A stretch of DNA of 45,652 nucleotides from Flavobacteriales bacterium (GCA_031378885.1 JANNEQ010000119.1:1-45652), one strand, 5' to 3'; counted from the first letter of the stretch, positions 1 through 45,652 are shown. The notes: generated from the sequence alone by a model not told the origin. Numbers and translations: made by a program.

Positions 1-897
1 GCGCACTTCCAGTGCCGGGAGCATTCGTTACTACTTGTGTCTAGTTTTCAGCAAGCAGAGAGTAGTTTTGTTGTTTCATTTTTGTCTGTCGTTTTTGTTT
101 TTAGGTGAATCTTTGGTTCAGTTCGATTCGGGGTTTTACTACATAGATTGGGCGTGAACCAACGCAGATTACTACCTTGAAGGTATCGCCAGACACCCAC
201 CAGAACATAAAAGGCAGAAGAGAACACGCCCGTCGGGCGCATCATCCAATGCGTGCATGTTCTGATTGATTAAACTGGCGATTTTACAAGGTAAGAACCA
301 TTAGCGACGCGAATATTTTGGGATGGGTGACTAAGTCATGGTAGTATTATTTGGTGTTGTAGATAAAGGTTGAAAGCAATTGGTTACAATTTGTATTTTT
401 TCTAATACGAAACAAACGTAGGTAATCCAGATGGAAATGTCAAGATAAATTTTGGGGAATAATTTCAAAAATTACAACCCAATAAAAGTAGTTTTTAAAA
501 ATACCGTAGTGATATAACTTTTTTACCAAAGGATAATTGGCTTATTTGGGCTAATGCTGCATTGTAAGACTTACGAGTTAATAGAAATTTAAAACTCACC
601 TGTTGATCTGAGTTGTAAATTAGATTGATTATGCTATCGTCGCCATCCGCTTCAATAATCGAGTCCACTTTAACCGCATGGAGTAGTTATGTACAGATAA
701 CTTTACACTGAAGCTAACACCAATAGCAAAGATTACATTTGTCGATAGACTCGAAAACTGATTTGCATCCGGAACAACAATAACATGTATTTTTGAGATT
801 AAGAAATTGTTCAATCATTCCCGACCACATCCACAGTGGTCACATTTAGTCTGATGATGTCAGTGGTAAAGTCATAGTTTAACCAATTGATTCTGAA

Positions 898-1299
898 TTA
901 TCCCGGGAATGATAATTCTCTCCCTTCGCGGTTTTGTGAACCCAAAGTCCACCCATCTGTGGCGGTGGTCTCAAGCCAGATCGACCCTGATTTTCGAAAT
1001 ACCAGAATGGAAATTCCATACTCTTTTCTTATTAAGCTTTCTAATTCTGATACAGTAAGGTTGTCGGTTATTTCGATTTCGAACGAATTGTCTGTGATTT
1101 GAAACTCGTAAAGGCACCTGTCGAGATTAATGGGTTGTTGGTGCTTATTCCTGCCACCTTGCACTGCCTGCTTGAAGAACTCGATTTTCAGATATGGGAA
1201 ACGATTATTAAACTCAAGTTGTAGAGTGCGCAAACTTTTATTTTTTAACTGACTCAAGTTCATTTGGTTAATGTCTATGGCTTTATTGATTACGTGCAT
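898..1299 (-). CDS. hypothetical protein (133 aa)
   Basis: Intact ORF with no recognisable motifs. A + strand ORF at 887..1102 overlaps it and is less likely to be real. Confidence 0.35.
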   Translation of the reverse strand: MHVINKAIDINQMNLSQLKNKSLRTLQLEFNNRFPYLKIEFFKQAVQGGRNKHQQPINLDRCLYEFQITDNSFEIEITDNLTVSELESLIRKEYGISILVFRKSGSIWLETTATDGWTLGSQNREGRELSFPG

Positions 1300-1696
1300 T
1301 GTTGTATTTGCTTCTTCCTGGTAGCAATGAACTTAGTGCGGCTATAACACCCAAAACTTAGTGTTGGTATTACACCAGTGCGTTTGTTTATTTTTATTTT
1401 GAATATTGGATACAATTGAGATTGTTGATAAAATCAAAGGATGTTAGCAAATTACTTGTGCACAAATCGCTGTATTTCAAACTGCTCTACATTATTCGAA
1501 AGTCAAAAGTCGTTATGATACAACTTTATTGTCATGAGGATAGTCACCATATTGCTTGACTTTGGTCAGAAAAGTTATCCAAAAGAAAAAATAATTGAAA
1601 AAAAGTGCGTTAAACTTTATGCATATTTGCCGAAATATATCTCTTTAATCGGAGATAGAACAATTAAGAACTATCACAAAACTCTCACTTAGTATT

Positions 1697-1915
1697 ATGC
1701 AGTCCTTTACCCCAGAGGAAATGAAAACTCAAATTACATCTCTACAGACAGAAGTCGAACGACTTCAAACAGAACTCCAGATTCGGGAAGAACTCTTGCA
1801 GAATCTTGTTTCGTATGTTTATTCAGAAATGGGAGCCTCAGCCAAGGCTCTTAAACTGAGCAACAAAGAAAAAGGAGTTGAATTTTCAACTCCTGTAAGT
1901 ACGGAAAAAGTATGA
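1697..1915 (+). CDS. small hypothetical protein, predicted coiled-coil (72 aa)
   Basis: ORF with heptad-like sequence LQTEVERLQTELQIREELLQNL. No other support. Confidence 0.3.
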   Translation: MQSFTPEEMKTQITSLQTEVERLQTELQIREELLQNLVSYVYSEMGASAKALKLSNKEKGVEFSTPVSTEKV

Positions 1916-1964
1916 GGTATGGATTCTGATCGCCTTTTTGCGGGTGGTAACTTTCCAAAAATGA

Positions 1965-2855
1965 TTATGCAATTTCAACTTCCGCGCTGGAAACGGGAAG
2001 CTCTTTGTTTATTTTTTTAAATAGACCTTGAAGTACTTTGCCCGGGCCAACTTCTATTACGTCAGTACATCCATCTTCAAGCATTTGCCGCATGGTTTGT
2101 GTCCAGCGAACTGGTGCTGTAAGTTGGCTAATCAGGTTGGATCTTATTTCGTCAGGGTTCGTAACCCCTTTTGCGGTGACATTTTGATACACCGGACATT
2201 TGGGGCTATGGAATGAAGTTGCTGCAATAGCTGCTTCCAGTTCAATTCTTGCCGGTTCCATCAATGGACTGTGAAAAGCGCCTCCTACCTGAAGTTTCAG
2301 CGCTCGTTTTGCGCCGGCTGCTGTGAGTTTTGCACATGCCTCTTCGATGGCGGCAATTTCTCCGCTTATTACCAATTGCCCCGGGCAATTGTAATTGGCT
2401 GCTACCACTATGCCATCGACTTCTGCACAAATAGTTTCTACTATTTGATCCTCAAGCCCCAGTATGGCTGCCATTGTGGATGGATTGGCTTCGCATGCTT
2501 TCTGCATTGCCTCTGCACGGGCAAAAACGAGTTTCAAGGCATCTTCAAACTTTAAGGTACCATTGGCCACTAAAGCCGAAAACTCACCCAGACTGTGACC
2601 GGCTACCATGTCCGGCTGGAATGAGGAGCCAAGGCTCGATGCCAGTGTCACGCTATGAAGAAAGATGGCCGGTTGAGTTACCCTTGTCTGTTTGAGGTCT
2701 TCTTCTGATCCGCTGAACATCACATCGGTAAGGCGAAATCCTAAAATGTCGTTGGCTGTCTCCATCATTAATCTGGAGGATTCAAGCTGGTCATAAAGAT
2801 CCTTGCCCATTCCTGGAAATTGAGATCCCTGACCGGGAAATACATATGCTTTCAT
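1965..2855 (-). CDS. fabD: malonyl CoA-acyl carrier protein transacylase
   Basis: Starts MKAYVFPGQGSQFPGMGKDLYD and carries the GHSLGEFSALVANGTL active-site serine motif, both classic FabD. The six-frame ORF runs on to 2921, but the conserved start is the internal Met at 2853-2855. Confidence 0.9.
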   Translation of the reverse strand: MKAYVFPGQGSQFPGMGKDLYDQLESSRLMMETANDILGFRLTDVMFSGSEEDLKQTRVTQPAIFLHSVTLASSLGSSFQPDMVAGHSLGEFSALVANGTLKFEDALKLVFARAEAMQKACEANPSTMAAILGLEDQIVETICAEVDGIVVAANYNCPGQLVISGEIAAIEEACAKLTAAGAKRALKLQVGGAFHSPLMEPARIELEAAIAATSFHSPKCPVYQNVTAKGVTNPDEIRSNLISQLTAPVRWTQTMRQMLEDGCTDVIEVGPGKVLQGLFKKINKELPVSSAEVEIA

Positions 2856-3042
2856 ATTGCTTTGTTTTGGTCTTATGCGACGAATATACAACCTGAATTG
2901 ACATGGCTGATATTTGATCAAATTCTCTTTCAGACCTTAAACAATTGTTAAGTAATTTGGTCGGATAGCGCTAAGTCTCATTTTAGCCAAAGCTCTCAGG
3001 GGAGCAGAGCTTCATTGACAGGGGCAACAGATTCATCATGAT

Positions 3043-4317
3043 ATGAGCAGACGTACCATTGTAGTGGTTATTTTATTGGCAATTTTCTCGCTTGCGTCCA
3101 TTGTGGCAGGGCAGGTTTTTTGGGTGCGCAATGCGTTCAATATTCAGGAACGCCAGTTCAATGACCGGGTGGTAATTGCGCTTACCGGAGTGGTAGAAGA
3201 AATTTTAGTCCTGAATAAGGATTCTGCCGTAACGGAGCCTGTAAAACAAGTGGCCAATAATTATTTTGTGGCCAATATCAATGATACTCCACCACCTTAT
3301 CTATTGGAAAACCTGCTCAAAGAGGCATTCGAAAGAAGCAACCTCAATGAGGATTTCGAGTATGGAATATACGACTGCTTCACAGATTCAATTGTGTTTG
3401 GCGGGCATGTCTCTTTTTCTCCCGGCGCAACAACCCGAAAGGCAGAACAAATTCAAACATTGTCGGACTTTACTCCGGATGGGCACTACTTTGGAGTTTT
3501 TTTTCCGAATAAGTCCATTATCATCCTCAAACAACTCGACTTCTGGATGTACTCGAGCATGGTTATTATTCTCATCATTATTTTCTTCTCTTATGCCATT
3601 AGCATTATTCTACGTCAAAAGAGACTTTCTGAAGTGAAAGCAGATTTCGTCAATAATATGACCCACGAATTAAAGACGCCAATCTCAACGATCAGCCTGT
3701 CGGCCGATGCACTTACCAATCCTGCAATCACTCAGGATCCAATAAGACTGGGTAAGTATGTGTCCATTATTAAGAATGAAAATAACCGGCTAAAAAGCCA
3801 GGTAGAAAAGGTGCTTCAGATAGCCACCCTAAGTCCCAAGGATGTCAATATCAAATGGGAACAGGTGAACATGCACCAGCTAATTTCTACAGCCGTAGAA
3901 ACTTTTGTTGTCCGCATTGAAAATGAAGATGGAACCTTAAAGGCCGACCTAAATGCCGAACATTTTATCATTTATGGTGATGTCATTCATCTTACCAATG
4001 TAATTCACAACCTACTTGATAATGCGTGTAAATACAACGAAGACCAGCCAAATATAGTTATTCATACTTATAATAAAGGAGGTGATTTCTATATGGCCGT
4101 GCAAGACGATGGTATTGGAATAGAAAAGGAGCATATCAAAATGATCTTCGATAAATTCTATAGGGTTCCCACCGGAAATCTTCACGAGGTTAAAGGTTTT
4201 GGCCTGGGATTATTTTATGTACAAACCATTGTCAAAGCATTAAAAGGAAAAATATCAGTCGAAAGCCTTCCTGAAAAGGGAAGTACATTTACTTTAAAAT
4301 TCAAATACCTGAAATAA
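3043..4317 (+). CDS. two-component sensor histidine kinase
   Basis: N-terminal TM, a second TM, a HisKA H-box (MTHELKTPISTISLSADAL) and an HATPase_c region (NLLDNACKY...DDGIGI...GFGLGL). Confidence 0.85.
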   Translation: MSRRTIVVVILLAIFSLASIVAGQVFWVRNAFNIQERQFNDRVVIALTGVVEEILVLNKDSAVTEPVKQVANNYFVANINDTPPPYLLENLLKEAFERSNLNEDFEYGIYDCFTDSIVFGGHVSFSPGATTRKAEQIQTLSDFTPDGHYFGVFFPNKSIIILKQLDFWMYSSMVIILIIIFFSYAISIILRQKRLSEVKADFVNNMTHELKTPISTISLSADALTNPAITQDPIRLGKYVSIIKNENNRLKSQVEKVLQIATLSPKDVNIKWEQVNMHQLISTAVETFVVRIENEDGTLKADLNAEHFIIYGDVIHLTNVIHNLLDNACKYNEDQPNIVIHTYNKGGDFYMAVQDDGIGIEKEHIKMIFDKFYRVPTGNLHEVKGFGLGLFYVQTIVKALKGKISVESLPEKGSTFTLKFKYLK

Positions 4318-5027
4318 TGGAAATCGAAAACAAAAGTCATACAAAAATCCTGTTGGTTGAAGATGATTATAACCTGGGTTTTGTGGTTCAGGACACACTG
4401 AAATCAGAGGGATATAAAGTGCATCTCTGTAAAGATGGCAAAGAGGGTTTGCTTCAATTCAATAAAGAAGAATATGATCTGTGTTTGCTGGATGTAATGA
4501 TGCCCAAGAAAGACGGATTCAGCCTCGCGGAGGACATTCGAAAAATAAATACAGAAGTGCCTATTGTATTTCTTACAGCAAAAGGACAGGCTGAAGACAA
4601 AATAAAAGGTTTTAAGCTGGGAGGTGATGATTACATAACCAAACCTTTTAGCAGCGAGGAATTGCTTCTCAGAATAAAGGCTATTCTCAAAAGAAACCCA
4701 AAGGCCAAAGAAGAATCTAAATCAAAGAACAAATACCAGATCGGACTATTTCAATTTGATTCGGCGAATTACGAATTGCTCATCGGTGAAGAAAAAAAGA
4801 AGCTTACCCGAAAAGAATCGGAATTGCTGAAACTGCTTGCCGAGCATCAGGGTCATGTAATTGAAAGAGAAATCCTGGCCAATATGATCTGGGGCGACGA
4901 CAGTTATTTTGTGGGTAGAAGTATGGATGTTTTCATTACCAAATTGAGAAAGTACCTGAGCAACGATCCTACAATTTCAATTACCAATGTGCATGGAGTG
5001 GGCTTTCGCCTTGAAGTGAATAGATAA
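4317..5027 (+). CDS. DNA-binding response regulator, OmpR/winged-helix family
   Basis: Receiver domain (LLVEDD...LDVMMPKKDG...KPF) plus a C-terminal winged-helix (LTRKESELLKLL...VHGVGFRL). Its start overlaps the kinase stop by one base, so the two are translationally coupled. Confidence 0.9.
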   Translation: MEIENKSHTKILLVEDDYNLGFVVQDTLKSEGYKVHLCKDGKEGLLQFNKEEYDLCLLDVMMPKKDGFSLAEDIRKINTEVPIVFLTAKGQAEDKIKGFKLGGDDYITKPFSSEELLLRIKAILKRNPKAKEESKSKNKYQIGLFQFDSANYELLIGEEKKKLTRKESELLKLLAEHQGHVIEREILANMIWGDDSYFVGRSMDVFITKLRKYLSNDPTISITNVHGVGFRLEVNR

Positions 5028-5136
5028 TTTTGAATTTCAGTTCTTTAGGGCAGGAAGATTGGATTCACCAGGCTGTTAAAACACTTTTCATTTTTTAACG
5101 CTCATTTAGTATTTTCGCCACAGTTAAAAAAATACT

Positions 5137-6267
5137 ATGCCGCACAAACACCAACTTCATATTTTATTGGGATGCGCTGATGCACGCGATCTCAGCCAGC
5201 TTCAACTGGATACTGTCAATTCCAAAATCCGTGATTATGCCATTAAAGGTAAAAAGGTCCAAATGCAGGTCATTCGGGCTGCCGGTTCTTTTGTAAGCCC
5301 GGATGTTTACCAGGACATCAAAAATATCATATTGACTTATCAGAAAGAGATACCGGCAGATTTTGCAGAAGAGGGATATTATGTGCATATTCAAAGCCAT
5401 GGACATCTCACAGAAGACAGCAATACGGATTACATATCGCATATATATGATATGAAAATTGTAGAAGGCTCACCACTCAATTGTGGTATGCTTGGAGCAA
5501 GCACCGTTGGAGTTGAAATCGAAGAATTGATTCTTGAAAATAAACTTACTTATAAGACGGCCTCAGGCGAAAACACGGTTAACAATGATCAGGATTTGCG
5601 CGAGTTGCTGCGGTCAGTATATGCCTACGATGGCTTTCTTGCAGGCGATTGGATCAAAAGTATTGACTTGCTGAGAACACATCCACGGGCCCAAAAAAGC
5701 GCACTTGAAAAAATGATAGCCCGCGATCCTGATTTGAAAAGGCTCGACATCAAAATTACTGCGGGCATTCAGGATTATAGCATTCATGGGCTGATCCGAT
5801 TGGATGGTGGTGAGCCCAAATCAATGTTTTGGGATGAAGTTCAACAGGAGATTCGCGAGAAGGCTAAAGATCGGCTTGAAGAATTGAAGTCGCAAAATGA
5901 AAAACAAAAGCCCATGGCAGGATTGATTTGTATGGCCGATCCCCGAGCAACTTCACGAACGATGGCTGCCAAATACTATTACCATTATAAAGGTTTGGAA
6001 GAATCTTCTGCATACATGGCCAATACACTTTTTAATCTCACCGGAAGCACCTTCGATATTCCAAGCATTCCATTTGGCCCTTATGCGATTGCAGGTTTTT
6101 ATTACGCCGTAAAACATCTTGGACTAACAGACCAAATGGTCATGGGGCACGATCAGGCCCAGACCCATCGTGTCATGCATAAAATTCACTCAGATCCGAT
6201 TATGAATCTTATTGTGGAAAAATTTGGTGTGAATCTTATTCCGATCAACCACAATGATTTGGTTTGA
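5137..6267 (+). CDS. hypothetical protein with two CxDxR-like motifs (GCADARD and CMADPRA)
   Basis: Long intact ORF directly downstream of the two-component pair. The motifs recall the beta-carbonic-anhydrase CxDxR signature, but the HxxC partner motif is not convincingly present. Confidence 0.6.
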   Translation: MPHKHQLHILLGCADARDLSQLQLDTVNSKIRDYAIKGKKVQMQVIRAAGSFVSPDVYQDIKNIILTYQKEIPADFAEEGYYVHIQSHGHLTEDSNTDYISHIYDMKIVEGSPLNCGMLGASTVGVEIEELILENKLTYKTASGENTVNNDQDLRELLRSVYAYDGFLAGDWIKSIDLLRTHPRAQKSALEKMIARDPDLKRLDIKITAGIQDYSIHGLIRLDGGEPKSMFWDEVQQEIREKAKDRLEELKSQNEKQKPMAGLICMADPRATSRTMAAKYYYHYKGLEESSAYMANTLFNLTGSTFDIPSIPFGPYAIAGFYYAVKHLGLTDQMVMGHDQAQTHRVMHKIHSDPIMNLIVEKFGVNLIPINHNDLV

Positions 6268-6303
6268 TGCCGGATCGGTTTTGAATTTATTTCAATGTAT
6301 TTT

Positions 6304-7293
6304 TTATACAAGCAACACACTTCCCAGAAAGGCAATTAAGAAAAGTGTAATTTGTACAGAGATATAAATTGCAGATAGAAAAAGATATTTTATGGAGGTA
6401 ATGAGGTGACTATTTCCATAGAACCTTTTCAAAGAAATGTAATGATGAACTGCAAGAAATAACATTATTGCCAGGATAATAAAGGCAGATATTTTACCAA
6501 ATGCAAAGAAAAGTGCCCCTCCTGCAAAGAGCATCGTATGGGAGTGAATGGAGAATATAAAATGCTCTGTATAGAATAGTTTTTTCCTATAGTAAAAGAG
6601 ATTCAACAGTAAAGCATATACCGGCATCAGAACGAATCCGATAATAGACATAGCCTTGAGCAGGTTGTGCCCCATGGCTTGGGCGCCATCGGGCTCTTGT
6701 TCGATTTTGACCATTTTTTTAAGTAGTGCTCGCTCAATAAAACTATGTGATCCCGATTGTGCATCCAATAATGAATCCAGTGATGCGTCACCCCGATAAT
6801 AGCAATGGCGCAATTCGCGCCTTGTAACCTGAAAATCGCCTAGAGTAAATGAGGCCAGATCATCGAGCCGCATATCAGTTGACCAAAGCTCATCAAGTTT
6901 TTTATCCTGCTCAATATAAGATTCTGGCTCTGTTCGTGTTCTATGTTCTTTCCTTAGACCAAGCGCAAGAAAAAAGATAAAACTCACAAAAAGATACATT
7001 CGCACAGGAGGCATAAACTTGGTTCGGTGTCCAGCAACAAACTCTTTTGATAAAATGCCAGGTTTGGCAATAAGGTACTTCGTAGTGATCCAGAATTTTC
7101 CTTCGAAATGTAAAATTCCCTCAATAATTTCCATCAGCCAATGTCCGATCCCTGTGTGCAGATCCGTATTTTCCTGCCCGCAACTTGGGCAAAATTCATC
7201 GGCATCAGCTAACCCAAAGGTGTAATCGCAATTCAAACACTTTGGATGTTTCCGCCTTTTGTGGACAGGTTTTGACTTCAGGCCTGAAGACAT
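6304..7293 (-). CDS. zinc-ribbon membrane protein (DUF3667-like)
   Basis: N-terminal CLNCDYTF...CPSCGQEN zinc ribbon followed by several predicted TM helices. This architecture is typical of Bacteroidetes DUF3667 proteins. Confidence 0.6.
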   Translation of the reverse strand: MSSGLKSKPVHKRRKHPKCLNCDYTFGLADADEFCPSCGQENTDLHTGIGHWLMEIIEGILHFEGKFWITTKYLIAKPGILSKEFVAGHRTKFMPPVRMYLFVSFIFFLALGLRKEHRTRTEPESYIEQDKKLDELWSTDMRLDDLASFTLGDFQVTRRELRHCYYRGDASLDSLLDAQSGSHSFIERALLKKMVKIEQEPDGAQAMGHNLLKAMSIIGFVLMPVYALLLNLFYYRKKLFYTEHFIFSIHSHTMLFAGGALFFAFGKISAFIILAIMLFLAVHHYISLKRFYGNSHLITSIKYLFLSAIYISVQITLFLIAFLGSVLLV

Positions 7294-7483
7294 AGGTTAT
7301 TGATTTTGGTGCAAAATAATAAATATCACACGCTTATGGTTGTTTCTAATGTTATGAGCGGAAAAGATTGTCATTGGGCGGCCTTTGTTTGAGTATATAA
7401 GTACATTGAGCAACAGGCTTTGAACGTTGTTTTCTTTTGAAATCTCTTTTGAAAACTGGCTGTTTATTTTTTAAGTTATTGGT

Positions 7484-8533
7484 TTGACTGGAATTCTAAA
7501 TTACTATTCTTGCCTTATGTATGTAAATAGAAAAATACCTTTTAGGATCGTCTGGGCATTTGGCTGGTTCAACGTGATTGTTTTCACTTTGATTTCTTTA
7601 GGTGCCGTACTGTTGTTTGTCTATGCACGTTTCGACTGGATTGCCATTCCTTTTCTGCCTGTTTCTTTAATTGGAACATCAACAGTATTTTATATAGGTT
7701 TCAAAAATAACTCAAGCTACGATCGCCTCTGGGAAGCCCGAAGAATATGGGGATCTATTGTTAACGACAGCCGATCATGGGCGCCTTTTGTGCGCGATAT
7801 GGTGGGCAACCAATTCAGAACTGATCTCCTGCCACATGATGAACTTCAGAAATGGAGAGTCAAACTCATCAAAAGGCAAATCGCCTTCATACACGCGCTT
7901 CGTGTTCAAATGCGCAAACCACAACCCTGGGAGCACAATCAGGGCTACAACAATGCTTTTCGTGAGGTCTTTACTCCACATTTTGGTCCGGCCGATTTAA
8001 AAGAATCTATTCAATCTTTTTTGGATGAAAATGAATTGGAGAGAATTAGTGCTGCTCAAAATCCGGCATTGGCCATTCTTTCTTTACAAAGCCGCGACAT
8101 TGAGAATCTTCGCACCCTAAATGCAATCGATGATTTCAGACATGTCGAGTTACAGAAAATCGTGCAGAGTTTTGTCAACAACCAAGGCAGTTCAGAAAGA
8201 ATAAAGAACTTTCCTTTCCCACGCCAATATGCGTTTTTTAGTAGTGTTTTCGTTTGGATATTTGTCTGCCTTCTGCCTTTCTCATTACTGAAATCATTTA
8301 GCGAAGTAAGTCCTGAATTTGTCTGGATGGTTATTCCATTTTCGGTTCTGGCATCGTGGTTTCTGCTTACCATGGAATTGGTTGGTGATTACAGCGAAAA
8401 TCCATTCGAGTTTCTCATCAATGATGTTCCGCTTTCTACCATGTGCAGGAATGTAGAAATAGATTTACTGGATATTCTTCAGGAAAATAATTTACCTGAA
8501 AGATTTAAGGCTGTAAATGGAATTCAGTTATGA
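7484..8533 (+). CDS. bestrophin-like ion channel family protein (UPF0187/YneE)
   Basis: FKNNSSYDRLWEARRIWGSIVN matches the family's YDRWWEGR motif, with two TM pairs. An alternative start lies at the Met at 7517. Confidence 0.7.
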   Translation: MTGILNYYSCLMYVNRKIPFRIVWAFGWFNVIVFTLISLGAVLLFVYARFDWIAIPFLPVSLIGTSTVFYIGFKNNSSYDRLWEARRIWGSIVNDSRSWAPFVRDMVGNQFRTDLLPHDELQKWRVKLIKRQIAFIHALRVQMRKPQPWEHNQGYNNAFREVFTPHFGPADLKESIQSFLDENELERISAAQNPALAILSLQSRDIENLRTLNAIDDFRHVELQKIVQSFVNNQGSSERIKNFPFPRQYAFFSSVFVWIFVCLLPFSLLKSFSEVSPEFVWMVIPFSVLASWFLLTMELVGDYSENPFEFLINDVPLSTMCRNVEIDLLDILQENNLPERFKAVNGIQL

Positions 8534-8583
8534 TGATCAGTTGTGCGATCAGGCCTTTAATATCCACCTTTGTTTTATTTTGA

Positions 8584-9795
8584 TTGTTGTTGAATTTTAT
8601 GAAGTTGAAATGTAATATTCTTTTTGGACTTATATTGTTGTTCCTCATTGCCCTTATTGTTTCTTGTCAATCTGAAGAAACCAAAAAGAAAAAGGAACGG
8701 CAAGATCCACCGCCGGTGCATCCGTTAATGATGCAATGCGCCAGGAATTTTGATTCTTTTTTCAAATCTGAAATGCCCCTGACTGGTTCTCCCGGGGCTG
8801 CCTTTGTTATAGTAAAGGATTCTATAATTATTTATGTGGATTGCTGTGGTGTGAGGGAATTTGGTATGGGAGATCCTATAGATTCTAACACTGTTTTTAG
8901 AATTGGAAGTGTATCGAAAGGATTTACCGCAGTGCTTGCATCTATTCTGGCAGACAATGGCTTCTTTAGCTGGGATGATCCTGTAAAAAAATACATTACT
9001 GATTTCAACTTAAAAGATACAGCACAGGCAAATCGAGTTTTAGTAAAACATTTGTTGTCGCATTCTACAGGATTACCCAGGCACACTTTTACAGACTTGC
9101 TTGAAGACAGCTTGCCCATGCCGGAAATTAAAAAGAAACTTACCAGGGTAAATCTTCTTGCCAAAGAAGGGCAGGTCTTTGCCTATCAGAATTTTACTTA
9201 TTCTTTAATTGAAGAAGTTATACTCAAAGCTACCGGACGCAATTACAACGATTGGATGACAAGCGCCATCTTTCAACCCGGCGGACTTAAAACGGCCTCA
9301 TTGACCGGAGAGGAGTACTGCAGAAAGCCCAATTATGCACGGCCGCATAATATGCTTGATAGCAATGGATTTGAGGTAAGGCCACTGAATTGTAAATATT
9401 ATTATACCTCATCGGTAGGTGGAGTAAATGCCTCTATAATGGACATGGCCCAATGGCTAAAAATTATCCTGGGCAATCGTCAGGATATCGTATCAGACAA
9501 GGAGCTGGATTATATCTTTCAACCTTTCATTGATACAGGCGACGATGATTATTTTGGAATGGGAGATACTGTATCGAAGGTGGCCTATGGAATGGGTTGG
9601 CGTGTCTGGGATAATGGAAGTCGAAGAATCAACTTTCACTCAGGCTATGTCAACAATTTCAGAAGTGAAATTGCCATTGACCGCGCCAACAAAGTCGGAA
9701 TCTGCGTTCTTTTCAATTCCCAAAATTCAATGGCAAGAATGGTCACGCCGAAATTCTTTGAGTTTTTCGATCAGGTCAAGGATAGCTTGAAGTAA
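8584..9795 (+). CDS. serine hydrolase / beta-lactamase-family lipoprotein
   Basis: Lipoprotein signal (LIALIVSC) and the SxxK active-site motif FRIGSVSKGFTAV. Length and motif spacing fit the class C beta-lactamase/PBP fold. The true start may be the Met at 8599. Confidence 0.75.
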   Translation: MLLNFMKLKCNILFGLILLFLIALIVSCQSEETKKKKERQDPPPVHPLMMQCARNFDSFFKSEMPLTGSPGAAFVIVKDSIIIYVDCCGVREFGMGDPIDSNTVFRIGSVSKGFTAVLASILADNGFFSWDDPVKKYITDFNLKDTAQANRVLVKHLLSHSTGLPRHTFTDLLEDSLPMPEIKKKLTRVNLLAKEGQVFAYQNFTYSLIEEVILKATGRNYNDWMTSAIFQPGGLKTASLTGEEYCRKPNYARPHNMLDSNGFEVRPLNCKYYYTSSVGGVNASIMDMAQWLKIILGNRQDIVSDKELDYIFQPFIDTGDDDYFGMGDTVSKVAYGMGWRVWDNGSRRINFHSGYVNNFRSEIAIDRANKVGICVLFNSQNSMARMVTPKFFEFFDQVKDSLK

Positions 9796-9819
9796 ATTTT
9801 TCTGTGATTTAACCCGGAT

Positions 9820-10467
9820 TTAATTTAAAACAATCAATTTACCAGAAGCGACCACCACATTATCTTTTGTCAGTTGGAGGTAATAAAAATCATTCGCGAG
9901 ATTGTTTAGGTCAATGGTAGTTTTACCCGAAAAAATGCCCGGACTGATATTGACTAATTGCCCACTGGAATTGAACAAGTGCAATGCTGTTTTATCCAGG
10001 ACACCATATAAGATTATGGTGGCTGATCCGGAAGAGGGTACAGGATAAACTTCTAGCGAATATTCGGAAATCATCGGCAAATTTGCTATGCCATTGGCAA
10101 TACACGGATAACTAAGTTCGCAAACTATTTCATCGTAGGTGAAGTAAATTGTTCCTCCAAAATTTTCCGGAAATGAATCCACTATTGCAGTAACCTGGTA
10201 CACCGTTGTTGTACCGCCAAATTGCCCAAAAAAGTTCAGAATTCCGGTGGCCAGTGTATCGCCATTCTCATCTGTAATAAGAGAAATGTATGGATAATTA
10301 ATGAAGTCTGTATTACTGCCTTCCATGGCAAGTGAGATATTCCAGACATTATTAGCGTCTTCCTGAATATCGGTGATGCAAAATGAGTCACACGTAATTT
10401 GCTGCGCATGAGTGGTAAACCCAAGGAGAGTTACGGCCAGGAGAATCGGAAATTTCTCGAATTTCAT
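9820..10467 (-). CDS. secreted hypothetical protein with a T9SS type-A C-terminal sorting domain
   Basis: Signal peptide plus the C-terminal ...FYYLQLTKDNVVVASGKLIVLN Por secretion tail. Confidence 0.7.
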   Translation of the reverse strand: MKFEKFPILLAVTLLGFTTHAQQITCDSFCITDIQEDANNVWNISLAMEGSNTDFINYPYISLITDENGDTLATGILNFFGQFGGTTTVYQVTAIVDSFPENFGGTIYFTYDEIVCELSYPCIANGIANLPMISEYSLEVYPVPSSGSATIILYGVLDKTALHLFNSSGQLVNISPGIFSGKTTIDLNNLANDFYYLQLTKDNVVVASGKLIVLN

Positions 10468-10505
10468 AGAATTATTTTTTGATGAGTCAATTTATTTGAA
10501 TAATG

Positions 10506-11390
10506 CTATAGTGCGTTGGATACAATTAATTTACCGCTTTTGAGCACATTAAATTTTTCATCTTCTAATTTATAGGTGTAAAATCCAATAGGCAAATCTA
10601 ACGGGATTTTTTCTGAGTTGATTCTTTTTTGTAAAAATACCAATGCCCCGGTGGAAGAGTATATCGTTAAGTTGAATATTTTATCTGAAGGTAGATTGTC
10701 GAATTGAATACAGTCAACCGAAGGATTTGGAAAAATGTGCACGTCATTGTTTTTATAAATTTCAGTGAGCGCAGTAGCGGTCATATTATTTGCAATGTTG
10801 ATGTTGTCTATTTTTACATGAAAGTCGTTGCCGCCTGTATATTTGAATGCAAGGAAGGTAAGCCCTGAGATGGGTGGAATAAAAATATTCATGGTGTCTT
10901 TCCAGATTGAACTTCCTCCGTGATCATTGCCGGTAAAAAGACCGACAAGATTGGCAATTTCGATTACCTCCATGGCTGAATCCGGATTGTTGGATCCAAC
11001 CAATACAAAGGCTTTAATTTTGTGGTCAATACCCAATTGTGTTACGGCGCCCCCTGAACCTCCTACAGAAACCTTGGCACTCAATGACAGATAAGATGCA
11101 CCAGTAAAATCTATGGGGGGTGATGTAATCCAGTTTATTGAGGGTGTTGCATTACAATCCCAGACATAGTCGTTGGCAGCAAGACATCCGGTTGTATTAA
11201 ATTGGTCATTGCTATTTTGAAAATACCAATGATGATTGAGATATCCTTGCTGAAACTCCGCCCAGCTTACATTTTGAACTGAATCTTCAAAATCATTGAA
11301 ATAGGGGAGTGGTGATATTGTCTGGGACAGTGAACTCATCTGCGCAATTAATATTATGGCAAGTACAATCAGGCATATTTTCGTTTTCAT
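10506..11390 (-). CDS. secreted hypothetical protein with a T9SS type-A C-terminal sorting domain
   Basis: Signal peptide plus the C-terminal IFPNPS...GFYTYKLEDEKFNVLKSGKLIVSN tail. Confidence 0.7.
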   Translation of the reverse strand: MKTKICLIVLAIILIAQMSSLSQTISPLPYFNDFEDSVQNVSWAEFQQGYLNHHWYFQNSNDQFNTTGCLAANDYVWDCNATPSINWITSPPIDFTGASYLSLSAKVSVGGSGGAVTQLGIDHKIKAFVLVGSNNPDSAMEVIEIANLVGLFTGNDHGGSSIWKDTMNIFIPPISGLTFLAFKYTGGNDFHVKIDNINIANNMTATALTEIYKNNDVHIFPNPSVDCIQFDNLPSDKIFNLTIYSSTGALVFLQKRINSEKIPLDLPIGFYTYKLEDEKFNVLKSGKLIVSNAL

Positions 11391-11465
11391 GATGGGTTAT
11401 TTATATTGCCAAATGTAGTTGCAATGTTTTCTTTGGTCTTGTCATATTTTATCATTCAATGGTAG

Positions 11466-12296
11466 TTATTTAATCGATTTTTTTACCATTGTCCTGTAAT
11501 CAGATGGTGTATAGCCTGATTGTTTTTTGAAGAACTTGGAGAAATGAGCATAATCATCAAATCCAAACTGATGGGCAATTTCTTTGAATTCGAAATCGGT
11601 GGAATAAATGTGTTGTTTTATTTTTGAGATAAGTAAATCGGTCTGAAGCTGCATGATGGTTTTGCCGGTGGTTTTTTTTAGCTTCAAGTTGAGATTGGCA
11701 ATACTTGTATTGAGCATATCAGCATATTGTTGTGCTGAAAGCCTTTTCATAAAATTTTCCTGCAGCAGATTGCGAATTTCCGGGTTCACTGCACCCGATT
11801 TGTCATTGCCGGAATCAATGAGTGGTATCAGTTTCAAAAGAATGACGGCGCAGAGATTTTGGAGTAAGGCATTACTTGTTTCTTTGCGCTGAATTTCCTG
11901 AAGGTAAAAGTCAAAACTTTTAAATTGTGAAGCCGTCAGTTGAATGATACGCTCTTTCTCAAATAAAGCCGGATAGTTGTTCGTCGGATCGAATTTCATC
12001 AACTGCTCTACAAAAAGTTCAGTTATGGCAGTAGTGAATCCTAACGAGTGTTCGTTCCGGTTGATCTGATGAAGAATGGTTTTTGGAACAATATGAAAAG
12101 AAAGCGACCTGATGGAATAGGTCTGAAAGTTAATGTCGTGTTTTCCTCCTCCTTTGTAAAAGAAAATTAACTCATGGTAATCATGACAATGCGGCCTGTC
12201 TGATAAATAGGGATTGTGCGCAGACCAGATAAAAGTGTCAACAATTTTCTCCGGCCTGCCGGTGTTGAAGAAACTATATGTGGGTATTTTCTGCAT
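11466..12296 (-). CDS. AraC family transcriptional regulator
   Basis: C-terminal double helix-turn-helix (IKQHIYSTDFEFKEIAHQFGFDDYAHFSKFFKKQSGYTPSDYR) and an N-terminal cupin-like region. Confidence 0.85.
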   Translation of the reverse strand: MQKIPTYSFFNTGRPEKIVDTFIWSAHNPYLSDRPHCHDYHELIFFYKGGGKHDINFQTYSIRSLSFHIVPKTILHQINRNEHSLGFTTAITELFVEQLMKFDPTNNYPALFEKERIIQLTASQFKSFDFYLQEIQRKETSNALLQNLCAVILLKLIPLIDSGNDKSGAVNPEIRNLLQENFMKRLSAQQYADMLNTSIANLNLKLKKTTGKTIMQLQTDLLISKIKQHIYSTDFEFKEIAHQFGFDDYAHFSKFFKKQSGYTPSDYRTMVKKSIK

Positions 12297-12421
12297 GAAG
12301 AGAATAAGTCAAAGATAAACAATACTAAACATTAAATTTTATGGCCAGCGCTGACTGTATGTTCAACTCCATTTTCAACTCTGAATCGATGGTGCGGCTA
12401 ATACCTGCATTCGGAAAGCAA

Positions 12422-13072
12422 CTAATTTTCAATGAGGAGTTCTTCTTTTATAATTGCTCTTTGGTCTTGAGCTACCTCAATAAAGTACAGTCCGTTGGAT
12501 AAATTGCTCAGATCAAGTGTGAAGTTATCTCCCGAAATATTTTGAAGTATAAAAACTTGCTGCCCCATAGAATTGTAAATTGTGAGACTAGCGTTTTTTA
12601 AAGCTGTAATAGTTTGTATGGTAGTTTTGGAGGACGAGGGATTCGGAAAAATGGAATAATCCTTAATAATTGAATTCTCATTTATACCCAATCCTGATCC
12701 AAATGGAATGTTCTCACAAAAGCAGTAGTTGAAACTGACTCTGATGGTGTTTATTGGTGGAATCGCAAAAATAACAGGTGTTATCAAATAGGTACTCTCG
12801 CTGTTGTTGTTGGGTGACCAATGGCAATAACAATTTGAAGCCGCGATGGTGTCAAATGGTTCAATCGTTCTTACGACCATTAATTCGCAGTACACTTGTC
12901 CACCTAAGCCACTCGCACAGTCAGAACAACTGTTGCTGATGGTGACGGCCCAGGCTCCGGATGTGTCTATAGACAGTTCTTCAACTGTCAAATTGGTGCA
13001 ATCGGGGAGATTTTGCCCCAGGCTTGTTAATGAAAACGATAGTGCTATTACAATTATAATCGCTGATTTCAT
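12422..13072 (-). CDS. secreted hypothetical protein with a T9SS type-A C-terminal sorting domain
   Basis: C-terminal IFPNPSS...NGLYFIEVAQDQRAIIKEELLIEN tail. The signal peptide starts at the internal Met (MKSAIIIVIALSF) at 13070-13072, so the longer 13159 start is unlikely. Confidence 0.7.
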   Translation of the reverse strand: MKSAIIIVIALSFSLTSLGQNLPDCTNLTVEELSIDTSGAWAVTISNSCSDCASGLGGQVYCELMVVRTIEPFDTIAASNCYCHWSPNNNSESTYLITPVIFAIPPINTIRVSFNYCFCENIPFGSGLGINENSIIKDYSIFPNPSSSKTTIQTITALKNASLTIYNSMGQQVFILQNISGDNFTLDLSNLSNGLYFIEVAQDQRAIIKEELLIEN

Positions 13073-13343
13073 TTTGCTTGTGTCAGAGATTATAGTGCTG
13101 ACGCCGCACTTTTTATTATTGAAATGGTTCAAAATACAAATACAAATTCGAAAAACCAAATTTAGTTTAATTTGAAGTCAGGTTGCATGTCATTTTAGAC
13201 AAATGGCTTGTCCTTTTTTGTATGGCGTGGCAGGGGTGTTGAGAGAAAAAGTGACTATCTGGAATTGTTATTTGCCGCAGCTCGCCAAAATTCAGAATAC
13301 AGATAATAGTTATCCGACGCCGGATTCAGGTTGGTTGTGCGCC

Positions 13344-13601
13344 TCAGGAAAATAGAACAATCAGGATCACCAGTACCAACAAAATTATGTGTGGAACTGT
13401 CCATGAAAATTTTTCTTTTGGAGTTCTGTCGGATCTCATGTTGATAACCCAACCCGGAATCAATCCACACAATCCTGCAATCTGAAAGAATGGAATGAGA
13501 AAGAGAACAAACCCAATTCCAATTAGCCACGAACTTAATCTTTTCGACCTTGAATAAGCCAACCATTTTTGGTATTTTATACTCTGGCTTTCATTATCCA
13601 T
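13344..13601 (-). CDS. small hypothetical membrane protein (85 aa)
   Basis: Two predicted TM helices. It competes with an overlapping ORF at 13255..13566 that has no such features. Confidence 0.3.
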   Translation of the reverse strand: MDNESQSIKYQKWLAYSRSKRLSSWLIGIGFVLFLIPFFQIAGLCGLIPGWVINMRSDRTPKEKFSWTVPHIILLVLVILIVLFS

Positions 13602-13663
13602 GGGTAAATAATTTGATAAATGAATTTGATGACAAATTAAGACACAATGTTTTTTTGAGTGAA

Positions 13664-14758
13664 CTACTTACTTTCTCTTTTGAGGATTTCGGCAATATAC
13701 TTTTCTTCCTCTTCGGTTAGAATAATATCTGACATCTTGAGATTGGGATCGGGCATGTACCACGCGAATTGACTAAAATAATCGTGAAGCTTTTTGTCTT
13801 TGAATGCATAGCCGTATTGCGCGTAAATGGTGTTTCTAATTATTTTCAATTGCTCTTTGGTATATTCCCGTGTTGAATTTATATCAATTCCATTTAGTAC
13901 CTCACCAGACCTGATTTTTACATGATCAACAGGGAAGATAATAAAGCTATCGTTACTGACAATTCCGAATTCAATATTGTATTTGGGTTGGAAATTCTGA
14001 ATTGAAATCTGTAGTTTGCCGGAAAGTATCCGAACCATACGCGCATTTAAATCTTCTTCGTTACTAAACAATTCGTGGGTGACACGGCCGCTGCCAATTA
14101 CAGACCAACTTGCTTGTGATCCGAAAATATCATTGACATAAAAGTACTTGTTAGCTCCCATATCAATATGTATGGTAAGATCTTTTATTATGCCACCGCT
14201 CCATTTCGATCCTGTTGTAAGTATATAGTCGTACATCTGATCGAATGCCACATTGCTGCTGGCAGGAAAGCTGTAGCTATGGTTGATTTTATTTATTCCA
14301 GGTTGGAAGATAATTTTAAAAAGGAATACATAGAGGCCTGGATGGTCTGGTGCAAATTGTAAGGTGTTGATTTCTGTAAGTTCGCAATCTTCGCATGCCG
14401 CCGCTTTCAGTTGATAGGGTAAAATATTTTCATTTTGAACGATGGTGAAATTTTGGATCTGACATTTTTCACTCAGATCAGATGATACATCACCTGCTGA
14501 TGATGGCGCCTGAAATCCTATCAATAACTTTCGTTCGATATTCTCCGGATTGTTGAATTCAAATTGAATGTCGACATTAGCCGTATTGTTCTGGCACGTA
14601 AATGAGAGTATTTCTTTTTCCAGCGATATTTTTGTTTCTTTTGTGGGGTAAATAATTCCCCCGCTGGTAATATACCTTCCATCATTTCCAAAGGTTGAAA
14701 TGGAAAGGACCAGCATCAAATAGAGGATGAAATTTTTTAAACTGAGATTGGCAAACAT
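13664..14758 (-). CDS. YARHG domain-containing secreted protein
   Basis: Signal peptide, and a C-terminal NTIYAQYGYAFKDKKLHDYFSQFAWYMP that matches the YARHG domain signature. Confidence 0.7.
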   Translation of the reverse strand: MFANLSLKNFILYLMLVLSISTFGNDGRYITSGGIIYPTKETKISLEKEILSFTCQNNTANVDIQFEFNNPENIERKLLIGFQAPSSAGDVSSDLSEKCQIQNFTIVQNENILPYQLKAAACEDCELTEINTLQFAPDHPGLYVFLFKIIFQPGINKINHSYSFPASSNVAFDQMYDYILTTGSKWSGGIIKDLTIHIDMGANKYFYVNDIFGSQASWSVIGSGRVTHELFSNEEDLNARMVRILSGKLQISIQNFQPKYNIEFGIVSNDSFIIFPVDHVKIRSGEVLNGIDINSTREYTKEQLKIIRNTIYAQYGYAFKDKKLHDYFSQFAWYMPDPNLKMSDIILTEEEEKYIAEILKRESK

Positions 14759-14958
14759 TGTCGCAATAAATTATTGTGGTGAGAGTATTAAAAACTGAAC
14801 CCAATGTTGACCAGAATCAAAACTTCCATTGGCCTCAATTGAAAGCCGGTCTTTACAGAAATGTTTTAATCTATAACCGGCTTCAACTTTACATGAATAC
14901 TCCTTTTGTCCAAAGCTGAAAAGCGAAGACAAGTTGAGTGAAAATGGAATGACGCTTT

Positions 14959-15567
14959 TCATTTTGAATTATTTAAAATTTCTGATCGGCGCAGCCATTG
15001 TATTTTACCACAACTTCCAACAATAATTTTTGATTCCTCCTCTGCATAATATTGGGTGAAGTCTTTGGTAAATTGGGTCCATTTTGAATCCACTTGTTCG
15101 CAAGACGTATGGGCAAATGCTATTGTCGATTGGCCAAAAATAAAAATGCAAGGTGTTACTTTAATGGACTGATCTACTCCAAAGTTTAATCTTGTACAAT
15201 CATAAGGAAAGCAAAGTAAAAGTGAATCCTGTGCTGCTTTGCAGAGCACTTCATTCTCATAATCGAACTGCCAGATGTCTATTCTGGAGTATACTTTTTT
15301 GTTATCAACAAGCGGACTGGAATGCGGCTTCAGGGCTTTTAAGGCAGTGGCCTTGCTTTGGTAATGTAGCGGTAGATTTGCAAGAGTTGCTGCAAAGGAT
15401 AAAGAATTAATACCAGGTGAGATTTTGTATGTACTCGTTTGGCTTTGGACAAATTCATTCACTGTCAATGGCTTCTTTTCCTGTAAAGAAAGGATAGAAG
15501 TAACAATAACAATGATAATGAACGATTTGAAATTATGGAAGAGCTTGCGCATGATGGATCTGGACAT
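14959..15567 (-). CDS. hypothetical exported protein
   Basis: ORF with an N-terminal hydrophobic segment. No motifs. Confidence 0.45.
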   Translation of the reverse strand: MSRSIMRKLFHNFKSFIIIVIVTSILSLQEKKPLTVNEFVQSQTSTYKISPGINSLSFAATLANLPLHYQSKATALKALKPHSSPLVDNKKVYSRIDIWQFDYENEVLCKAAQDSLLLCFPYDCTRLNFGVDQSIKVTPCIFIFGQSTIAFAHTSCEQVDSKWTQFTKDFTQYYAEEESKIIVGSCGKIQWLRRSEILNNSK

Positions 15568-15661
15568 TCAGCACAAACTTAAGCAATTTCTATTGTTTTA
15601 AAGTTTTCCTGTTTCAGAATATTTTCAGAATGTTTGCATTGTATTTCAAAATAAAAATTCT

Positions 15662-16240
15662 TCAATTCTTGATGATAATAATCCATTCGGCCAACGAAGG
15701 ATCTCCGCCACCAACAGAAGGAAAGTAAGCATAAAACTTTACTGACTCATTCGTATTGGATTGCAAATATTGCCTCACCAGTTGTATATCCTGCACGGAT
15801 GCCCAAATTGGATCAAAGTCCGGTGCAGGTGTGCCGAGGTTGAGGATTTCCTCAAATCCGGCTTGGGGGTAAATGAGATCTTCAGTACCGGTGCGTGCGA
15901 AGCTACTGGCCGGAAGCATATTTGAAAGCTCAGGGAAACTTTGTGCACCGGTTCCGGACCAAATAATGGTACCGGCAAATAAAGGGGCATTTAGTTCTTC
16001 GTATTTCAGTTCGATCGAACCAAAATCTCCCGGAGCGACATAGTTGGATGTGACAGTAAAACTATTTGTTGGTTGAGAAAACGTGAATTCAAAACCCGAT
16101 TCAAACTGTTGCGTCAGATAATCAACTTTGAGCAACAGAACTTTGTTAGGATTGGTTCCTCCATTTTCTTCCGGATCAGGACATGAACATGACGACAGAA
16201 TCAGGCACATTGCGGCCAAATAGAATAAGGCTATTTTCAT
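15662..16240 (-). CDS. hypothetical lipoprotein
   Basis: Lipobox LILSSCSC after a signal peptide. Confidence 0.55.
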   Translation of the reverse strand: MKIALFYLAAMCLILSSCSCPDPEENGGTNPNKVLLLKVDYLTQQFESGFEFTFSQPTNSFTVTSNYVAPGDFGSIELKYEELNAPLFAGTIIWSGTGAQSFPELSNMLPASSFARTGTEDLIYPQAGFEEILNLGTPAPDFDPIWASVQDIQLVRQYLQSNTNESVKFYAYFPSVGGGDPSLAEWIIIIKN

Positions 16241-16340
16241 GGTTTAACTCATTAGTGTATATTCTCTTGATTAGAAATTTACAGAAACAAGACTACCCTG
16301 ATCGTTAAAGTGCTGCCTCAAGGTGAGAAAATAAAGTCCT

Positions 16341-16721
16341 TTATTTACACAAACTCAGGTTACAAAGCCGCACAAATTCAAGGCCTTTTCTGGATTGAAT
16401 GCAATTTCCTTCCTTGTCAATTCTCCATTTGTCATGAATCTTCAATTCCTCCGAAAATCCGGTGAGTTGAATTGACTTGCCTTCCGATTGCCATTTACCA
16501 GTAATATCAATTTTGGAAGAACTACTTTGATCAATGTAGTGAAAATTCCCGTCTTCATTCAAGGTAAGCTCGAAGGCTGCAGTGCTATTGGTCGAAGGAA
16601 CACAACCGCATACACCATAAGTACCTGCTGCTGTGGCTGATTCTGTTGTATTGCGTGCACTCATTAGCATAATCGATATTCCTGCAATATACAGAATGTT
16701 GATAATGGTCATCTTTTTCAT
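16341..16721 (-). CDS. small hypothetical secreted protein
   Basis: Signal peptide ORF of 126 aa. Confidence 0.45.
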   Translation of the reverse strand: MKKMTIINILYIAGISIMLMSARNTTESATAAGTYGVCGCVPSTNSTAAFELTLNEDGNFHYIDQSSSSKIDITGKWQSEGKSIQLTGFSEELKIHDKWRIDKEGNCIQSRKGLEFVRLCNLSLCK

Positions 16722-16818
16722 GGTGGTATTTGATTGAGTTGTTTTTTATTTGGTACATGATATGAGTACAATCACAAAAGTGACGACCGGAATTTGCACT
16801 GACTTTTTCTGGTTATCG

Positions 16819-17175
16819 TCATTTTCTATCGTCATTCCATAATAGAACTTCATCGGTTCGGGTAGTAAAAAAGTCCGGACAAATCCCATCACCGGATCCA
16901 GTAATACCTCCATCTGGATGGCACAGTAAGTTACAATCCTCATCAAAGAGTTCGCCCATAATATCGCAGCAATAGGGTGGGATATAATAGACTTTTTTCC
17001 CTTGAAAAGTGTATTCCCATACGCAGCCGGGTGGATTTCTGATATCAGCCTTTTTAATTTTCTTTATTTTTGATTTGATGCAATCAGGTGCGTCCTTGGG
17101 TATGTCCTTATTGCAGGAAGTTAAAGCGATCAGGCTGATCGTTATTAATACTGAACTTAAAGCTAATTTGCTCAT
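16819..17175 (-). CDS. small Cys-rich hypothetical lipoprotein
   Basis: Internal Met followed by signal peptide and lipobox (LIALTSC), with multiple Cys. The upstream extension to 17301 is unlikely. Confidence 0.45.
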   Translation of the reverse strand: MSKLALSSVLITISLIALTSCNKDIPKDAPDCIKSKIKKIKKADIRNPPGCVWEYTFQGKKVYYIPPYCCDIMGELFDEDCNLLCHPDGGITGSGDGICPDFFTTRTDEVLLWNDDRK

Positions 17176-17297
17176 CAGGTGTAGTTGATTTAATTCAAAT
17201 GTAGTATTTTTTGGTGTACTTTCAATTAAAAGTGAAGAATAATTCTTGAAGTAAGATTGGTTAATTTCATTGGTCAGTTTACAGAATGTCAGATTTT

Positions 17298-18398
17298 TCA
17301 TGAAATGATGATCTGATCCGAATCAAGGCGATAACTTCTTGTGGGTTCTTTGCTGTAGCCTGCTCTGAAAATAAACCATGTTTTTTTCGTGTTATCTTCA
17401 GATCCGATCTTCTCATTGATTTTGGCGTTCGCAGTTTTATTCGTAATGAGCGAAACAATAGGTTGAATATATGCACCATCTTCGGTCAATTTAAGCCATG
17501 TCCGCGCCAGCATGTGACCGGCATTTAGCCAATCTCCGGTGTTGTCAAATTTACCCGCAAACCAGCACAAAGTACAAGTTCCCCCGAAAGATGCTTTATA
17601 CTGTTTCAATAATTTTTTTTCAGAAGATTTTTTGTTTAGTTGAAAGACTGATTTCATCACCGATTCAGAAAGCCCCATGCACCTGGCCCACAGACCGTCT
17701 TTTTTGGTCTCTGCTTCTTTGGCTGAATACCTGAATAGAGCATTAAGTTCTTTCCTGTCTGCTTCGGATTGCAGATCTTCCAATAATGTTTGATGATTGA
17801 GATCGATCATAAGCTGGATAAACTCTTCTTCGCTTGATGAATTAAAATCGTGCTTAAGTCTGTTTGCTTCTTTCTTTATTTTTTCTAAAGTTGCTTCTGA
17901 AAGTGGTTGACCGTTGTAGTGCTCTCTCGAGGTCATTCTTTTTTGAAATAATGCAGGATTAATCTCTTCCTTTCTTGTTTGTGGAAGTATTTTTAATTTG
18001 GCAAATAATGTCGGTCCGGTTGATTGTACGCTCAAAGGATCAAATACTTCTGAAGTTCTCACCCACATGCCATGGCTTGAGGCTGCGATGGATAAATGTT
18101 CAATAAATACGCCTAAAGCAACTGTTGCAAATATGGACTCAGGGTCGCCAGTGGGCAGCAGCCGCGAAGGATCATAGTACAATTCCGCTTCGTTCGCTGA
18201 AATTATTTTGATCTGGTGTGGTTGCAGATTATGTAACGAAGGACACCACCTGGCTTGTTCAACCAAATTTTTCCAATCAGGATAATCCGAATCATTGACT
18301 TCAGCAGCAAAAAGCCGGCTGAAGGGCTGGAGTAAAATTCCAGTGAATACTCCAGTGGTTATTTGTTTGACAAATGTGCGGCGAGTGTTTAATTCCAT
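17298..18398 (-). CDS. twin-arginine (Tat) signal protein, function unknown
   Basis: N-terminal MELNTRRTFVKQITTGVFTGILL is a Tat motif followed by a hydrophobic region and AxA. The remainder is unrecognised and could be an Acg/nitroreductase-like fold. Confidence 0.6.
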   Translation of the reverse strand: MELNTRRTFVKQITTGVFTGILLQPFSRLFAAEVNDSDYPDWKNLVEQARWCPSLHNLQPHQIKIISANEAELYYDPSRLLPTGDPESIFATVALGVFIEHLSIAASSHGMWVRTSEVFDPLSVQSTGPTLFAKLKILPQTRKEEINPALFQKRMTSREHYNGQPLSEATLEKIKKEANRLKHDFNSSSEEEFIQLMIDLNHQTLLEDLQSEADRKELNALFRYSAKEAETKKDGLWARCMGLSESVMKSVFQLNKKSSEKKLLKQYKASFGGTCTLCWFAGKFDNTGDWLNAGHMLARTWLKLTEDGAYIQPIVSLITNKTANAKINEKIGSEDNTKKTWFIFRAGYSKEPTRSYRLDSDQIIIS

Positions 18399-18624
18399 AA
18401 AAATTCAGACATTCGATTTATTTCTTAAAAGCTAAAGGCCCAATCATGCCGTAGTTTTTGCTCCATGCTTCATATCTATTTTCAGGACCAAAAGAATGAT
18501 ATAATAAACTTAGAACTGTATATGGAAACGAAAGTAAACACAATTAGATGAAAAGTAACTGAAATTCTTTTTCCCAATATGTTGAATTTCGTGCACGGCG
18601 GTTCTTGTTTGCAATTGATCCTGT

Positions 18625-19263
18625 TCAAATCATGAAAATTGAAAATCCAATTATGCCAACAACCAACCCAAAAATGGCAAAGCCAATACCGCGATATGAA
18701 CCGGGATGGCTGGCTATTTTAATCAGACTTGAAAGGCCCAATATCATGGCCAGAATAAATAACAGAAAGCTGAATACCAGAGGAACAAAGAATGCAAGAA
18801 TAGAAAAGAGGAAGGCCCATAATCCTGTTTTTTCAGTCTCTCGATCTTTTGCGCGATAAGGTTCAAGGGTCGCTTTTCTCACAGTTTTGAAATGACGGGT
18901 TAATCCGCCGGTTTGACCGATTATACGCTTGATGGGCGTCGGTGATTTGAATCCTTGCAACGCTTCTTTTACATAGGCAATGTTTTTTTTCTCGATAGTT
19001 GTATCCGAATTATTGTCAGGTATTGATGCAGCTTTTTCTTCAGCTATAATAATTTGTGTAGTTTGGTTGTTCGAATTGACTTGCTCATGTTGCCTGCACG
19101 AGGTTTCTGGTTCAATAGACGAATTACTATTAGACTTATTTGGTGAATGAATCCGTTCTATATGATAGCCTTTTCTATATATTCGCTTTTCAATTGTGCA
19201 TGAAGAAAGGAATAGTATAAGGGCCAGTGTCAGATAAATAGCGTAAGGAAGGTACGATTTCAT
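18625..19263 (-). CDS. membrane-anchored hypothetical protein (paralog of 19626..20258)
   Basis: Lipobox LSSC, a conserved CTIEKRIYRKGYHIE N-terminal motif, and a C-terminal EKTGLWAF plus two TM helices. Colinear with its paralog. Confidence 0.55.
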   Translation of the reverse strand: MKSYLPYAIYLTLALILFLSSCTIEKRIYRKGYHIERIHSPNKSNSNSSIEPETSCRQHEQVNSNNQTTQIIIAEEKAASIPDNNSDTTIEKKNIAYVKEALQGFKSPTPIKRIIGQTGGLTRHFKTVRKATLEPYRAKDRETEKTGLWAFLFSILAFFVPLVFSFLLFILAMILGLSSLIKIASHPGSYRGIGFAIFGLVVGIIGFSIFMI

Positions 19264-19347
19264 TTATTAAAGTTTCTTTTCGGAATCAAACGTAAGTAGA
19301 ATCCTTGAACTTAATTGGATTTTTTTTAAATAGAAAAAGGGAGGACA

Positions 19348-19640
19348 TTAATCCTCCCTGCTTCTATCTTCTGCCATTCGCACCATTTTCGGTGTAAATC
19401 TGGCCACAATATCCACCAGCTCGCGTTGCGCAGCCATCACTGTTTCGATATTCTTATACGCCATAGCTGCTTCATCTAATCCTGTCCCGATCAATGTTAC
19501 ACCATGGTCGTTTAATACTTTGCGCATTTCATCCTTGGTGATGTTTTTCTCCGCGGCAGTTCGACTCATCTGACGACCCGCACCATGCGAAGCCGATAGA
19601 ATCGAATTGGCTTCGCCTTTTGCCGCTAAAAGAACAACAG
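19348..19640 (-). pseudogene. truncated duplicate of the RtcB 3' end (C-terminal ~97 aa)
   Basis: Translates in frame to LLAAKGEANSILSASHGAGRQMSRTAAEKNITKDEMRKVL...RMAEDRSRED, colinear with the last ~97 aa of RtcB at 20500..20790. Nucleotide identity is high over 19345..19625 against 20500..20780. There is no upstream start or N-terminal body. Confidence 0.7.
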
Positions 19641-20258
19641 CATAAATCCAATTACACTTGCAATTAATGCAAACAAGCTGAAACCTTTTCCCAGGTACCT
19701 TTCATTATAGCGTGATATTTTTCTTAGGCTGATGATGGCAAGTAGTATGGCTATTAAAAAGGTGAGTACTGCAAGAGGTCCGGGAAGAAAGTAGCCAAGT
19801 TCTGAAAGTGCAAAGGCCCAGATACCTGTTTTTTCAATCTCCATTGTTTTACGTGGTTCGTTCAATGGCAGATAATCGGATGGATTGTCTTTCCGTTCCG
19901 ATACATTCAAGAAGTTAATGGTTATTCCGTCATCAGCAGGCTGATTGGGTTCCTGAGGTTTGGCTTTACTAACGATTTTATTTTCTACCGATACTGTGTC
20001 TGGGCCGCATGAATTGGATATGGTTATTGGACTTTTAGAAGTGATTGTGGTTGGGCCGGAGGATGTTTGGATTATTTCCGGCTCCTTCGTTTCCTTAGGG
20101 ATGATAACGGTATTTTGACTTTCCGAAAAATCATCGTGTGATTTTAACCATTCAATATGATAGCCTTTTCTGTGAACACGTTTTTGAATGGTGCAGGAGT
20201 GAAGTAGGGTAATTGAAATCAGTACATAAAGCAGGAGCCTTGGGAAAGTTACTTTCAT
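19626..20258 (-). CDS. membrane-anchored hypothetical protein (paralog of 18625..19263)
   Basis: Same architecture as its paralog: lipobox LHSC, the CTIQKRVHRKGYHIE motif, and a C-terminal EKTGIWAF plus TM helices. Confidence 0.55.
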   Translation of the reverse strand: MKVTFPRLLLYVLISITLLHSCTIQKRVHRKGYHIEWLKSHDDFSESQNTVIIPKETKEPEIIQTSSGPTTITSKSPITISNSCGPDTVSVENKIVSKAKPQEPNQPADDGITINFLNVSERKDNPSDYLPLNEPRKTMEIEKTGIWAFALSELGYFLPGPLAVLTFLIAILLAIISLRKISRYNERYLGKGFSLFALIASVIGFMLLFF

Positions 20259-20499
20259 TTGTCAGGTAAAGTTTTATTTTACACGTTTAGAATCGAGTGT
20301 ATAGCGTACATTGGTGAAGGTAAATCCATGTAAATAAATGAGTATTCTGAATTCATATAATTGACAACCACAATATCAGAATATTGATTGAAGATTGTAA
20401 ATAATTTTCAAAGCTCTTGGCTTTACTGAGCATAGGGTTATAATAGGTTTGAGCGCAAATATAGATGAAATGAGTTGAGCAAGTGGAACTGGGAGGACA

Positions 20500-21930
20500 T
20501 CAATCCTCCCTGCTTCCATCTTCTGCCATTCGTACCATTTTCGGTGTGAACCTCGCCACCACATCTACCAATTCGCGTTGGGCGGCCATCACGGTTTCAA
20601 TGTCCTTGTAAGCCATTGGCGCTTCATCCAGGCCTGCACCAATGAGCGTTACACCATGCTCCTGCAGAACAGCGCGCATTTGGTCATTGCTGATGTTTTT
20701 CTCCGCCGCAGTTCGACTCATCTGACGACCCGCACCATGCGAAGCCGATTGAATCGAATTGGCCTCGCCTTTTCCGCGAATCAGATATCCGGGGGCGGTC
20801 ATCGATCCTGGAATAATTCCCATCACACCTTTGGCTGCGGGCGTTGCTCCTTTTCGGTGTACAATCACTTCTTCGCCATTCCACATTTCTTTCCATGCAA
20901 AATTGTGGTGGTTTTCTACTTTGCCTAACACTTGTGCTCCCATGGCTTTTGTTAAGCGCTGGTGAATTACGTCATGACAAGCAGAGGCATATTCTCCGGC
21001 AAGATTCATGGCAAGCCAATACTCCTGACCTTCAGCGCTGTCGAGCATCAGATAGGCAAGATTCTCTGCTTCTTTTGGTAATTTGCAGAGTGACTTTGCA
21101 AGTTTGGTATAATGTCCCGCCATCATTGCGCCAAATCCTCTCGAACCACTGTGGCTCAGAAGTGCTACATAACGGCCCTTGTTGATGTTCAAAGGAATGT
21201 CGTTTTCTTCGAATTCAATAATTCCCCATTCCACAAAGTGATTTCCACCGCCTGACGTTCCAAGTTGGGCTGACGCTTTTTCCTGAAGTTGTCGGGTGTA
21301 ATTACTAATCCCGAAACTATCGTGCGATAGTACTTCGTGGTCGGCCTTCTCTCTTCCATGCCATGAATTTCCTGCACCAAATTTTGTCCATGCAAGTAAC
21401 TCCCACTTGTATTTACTTTGGTTTTGAATAAAGTGTTCTTCAGGTATATCGAAAATGGACAAGGCCATACGGCAACCAATATCCACACCAACTCCATAAG
21501 GAATCACGGCATTGCGCGTGGCCAGTACACCGCCAATGGGCAATCCATAACCCTGATGCGCATCTGGCATCAATGCACCGGCAACGGTTACCGGCAATTT
21601 CATGGCAACATCCATCTGTCGTCGCGCGCCTTCTTCAATATGGTCTGAACCATAAATGGAGTAGGCAGGAGCATTTTCGTTGAGATCTATAGTCTTTGAT
21701 TCTTCTATTGTCACCTGTTCTGCAATCATTGCATTTGCAATTTCTCCGTACAGCGCATCTTCAGCAAACACTTTCGGATTGACCAAAAGTGATTCAAGTG
21801 TTTGCAGAATTTCGTCTTCGGGAAGTGCAGAGAGTTTGGTCTCAAGGGCGTTCATAATATGCCCGATAATCTTTCCTTCCTGAAATCCAAGGGCCAGAAG
21901 TGTGGCTCCGTTTATTTTGTTTTGTGTCAT
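20500..21930 (-). CDS. rtcB: RNA-splicing ligase RtcB
   Basis: Conserved RtcB motifs are present: metal-binding His/Cys residues, HHNFAW, GSRGFG and SASHGAGR. The long ORF runs to 22008 but would translate through a strong hairpin at 22001..22025, so the Met at 21928-21930 is preferred. Confidence 0.88.
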   Translation of the reverse strand: MTQNKINGATLLALGFQEGKIIGHIMNALETKLSALPEDEILQTLESLLVNPKVFAEDALYGEIANAMIAEQVTIEESKTIDLNENAPAYSIYGSDHIEEGARRQMDVAMKLPVTVAGALMPDAHQGYGLPIGGVLATRNAVIPYGVGVDIGCRMALSIFDIPEEHFIQNQSKYKWELLAWTKFGAGNSWHGREKADHEVLSHDSFGISNYTRQLQEKASAQLGTSGGGNHFVEWGIIEFEENDIPLNINKGRYVALLSHSGSRGFGAMMAGHYTKLAKSLCKLPKEAENLAYLMLDSAEGQEYWLAMNLAGEYASACHDVIHQRLTKAMGAQVLGKVENHHNFAWKEMWNGEEVIVHRKGATPAAKGVMGIIPGSMTAPGYLIRGKGEANSIQSASHGAGRQMSRTAAEKNISNDQMRAVLQEHGVTLIGAGLDEAPMAYKDIETVMAAQRELVDVVARFTPKMVRMAEDGSRED

Positions 21931-22040
21931 TTCTTTTACAAATTTAATTGTTCTAAGGCGTTTTCTCCCGGTCTTTTTTTCTTCATAAACCTCATCGCTG
22001 CCCCTCATCCGAATTGATGAGGGGGCTGCGATTGTTGTAT

Positions 22041-23141
22041 TTATTTACCGGAAACAAATAACTTGTTCAATTGATCCGCTATCTGGCTTCCACCGGAAAG
22101 CGTAATGTGGTTGATCTTCTCTGTGATACGCTCTACGTATTCCATTTCTTTCAACTTCATCAGCATGGCGTTGTCTTCCATCAGTTTTGCTGTGTTCAAC
22201 AAGCTTCGCGTGGAAGCTGTTTCTTCGCGGCGCATGATGGTGTTGGCCTGTGCTTTTTTCTCCGCAATCAATACCTGGTTCATGATGTTCTTCATTTCAC
22301 CAGGTAAAATGATGTCGCGGATGCCTGCACTTTTTAATTCAACACCTAACTCAGCAGCTTTATCAGCCACAGTGTTCAGCATATTGGCGCCGATGCTGTC
22401 CTTCTTTTCCAGCAGCTCATCCAATGTATAGGAACCAACAAACTCGCGCAGTACCAATTGCATCAATACATAGAGTTGTTTGTCGAATTCTTTGTTGTCG
22501 TGCAGGGCCTTCACAATATCATTGATCTGGAAGTGCACATAGAAGTTGATGCGCAATGCTGCTTTGTCTTTTGTGAGAATTTCTTGTCCGGAAATCTCCA
22601 ATTGTTGCGTACGCATATCGACTTTTGTCATGGTCAATGTAGTGGCATTGATCCAGTAGAAATACGTTCCGGCTTCTTTCACTCCATCCAATTTTCCATC
22701 CACATAAAATAATGCCTTCTCATGCGGCGCAACAACGAACTGACGCAAATAAGGGCCAAACGCAGGGCGTGTGATGAGCATCTTATCAATGGCTTCATCC
22801 ATTTTATATTCTGCAAGGTTCACCATCTCAAATCGATATTCCGCCAAACCTTTCCAGAAAAGATGAACGCCCGGTTTTAGTATTTGAGTAAAGAGTTTGT
22901 TCATGAAACAGATTGCCATTTCATTGTCCTGTACTTCAATAATTTCTGTGGCCGCTACAAAGTAGGCATCTTGTTTCAATATGTTGATGTCGATACCTGT
23001 GGTAATAGGCAATCGCATGTCATAGCGGATCACTTCATAACTGAAAGGGAGCCAGTATGTGCCTTCATCAAGCATTTTGATATAACGTCCGTTCTGAACA
23101 ATCAATGCTTTGGTCCATGCCTGAATTCTAACTCTTTTCAT
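22041..23141 (-). CDS. SPFH/band 7 domain protein
   Basis: Band-7 core (LGVELKSAGIRDIILPGEMKNIMNQVLIAEKKAQANTIMRREETA) with a coiled-coil tail. Confidence 0.8.
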   Translation of the reverse strand: MKRVRIQAWTKALIVQNGRYIKMLDEGTYWLPFSYEVIRYDMRLPITTGIDINILKQDAYFVAATEIIEVQDNEMAICFMNKLFTQILKPGVHLFWKGLAEYRFEMVNLAEYKMDEAIDKMLITRPAFGPYLRQFVVAPHEKALFYVDGKLDGVKEAGTYFYWINATTLTMTKVDMRTQQLEISGQEILTKDKAALRINFYVHFQINDIVKALHDNKEFDKQLYVLMQLVLREFVGSYTLDELLEKKDSIGANMLNTVADKAAELGVELKSAGIRDIILPGEMKNIMNQVLIAEKKAQANTIMRREETASTRSLLNTAKLMEDNAMLMKLKEMEYVERITEKINHITLSGGSQIADQLNKLFVSGK

Positions 23142-23486
23142 TTGTTTATTTATTGCGCCTGTCTTTGCAGGCTGGGTTATACTTTTTTAGGTTAAAAAAA
23201 GAGAGGATGAAATCACTCACAGCACTGAATTGGAACCTGACTTGAGTATTTGCCTCAGTGAAAAGGAGCTTGCTTTTTCTTCAACAAATTGTGTTTGTCG
23301 AATTGGGTAGCTGCTTCTTACTTCGCAAAAACGGTATCTGTCTTGTTCGGATAAATTGCTGTTGTTCTTTTATCAAAACAATCGAACCGAATGATTTCAT
23401 TTCTCCTTTTTTGGATCGGTTTCTTTAATGAAGTAACCGTCTTCATGTTTGGATTTTGAGCCCATACTACCAGTGTTACGATTTAT

Positions 23487-23575
23487 AGTCGTATGAGGAA
23501 TCGAACCTCAGTTAAAACAAGTTGTGTTCTGCCACTGAACTATCCTTTGCGGGAGTGGGAATCGAACCCACGCCA
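23487..23575 (-). other. two adjacent tRNA-like 3' fragments (T-arm plus acceptor-like sequence)
   Basis: Reverse complements read TGAGGTTCGATTCCTCA and GTGGGTTCGATTCCCAC, matching the canonical T-stem-loop GGTTCGATTCC. A D-arm-like GTTCAGTGGCAGAAC is also present. I could not fold a complete cloverleaf for either: no matching 5' acceptor, and the anticodon arm is truncated. Confidence 0.35.
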
Positions 23576-23997
23576 TCAACACTCATTACACAGATTTTAG
23601 TCAGGCAGAATATGAAAAATCAATGACCAGTCATACTATGCAGTAGTTTTGGATACTACATCCGGGGCCTGCTGTTTCTATGTGCTTCTTTTTCCTTGCG
23701 GAAGTATTTTTGTGATACTAAAGACGCACTCTTTGGCATCATTGTATTTTTGCTGTTCGGAAATGTGTGTTTCAAAGAACGTTTCTTGTTTTATTTCCTG
23801 GACAAATGTTTCAACCATACTGCGCAACGGAATTGCGCAGATAAAAATAAATTTTGAATTGCTTGAAATATTTATGTAAGTGGCTGGTAAATAGTAGTTG
23901 TTCTAATTGATATTTTTTCATGAATTTTCTTGCTGCGCACATCTATTGCGCAGTAAATTGGAATTTCTATATTTGTCATCCAAAAAAGAGATAGATT

Positions 23998-25020
23998 ATG
24001 GCGATCAACAAACTTGCGCTTATCAGATATAAAACCATCGACAATTGTCTGCAGAACCGTTTCAGGAAGTGGACTCTCGAAGATTTGATGGAAGCCTGTT
24101 CGGACGCCTTGTTTGAATATGAGGGCATAACCAATGGCATCAGCCGGCGCGCGGTTCAATTGGATCTGCAGAATATGCGAAGTGAAAAGTTGGGCTACAA
24201 TGCCCCCATCGTTGTTACAAACAAGAAATATTACAGTTATAGTGAAGAATCCTACAGCATAACCAACATTCCGCTTACGCAACAAGACCTCGGCACGTTG
24301 CACGAGGTGGTTGGAGTATTAAAACAATTCAAAGGCTTTGGCTATTTTCAGGAATTGAACGGTATGATTACCAAGCTTGAGGATAAGATATACAAACAAG
24401 GACACAAGGGAAAATCTTTTATTGATTTTGAAAAAAATGAATTGCTCAAGGGATTGGAATTTATCGACCCACTGCATAAGTCGATGATCAACCGGAAGGC
24501 TTTACAGATTTCTTATCAGTCTTTCAAGGCGCGCCAGCCAATGGATTTTGTATTTTATCCTTATTTGCTGAAAGAATATAGAAATCGCTGGTTTTTGATT
24601 GGAAAGCGAAAATACCGGAATGATGTGGTAACACTGGCATTGGACAGATTGGTTGGATTTGTTGAATTGGATCGCGAAAAATTTGTAAAGCCGAACTTCG
24701 ATGTGACTTCTTTTTTCGATGATGCAATTGGCGTATCCAAAACCACCAACATGAAGAGCGAAGTGGTGACCATGAAAATTGAACGCACTCATTTTCCTTA
24801 TATTCTCACAAAACCCATTCATCCATCACAAAAAATAATTAGAGAAGAAGCTGATGGTGTAATATTTACTATTGAGGTAGTTTTGAATTTTGAGCTGGAG
24901 AGGGAGATTTTGGGATTCGGTCAATTTATCAGGGTGCTTGGTCCGAGGCGATTGAAGTCAGTTATGAAGAAGAGGCTTACTGATGCGTTGGGCCGATACC
25001 AGACTAATGTCTTAGAATAA
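23998..25020 (+). CDS. WYL domain-containing putative transcriptional regulator
   Basis: N-terminal helix-turn-helix-like region, and a central YPYLLKEYRNRWFLIGKRKY that matches the WYL (here WFL) signature. Confidence 0.5.
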   Translation: MAINKLALIRYKTIDNCLQNRFRKWTLEDLMEACSDALFEYEGITNGISRRAVQLDLQNMRSEKLGYNAPIVVTNKKYYSYSEESYSITNIPLTQQDLGTLHEVVGVLKQFKGFGYFQELNGMITKLEDKIYKQGHKGKSFIDFEKNELLKGLEFIDPLHKSMINRKALQISYQSFKARQPMDFVFYPYLLKEYRNRWFLIGKRKYRNDVVTLALDRLVGFVELDREKFVKPNFDVTSFFDDAIGVSKTTNMKSEVVTMKIERTHFPYILTKPIHPSQKIIREEADGVIFTIEVVLNFELEREILGFGQFIRVLGPRRLKSVMKKRLTDALGRYQTNVLE

Positions 25021-25028
25021 TAGGAAGT

Positions 25029-25985
25029 ATGAATGTATTTTTACAGGTTTTTTTTATGAAATTGAATTTGCTCATCTTTTTATTGGTTTATGGTGCTCCA
25101 TCACTTTTTTCGCAGGACACAATAATCGACCTGAATTTCGGTAAACTACACCGCTATTCTGATTTTGCTTCAAAATATGTTCAGCCCAGAAACATCGACA
25201 TCTGGATTTCGGATAATTATTGCGCGGACTCTTCTTACAATGTCATATATTTTCAGGACGGACAGAATTTATTTGATCCTGCTTTTGCCACTTCACCTGA
25301 CAAGTCCGAATGGCGCATTGATGAGTGTCTGGACTCAATGTACAGTGCAGATTTAAAGGATCAGATCATCATTGTGGGTATTTGGAGCACTGCCAACAGA
25401 CGTCCTGAATACTATCCGCAAAAACCTTATGAGGCTTTACACATGCCCAATGATGAGAATGTGAAGGCAGATATTGGTGGTGAACCAATAAGCGATATGT
25501 ACCTGAAATTTATTGTAAAAGAACTGAAACCATTCGTGGATAAAAAGTACTCAACCTACAAAACGGCTGCCCATACCTTTATTGCAGGATCTAGTATGGG
25601 AGGCCTTCTCGCCATGTATGCCATTTGCGAATACCCGAAAGTTTTTGGTGGTGCGGCTTGTATTTCTACTCATTGGGTGGGTTGCCCGAAATATAGAAAT
25701 CCGGAAGTTCCATCTACTTTTTTAGCATACCTGAAAGAAAATTGCCCTTCATTGAAAACACATAAATTTTATTTCGATAACGGAACAGAGGGGTTGGAAA
25801 TTGAATATAATGAATGGCAGATCAGGGCTAATTTTATAATGAATGATAAGTGGGCTGGTTATAATAATTGCGTCATTATGAGGGGTTTGGATCATGGCCA
25901 CAACGAAAAAGCATGGGCTTCAAGACTACCATCCGTCCTGAAATTTTTTTTCAAACCAGAGAAATTTGGTGTTGATTGGAAATGA
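25029..25985 (+). CDS. secreted esterase-family alpha/beta hydrolase
   Basis: Signal peptide, and IAGSSMGGLLAMY, a GxSxG nucleophile elbow typical of the putative esterase family. Confidence 0.75.
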   Translation: MNVFLQVFFMKLNLLIFLLVYGAPSLFSQDTIIDLNFGKLHRYSDFASKYVQPRNIDIWISDNYCADSSYNVIYFQDGQNLFDPAFATSPDKSEWRIDECLDSMYSADLKDQIIIVGIWSTANRRPEYYPQKPYEALHMPNDENVKADIGGEPISDMYLKFIVKELKPFVDKKYSTYKTAAHTFIAGSSMGGLLAMYAICEYPKVFGGAACISTHWVGCPKYRNPEVPSTFLAYLKENCPSLKTHKFYFDNGTEGLEIEYNEWQIRANFIMNDKWAGYNNCVIMRGLDHGHNEKAWASRLPSVLKFFFKPEKFGVDWK

Positions 25986-26003
25986 ATTTTCCCTCAGAAT
26001 TTA

Positions 26004-28757
26004 TTACCGCACCACCGTCACCGTTCCATGGCTGTGATCTTCATCCAGCATCGGCTCATTGTTCAGGTTAATAGCCACAATGGTCCAAAAGTACACACCA
26101 TCTGGCACATAATAATCGTCGCCACCTGTCCAAGGTTCTTCGGGATTGGTTGACTCAAATATTTTAACTCCCCAGCGATTAAAAATCTTCAGCTCGTATT
26201 GGGCGGCTCCTCTTACTTTTACTTCAAACACATCATTAATACCATCACTATTCGGTGTGAAAATATTCGGAATAAAAATGGAACTGCAATCCATGAATAC
26301 CACAACTTCATCTTTGGCTACACAAACTCCATCCGAAGCTGTGAGCACATAATTGGTATTCGATTGTGGCGTCACCAGAGCCGAACCATTGCCCAGATCA
26401 TTCAATGTTAGGTTACTTTCCCAAATCAATGTTCCTGTGCCGGTACCAGGAAGCAGAATGCCCAATGTACAATCTCCCACTGTGTCATTGCCTGCATCGA
26501 CATAAGGTGCAGGATGAAAGTTCAATTCATACTCTACTTCAGTAGAACAATTGTCTGCGGTAACAACTGCGCTGTAAGTTCCATCAGTACTTACTGTTAT
26601 AAAATCAGTTTGTTGTCCGTTCGACCATACAACGCTGTCATAAATTCCCTGCACCGATAATTGAACCGGAGTGCCTTCGCATGGATCGGAATTGTCTGCA
26701 AGAATTTGTACGTCAAGAGAGCCATTGAATGTCACTGTAACTTCATCAGTTTGCGGCGGACAGGCATCTGATGTGGCTATTACAGAGTATGTACCTGTTT
26801 GTGTGGCTGTGTATATCTGATTGGTTGCTCCGGGTATGGCCACACCGTTGAAATACCATTGAAGTTCGCCAACAGTTTCGGCGCTCAAATCTACCGGCTC
26901 GCAGGTATTAAAAGATACTCCGGGAGTAATCACCACAGGCAGGGGATCAACATAAATGATGGTCGTTGCCGGGGTTTGTTCTACACATCCATTAGCATCG
27001 GTTGCAACGAGCACATAAGTGCCCGATTCTGATGCCGTAAGAGATGGCGCCGTTTCGCCAATGACTACATCACCATTGAATAGCCATTGATAGGTAGTGT
27101 AAACTTCATTGGCAGAAATTTCCTGAATTTCTCCAGTACAAAAACTGTTCAACCCTTCGAGTGATAAGGATGGATCTGGACTTTGATTAACCGTTATGGT
27201 TATGGATTCTGACTCACCCGGACAGCCTGAAGTGTTGACAACGATGTTGTATTCGCCGGCTTCCGTTACCGCAAGGGTATATGAGTTAGCTCCGGGAATG
27301 ACAACACCATTCAAGTACCATTGATAATCGCTGAAAATTCCATCGGCGAATAAATCGGCCTGTCCATTTGTACAAATTGCCAGATCCTCATTTGGAGTTA
27401 TTGTAACTAATGTAGCACTTTCAAAATTAATTTGGGTAGAGGTTGATGTGGCGCTGCAATTGCCCACAGTAACTTCTACTGTATAAAGCCCACTTTGGGT
27501 GGCTATATAAGTATTGGAATTTGCACCATCGATATCTACTCCATCCAGCATCCATTGGTAAGTATTGAATCCGGCATCAACTGAAAGAAGTTGGTCTGTA
27601 CCCTCGCAAATTGAAATTAATCCGGAAGGCGTGATGTCTAATCCGGTGGAGGAAGCGACTACAACATCATAAGAATTCGAAATGGCCGAACAGCTCCCAT
27701 TGGTTACTTCAACCGAATAATTGCCGGTTGAGGTGGCCGTATAAGAATTACTGGTCTCACCGGGAAGAGCTACTCCATCGAGTAGCCATTGATAGGTGCC
27801 GGTTTCTGTGGTACTGAAAGTTACTTCTTCGTCTTCACAGAATTCCAGTGGGCCTGACGGATCAATAATAGGTTCAGGACTTACGCCAACTGTTATATAA
27901 TCTGTTTCGGTAGTTGTAAATACACCACAGCTTGTAGTAAGTGTAAGTATTACATCAAAATTACCTGGTGTTGAGTAACAAATACCAGTTGGAAATTGGT
28001 CGGGTGAAGTGATTGTTCCACTGCCTTCAAATGTCCACGACCAAGAATCGGCAGTTTCTGTTGAGGTATCGCTAAAATCAATACATTCTCCAACACAAAT
28101 ATTCTGTCCTGTGGCTGAAAATGTTGGAGTAATAATGGTAGCACCATTCGCAGCAGCAGGAGTTGGTGTGCAGGTTTCAAGCCAGGTTGAGCCTGCACCA
28201 CAGGCAAGAGAAATAGAGCAACCTTGTCCACCACCTGTGGGTAGTAAAACAAGATCCGGTGTATCAAGACCATTTACAGAAACACCATTGCAGGTTCCCA
28301 TTCCGGGTGTATTGATGTCCAGCGGAAGTTGGCCGGTTCCCCAATAAACTCCATCTACAAATTGGCCATTCGCATCTATAAGTCCGAGTTGCTCGTTGCC
28401 GTTGGTAAAAATACCAATGCCACTGCCATCCGCACAACCACAAGTGCCCCAATCAAGATCGACAGTAAATCCGGCATTTATACTGCCAAGAGTGAAATAT
28501 GCTCCGGGCGGGAGTATGGTTCCAATAGGAATGGTCACGGTAAAATCTCCGTCGCCAATAACCATACAACCTATATCTACAGGCTCTAAACATGTGTTGT
28601 AAAGTTCAACCCATTCGGCAGTATTGGGCGAATTGGAACCGTCGTTGGGTCCGGCTGCATTAATCATGATTTCATTCAGGACAATGCATTGCGAAAACAA
28701 CTGGTGGCAATTGGTCAGGGCCAGCACGACCATAATTAATCGAAAGTACTTCATCAT
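26004..28757 (-). CDS. large secreted adhesin-like protein: lamin-tail domain, multiple Ig/PKD-like repeats, T9SS type-B (gliding-motility-associated) C-terminal domain
   Basis: N-terminal LTD-like LNEIMINAAGPNDGSNSPNTAEWVELYN. Repeated ~75-aa units (YQWxLNGVxIPGAxxxxYTAT...GxYTVxV). C-terminal FIPNIFTPNSDGINDVFEV...KIFNRWGVKIFES is the CHU_C/type-B sorting domain. The likely start is at the MMKYFRLIMVVLAL signal peptide. Confidence 0.8.
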   Translation of the reverse strand: MMKYFRLIMVVLALTNCHQLFSQCIVLNEIMINAAGPNDGSNSPNTAEWVELYNTCLEPVDIGCMVIGDGDFTVTIPIGTILPPGAYFTLGSINAGFTVDLDWGTCGCADGSGIGIFTNGNEQLGLIDANGQFVDGVYWGTGQLPLDINTPGMGTCNGVSVNGLDTPDLVLLPTGGGQGCSISLACGAGSTWLETCTPTPAAANGATIITPTFSATGQNICVGECIDFSDTSTETADSWSWTFEGSGTITSPDQFPTGICYSTPGNFDVILTLTTSCGVFTTTETDYITVGVSPEPIIDPSGPLEFCEDEEVTFSTTETGTYQWLLDGVALPGETSNSYTATSTGNYSVEVTNGSCSAISNSYDVVVASSTGLDITPSGLISICEGTDQLLSVDAGFNTYQWMLDGVDIDGANSNTYIATQSGLYTVEVTVGNCSATSTSTQINFESATLVTITPNEDLAICTNGQADLFADGIFSDYQWYLNGVVIPGANSYTLAVTEAGEYNIVVNTSGCPGESESITITVNQSPDPSLSLEGLNSFCTGEIQEISANEVYTTYQWLFNGDVVIGETAPSLTASESGTYVLVATDANGCVEQTPATTIIYVDPLPVVITPGVSFNTCEPVDLSAETVGELQWYFNGVAIPGATNQIYTATQTGTYSVIATSDACPPQTDEVTVTFNGSLDVQILADNSDPCEGTPVQLSVQGIYDSVVWSNGQQTDFITVSTDGTYSAVVTADNCSTEVEYELNFHPAPYVDAGNDTVGDCTLGILLPGTGTGTLIWESNLTLNDLGNGSALVTPQSNTNYVLTASDGVCVAKDEVVVFMDCSSIFIPNIFTPNSDGINDVFEVKVRGAAQYELKIFNRWGVKIFESTNPEEPWTGGDDYYVPDGVYFWTIVAINLNNEPMLDEDHSHGTVTVVR

Positions 28758-29244
28758 TTTGTTAGTGGGCAAAAGCGGCGCAAAAGTATTCAACCGCCTA
28801 AAAATCTTGCCTCATGAAAGGTTAACGAATCGTCAACCTTAAAAAGGCCCGCGAATATCGTCATTATCTCACTATGCCTGCGGGCTTGTGTAAAAAATAG
28901 GGAATTGTTTTTTTGTTTTAAAATCAGCTCTTAATTGATTGTAAATTAAACTGTTGTGCGTATTTGGGTTTTCCTGAAAATCATTTAGTTTAATTTGGGC
29001 CACATTCGAAAGGCTCAATGGAAGACTTTTCAGCGCCATTAATGGATGTGGTGAACTGAAAGTCAGAAGAAAACAGTGTCCGTCGGGTTGAATCCTACTG
29101 CTCGATATGGGTCGAATCAAACTGGCATTCACAACCTCTAAGTGGTTTGCATGAAGCAAGAAAATTACATCAGTTATTCCTTAACTTGTGCAGAATGGAT
29201 TAATTTCGCACTTGTCGCTTGTACCTTAATTAAATAAGTTATCT

Positions 29245-29670
29245 ATGAGTAATTCAAATACCAGCTCTTCCAATACTACACAACCACCTGCTACAAAAAG
29301 TAAACTTCGTGGGTGGATCATCAAAATCAGCATTGGAATTCTGCTGGTACTGGGTTTGATTTTCTATTGGAATTACTACAATCCATATAGTGAAGGTGAG
29401 AGAATCGGCAAGGATTTAAAGATTAGCAACAAAGGAAATATTTTTAAAACCTGCGAAGGGTATTTTACGGAAGGTTGCCGCGATGTGGTTTCTAATCCGG
29501 TCACCTTTACATTTTCAGTTGCCGATAGTAAAGTAGAAGAAACACTTTTGCAATTGCAACTAGATCCGAATGCATGCATTCAGGTAACTTACAAGGAATT
29601 CAGGAAAACTTTATTCTGGAGAGGCGATAGCAAGTACATCATTACTAAGGCAAGTAAGTTGGAGAATTGA
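29245..29670 (+). CDS. hypothetical membrane-anchored protein
   Basis: ORF with a Ser/Thr-rich N-terminus, one TM helix and several Cys. Confidence 0.45.
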   Translation: MSNSNTSSSNTTQPPATKSKLRGWIIKISIGILLVLGLIFYWNYYNPYSEGERIGKDLKISNKGNIFKTCEGYFTEGCRDVVSNPVTFTFSVADSKVEETLLQLQLDPNACIQVTYKEFRKTLFWRGDSKYIITKASKLEN

Positions 29671-29772
29671 TCAGATCGAAAGTCTTTGTTTTTAATTAAA
29701 TGCGCGTCATATTATTTAGAAGCTACCGGCGCTTCCTTCAAATTATTTTTTAAATTGTGTCGTGAATTATTT

Positions 29773-30306
29773 TGGATCAACCGCAAAAGTTGGGGAGAGA
29801 TGGAGCAAGTTGAGTGGATTGACTAAGTCCGTAGGACTTATATGTTATTAGCCCCGGCCTGCCCCAACCGAACTGGTTGTGGGGTGGAACCCGGTGGTCC
29901 GATAATAAAAGATGACCCAACAACTCCAGCGAAGTTGAATGTTATGTTCTGATTCCTATTTTTAACCCTCTTGATTTTTTCAAATCGAATTACAATAATG
30001 TTCGACAATTTAAACCCAAATAGACGTTGGATTTTCATTCATTTTTCTCAGGAAAATTTCAATTAGGAAAAATTGAAACAGCAGAACTATAGAAGCCTGG
30101 CTTTTGTTTCGGTAATTCAACTGTCCATTTATCGGTTCAAAATTCAACTCCGTTGGAGTTGTGGGCCGCGCATTTGGGTCTGAGCCACCGGGTTGCACCC
30201 CACAACCAGTTCGGTTGGGGGCAGGCCGGGGTTAACAACCTTAAAGCCTACTTGGTCAATTTTGCAAATCAAAGTCTGTCACTCCCCAACTTTTGCGGTT
30301 GATCCG
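29773..30306. repeat. MITE-like foldback element with long imperfect inverted-repeat arms (~29773..29942 and ~30150..30306) around an AT-rich ~200-bp core
   Basis: The termini GGATCAACCGCAAAAGTTGGGGAG and CTCCCCAACTTTTGCGGTTGATCC are exact reverse complements. The internal GCCCCGGCCTGCCCCAACCGAACTGGTTGTGGGGTG is mirrored at 30200..30236. No ORF lies inside. Related copies are at 44180..44292 and 45091..45205. Confidence 0.75.
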
Positions 30307-30710
30307 TTATTTTGAATAGGTTGAATTTTCTTTAGCCCTATTCTGGCCGGAATTCAGTTTTGTTTTTCAATGAATTTCGATTGACAATGTCAGATCTTCA
30401 TATCCACGAGCTTTCAAATTGTATTTTTCAGGTGTTGTGATAATGTGTAAATAATTCGAATTGGTACCACAACCTGATTTTTTTTTTGAGTTGGATAGGA
30501 CTTTCACAATGTGATAAAGAAGTGTTCTGCCGCAACTCTATTTTATCTTCTGAAAAAACCTTAGGATGAAAATGTTTGTTGATTAAAAAACAGAATCTGG
30601 TGAAAGTAAAAAGTACCTGTGCTGAAATTATTTTTTTCCGGTGCCTTACTAAATTATTTGAAGATAACAGATATGCCTCTGTCTCGTATTGACGGAATTG
30701 AATTTGGGGT

Positions 30711-30888
30711 AAAATGAAATAGCCTATAAGTGTAGAATTGACACTTACAATAATGTGGTCATTCTTTACTGATGATGTTAGAATTTGGCGTATTATTTCG
30801 ATAGAATGAAATAACCTGAAAGTGTAATATTTACACTTACTCTGATTTGGTCATTCTTTACTGATGATGTTAGAATTTGGCGTAATAT
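30711..30888. repeat. tandem direct repeat, 2 x ~93 bp, containing palindromic cores (AAGTGTAGAATTGACACTT and GTGTAATATTTACAC)
   Basis: A 36-bp segment GGTCATTCTTTACTGATGATGTTAGAATTTGGCGTA is identical at 30757..30792 and 30849..30884. The flanking sequence is ~85% similar. It lies in the ORF-free leader upstream of the first giant gene. Confidence 0.7.
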
Positions 30889-31562
30889 AAGGTATAGCAC
30901 AATTCAGGTTATTTAATTACCAAATGGCTGGGGTTCATGAACGTGACAGCATTGACTTAATCGAATTGAGGATATTGATAGGAGTCCAGTGATGACAATA
31001 CCATAAATTGAATGCACAGCGAATCCTTTGTTGCCATTGGTTTACCTTGCTTATGTCTTGTGTGCATTATGTCAGTGACTATTGACGCTGTAATGAATTT
31101 ACGGGATAGATTTATGCGGTTTGACGTGGTGCGTTTTTAGGTTTAGATTGTATGAATTCGGAAAGGCCTGACTTAAATAGAAAAAGCGCATTTGTTCGGA
31201 GTTTTAAAGGGAGATCCAGATTAATATCTCACTTTTTTTCGAATCATTCGTGGTGAAATGCCTGAAAAGAATAATTTTTATTTTGTTTAATCTGAATTCT
31301 TTTTAGACGAATTGCGAAAAATTGTCGTCAAAGTGTATTCGTAAAATAGTTTTCAACATGCGTACATTTACGTGTTTTGTTTTGCAATATTTCGCCACTC
31401 ACAATTGAGAAAACTTCAAGAATAAATGTACGAACTGTCTCTAGTCATCGATTGTAATCATCTCACCAGATTGATCTGCTGTTGTTGCCGGATGTGAACT
31501 TTTTAGTCATATCGGCCTGACTTTGCGGCGCGCACGTTTGAAAGAATGTTCTTCTCTAAGGT

Positions 31563-31623
31563 GATTGCGCGGATGCCGAAAAGCGCTTAACAGAGTAGGT
31601 TACTAAATTTTTATCTAAACACT
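31563..31623 (+). promoter_or_regulatory. conserved 5' leader shared by both giant genes (CCGAAAAGCGC...AACAGAGTAGGT...TTTTTATCTAAACACT ATG)
   Basis: About 60 bp upstream of the ATG are near-identical to 39072..39132 upstream of the second giant gene. The similarity continues through the signal-peptide codons. Confidence 0.4.
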
Positions 31624-34600
31624 ATGTTTAAAAGATTACTGTTGACGGTTACTACCGTCATGATCGCGCTCATTAGTATTAGAGCAGCTCTTCTTCCAGA
31701 TTTAATCCCCTTACTCGACTCTGAAAAATCCGGCATTACCGTCGGGAGTGATGGTAGGATAGATGCATTTTGCGAATATCCCACCTCCCTTTCTGCTACA
31801 TTGCTGGATTGCCCAAGTCACACCTATCAGTTTGGTGTCGTCGGTGGTTCTGGTTCTATCTGTGCCTCTTATTGGGTAATAGATAATACCATTACATTGC
31901 CAGGTGGAATCCCCATGTCCTACGCATTTAGTACACCAGGTTATCACCTGATTTGTGCTAAAATTTATTGTTGTGAAGGTGGCGATGCCATATGGCTATG
32001 TACAGAAATTAACGTTCCGGAATTTTGTTCTTGTGTGCTTCCAACCGAGATTAAGGTGGAGGTTCTGAGTTGTCCTGAGCATTATTATCAGTTCACCGTA
32101 CCTCTTGAGAACGATTTGGTATGCATAGGAAAGTGGGTTGTAGATGGCGTTTCAATTACTGCCGGTGATAATCCTTTCCTTTATGTTCTTACACCTGGAA
32201 CACATACTATTTGTGTACAGGTATATTGCTGCGAGAATCCCAATCAAGCGAGCTTGATTTGTGTGGAGGTTGTAGTTCCTGAATCATGTGAGTGTATACA
32301 TCCCAATGAAATTCAAGTTCAGTTGCTGGACTGTCCCTCACATCAATACCTGTTTGTGCCTTTGGGATTACAATACATTTGCGAATATGATTGGTACGTG
32401 GATGGAGTGTTGGTATCCAACGCAAGTAATTTGATTATTAATCTTACACCAGGCTCTCATGAAATTTGTCTGAAGACTTTTTGCTGTGAGACCGGTGCAG
32501 GTGATGGCATTTGTATTACTATTATTGTTCCTGAAAATTGTGGTTGCGTTCTGCCTGATGTGATAAAGGTAGAAGAACTCAATTGTGCAGAGCATCTCTA
32601 TCAGTTTTTACTACCCAACGTGGGTGATGGAGTTTGTATTGGAAAGTGGATTGTTGATGGAATATCAATTACAGATAACGTCAATCCATTTATTTACAAT
32701 CTCACTCCAGGTGTACATGAAATTTGTGTTCAGTTGTATTGTTGTGAAAATCCTGAGCAAACATTTATTGTTCTATGTACCATTGTGGATGTACCCGAGT
32801 TTTGTCCTTGTGTGCTTCCGGTAGCTATTATGACCACTGAACTTGATTGTCCATCTCACAAGTATGATTTTTCACTTGTGGGCCTTTCCGGTGATGTGTG
32901 CGTGGCATTTTGGCTTGTAGATGGTGTGGTAGATGGTTCTACCGGATACAACCTTACACTTAATCTGACACCGGGTGTGCACGAAATATGCGCCAAAGTA
33001 TATTGCTGCGATTTTAGCGGAGGTACTTATCTGTGCACAACCGTTATTGTTCCCGAAAATTGCTACAGTTGTGTATTCCCTACAGGAATATTGGCCACAG
33101 AAATCAATTGTCCTGAACATTTGTATCAGTTCGATATTATCGGATTGTATGATGCAGTGTGTATCAAAGAATGGGTTATTGATGGAGTAGGTAATGGAAT
33201 TGACCCAACCTCACTTACCATCTCTCTCACTCCGGGTATCCACACAATTTGTGTAAATGTCTATTGTTGTGATGGTTCAAGTGACTTAGTTCAGATTTGC
33301 ACTACTGTTTTTGTTCCCGATAATTGCGATTGTATATTCCCTGAGGGAATAAAGGTAACAGAGCTGAATTGCCCTGAACACCTTTACCAGTTTTCAATTG
33401 TTGGACCGTACTCAGGTATGTGTATCAAAGATTGGTTTGTAGACGGTAGCAATATAAACCAACCATTCGATCCAACTACCTACGTTCTAACTCCAGGATC
33501 GCATGATATATGTCTATACATATACTGCTGTGAAACTGGCGTTGGACAATGGTATTGCGTTACAATTGAGGTTCCGGAGTATTGCGGTTGCGTTTTCCCG
33601 ACTGATATTAATGTGACGGAAATTAGTTGTCCTGAACATTTATATGAGTTCTCACTGGTTGGACCATACTCTGGTATGTGTATCAAAGACTGGTGGGTAG
33701 ATGGCAACAATATCGGTCAACCTTTTGATCCTACAACTTACGTGCTTACACCAGGACCACATACAATATGTGTTTACGTGTATTGCTGTGAGACTGGACA
33801 GGGTATCTGGTTGTGCAAAGACATTGTAGTTCCTGTCTGCGATTGCATTTTACCGGATGGTATCATGGTTACACCACTTACAGGTTGCCCTGATAACAAA
33901 TACCAATTCGGTCTGTGGGGTGGAAGCGGATATTGTATCGCTGATTGGTACGAACCAGGAGTTGCTTCTTATGGCAATTCTTATCCATTGTATCTCACTC
34001 TTTCACCTGGTACACATAAAATTTGTGTTAAGGTATATTGCTGCGAAGATCCTAGTATCAGCACAGAGCTTTGCACAGAGGTGTTCGTACCTTATTGCGA
34101 ATGCATTTTACCGGATGCCATCATGGTTACACCACTTACAGGTTGCCCTGAGAACAAATATCAATTCGGTCTGTGGGGTGGAAGTGGATATTGTATCGCC
34201 GATTGGTACGAACCAGGAGTTGCTTCTTATGGCAATTCTTATCCATTGTATCTCACTCTTTCACCAGGTACACATAAAATTTGTGTTAAGGTGTATTGCT
34301 GTGAAGATCCAAATATCAGCGCAGAGCTTTGCACAGAGGTGTTCGTGCCTTATTGCGAATGCGTTTTACCGGATGCCATCATGGTTACACCACTTACAGG
34401 TTGCCCTGATAACAAATATCAATTCGGTCTGTGGGGTGGAAGTGGATATTGTATCGCTGATTGGTACGAACCAGGAGTTGCTTCTTATGGCAATTCTTAT
34501 CCATTGAATATAGCTCTTTCACCAGGTGTACACAAAATTTGTGTTAAGGTGTATTGCTGTGAAGATCCAAATATCAGCATCGAACTTTGCACAGAAGTAA

Positions 34601-37600
34601 TCGTACCTAATTGCGATTGCGTTTTACCGGATGGTATTGTGGTTATGCCACTTACAGGTTGCCCTGATAACAAATACGAATTCGGTCTGTGGGGTGGAAG
34701 CGGATATTGTATCGCCGGTTGGTACGAACCAGGAGTTGCTTCTTATGGCAATTCTTATCCATTGTATCTCACTCTTTCACCAGGCGTGCATAAAATTTGT
34801 GTTAAGGTGTATTGCTGTGAAAATCCAAGTATCAGCACAGAACTTTGCATAGAGGTGAACGTACCTTATTGCGATTGTGTTTTGCCGGATGCTATTATGG
34901 TTACACCACTTACAGGTTGCCCTGATAACAAATATCAATTCGGTCTGTGGGGTGGAAGCGGATATTGTATCAGCGACTGGTACGAAGGAAGTATTTCTTA
35001 TGGAAATTCGTATCCCCTGATTCTTGCTCTTACTCCTGGCACTCACATCATTTGTGTGAAGTTGTATTGCTGCAACAATCCGAATGTTAGTACTACATTA
35101 TGCACTACTGTTGTTGTTCCAGACTGCCCACCTTGCACATTCCCTGATGGGATCATGGTTACTGCTTTAACAGGTTGCCCTGATAACAAATATGAATTTG
35201 GCCTATGGGGCGGAAGTGGATATTGTATCAGCGATTGGTATGAAGGAAGTATTTCTTACGGAAATTCGTATCCATTACAGATCGCTCTTACACCTGGTAC
35301 GCATATTATTTGTGTGAAGTTGTATTGCTGCGAGAATTCTAACTACAGTATTAATTTATGTGTTACTGTAATTGTGCCTTCTTGCGATTGCGTTCTGCCA
35401 GATGGTATTCTGCATGAAGTGCTTGACTGCCCTAACCACAAATACCAATTCACTCTTTGCGGTGGAAGTGGATATTGTGTACAGCAATGGTGCGACAATG
35501 GTGTGCCAATGGGTAATGATTACCCCTGGAATACTACGTTAACTCCAGGTCTTCACATGATCTGCGTTACAGTTTATTGCTGCGAAAACCCATCTATCCA
35601 GACTGTACTTTGTAAGGAAGTATTTGTTCCTGAATATTGCTGCGTTCTTCCAACTGAAATTGGAGTGAAACGTCTTGCCTGCTCAAATAAATATGAATTC
35701 ACAGCATATTGTGTAGTGGATGATAATGTTTGCTTTGGCAAGTGGTTTGTAGATGGCGACGCAATTGATTCTGGTATTAATCCTTTCACAGTGGAGCTTA
35801 CACCTGGAACACATGAAATCTGTGTTAATGTGTATTGCTGCGACACTGGTCTCGGTACCCAGATTTGTGTGACTGTAGTTGTTCCTGAAGTTTATAATTG
35901 CGTATTGCCTGATGGTATCATGGTAAACGTCTTGGATTGTCCAACACACAAATACGAGTTTACTTTATGGGGCGGAATTGATTATATAGTGAAGCAATGG
36001 TACGTCCAGGGTACTCCCATGGGCGAAGCTTATCCATTTATCACAAATCTTGCTCCCGGTACTTACACAATTTGTGTAGTGGTTTACTGCTGTGAAACCG
36101 GCGAAGCTAAAGAGATGTGCATTGATGTCACTGTTCCTGAATTCTGCTGCGAATTGCCAACAGACATCGGGGTTAAAATACTCGATTGTCCTGGTCACAA
36201 GTATCAGTTCACTGTGCTTTGTCCCGCAGATAATATCTGTTTTGGAAAATGGTCTGTTGATGGTGTGGCAATTGATTCTGGCGTCAATCCATTCATTACA
36301 GGTCTTACTCCTGGTAACCATACTATTTGCGTAACTGTGTACTGCTGCGATTATCCGGACCAATCCAAACTATTGTGTGTGGATGTATACGTTCCGGAAA
36401 ATTGTGATTGCCAATTCCCAAGTGGCATTATGGTCACTGAGTTGGATTGTGCTACTCATACTTACGAATTCGCATTCTGGGATTATAGTAACATTTGCGT
36501 ACTTCAGTGGTACGACAATGGACTACCAATGGGTAATGATTATCCATGGGTAACTACCTTGACTCCTGGCGACCATGAGATTTGTGTGACCTTCTATTGC
36601 TGCGATAATCCTTGCGAAATAGGTTCGTTGTGCACTTCAGTTCACGTTCCTGATTTCTGCTGCAATTTGCCTACTGGCATTGAATACAACTTGCTCGACT
36701 GTGTCGAAGGTTTGTACGAATTCAATTTGGTAGGTGGCAGCGGTGACTTCTGCGTGTCGTACTGGCAGGTGGATGATTATCTGATTGCTTCAACAAGCCC
36801 ATTCCTTATTACATCTCTATTCCCCGGACCACATCATATATGTGCCAAGGTATATTGCTGCAACGGAACAGGTGATGCACAGCTAATCTGTATTGATATC
36901 GTTGTAGAGGGTTGCCCATGTATACTTCCAACCGAAGTTGTTGCAACGCAGCTCGATTGCGCTACCGGTTTATATCAATTCGACCTTATCGGTGGAAATG
37001 ATTACTGGTGTGTGGCTGAGTGGGTTGTTGATGGCAGCGGAATCGGAAGCACAGACAATCCTTTGCTGTACAACCTTACACCTGGAACACATGAAATATG
37101 TGTGAAAGTGTATTGCTGCTATGGTGGCGGTGGATCTGACTACTTGTGCGTGACTGTTGAAGTACCCAATTGTGATTGCGTTTATCCGACGACCATTGAA
37201 TTGATCGCGAAAAATTGCACAGAGCATTTGTACACCTTCGGCTTTGTTGGAGGATCAGATTTCTGCGTGGCATATTGGAATGTAGATAATACAGGGGAAG
37301 TAGAAAGTGGAAATTATACCCCAACATTCTACCTCACTCCAGGCTGGCATACAATCTGTGCTAAAGTATATTGCTGCAATGGCAATGCTGAAGCCGCATT
37401 AATCTGCATTGACTTCTATGTGCCTGAATTCTGCGATTGCGAATTACCAACTGATATTAAGACAACAGTTATTTCCTGCCCTGATCATAAATACCAATTT
37501 GATCTTGTAGGCGGAGATGGAAATCTTTGTATCAAAGACTGGTATGTGGATGGTGCCAATCAAGGGGCTCCATATTCACCTTTTGTGACAACGCTTACAC

Positions 37601-38511
37601 CTGGTATACATGAAGTATGTGTTTACGTATACTGCTGCGATACAGGTGTTGGAGTTTATCTCTGCACTACAGTTGTTGTTCCGGAGAATTGCGACTGCAC
37701 TTATCCGACTGGTATTGCCTTGTTGGGATCCAATTGTCCTGAAGGCTTATATACTTTCGGATTGAATGGTGGCTCAAACTTCTGCATAGCTTATTGGAAA
37801 ATTGATGGTGGAGCAGAAGTGGAAGGTGGAAATTATTCTCCAACTTTCTATCTGGCACCAGGTCCTCATACAATTTGCGTAAAAGTGTATTGCTGCGAGG
37901 GTGGACCTGAGGCAGAGATTATCTGTATTGACTTCGTTGTTCCAGAGAATTGCGAATGCATTCTTCCAACCAAGATTAGTGTGGCCGCACTTACCTGCAA
38001 CACATACCAGTTCGGATTTAACTTCGGAGCGAACTACTGCGTAGCTTATTGGACAATTGACGGTGGAGCTGAAGTGGAAGGTGGAAATTACAATCCTATC
38101 TTCACTCTTTCAGGAGGTCATCATACGATTTGCGCGAAAGTATATTGCTGCGACGGTCTATCTGATGCGGTGCTCATTTGCGTAGAACTTGATGTTCCAT
38201 GCGATATAGCTCCTGGTGGAATGGCAATGGCTCCTGGTAACTCAGGAATAGAAAATCAGCTTAACGAAAAAGTCGAAGCAAAACTATTCCCTGTTCCTAC
38301 AGAGTCTATATTGAACATTTCTTATGATCAATTGGTGAACCTCAAAGAACTTACTGTAATGAACATGATGGGTGAAATCATCGTGCGCAAATCAAATCTG
38401 GGTGACATTAGTACCACCCAATTGGATGTGCAATCATTATCAAGTGGAGTTTATACAGTTACACTCAATGCCAACGGGCATTTGCAACACATCAGTTTCA
38501 TTAAGAAATAA
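31624..38511 (+). CDS. giant secreted Cys-rich repeat protein (2295 aa) with a T9SS type-A C-terminal sorting domain
   Basis: Signal peptide, then ~25 tandem ~85-aa repeats with the consensus C-x-C-x-LP-x-I-(x5)-LDCP-x-H-x-Y-x-F-(x3)-GG-x-G-x-C-(x3)-W-x-VDG-(x~20)-LTPG-x-H-x-ICV-x-VYCC-(x8)-LC-(x2)-V-x-VP, i.e. about 8 Cys per unit. The C-terminal LFPVPTESILNISYDQ...GVYTVTLNANGHLQHISFIKK is a T9SS tail. Confidence 0.9.
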   Translation: MFKRLLLTVTTVMIALISIRAALLPDLIPLLDSEKSGITVGSDGRIDAFCEYPTSLSATLLDCPSHTYQFGVVGGSGSICASYWVIDNTITLPGGIPMSYAFSTPGYHLICAKIYCCEGGDAIWLCTEINVPEFCSCVLPTEIKVEVLSCPEHYYQFTVPLENDLVCIGKWVVDGVSITAGDNPFLYVLTPGTHTICVQVYCCENPNQASLICVEVVVPESCECIHPNEIQVQLLDCPSHQYLFVPLGLQYICEYDWYVDGVLVSNASNLIINLTPGSHEICLKTFCCETGAGDGICITIIVPENCGCVLPDVIKVEELNCAEHLYQFLLPNVGDGVCIGKWIVDGISITDNVNPFIYNLTPGVHEICVQLYCCENPEQTFIVLCTIVDVPEFCPCVLPVAIMTTELDCPSHKYDFSLVGLSGDVCVAFWLVDGVVDGSTGYNLTLNLTPGVHEICAKVYCCDFSGGTYLCTTVIVPENCYSCVFPTGILATEINCPEHLYQFDIIGLYDAVCIKEWVIDGVGNGIDPTSLTISLTPGIHTICVNVYCCDGSSDLVQICTTVFVPDNCDCIFPEGIKVTELNCPEHLYQFSIVGPYSGMCIKDWFVDGSNINQPFDPTTYVLTPGSHDICLYIYCCETGVGQWYCVTIEVPEYCGCVFPTDINVTEISCPEHLYEFSLVGPYSGMCIKDWWVDGNNIGQPFDPTTYVLTPGPHTICVYVYCCETGQGIWLCKDIVVPVCDCILPDGIMVTPLTGCPDNKYQFGLWGGSGYCIADWYEPGVASYGNSYPLYLTLSPGTHKICVKVYCCEDPSISTELCTEVFVPYCECILPDAIMVTPLTGCPENKYQFGLWGGSGYCIADWYEPGVASYGNSYPLYLTLSPGTHKICVKVYCCEDPNISAELCTEVFVPYCECVLPDAIMVTPLTGCPDNKYQFGLWGGSGYCIADWYEPGVASYGNSYPLNIALSPGVHKICVKVYCCEDPNISIELCTEVIVPNCDCVLPDGIVVMPLTGCPDNKYEFGLWGGSGYCIAGWYEPGVASYGNSYPLYLTLSPGVHKICVKVYCCENPSISTELCIEVNVPYCDCVLPDAIMVTPLTGCPDNKYQFGLWGGSGYCISDWYEGSISYGNSYPLILALTPGTHIICVKLYCCNNPNVSTTLCTTVVVPDCPPCTFPDGIMVTALTGCPDNKYEFGLWGGSGYCISDWYEGSISYGNSYPLQIALTPGTHIICVKLYCCENSNYSINLCVTVIVPSCDCVLPDGILHEVLDCPNHKYQFTLCGGSGYCVQQWCDNGVPMGNDYPWNTTLTPGLHMICVTVYCCENPSIQTVLCKEVFVPEYCCVLPTEIGVKRLACSNKYEFTAYCVVDDNVCFGKWFVDGDAIDSGINPFTVELTPGTHEICVNVYCCDTGLGTQICVTVVVPEVYNCVLPDGIMVNVLDCPTHKYEFTLWGGIDYIVKQWYVQGTPMGEAYPFITNLAPGTYTICVVVYCCETGEAKEMCIDVTVPEFCCELPTDIGVKILDCPGHKYQFTVLCPADNICFGKWSVDGVAIDSGVNPFITGLTPGNHTICVTVYCCDYPDQSKLLCVDVYVPENCDCQFPSGIMVTELDCATHTYEFAFWDYSNICVLQWYDNGLPMGNDYPWVTTLTPGDHEICVTFYCCDNPCEIGSLCTSVHVPDFCCNLPTGIEYNLLDCVEGLYEFNLVGGSGDFCVSYWQVDDYLIASTSPFLITSLFPGPHHICAKVYCCNGTGDAQLICIDIVVEGCPCILPTEVVATQLDCATGLYQFDLIGGNDYWCVAEWVVDGSGIGSTDNPLLYNLTPGTHEICVKVYCCYGGGGSDYLCVTVEVPNCDCVYPTTIELIAKNCTEHLYTFGFVGGSDFCVAYWNVDNTGEVESGNYTPTFYLTPGWHTICAKVYCCNGNAEAALICIDFYVPEFCDCELPTDIKTTVISCPDHKYQFDLVGGDGNLCIKDWYVDGANQGAPYSPFVTTLTPGIHEVCVYVYCCDTGVGVYLCTTVVVPENCDCTYPTGIALLGSNCPEGLYTFGLNGGSNFCIAYWKIDGGAEVEGGNYSPTFYLAPGPHTICVKVYCCEGGPEAEIICIDFVVPENCECILPTKISVAALTCNTYQFGFNFGANYCVAYWTIDGGAEVEGGNYNPIFTLSGGHHTICAKVYCCDGLSDAVLICVELDVPCDIAPGGMAMAPGNSGIENQLNEKVEAKLFPVPTESILNISYDQLVNLKELTVMNMMGEIIVRKSNLGDISTTQLDVQSLSSGVYTVTLNANGHLQHISFIKK
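33838..35385 (+). repeat. intragenic tandem array of six 258-bp (86-aa) units at ~90-97% identity
   Basis: Units start at 33838, 34096, 34354, 34612, 34870 and 35128, each encoding C[DE]C[IV]LPD[GA]IMVTPLTGCPDNKYQFGLWGGSGYCI[AS]DWYE...ICVK[VL]YCC. Off-frame ORFs on both strands show the same periodicity. Confidence 0.85.
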
Positions 38512-38606
38512 TATTTCCAAATGAATTGATTCGTGTGATCAATGTAATTCTAACACAAGAAACAACAGCCTTTAAGTCCTGTTGATTCAAGTGAAATTTA
38601 ATAAAA

Positions 38607-38641
38607 TGGCTGCCAGTTTTCTGGCGGCCATTTTTGTTTTT
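38607..38641 (+). terminator. rho-independent terminator after the first giant gene
   Basis: TGGCTGCCAG-TTTT-CTGGCGGCCA hairpin followed by TTTTTGTTTTT. Confidence 0.7.
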
Positions 38642-39132
38642 CTAATCGGTCGCGTTGAACTGTTTTTTTGGATTTAAAGTGGAACTTTAAGCATGTATTT
38701 TATCAGGAATTTCCCCTACGATGAAATCGTATTTTGGCTCGGCAGGCCATTAAATACTTTCGATAATGGCGACCGATGCCCAATAAGTCGAAATTCCATA
38801 AATGGAATGAACGCTCATTTTTTGTAGATGAACTGACTATATTTATCGCTTAAATTGCCAATTCGGATATTTATTAACATTTGTAAGAATCGAACTATTT
38901 TAACGAGATTTACTGCACTCACTGACAAGGAAATTTTTCAAATGCACGGAACCTCTATTTTAATCTTTTCTACCAATCAAAATTATCTTGGTTTTTGTTG
39001 CTGTAAGTAACAATGGATCCGATTGGAATGGATTGTGGTTTTTGAGCTCATTGAATTCTTCTTTGAAAAGAGCGCGCGTCAACCGAAAAGCGCATGAACA
39101 GAGTAGGTAAACAATTTTTTTATCTAAACACT

Positions 39133-42100
39133 ATGTTAAAAAGACTATGTATGACGGTCTGTGCCGTCACCATCGCACTCATTTGCATTAGGGCTTCAAT
39201 TCTCCCCGACATTATTCCCTTATTAAGCTCTGACAATTCTTTTTTAATGCACGAAAATGAGAATTTCCCTTCTGATGAAGGCTCCTCAGGAGATGCAACA
39301 ATCGGTTTGGAGAATTTAAGTGATTGTATTTTGCCAACTAATCTGGAAGTTACTCTTCTTGATTGTAACTCGCATAGCTATTATTTTACTGTTGACAATT
39401 CGAATGGTATTCTTTGTGTTGGAAAGTGGTATGTTGATGGAGTTCCAATTACTTCAGGATTAGAATTCACAGTCAATCTCACTCCAGGTACACACGAAGT
39501 TTGCCTGATCGATGTTATTTGCTGTGCAACCGGCGAAAGTGCCAATGTTTGCGAAACAGTTTTTGTTCCCGAAAATTGTGAATGTATATATCCTGAGGCT
39601 ATTGCGGTTTCAGTAATTGACTGCCTGGGACATAAGTACCATTTCGATTTGATCGGTGGACAAAACTATTGCACAACCCTTTGGTATGACGGAGGCATTC
39701 TGATTGGAAGCGGAACACCACTGGATGTAGTGTTGACTCCAGGCGTTCACTCTATTTGTGTGAAGGTTTATTGCTGCGTAACCAATATTGGTGATGGTTT
39801 GTGCATTGATGTAGTTGTTCCTGAATCATGCTGTGAATTACCTACCCAAATCGAAGCCGTTGTGCTTGACTGTGAATCGCATAAATATGAATTTACAGTT
39901 CCCAACCCAGATGGCGCTTTTTGTTTTGGAAAGTGGTATGTAGATGGCAATGGAGTTACGTCTGGCGTAAATACTTACTCAACTAATCTCACACCCGGTG
40001 TTCACGAAATCTGCGTAAATGTGGAGTGTTGCGAAACGGGCGAAGGTATTGCACTTTGCATCACCGTTGTTGTACCAGAGAACTGTGATTGTGTGGTTCC
40101 AACTGCAATTCTAACTACTATTTTAGATTGTGAATCGCATAAGTACAATTTCTCTTTCGCGGATGGATCTGGTGATCTTTGTGTGGTTTTCTGGTTGGTA
40201 GATAATGATGTTCAAGCTTCTACTGATAATAATATATCCGTTACACTTACACCAGGAACGCATACAATTTGTCTGAAAGTAGTTTGTTGCAATGGATCAG
40301 GTTCCAATTACATCTGCACAGATGTTTTTGTTCCTGAAAATTGTGAATGTCAATATCCAGAGGCCGTTATAGCAACGCAAGTTGACTGTGATAGTCACAA
40401 GTATCAATTCACTTTTGCAGGTGGCAACGGTTTTTGCGTTTCATACTGGAGAATTGATAACGGTCCGGAAATAGAGCAGGGAAGCTATAATCCTATCCTG
40501 GCGCTCACTCCAGGTTGGCACACAATCTGCGCTAAAGTAGAATGCTGCAATGGTGGCCCTGAGGCTGAACTCCGTTGTGTTGATTTATTCGTTCCTGAAA
40601 TATGTGAATGTATTAATCCTACGGATATTGTGACAACTATAATAGACTGCCCCAGCCATAAATATCAATTTGATTTAAGCGGAGGTCAGAATTACTGCGA
40701 TACCCGTTGGTATCTCGACGGATTCCTGGTGCAGATTTCCGCAAATTTCGTAACTACTCTAACACCGGGTACTCACACCATTTGCTCTAAATGGTCATGT
40801 TGTGATGATCCATCTATGGGTGGTTCATTATGCATTGATGTGGTTGTACCTGAAACATGTGGCTGCCAGATTCCAACATCAATTGATTATGTCCTCAATG
40901 ATTGCCAGACAAATGAATACACCTTTACATTGCAAGGTGGTGCTGGCGCTTTCTATGTAATGTTTTGGACAATCGACGGTACACCTCTTGTTGTAAATGA
41001 CCCTGCAATTACAATCACTCTCAGCGCCGGACCTCATACTATCTGCGCAAAATCATTTTGCTTTGAGGAAAATGATGGGGGATGGGTTTGTGTAGATCTT
41101 GTAGTACCCGAACCTTGTGGTTGTATCTGGCCGGGCCAAATCGAAACAGTACTTCTAGACTGCGAAGGACACAAATATGAGTTTACTATACCCAATGCTG
41201 ATGGCTCACTTTGCATTGGCAAATGGTTTATTGATAGCGTTGGAGTTAATACAGGGGCAAATCCTTTCTCTACTATTCTCACTCCGGGCAGTCATACTAT
41301 TTGTGTAGAAGTGAAGTGCTGCGAAACAGGTGAGGCAATTTCAATTTGTACTACCGTTGTTGTACCAGAGAACTGTGATTGCGTGGTACCAACTGCAATT
41401 CTAACTACTATTTTAGATTGTGAATCGCATAAGTATAACTTCTCTTTCGCAGATGGATCAGGCGATCTATGTGTGGTTTTCTGGTTGGTAGATAATGATG
41501 TTCAAGCTTCTACTGATAATAATATATCTATTACACTTACACCTGGAACACATACAATTTGTCTGAAAGTATTTTGTTGCAATGGATCAGGTTCCAATTA
41601 CATCTGCACGACGATTATTGTTCCCGAAAATTGCATCTGCAGCTATCCTACGACGGTTGAAGTTCAGAACTCCAATTGTGTCGATCACTTATACACTTTT
41701 GGATTGATAGGTGGTTCAAATTATTGCATTGATCATTGGAATATTGATGGTGGTGCTGACATTGAGGCTGGAAATTATAATCCAACTTTCAATCTGACTC
41801 CCGGAGTTCATGAAATATGCGTTAAGGTACATTGTTGCGAAGGTGGTATGGAATCGGAATATGTTTGTCTTACTAACTTTGTTGTACCAGAGAACTGTGA
41901 TTGCGTGGTACCAACTGCAATTCTAACTACTATTTTAGTTTGTGAATCACATAAGTATAATTTCTCTTTCGCAGATGGATCAGGCGATCTATGTGTGGCT
42001 TTCTGGTTGGTAGATAATGATGTTCAAGCTTCTACTGATAATAATATATCTATTACACTTACACCGGGAACGCATACAATTTGTCTGAAAGTATATTGTT

Positions 42101-43233
42101 GTAACGGATCTGGTTCGAACTATATCTGCACAGATGTTTTTGTTCCTGAAAATTGTGAATGTCAATATCCGAATGCCGTTATAGCAACGCAAGTTGACTG
42201 TGATAGTCACAAGTATCAGTTCACTTTTGCTGGCGGCAATAATTTCTGCGTTTCATACTGGCGCATTGACAATGGACCAGAAATTGAGCAAGGAAGTTAT
42301 AATCCTGTACTGGCACTAACTGCAGGTTGGCACACAATCTGCGCTAAAGTAGAATGCTGCAATGGTGGCCTTGATGCTGAACTCCGTTGTGTTGATTTAT
42401 TCGTTCCTGAGATATGTGAATGTATTAATCCTACTGCTATTGTGACAACCATAATAGACTGCCCCAGCCATAAATATCAATTTGATTTAAGCGGTGGTCA
42501 GAATTACTGCGATACCCGTTGGTATCTCGACGGAGCATTAGTGCAGATTTCCGCGAATTTCGTAACTACTCTAACACCGGGTGCTCATACTATTTGCTCT
42601 AAGTGGTCATGTTGTGATAATCCATCTATGGGTGGTTCATTATGCATTGATGTGCTTGTCCCAGAGAATTGCCCATGTCTATTGCCTACGCAGATTACTG
42701 TAATAGAGTTAGATTGTCCTAATCATAAATATCGCTTTGAAATAGTTGCAACTGGCTCACCATATTGTATCAAGCAATGGTATATTGATGGACAGCAAAC
42801 GTTTGTGGATAATTCATGGATTGAAATGGTACTTACGCCAGGATCACATGAAATCTGTGTTTTCGTTTATTGTTGTGATGAGGTACTAGGTGGCATTTAT
42901 ACTTGTGTGAATGTAATTGTTCCCGAGAGTTGCTTTAGTGGAATGGCAATGGCTCCTGGTAACTCAGGAATAGAAAATCAGCTTAACGAAAAAGTCGAAG
43001 CAAAACTATTCCCTGTTCCTACAGAGTCTATATTGAACATTTCTTATGATCAACTGGTGAACCTCAAAGAACTTACTGTAATGAACATGATGGGTGAAAT
43101 CATCGTGCGCAAATCAAATCTGGGTGACATTAGTACCACCCAATTGGATGTGCAATCATTATCAAGTGGAGTTTATACGGTTACACTCAATGCCAACGGG
43201 CATTTGCAACACATCAGTTTCATTAAGAAATAA
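39133..43233 (+). CDS. giant secreted Cys-rich repeat protein, paralog of 31624..38511 (1366 aa), with a T9SS type-A C-terminal sorting domain
   Basis: Same repeat family, and its leader, signal peptide (MLKRLCMTVCAVTIALICIRA) and last ~100 aa are near-identical to the first gene. The start at 39133 is chosen by homology to the paralog's start; the six-frame ORF begins at 39094. Confidence 0.88.
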   Translation: MLKRLCMTVCAVTIALICIRASILPDIIPLLSSDNSFLMHENENFPSDEGSSGDATIGLENLSDCILPTNLEVTLLDCNSHSYYFTVDNSNGILCVGKWYVDGVPITSGLEFTVNLTPGTHEVCLIDVICCATGESANVCETVFVPENCECIYPEAIAVSVIDCLGHKYHFDLIGGQNYCTTLWYDGGILIGSGTPLDVVLTPGVHSICVKVYCCVTNIGDGLCIDVVVPESCCELPTQIEAVVLDCESHKYEFTVPNPDGAFCFGKWYVDGNGVTSGVNTYSTNLTPGVHEICVNVECCETGEGIALCITVVVPENCDCVVPTAILTTILDCESHKYNFSFADGSGDLCVVFWLVDNDVQASTDNNISVTLTPGTHTICLKVVCCNGSGSNYICTDVFVPENCECQYPEAVIATQVDCDSHKYQFTFAGGNGFCVSYWRIDNGPEIEQGSYNPILALTPGWHTICAKVECCNGGPEAELRCVDLFVPEICECINPTDIVTTIIDCPSHKYQFDLSGGQNYCDTRWYLDGFLVQISANFVTTLTPGTHTICSKWSCCDDPSMGGSLCIDVVVPETCGCQIPTSIDYVLNDCQTNEYTFTLQGGAGAFYVMFWTIDGTPLVVNDPAITITLSAGPHTICAKSFCFEENDGGWVCVDLVVPEPCGCIWPGQIETVLLDCEGHKYEFTIPNADGSLCIGKWFIDSVGVNTGANPFSTILTPGSHTICVEVKCCETGEAISICTTVVVPENCDCVVPTAILTTILDCESHKYNFSFADGSGDLCVVFWLVDNDVQASTDNNISITLTPGTHTICLKVFCCNGSGSNYICTTIIVPENCICSYPTTVEVQNSNCVDHLYTFGLIGGSNYCIDHWNIDGGADIEAGNYNPTFNLTPGVHEICVKVHCCEGGMESEYVCLTNFVVPENCDCVVPTAILTTILVCESHKYNFSFADGSGDLCVAFWLVDNDVQASTDNNISITLTPGTHTICLKVYCCNGSGSNYICTDVFVPENCECQYPNAVIATQVDCDSHKYQFTFAGGNNFCVSYWRIDNGPEIEQGSYNPVLALTAGWHTICAKVECCNGGLDAELRCVDLFVPEICECINPTAIVTTIIDCPSHKYQFDLSGGQNYCDTRWYLDGALVQISANFVTTLTPGAHTICSKWSCCDNPSMGGSLCIDVLVPENCPCLLPTQITVIELDCPNHKYRFEIVATGSPYCIKQWYIDGQQTFVDNSWIEMVLTPGSHEICVFVYCCDEVLGGIYTCVNVIVPESCFSGMAMAPGNSGIENQLNEKVEAKLFPVPTESILNISYDQLVNLKELTVMNMMGEIIVRKSNLGDISTTQLDVQSLSSGVYTVTLNANGHLQHISFIKK
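40078..42660 (+). repeat. nested intragenic duplications: a ~775-bp three-repeat block at 40078..40850 and 41887..42660, with an extra copy of the first unit at ~41375..41630
   Basis: The protein segment ENCDCVVPTAILTTILDCESHKYNFSFADGSGDLCV...SLCIDVVVPE recurs nearly verbatim. Nucleotide identity is roughly 95-98% by eye. Confidence 0.8.
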
Positions 43234-43284
43234 TATTTCCAAATGAAATGATTGTCGTGAAAGTATAAAAATTTTATTTTAAGA

Positions 43285-43310
43285 GCCGCCGGAATTCCGG
43301 CGGCTTTTTT
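43285..43310 (+). terminator. rho-independent terminator after the second giant gene
   Basis: GCCGCCGGAATTCCGGCGGC perfect hairpin followed by TTTTTT. Confidence 0.8.
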
Positions 43311-44179
43311 ATGTCATGAATAATTGAACAGTTGGCAGTGTAACCCATTGGTATTTGAAACTTCTTCAAATCCAAAATTACCGATCTCTTTCGAAGTTAA
43401 TCAAGATTTGAAGGGACTGGTTTCACTGTTGATCTGGCTCGTGAATTAGGTTTTCTTAATGTTACATTTTAAAATAATCTAAATGCGATTGGATATAATA
43501 ACACACTAATTCGATTATCACCGGATCTCTCAAAACATAAATTATGACATCGTTGTGTAAATCTTAATTCGAATCGATGAACGAATTTGAAGATTATCTA
43601 GGGAGTTTGCGCATTTTATGGCCTGGGAACGGTGTCCCACTGACCATTGTGGGAGTGGGTAAAAGCTAACAACCCCCAAGTTCTGTCATTCCGAGTTCGA
43701 CTGGTAAAACCAAACCATCCCCACCATTCTGTGGGAACTCATTAGCGTTGACATTATCATTAGTTGAATTCGTATCAAATTATATGGGCCGAGCTTGCTC
43801 TTTGTTCTCATTCGCAATTTCATTTCAACGGGTTAAAACCCTTTCAACGGGTTAAAACCCGTTGCTACAATATGGACCGAGCCAACGGCTCTTTTATCCG
43901 CTTCGGACTTTAACTATGGGTATCCCTCATAGTGCCAGAGGCACGGCCTATATTGTAGCACAGGACTTTAGTCCTGTGTAAAAAGTGCGATAATAATCAG
44001 AGTGCCGTAGGCACGGAACATTTATTTGGGTCGATTGAAAATTGGATTTTTTCGTTGTAAGATACAATTTATCCTCAAATGAAAAGCCTGGGATATCAAG
44101 GCTTTCACCAACTTGTCAATGGCTTACGCATGGTAGCGGAGTGAGGAATCTCACAAAGTCAAAAGAGAGTAGAAAGAGC

Positions 44180-44292
44180 AACCAAGCTTTCGCTAACTTG
44201 TAAATGGAATGCCGGGGCCAATATCATTAAAGCCTGCCTGATGATTTTTCCAAATTAAAGTTACTCCCCAACTTTTACAACTGATCCGTTTT
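44180..44292. repeat. partial copy of the foldback-element arm, in the same orientation as the 30150..30306 arm
   Basis: ...GCCGGGGCCAATATCATTAAAGCCTGCCTGATGATTTTTCCAAATTAAAGTTACTCCCCAACTTTTACAACTGATCCGTT aligns with ...GGCCGGGGTTAACAACCTTAAAGCCTACTTGGTCAATTTTGCAAATCAAAGTCTGTCACTCCCCAACTTTTGCGGTTGATCCGTT. Confidence 0.65.
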
Positions 44293-44343
44293 TTTCATTA
44301 CTTTTATCTTTAGAAACCAGGTTTCCCTTAAACCCAAAATTAC

Positions 44344-45018
44344 ATGGAATCACTCCCTGATTCATCCGTTTTATCTATCCCGAAGCCCTGCGCTATTGCA
44401 TGGGAAAATATGGACAGCCTTGATGCAAAAAGAAAGTATTGCGACCATTGTGCCTCACAGGTACACGACTTTACCAGGGCTTCCTTTGATGAATTTGAAG
44501 AAGTGCAGAGCCGCTATCAGGAAAAGGTCTGCGGTATTTATACCACAGATGATACAGGGCTTATTATCTGGTCGCAACGAATGTCAAAACAACAATTGAT
44601 TCGCGCATTTTTGTTGGCCTTAGTTTTTTGTTTTAATACAAGTTTGTTCAGCTTTGCAGATAAGAATACAGGAATTGAACTGGCAGATTTTACTGAACAA
44701 TACGCGGCCACGGTAGGAGGGAAGTCCACATTTTATGTAAAAGTGCTCAACTACAAAAAGCCTGCATCTGAAGTGAATGTTTTGATAACCGTCAATGGCA
44801 ATATCTCTATTAGCGGCTTGACCGACAAACAGGGAAGATTAACCTTCGAATTGCCCGACAAAATGATGGTTGAAAGTATTCAATTCAAAGTGGAGGGACA
44901 ACTGGCCACGACGCAGGAAGTGGGTAGTTATGCCTATGATGCCTGCAAAAAACTTTATAAACTCAAGTTTCATCATTATAAAAGAAAGCACCTGAGAATG
45001 GCCGGAGCCATGTGGTAA
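44344..45018 (+). CDS. hypothetical protein with an N-terminal Cys/His cluster and one TM helix (224 aa)
   Basis: PKPCAIAW...KRKYCDHCASQVHDF is a CxxC/H-containing zinc-finger-like segment, followed by the hydrophobic LIRAFLLALVFCF. The ORF is bracketed by the two repeat-element copies. It has no transposase hallmarks. Confidence 0.45.
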   Translation: MESLPDSSVLSIPKPCAIAWENMDSLDAKRKYCDHCASQVHDFTRASFDEFEEVQSRYQEKVCGIYTTDDTGLIIWSQRMSKQQLIRAFLLALVFCFNTSLFSFADKNTGIELADFTEQYAATVGGKSTFYVKVLNYKKPASEVNVLITVNGNISISGLTDKQGRLTFELPDKMMVESIQFKVEGQLATTQEVGSYAYDACKKLYKLKFHHYKRKHLRMAGAMW

Positions 45019-45090
45019 GAATTTTATTTTTCTCAGTAGGCCAACTACCGCAAACTACCTGTCTTGCTTTGCCAGAAATTAAGAATTTTT

Positions 45091-45205
45091 CGGATCAACC
45101 GCAAAAGTTGGGGAGAGATGTAGCAGGTTGAGTGGATTGACCATGCAGGCCTTAATTCTATTAGCCGCGGCCTGCCCCAACCGAACTGGTCGTTGGATGA
45201 AACCT
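45091..45205. repeat. copy of the foldback-element arm, in the same orientation as 29773..29900
   Basis: CGGATCAACCGCAAAAGTTGGGGAGAGATGTAGCAGGTTGAGTGGATTGAC...GCCGCGGCCTGCCCCAACCGAACTGGTCGTTGG is ~85% identical to 29773..29885. The central hairpin differs from the 29773 copy but remains self-complementary. Confidence 0.75.
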
Positions 45206-45652
45206 GTGAGTGTTCGAAACCTGCAGAATGAGGCGACAAATCTGAGTTAATGGCCGTCCTCCATATTAAAGAATGAAATCACTAAGATTCGACTTACAAC
45301 GTGAAAAGAATGCATCAGTTCTAATATTACCAGATCTCTCTCCACTTCGATTCGTGCGGTATGGCAAATTGTTGGATGCATTGTTGCGCCTTCTACTATA
45401 TTTTGACTTCACCAGATTCCTCACTCCGCTCCGCTGCGTTTCGGAATGACAGGGCTGTCCTCACCATACAGTGAGGACCATTCGGTGGAGATACAATGCG
45501 CAAAGGCCAATTAATACCAATTCCAAATATAATTTAACCCAAAGGGTAAATTATTTTGTGAATTGGTTATGCCGCCACTAAAAATAAATAGTACTATGAG
45601 GCGTAGCCGAAACCTGTCTTTGCCGGCAGGCAGGTTGGACTATATTATTTTT

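Follow-up and report, generated by a model that had tools for sequence, protein, structure and literature searches.

The question raised by this locus was what the inverted-repeat structure upstream of two tandem giant genes represents, and whether the homologous arms beyond these genes mark the borders of a mobile segment. The window, meaning the whole stretch of DNA that was analysed, is an entire contig of 45652 bp. The analysis showed that the stretch at 29774-30305 is very probably a miniature inverted-repeat transposable element (MITE) that derives from an insertion sequence (IS) of the ISL3 family and is not autonomous, on account of an identical terminal inverted repeat (TIR), 8-bp target-site duplications (TSDs), and the empty site of a sister copy, Y, in relatives. 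A MITE-like or foldback mobile element was one of several readings put forward in the first-pass annotation, and it is the one that stood. The coordinates of the element, its flanks and the related copies are shown in Table 1.

Table 1. Features of the foldback element and of the related copies in the window
Feature	Position	Strand	Observation
Left TSD copy, ATTATTTT	29766..29773	.	7/8 against the right flank GTTATTTT
Left TIR, GGATCAACCGCAAAAGTTGGGGAG	29774..29797	+	Exact; same motif at both termini of the complete ISL3-family elements L051 and L042
Left arm, L-type subterminal sequence, 170 nt, 50% GC	29774..29943	+	75.6% identity with the reverse-complemented right arm
AT-rich non-coding core, 195 nt, 31% GC	29944..30138	.	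No significant intact ORF and no ISL3 tblastn match
Right arm, R-type subterminal sequence, 167 nt, exact TIR at 30282-30305	30139..30305	-	BLASTN and exact match
Right TSD copy, GTTATTTT	30306..30313	.	7/8 against ATTATTTT
Copy C, decayed R-type end of the older element X	44183..44287	-	TIR at 44264-44287 with 4 mismatches
Left TSD copy of Y, AATTTTTC	45084..45091	.	Same 8-mer after the right TIR of Y on L095
Element Y, exact left TIR 45092-45115, L-type arm to 45204	45092..45652	+	Runs off the contig end

The inverted-repeat ends reported earlier at 29773-30306 were real, with a shift of one nucleotide, and the element (arms A on the left and B on the right) spans 532 bp, one base inside each of the former limits. 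A search of the window placed the 24-nt inverted repeat exactly at both ends of this element and once more, on the plus strand, at 45092-45115, and no match was obtained in any of the shuffled windows (0/100). The description of complementary arms of ~170 nt with mismatches around an AT-rich, non-coding core was borne out by BLASTN, in which 29774-29943 aligned with 30305-30139 over 176 columns (75.6% identity, E 1e-25), and by a GC content of 50-53% in the arms and 31% in the core. Only two ORFs (62 and 66 aa), both probably spurious, overlap the element, and all six frames of the arms are interrupted by stop codons, at positions that differ among the copies. The flanks agree at 7/8 positions in T-rich surroundings, and the chance of a match of at least 7/8 at the local composition was ~0.001 (binomial) or 0.0016 (sampled local 8-mers). 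A tblastn search of the window gave no match to an ISL3 or IS256 transposase, and no transposase or recombinase domain was present in the 29 ORFs scanned against Pfam (long ORFs across the window other than giant gene 1, mostly >125 aa). The element as a whole folds into one long hairpin (-257 kcal/mol, compared with -143 +/- 6 for shuffled sequences, z = -18), which is a trivial outcome of its inverted arms.

Homologous arms had also been noted near 44180 and 45091, and both were recovered in the orientations given: copy D (45092-45204, +) was 84.7% identical to the left arm over 118 columns, and copy C (~44183-44287, -) was 74-75% identical to the right arm over ~81 nt, with four mismatches to the TIR in its terminal 24-mer (44264-44287). 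The TIR was identical at 24/24 positions among A, B, and D, while the remaining aligned arms were 64-77% identical; between arms so diverged, a 24-mer would stay intact with a probability of <= 0.002 per pair. Conservation limited to the TIR would be the pattern expected of a transposase-binding site under constraint, with the interior free to drift. The differing yet self-complementary central hairpins that the first-pass annotation had described could not be upheld as such; they lie in different alignment columns, and AAGTCCGTAGGACTT in A results from a 5-nt indel.

Two types of ends were distinguished. The L-type subterminal sequence (AGATGGAGCAAGTTGAGTGGATTGAC...) was common to A, D, and a further locus, L072, and the R-type subterminal sequence (TGAC..TTTGATTTGCAAAATTGAC...) was common to B and C, so that the left and the right end of the family are distinct. 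The L and R arms had diverged before the individual insertions took place. The copy at 29774 is probably a fairly recent insertion from a diverged source lineage, as suggested by its perfect TIRs, and C, with element X to which it belongs, is probably old, as suggested by the four TIR mismatches and internal deletions. At least three elements were counted within ~16 kb, from the four ends in the window and the right end of Y on the contig L095.

A 57-nt module (...CACCAGATTCCTCACTCCGCTCCGCTGCGTTTCGGAATGACA...) was observed inside X (44126-44182) and Y (45383-45439), where its two copies are inverted relative to each other and 81% identical. It was seen again at L014 91-144 beside an arm, and at L060 4955-4993 on an unrelated Cytophagia contig. 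The module may represent a distinct family of short repeats, one that moves along with the ISL3-type ends or inserts next to them.

The family of the ends was identified from other genomes. A scan with the degenerate 24-mer GGATCANNNGNAAAAGTTGGGGAG over one genome per species gave 89 loci, nearly all in Bacteroidota, including the genera Pedobacter, Myroides, Chryseobacterium, Pelobium, Formosa, and Imperialibacter as well as Prolixibacteraceae, Cytophagales, and others. Many of the 89 loci sit tens to a few hundred bases from contig ends, a position typical of insertion sequences. A complete element of 1401 bp with the motif at both ends was present in Chryseobacterium sp. SC28 (L051 803-2203); its larger ORF is DDE_Tnp_ISL3 (Pfam, E 3.9e-51) and its TSD is a perfect 8 bp (CAATTCAC). 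A second complete element, of 1410 bp, was found in Pelobium sp. (L042) with the TSD GGTGTTTG (8/8), and in L076 the motif stands directly 3' of the stop codon of a transposase C-terminus (ORF end ...AESFNAKIKAFRSQFRGVRNVKFFLFRLSKIYG). The same ends also enclose transposase-less elements, namely L021 (347 bp, TSD ATGAAAAC, 8/8), L077 (202 bp, TSD 7/8), L036 (490 bp), and L084 (433 bp). The 24-mer is therefore the TIR of an ISL3-family subgroup that occurs across Bacteroidota and makes 8-bp target duplications. This subgroup has yielded miniature derivatives repeatedly.

No autonomous ISL3 copy with the TIR variant of the window element (GGATCAACCG...) was found, and the only other carriers of the variant were L014 and L072, which are non-coding fragments. 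These two loci, both from one MAG labelled Dolichospermum, were also the only places where the arm sequence occurred elsewhere, and the L072 arm was 94% identical to the left arm of the window. Two metagenome scans, of which one used the exact variant of the TIR and the other an arm-internal pattern, gave 0 hits. In the plasmid collection the MITE had no match, and the L051 IS had only weak, uninformative matches.

Some features of these loci were recorded separately. At L072 380-1724 (JANMEE010000190.1), an IS256-family element (Transposase_mut, E 8e-109) with the TIRs TAGTATCCCACAATGTGTGTAAGTAG / CACTATCCCTCTAAGTGTGTAAATAG is nested in an arm copy. Its transposase, which lies beside the arm, was considered as the parent element and rejected, since the IS256 element has unrelated TIRs of its own and was inserted into the arm. 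The MAG of L072 carries the label Dolichospermum, while nearly all other TIR loci are from Bacteroidota, and bin contamination is a possibility. In Pedobacter cryotolerans contig27 (L076 1-2441), a gene for a tyrosine integrase (Phage_integrase, E 5e-13) and a 159-aa ORF stand between two inverted ISL3 ends; this stand-alone contig of 2.4 kb may represent a composite arrangement.

Comparison with known systems showed both agreement and difference. The complete ISL3 ISs of Bacteroidota (L051, 1401 bp, and L042, 1410 bp) resemble the window element in the TIR (GGATCA...G.AAAAGTTGGGGAG) and the 8-bp TSD, whereas the window element is 532 bp long, lacks a transposase, and has inverted arms of ~170 nt; in the complete ISs, the two ends of an element resemble each other only as far as the TIR (ungapped arm identity ~0.35). 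The transposase-less elements L021, L077, L036, and L084 share the TIR motif and a similar size range, but their interiors are unrelated to the arms of the window (no BLAST match beyond the TIR). The closest published analogue found is a 187-nt MITE of Microcystis aeruginosa with 31-33 identical copies, ISL3-type inverted repeats, and 8-nt direct repeats, which was attributed to ISL3 transposases (PMC11448079). Like the window element, it is non-coding and stem-loop-forming, with ISL3-matching termini and 8-nt repeats (PMC11448079). However, it comes from another phylum and is much shorter, and its TIR (GGCTCTTCG) is an imperfect 9 nt, in contrast to the perfect 24-mer and the long, differentiated arms of the window element (PMC11448079).

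Evidence on insertion was obtained from the sister copies around ORF224, the 224-aa ORF at 44344-45018. Three syntenic loci of relatives (L092, L093, and L094, from JGI metagenomes) were reached through homologues of ORF224 that are 76-84% identical. Window positions 44291-45091 aligned to all three at 77-84%, with limits that coincide exactly with the outer edges of the two TIRs. On the Y side the homology breaks exactly at 45091/45092, where the window reads ...AATTTTTC/GGATCAACC, while the relatives read ...AATTTTTC TAATTGACG, with the 8-mer present once, as in an empty site. Only the first 561 nt of Y lie in the window. Through the plastocyanin-like gene located after this site in the relatives, the right end of Y was recovered from L095, a 1670-bp contig of the sample SRR20217213, which is also the sample of the short-read contigs of the window; the plastocyanin-like orthologue on L095 is 92% identical. 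In the orientation of the window, L095 starts with CATCACTCCCCAACTTTTGCGGCTGATCC/AATTTTTC/TAACTGACGATTTAG..., an R-type end with one TIR mismatch, followed by the 8-mer found before D and by the sequence that comes after the single AATTTTTC of the relatives, and its right junction of Y reads ...GGCTGATCC/AATTTTTC/TAACTGACG. On the right-hand side of ORF224, where Y begins, the sequences compared were GCCAGAAATTGTGAATTTTTC TAATTGACGATTTAG... in the relatives and GCCAGAAATTAAGAATTTTTC/GGATCAACCGC... in the window. The right end on L095 and the single AATTTTTC of the relatives show that Y has a perfect 8-bp TSD and an empty site in three relatives. A 58-aa ORF inside Y returned no record in an exact-protein look-up.

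Element X was less complete. The homology to the relatives resumes right outside the TIR of C, at ~44288-44291, and on the other side ~85 nt of ancestral spacer, from the giant-gene terminator to ORF224, is gone, with 977 nt (43311-44287) in its place. No left end of X was recognisable in 43311-44126, and X is a copy that has decayed or been rearranged. The search also covered a possible large composite element with its start near 38660, where GTTTTTTT/GGATTT resembles a TSD and the start of a TIR; it was rejected as chance in T-rich sequence because the putative TIR matches at only 11-12/24 positions and there is no arm similarity in BLAST. The first-pass annotation had taken the second pair of arms to enclose ORF224, in place of an AT-rich core, in the manner of one element. 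The termini of C and D instead face ORF224, with the arms pointing outward, and are therefore the ends of two different elements, which share one orientation. ORF224 is ordinary chromosomal DNA, ~800 bp, with the right end of X on one side and the left end of Y on the other.

Further observations were made in this region. In ORF224, a weak bMG3-like domain was noted along with a Cys motif at the N-terminus and one predicted hydrophobic helix; the ORF is single in the window and in L094, and is represented by two tandem paralogues (223 + 224 aa) at L092 9263-10675 and L093 10001-11413. In the 977-nt stretch upstream of C, an Acido-Lenti-1 RNA match was found at 43931-43978 (-) with 38.7 bits (gathering score 37), and nearby (43826-43864 and 44000-44015) there are the GC triloop hairpins GTGCC-AGA-GGCAC and GTGCC-GTA-GGCAC together with a tandem CAACGGGTTAAAACCC repeat. 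The region looks like a small palindromic repeat cluster and not like a dedicated sRNA gene.

Taken as an ISL3-derived MITE, the element at 29774-30305 combines a TIR that matches those of autonomous ISL3 ISs (L051, L042, and L076), an 8-bp TSD (7/8 for A/B and 8/8 for the sister Y), and a small size of 532 bp with no coding capacity for a transposase. It would keep in cis what a DDE transposase needs, which is two perfect 24-nt TIRs; an ISL3 transposase produced from another locus of the genome would bind both ends and move the element, and insertion would duplicate 8 bp of the target, here (A/G)TTATTTT. The other arms would come from two more members of this family, inserted in one and the same orientation, X with its decayed right end at 44287 and Y with its left end at 45092. 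The source genome probably holds an active ISL3 transposase with a matching TIR. For the copy at 29774 itself, the corresponding intergenic region of L093, the nearest relative, has no TIR but is too diverged to align, and the reconstructed MITE-less site showed only weak AT-rich similarity to L092 and L093.

The repeats also coincide with breaks in the assembly. In three independent cases, a short-read (Logan) contig of SRR20217213 breaks off 27-30 nt inside the TIR: L091 at window position 29803, L090 at 45118, and L095 at 29 nt into the right end of Y. Breaks of this kind are what repeated sequence produces and hint indirectly at further copies, and the repeat family is a direct cause of assembly fragmentation in the source genome, which explains the break points. 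The 24-nt termini are common to ISL3 elements of Pedobacter, Myroides, Chryseobacterium, Prolixibacteraceae, and other Bacteroidota, and the 24-mer is a convenient probe for Bacteroidota ISL3 ends and their miniature derivatives. The analysis defined a lineage-specific subfamily of MITEs in which left-type and right-type ends differ, and a candidate island border, ncRNA, or phase switch was removed from the list. The finding of a MITE opens no long-standing question.

The possibility that the four copies are recombination sites or composite-transposon ends, delimiting a mobile or invertible island of ~14-15 kb with the giant genes, had been raised from the copies in direct and inverted orientation that flank this segment, and the number and size of the giant genes do vary (2295 + 1379 aa in the window, 1178 aa in L093, and 2806 aa in L092). 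Nevertheless, it was considered very unlikely, as a giant T9SS gene occupies the same syntenic slot in L092, L093, and L094, and these loci (36 kb in total) contained no 24-mer within six mismatches and no arm similarity. The order in L093 (esterase, CHU_C protein, small ORF, giant Por_Secre_tail gene, ORF224 paralogues, and plastocyanin-like gene) matches the gene order of window 25029-45018, and L092 and L094 agree over the parts that they cover. Given this synteny in relatives that lack the repeats, the giant-gene locus is ancestral at its present position and did not arrive between the repeats. Every copy is accounted for by an insertion of its own (TSD of 7/8 for A/B, and 8/8 for Y, with its partner end beyond the window), while the flanks of A and C match at only 6/8 in T-rich sequence. 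B and C, at ~74% over ~81 nt, would also be poor substrates for homologous recombination, and the ORFs scanned in the window included no recombinase. A switch on a smaller scale, in which 29774-30305 is an inverton, that is, an invertible promoter flipped by a recombinase and controlling the downstream giant surface-protein gene, was given a similarly low probability. Phase-variable invertible promoters are common in Bacteroidota, and the window element resembles them in having perfect inverted repeats that frame a short, AT-rich stretch, in its position upstream of a gene for a large surface protein, and in belonging to a genome of this phylum. Its repeats are, however, ISL3 transposon ends with an 8-bp duplication, unlike inversion sites, and no tyrosine or serine recombinase was found nearby, that is, among the 29 ORFs scanned in 45.6 kb. 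The element also lies 1.3 kb upstream of the giant gene, the conserved leader of which (~350 nt) begins only at 31273, and promoter-like matches were not enriched (10 found against 8.1 +/- 3.5 expected).

It is likewise highly improbable that the arms are genes or cis-elements of a structured non-coding RNA conserved for its fold; structured ncRNA genes had been among the options of the first-pass annotation. Local hairpins such as CCCCAACC-GAAC-GGTTGTGGGG are present, and one stem carries a compensatory change in L014 (AACC/GGTT to AACT/AGTT), although one change in six sequences is an anecdote. Against this, the arms had no match in Rfam, either in the whole window at gathering thresholds or in both repeat regions at E <= 1, and the z-scores of single-arm folds ranged from -2.0 to +0.07 on either strand. 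RNAalifold on the six copies (A, B, C, D, L072, and L014) returned 12 consensus pairs, of which one was compensatory, with a positive covariation term of +0.36, and gave no support from covariation. Deletions in L072 and C remove the inner CCCCAACC...GGTTGTGGGG hairpin, and conservation is highest in the unpaired terminal 24-mer, in line with a protein-binding transposon end. A purely local inverted duplication without mobility is extremely unlikely, since these termini recur at three more sites of the window, in another MAG (L014 and L072), and at the ends of ISL3 elements in many genera, and the sister copy Y has an empty site in the relatives and a perfect TSD.

Within the reading as an ISL3-derived MITE, it is very improbable that the ends have been more than passengers, either through insertion and recombination between copies that remodelled the locus, or through arms that now serve as insulators or terminators. 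If the former were true, the remodelling would include the tandem second giant gene with its 99% identical 3' end and the replacement of the spacer upstream of ORF224. In the latter case, the foldback arms of ~170 bp would act as transcriptional insulators or terminators that separate the giant-gene leader from the neighbouring gene.

The surroundings of the element showed several features of their own. The tandem giant genes (31624-38511 and 39094-43233; 2295 and 1379 aa) contain >30 Cys-rich repeats of ~258 nt, and both carry a terminal Por_Secre_tail (T9SS) sorting domain. Over the last 300 nt (38216-38515 and 42938-43237), the two genes are 99% identical. The single gene in L093 and L092 (1178 and 2806 aa, respectively) indicates that the locus varies largely in repeat and gene number. 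The 3' flank and terminator of the giant gene in the relatives match window 38512-38640, after gene 1, and not the sequence after gene 2. A DUF805b RNA motif (RF02914) was found at 31566-31601 (+), just upstream of giant gene 1, with 39.5 bits, above the gathering score. A second one, at 39073-39109 (+) at the start of giant gene 2, scored 33.4 bits, just below the gathering score. This second motif overlaps the first ATG of the listed ORF (39094), and the true start of giant gene 2 may therefore lie further downstream.

Upstream of giant gene 1, the leader of ~350 nt (31273-31623) is 83-86% conserved in L092 and L093. The ORF-free stretch between the MITE and this leader (30306-31272, ~970 nt) is without a counterpart in the relatives, and a direct repeat of 87 nt was observed at 30710-30796 and 30802-30888 (86% identical, 92-nt spacing). 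On the left of the MITE, a 141-aa ORF (29146-29670) matches only the 3' two-thirds of a 230-aa ORF of L093 (3795-4487), and the nucleotide homology reaches ~100 nt upstream of the ATG in the window; the gene of the 141-aa ORF may be 5'-truncated or disrupted in the window.

Follow-up and report, generated by a model that had tools for sequence, protein, structure and literature searches.

Two adjacent T9SS-cargo genes of a Flavobacteriales-like bacterium encode tandem arrays of a strongly diverged eight-cysteine PKD-type domain

Two adjacent genes with separate leaders and terminators

The window, a stretch of 45,652 nucleotides from an uncultured Flavobacteriales-like bacterium, contains two adjacent genes for T9SS cargo on the plus strand, which also carries the leaders, terminators and protein domains described below. 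Gene 1 (31624-38511) and gene 2 (39133-43233), defined by ORF call and translation, encode proteins of 2295 aa (250 kDa, pI 4.1) and 1366 aa (148 kDa, pI 4.2). Each consists of a signal peptide recognised by eye (Sec-type, aa 1 to ~22, in gene 1), contiguous eight-Cys PKD-like units and a type-A T9SS CTD. The 25-unit array of gene 1 spans 31771-38202, bounded in structural phase by C2 of unit 1 and the trailing Cys past unit 25, and the 14-unit array of gene 2 spans 39325-42933. Both were delimited by HMM segmentation and phase analysis, and AF2 models give pLDDT 92-93 for the gene 1 array. The CTDs occupy 38284-38508 (aa 2221-2295) and 43006-43230. The array extends from the signal peptide to the CTD, with no head or hook domain distal to it in either protein. 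Both frames are unbroken, over 6.9 and 4.1 kb, and all units are intact and in frame.

Both genes are preceded by a DUF805b-type leader, a hairpin with an AAyAGAGUAGG tail. Leader 1 (31566-31601) matches Rfam RF02914 with 39.5 bits (gathering threshold 35.6), its end lying 22 nt upstream of the ATG of gene 1. Leader 2 (39073-39109) was assigned from its alignment with leader 1 and an RF02914 score of 33.4 bits, just under the threshold (E 1.8e-7 in a local scan); it ends 23 nt before the ATG at 39133. Such a leader lies upstream of all five family genes, scoring 40.3, 35.7 and 38.1 bits at the loci L001, L002 and L084; in L002, the stem shows a compensatory change. The longest ORF2 frame opens at an in-frame ATG at 39094. 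We favour 39133 as the gene 2 start, because the conserved leader overlaps ATG 39094 and 39133 lines up with the start of gene 1. This choice yields the 1366 aa given in the earlier note, which had listed two ORFs of 2295 and 1366 aa.

A separate terminator had also been ascribed to each gene, in agreement with our findings. The intrinsic terminator of gene 1 (38603-38634), a 14-bp stem followed by a T-run, was detected by a terminator scan, while that of gene 2 (43284-43310), AGCCGCCGG-AATT-CCGGCGGCT followed by T6, was found by eye and missed by the scanner. The description of the surrounding DNA as ORF-poor is true of the upstream 1.95 kb (29671-31623). ORF and comparison analysis delimits an ORF-poor, non-conserved spacer at 29671-31303, which holds a ~530-bp MITE-like inverted-repeat element (29774-30305) and an 87-nt direct repeat (30710-30888).

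The repeat unit and its kinship with PKD domains

Segmentation with a self-iterated HMM divides the arrays into exactly 25 and 14 contiguous units of 82-88 aa, each with an E-value of 1e-27 to 1e-36. This 39-unit repeat signal is far above chance level and makes exact the ~25 and ~14 copies of paralogous, tandem ~85-aa eight-Cys modules that had been noted before. The previously proposed consensus is recovered in the 39-unit alignment, with the eight Cys sites being CxC, DC, G..C, IC, YCC and LC. According to phase analysis, a structural domain opens with the second Cys of a CxC and closes with the first Cys of the CxC that follows; the first units are without a leading Cys, and one additional Cys stands after the last units. 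Each unit contains two well-conserved His (CP.H and PG.H) and an invariant Trp, which in ~70% of cases has D-G two residues further on (W-x-[VI]-D-G). The motifs F-G-D and H-x-Y have largely gone from the units, and G-x-H-x-I-C-V is found in place of G-x-Y-x-V-x-L.

AlphaFold predicts a single unit as a seven-strand Ig-like sandwich (pLDDT 92.4), and in this confident β-sandwich model the core is of the normal hydrophobic kind. The unit has the form of a PKD domain, a β-sandwich of ~80-90 aa superposable on solved PKD structures. The best single-domain Foldseek match is SGBP-B of Bacteroides (PDB 7kwc, 7kwb, 6e57; E 3.5e-3, TMq 0.64), which also ranks first among PDB sequence matches, below significance. 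SGBP-B is a Bacteroidota surface protein with tandem PKD/Ig-like spacers, but it is a PUL lipoprotein with few domains and a C-terminal glycan-binding domain, and is neither Cys-rich nor T9SS cargo.

At threshold, the unit goes undetected by every Pfam and NCBIfam model. The Pfam PKD models (PF00801 / PF18911) do not match either protein at E<=1, nor the 39 units or the family consensus at E<=10; in the same Pfam scan, the consensus of eight-Cys PKD repeats scores 57.9 bits on PKD_4. The HYR, SprB and Ig_7 models have no match to either protein at E<=1, and the cadherin-like model, with 0 significant stretches, stays at 15.5 bits where 24.2 would be required. The earlier note could not place the unit in the PKD, cadherin-like, HYR or SprB-repeat families. 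The Pfam searches bear this out for the last three; for PKD, and for the possibility of a new fold, profile comparison does not.

The connection to PKD runs through an eight-Cys class from Flavobacteriales MAGs that Pfam and NCBI already call PKD. With hhalign, the unit profile (A3) matches this class (A4) with 98.1% and E 7e-14 over 85 columns, full length and with the Cys in register, a score to be read in the knowledge that Cys-rich profiles can raise profile-profile scores artificially. The class in turn matches ordinary PKD (A2) with 99.1% and E 1.4e-18, and the A4 and A2 profiles both match the PKD domains of ColH, ColG, 1L0Q and PKD1 in the PDB. In exhaustive HMMER searches, members of the close family score ~80-100 bits per unit, and the figure drops to 20-36 bits in Cys-rich proteins that Pfam calls PKD_4/PKD. 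A3 and A4 agree beyond the Cys themselves, in an LP that follows C2, an invariant W, the motifs G-x-[YH]-x-[IV]C and V-x-V, and the CxC at the junction.

Eight-Cys PKD repeats of Flavobacteriales (MDG1261006.1, MCB0761834.1) have in common with the two-gene family a seven-strand sandwich of ~85-90 aa in tandem arrays and the eight Cys sites, including the CxC junction. Also common to both are LP after the first Cys, vC.V.CC closing strand F, a Cys in strand G and the invariant Trp in strand C. The two-gene family differs in the loss, at least for the most part, of WDFGDG and H-x-Y, in having W-x-[VI]-D-G and, before strand F, G-x-H rather than G-x-Y, and in escaping every Pfam PKD model. In addition, several of the eight-Cys PKD intermediates carry a dockerin-like D-x-N-x-D-G tail, whereas the proteins of genes 1 and 2 carry a T9SS CTD.

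An alternative origin is suggested by BiPBP_C (PF06832), an Ig-like domain found at the C-terminus of PBP1C-type penicillin-binding proteins and the sole Pfam family with a direct signal. It shares the pattern L.pG.H.l.V in the E-F strands, and BiPBP_C and PKD are both members of the E-set clan. The gene 2 protein sums to 67.7 bits over 14 weak repeats and the consensus scores 17 bits, while the direct hhalign comparison with ordinary PKD (A1 against A2) gives only 69.9% (E 4e-5). The unit could then be an independent Ig/Fn3-like invention or descend from another E-set family, its likeness to eight-Cys PKD being convergent and Cys-driven. We consider this distinctly unlikely. Only 6 of the 39 single units match BiPBP_C (best E 0.0046), none at the 26.8-bit cut-off, and the matches cover just ~30-47 of 90 model positions, half of them at most (positions 47-80 in the best stretch of gene 2). 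The same faint signal recurs in many genuine, Pfam-called PKD proteins. The match to eight-Cys PKD, in contrast, is full length and includes non-Cys features, and a graded series leads from ordinary PKD through 2-Cys and eight-Cys PKD to the two-gene family.

The unit is therefore a strongly diverged eight-Cys PKD Ig-like domain, homologous through intermediates, and not a new fold family. The two-gene family is a variant of this well-known domain. The repeat had been regarded as unrecognised, subject to revision by a match to a described repeat; the Ig-like sandwich and the chain of confident profile matches from A3 through A4 and A2 to the PDB now assign it to such a family, without a direct Pfam match.

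Alleles and evolution of the arrays

Beyond the window, only six proteins or fragments of the family were found among 1.84 billion cluster representatives searched. Three syntenic alleles contain 12, 31 and 25+14 units, two of these loci holding a single gene. The locus thus varies in copy number, and the earlier description of it as rapidly evolving is apt in this respect and for a 2-4 fold higher dN. The units have a dN/dS of 0.06-0.2, indicating purifying selection, and a signal of positive selection is absent.

Similar units recur within the arrays. Neighbours among gene 1 units 9-12 show 88-92% nucleotide identity, and gene 2 units 4-6 are copied again as units 9 and 11-13. A 316-nt tract at the 3' end of gene 2 (42938-43253), covering the CTD and 20 nt beyond the stop, matches 38216-38531 of gene 1 at 99% identity and represents a recent gene conversion or duplication. 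Array length probably shifts through unequal recombination between similar units, and genes 1 and 2 probably swap sequence at their 3' ends.

Short-read assemblers may err on such near-identical sequence, and with one gene at each of two syntenic loci, the repeat counts or the two-gene layout could be a metagenome assembly artefact of mis-joined or mis-counted repeats. We regard this as barely credible. The units of gene 2 are only 42-63% identical to those of gene 1, which rules gene 2 out as a mis-assembled copy of gene 1. The two genes also have separate leaders, signal peptides and terminators, their long ORFs are unbroken with all units intact, and the 31-unit allele, collinear at both ends, comes from an independent assembly.

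Cysteines, secretion and the proposed surface rods

Cys account for 8.8% of the gene 1 protein and 8.3% of the gene 2 protein. Exactly eight are present in 58 of 80 phased units and nine in 14 of the 80; with the correct phase, the units at either end of each array also contain exactly eight. C4 and C7 are both missing from gene 2 unit 7, as are C5 and C8 from unit 12 of the relative P0002, and this loss in pairs supports disulfides. Across 470 related units, C5 and C8 alone is the commonest state (282 units), and C4, C6 and C7 tend to occur together (phi 0.7-0.9). Ordinary 2-Cys PKD relatives commonly carry the C5-C8 pair. In the three-domain model, strands F and G comprise residues 58-68 and 75-84, with C63 opposite C79/V80. 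Each unit probably contains four disulfides. The best-supported pairs would be C5-C8, between strands F and G, and C4-C7, leaving two to be formed from C2, C3, C6 and C1'. At 203, the number of Cys in the gene 1 protein is odd, which together with the 9-Cys units indicates that some Cys are free, inter-domain or inter-molecular.

The odd total and the 9-Cys units misfit a purely paired scheme, while CxC, CC, a Cys content of 8-9% and two conserved His per unit recall metallothionein-like ligand sets. Cys and His might accordingly bind metal, in extracellular or periplasmic Cu/Zn/Cd sponges or in redox proteins. This is highly unlikely given the confident β-sandwich with its normal hydrophobic core and Cys that come and go pairwise, with C5-C8 so common in 2-Cys PKD relatives. 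CxxCH motifs are absent, CxxC occurs only twice in the two proteins together, passage from Sec through the periplasm to the T9SS favours oxidised Cys, and the comparable arrays of GhpA carry disulfides.

Both C-termini exceed the curated cut-offs for type-A Por sorting tails, the assignment made in the earlier note. For PF18962 (Por_Secre_tail, cut-off 27), gene 1 scores 37.8 and gene 2 39.1 bits, and for TIGR04183 (cut-off 23) 30.3 and 31.5 bits. The N-termini, judged by eye, consist of MFKR/MLKR, a ~15-residue hydrophobic stretch and I-R-A, and are conserved in the relatives P0002 and P0152. Four further CTD genes lie within the window, three of them type-A and one CHU_C (type-B); together with FabD, which assigns the contig to Flavobacteriales-like Bacteroidota, they hint indirectly at a putative T9SS machinery (SprA/Sov, PorKLMN, PorU/V) in the host genome. 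In a Pfam scan like that of genes 1 and 2, a neighbouring gene (26004-28793) does match Ig_7, PKD_4 and CHU_C.

Large filament proteins such as SprB have a type B CTD and a dedicated PorP-like partner. The proteins of genes 1 and 2 resemble the SprB type and GhpA as giant Sec/T9SS substrates that consist of little besides tandem Ig-like repeats; unlike the SprB type, they have no SprB or Ig_7 Pfam matches. GhpA, the Aureispira grappling hook, is a T9SS substrate of 5898 aa; intramolecular disulfides stiffen its 52 Ig-like repeats, and it forms a heptamer, includes a hook module and has PorP/PorE-like anchor genes downstream (bioRxiv 10.1101/2024.01.29.577165). A straight, stiff, disulfide-bearing stem would be a likeness to GhpA in particular, and the top array-level Foldseek matches are GhpA fragments (PDB 9flu, 9flw, 9flp).

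Since GhpA stems are heptameric, the proteins might act as lateral or disulfide-linked multimers that form an appendage or a cross-linked, S-layer-like or GhpA-like coat, and not as monomeric fibres. The odd Cys count of gene 1 and runs of 7-, 9- and 10-Cys units hint at inter-chain bonds, and the co-located paralogues might co-assemble. We consider this unlikely, as the TM-score to GhpA is only ~0.26, placing the likeness at the level of the domain. Furthermore, no PorP/PorE-like anchor genes adjoin either gene, the CTDs are type A, and a distal hook or head is absent. The Cys content is also much higher and more regular than in GhpA, with eight per domain.

On balance, we favour the view that both genes encode Sec-exported, T9SS-secreted, head-to-tail arrays of the diverged eight-Cys PKD-type domain that act as disulfide-stapled, acidic surface rods. 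The signal peptide would direct the chain into the periplasm, where each ~85-aa domain would fold and probably be locked by its four disulfides. The type-A CTD would mediate export via the T9SS and be expected to come off, followed by release or surface attachment. With CxC leaving one residue between domains, there is essentially no linker, and the array is expected to be a stiff rod of ~100 nm for 25 units and ~55 nm for 14. This stiffness is a prediction from the CxC spacing; the three-unit AlphaFold model has a pLDDT of 93.0, but its pTM of only 0.59 is too low to demonstrate rigidity. Presumably located at the cell surface, the proteins would most likely serve as fibre, adhesin or spacer.

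It is conceivable, if again unlikely, that four-disulfide Ig-like domains butted directly together, with the extra Cys bonding domains or chains, form a rigid covalent nanorod or a cross-linked lattice. If so, the unit would be an undescribed structural module, and the proteins would represent a novel kind of surface appendage in Bacteroidota, beyond another adhesin.

Gene structure and phase of the repeat

Gene 1 (31624-38511, + strand) encodes a protein of 2295 aa (250 kDa). Gene 2 on the same strand ends at 43233 and has two candidate starts, at 39094 (1379 aa) and at 39133 (1366 aa; 148 kDa). Since the leader element described below overlaps the ATG at 39094, and the segment from the element through the second ATG aligns with gene 1, the alignment places the true start at 39133, matching the 1366 aa of the earlier note. 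Both proteins are acidic (pI 4.1-4.2) and rich in Cys (8.8% in gene 1, 8.3% in gene 2). Their C-termini carry a type-A T9SS sorting domain (CTD) that scores above the Pfam and NCBIfam cut-offs. The scanner detects a strong terminator for gene 1 (38603-38634, +) and misses that of gene 2, a GC-rich palindrome with a T-run that is plain by eye in the sequence (43284-43310, +). The description of two ORFs with type-A tails and their own terminators is thus borne out.

An HMM seeded with the example unit of the earlier note and iterated on the two window proteins divides them into exactly 25 and 14 contiguous units, where approximate counts of 25 and 14 had been proposed. The units are 82-88 aa long, with per-unit E values of 1e-27 to 1e-36. 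The alignment of all 39 (profile A1) contains eight conserved Cys positions plus invariant P, Y, F, W and G residues, reproducing the proposed consensus. Throughout the family, arrays open with a unit that has no leading Cys and close with one additional Cys after the last unit; phased on the second CxC cysteine, these terminal units too hold exactly eight Cys. The structural domain does not start at the CxC: its boundaries are the second Cys of one CxC and the first Cys of the following one, so that a single residue separates consecutive domains.

Relation to PKD domains and the cysteine framework

The unit is not recognised by any Pfam or NCBIfam model. The only library signal is a summed, sub-domain match to BiPBP_C, which reaches 67.7 bits over gene 2, 17 bits for the consensus and a best E of 0.0046 in single units (6 of 39 matched). 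Searching PDB sequences with the profile of the window units gave nothing significant (best SGBP-B, E 0.83). While a word-indexed search with A1 missed even the window's own proteins, the family was found by a single-protein query and an exhaustive HMMER search of 1.84 billion cluster representatives, which gave 930 matches. A top group of five representatives, at 80-100 bits per unit, comprises P0001 (gene 2 itself), P0002, P0003, P0004 and P0007. The next tier, at 20-36 bits per unit, consists of Cys-rich multi-repeat proteins (P0005, P0008, P0011-13, P0016, P0019 and P0022), several of which are named 'PKD domain-containing protein [Flavobacteriales bacterium]' at NCBI. Their units align to the window profile at the CxC junction, LP, the Cys after strand A, the Cys before Trp, vC.V.CC and the strand-G Cys. 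These 8-Cys PKD units have their architecture in common with the window units, but the WDFGDG...H.Y...sGtYtVcL signature is still present. A Pfam scan of P0005, P0008, P0012, P0013 and P0016 with one control set yields PKD_4/PKD, with E down to 1e-112.

Profile-profile comparison connects the window family (A3) to the 8-Cys PKD units (A4; 98.1%, E 7e-14, 85 columns), and A4 to ordinary Cys-poor PKD domains (A2; 99.1%, E 1.4e-18). Both A4 and A2 match the solved ColH, ColG, 1L0Q and human PKD1 domains. A non-PKD ancestry is one rival explanation, and the direct comparison of A1 with A2 reaches 70% only (E 4e-5). Because of the sequence bridge and the profile-profile matches via A4, we conclude that the unit belongs to the PKD lineage and has diverged strongly within it: the fold and the cysteine framework of the 8-Cys PKD subclass are kept, and the Pfam-defining signature is lost. 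The earlier note had called the family unrecognised and proposed Pfam and PDB searches as a check. For the domain libraries this stands, with no direct Pfam match and no significant PDB match; for fold and ancestry it does not, as PKD is reached through intermediates. The window repeat is a new, highly diverged PKD variant in an otherwise typical giant T9SS cargo.

In place of a T9SS CTD, several proteins with 8-Cys PKD repeats from Flavobacteriales MAGs (among P0008, P0011, P0012, P0013 and P0019) carry a terminal dockerin/EF-hand-like tail (…C.sDvNqDG.v...DLL..L..fG..C). This tail suggests another mode of anchoring or assembly for the same Cys-rich module.

Among 80 correctly phased family units, 58 contain eight Cys, six contain ten, one contains six and 15 contain an odd number. 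Paired loss occurs in natural variants: unit 7 of gene 2 lacks C4 and C7, and unit 12 of P0002 lacks C5 and C8 (cysteines numbered C1-C8; C1' is the first Cys of the next CxC). We used co-loss and co-occurrence in 470 related units of 104 proteins outside the close family. C5 and C8 alone are the commonest state (282/470), followed by the full block, and C4, C6 and C7 co-occur tightly (phi 0.7-0.9). These statistics resolve C5-C8 and the C4/C6/C7 block. In a three-domain model, strand F comprises residues 58-68 and strand G residues 75-84, with C63 facing C79/V80. The co-occurrence and the model support an F-G disulfide, C5-C8, that is widespread; the 8-Cys class would have built three further bonds on it. 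Among the other predicted pairs C4-C7 has the best support, and for the remaining cysteines we infer C2-C6 and C3-C1' from the topology. Gene 1 has an odd Cys total (203) and there are 9-Cys units; some cysteines are therefore free, inter-domain or inter-chain. Inter-chain cysteines would fit a rival reading, a multimeric or cross-linked appendage; a metal-binding role is another rival for the cysteines, beside the disulfides favoured by the paired losses.

The leader element and its surroundings

A DUF805b-type RNA motif (RF02914) ends ~22-28 nt upstream of the ATG in all five family genes examined. Copies precede the family genes at 31566-31601 and 39073-39109 in the window and in the related loci L001 (9941-9977), L002 (9936-9972) and L084 (7942-7977). 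The motif is a hairpin with a CCGAAAA loop and an AAyAGAGUAGG tail, and its stem contains a compensatory change (GCGC/GCGC vs GGGG/CCCC). Specificity for the giant-gene family was considered and rejected, as a metagenome scan, in which 52/75 downstream ORFs start 20-29 nt after the motif core, places it before very diverse genes, including DUF805-like membrane proteins, GG-leader small peptides, lipoproteins and other secreted proteins. Given this diversity, the motif does not seem tied to DUF805 genes or to the giant-gene family, and resembles a general leader or initiation element of Bacteroidota that keeps a constant spacing from the start codon. Literature searches on DUF805b and on Cys-rich PKD T9SS proteins found nothing useful.

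The window is rich in T9SS cargo. The - strand encodes three small type-A CTD proteins of 215, 294 and 245 aa (9820-13159), with an AraC-family regulator between the second and third, as well as a 929-aa LTD/PKD/Ig_7 cargo protein with a type-B CHU_C tail (26004-28793). No Dsb-type or T9SS machinery genes are found near the giant genes within the window, and a six-frame HMM search detected no decayed repeat units in the ORF-poor flanks. The giant proteins contain almost no copies of the general O-glycosylation sequon of Bacteroidota, D-[ST]-[AILMTV] (1 vs 10.5 +/- 3.1 expected from composition shuffles, a significance that is overstated as the repeats are not independent); neighbouring smaller proteins contain 1-3 each.

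Conservation in the syntenic loci does not extend to the upstream spacer (29671-31303). An inverted-repeat element of ~530 bp (29774-30305) has 27-nt ends (29774-29800 and 30279-30305, 96% complementary) and nested 67-nt arms (76%), and appears to be MITE-like or a long hairpin. The spacer also contains an 87-nt direct repeat (30710-30796 and 30802-30888; 86% identical, 92-nt spacing), each copy of which holds an identical promoter-like match, TGGTCA-17-TAGAAT. A weak Y-RNA-like YrlA match (RF02553; - strand, window 23499-23598 and L084 7-108; 30.7 and 37.4 bits vs a gathering score of 69) lies in these two related genomes between the RtcB/Band-7 operon and a divergently transcribed WYL-domain regulator. 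A diverged Y-RNA or a tRNA-like element, belonging to an RNA-repair locus, is one possible reading. Downstream of gene 2, in DNA poor in ORFs, an Acido-Lenti-1 sRNA match (43931-43978, -) scores just above the gathering score (38.7 vs 37 bits); this occurrence would lie outside the phyla usual for the motif.

Alleles, evolution and predicted function

The close family is rare, with four proteins in a 5.8-billion-cluster index plus a small number of further fragments or alleles from metagenomes; 185,579 species-representative genomes gave no relative with gene 2 as query. The window FabD is 72-74% identical to those of uncultured Flavobacteriales/Bacteroidota MAGs. Three assemblies have a common order of RtcB, WYL regulator, esterase, LTD/PKD/CHU_C protein, long spacer, giant gene and 223/224-aa ORFs. 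Copy number is polymorphic at this locus: 12 units in L001, 31 in L084, and 25 in the window, which has the second, 14-unit gene. An assembly artefact would be a rival explanation of the repeat counts; the two ends of gene 1 align collinearly with those of the 31-unit allele, at 80-99% identity per unit. In mid-array, both have expanded a private block of 'LTGCP'-type units, with similarities of 88-94% inside one array and 62-68% across the two, a case of concerted evolution. Identity between gene 2 units and gene 1 units is only 42-63%, and between the two leaders 77%; even so, the final 316 nt, made up of the CTD and a further 20 nt, are 99% identical, which indicates recent gene conversion at the 3' end. 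P0002, the 12-unit L001 allele, contains an internal tandem duplication of a block of about five units, units 2-6 resembling 8-12 (10405-11571 vs 11947-13170).

The earlier proposal of a rapidly evolving locus agrees with the copy-number differences and with a dN against the L001 orthologue 2-4 times higher than in the flanks. The units are under purifying selection, their dN/dS (0.06-0.2 in paralogous and orthologous comparisons) being similar to that of flanking genes. The locus is dynamic and fast-diverging, yet clearly functional.

Following Sec export, the proteins would fold in the periplasm and oxidise four disulfides per domain. The T9SS would then recognise the CTD, which would be removed, with release or surface attachment of the protein. 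At the ~4 nm length of an Ig-like domain and with effectively no linker, the products would be stiff acidic rods of ~100 nm (gene 1) and 55 nm (gene 2). We moderately favour a disulfide-stapled T9SS surface fibre, acting as an adhesin or spacer. The closest functional precedent is GhpA of Aureispira, a T9SS substrate in which 52 Ig-like repeats form a straight stem, partly stabilised by intramolecular disulfides (bioRxiv 10.1101/2024.01.29.577165). GhpA fragments are the top array-level structural matches, with a TM of only ~0.26, and unlike GhpA the window proteins have neither a head domain nor adjacent PorP/PorE-like anchor genes.

No new fold, secretion route or mechanism is revealed. Array expansion, concerted evolution and gene conversion are cleanly illustrated by the three alleles at one locus, and a naturally disulfide-stapled (as predicted), linker-less Ig-like module is of possible interest for protein engineering. 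Adhesion, gliding and predation in Bacteroidota are shaped by giant T9SS repeat proteins, SprB and GhpA among them, the majority of which lack annotation because domain libraries miss their repeats. One such 'orphan' repeat is now shown to be a PKD derivative, and the 8-Cys PKD class defined here would justify a dedicated profile, by which such proteins would be annotated.
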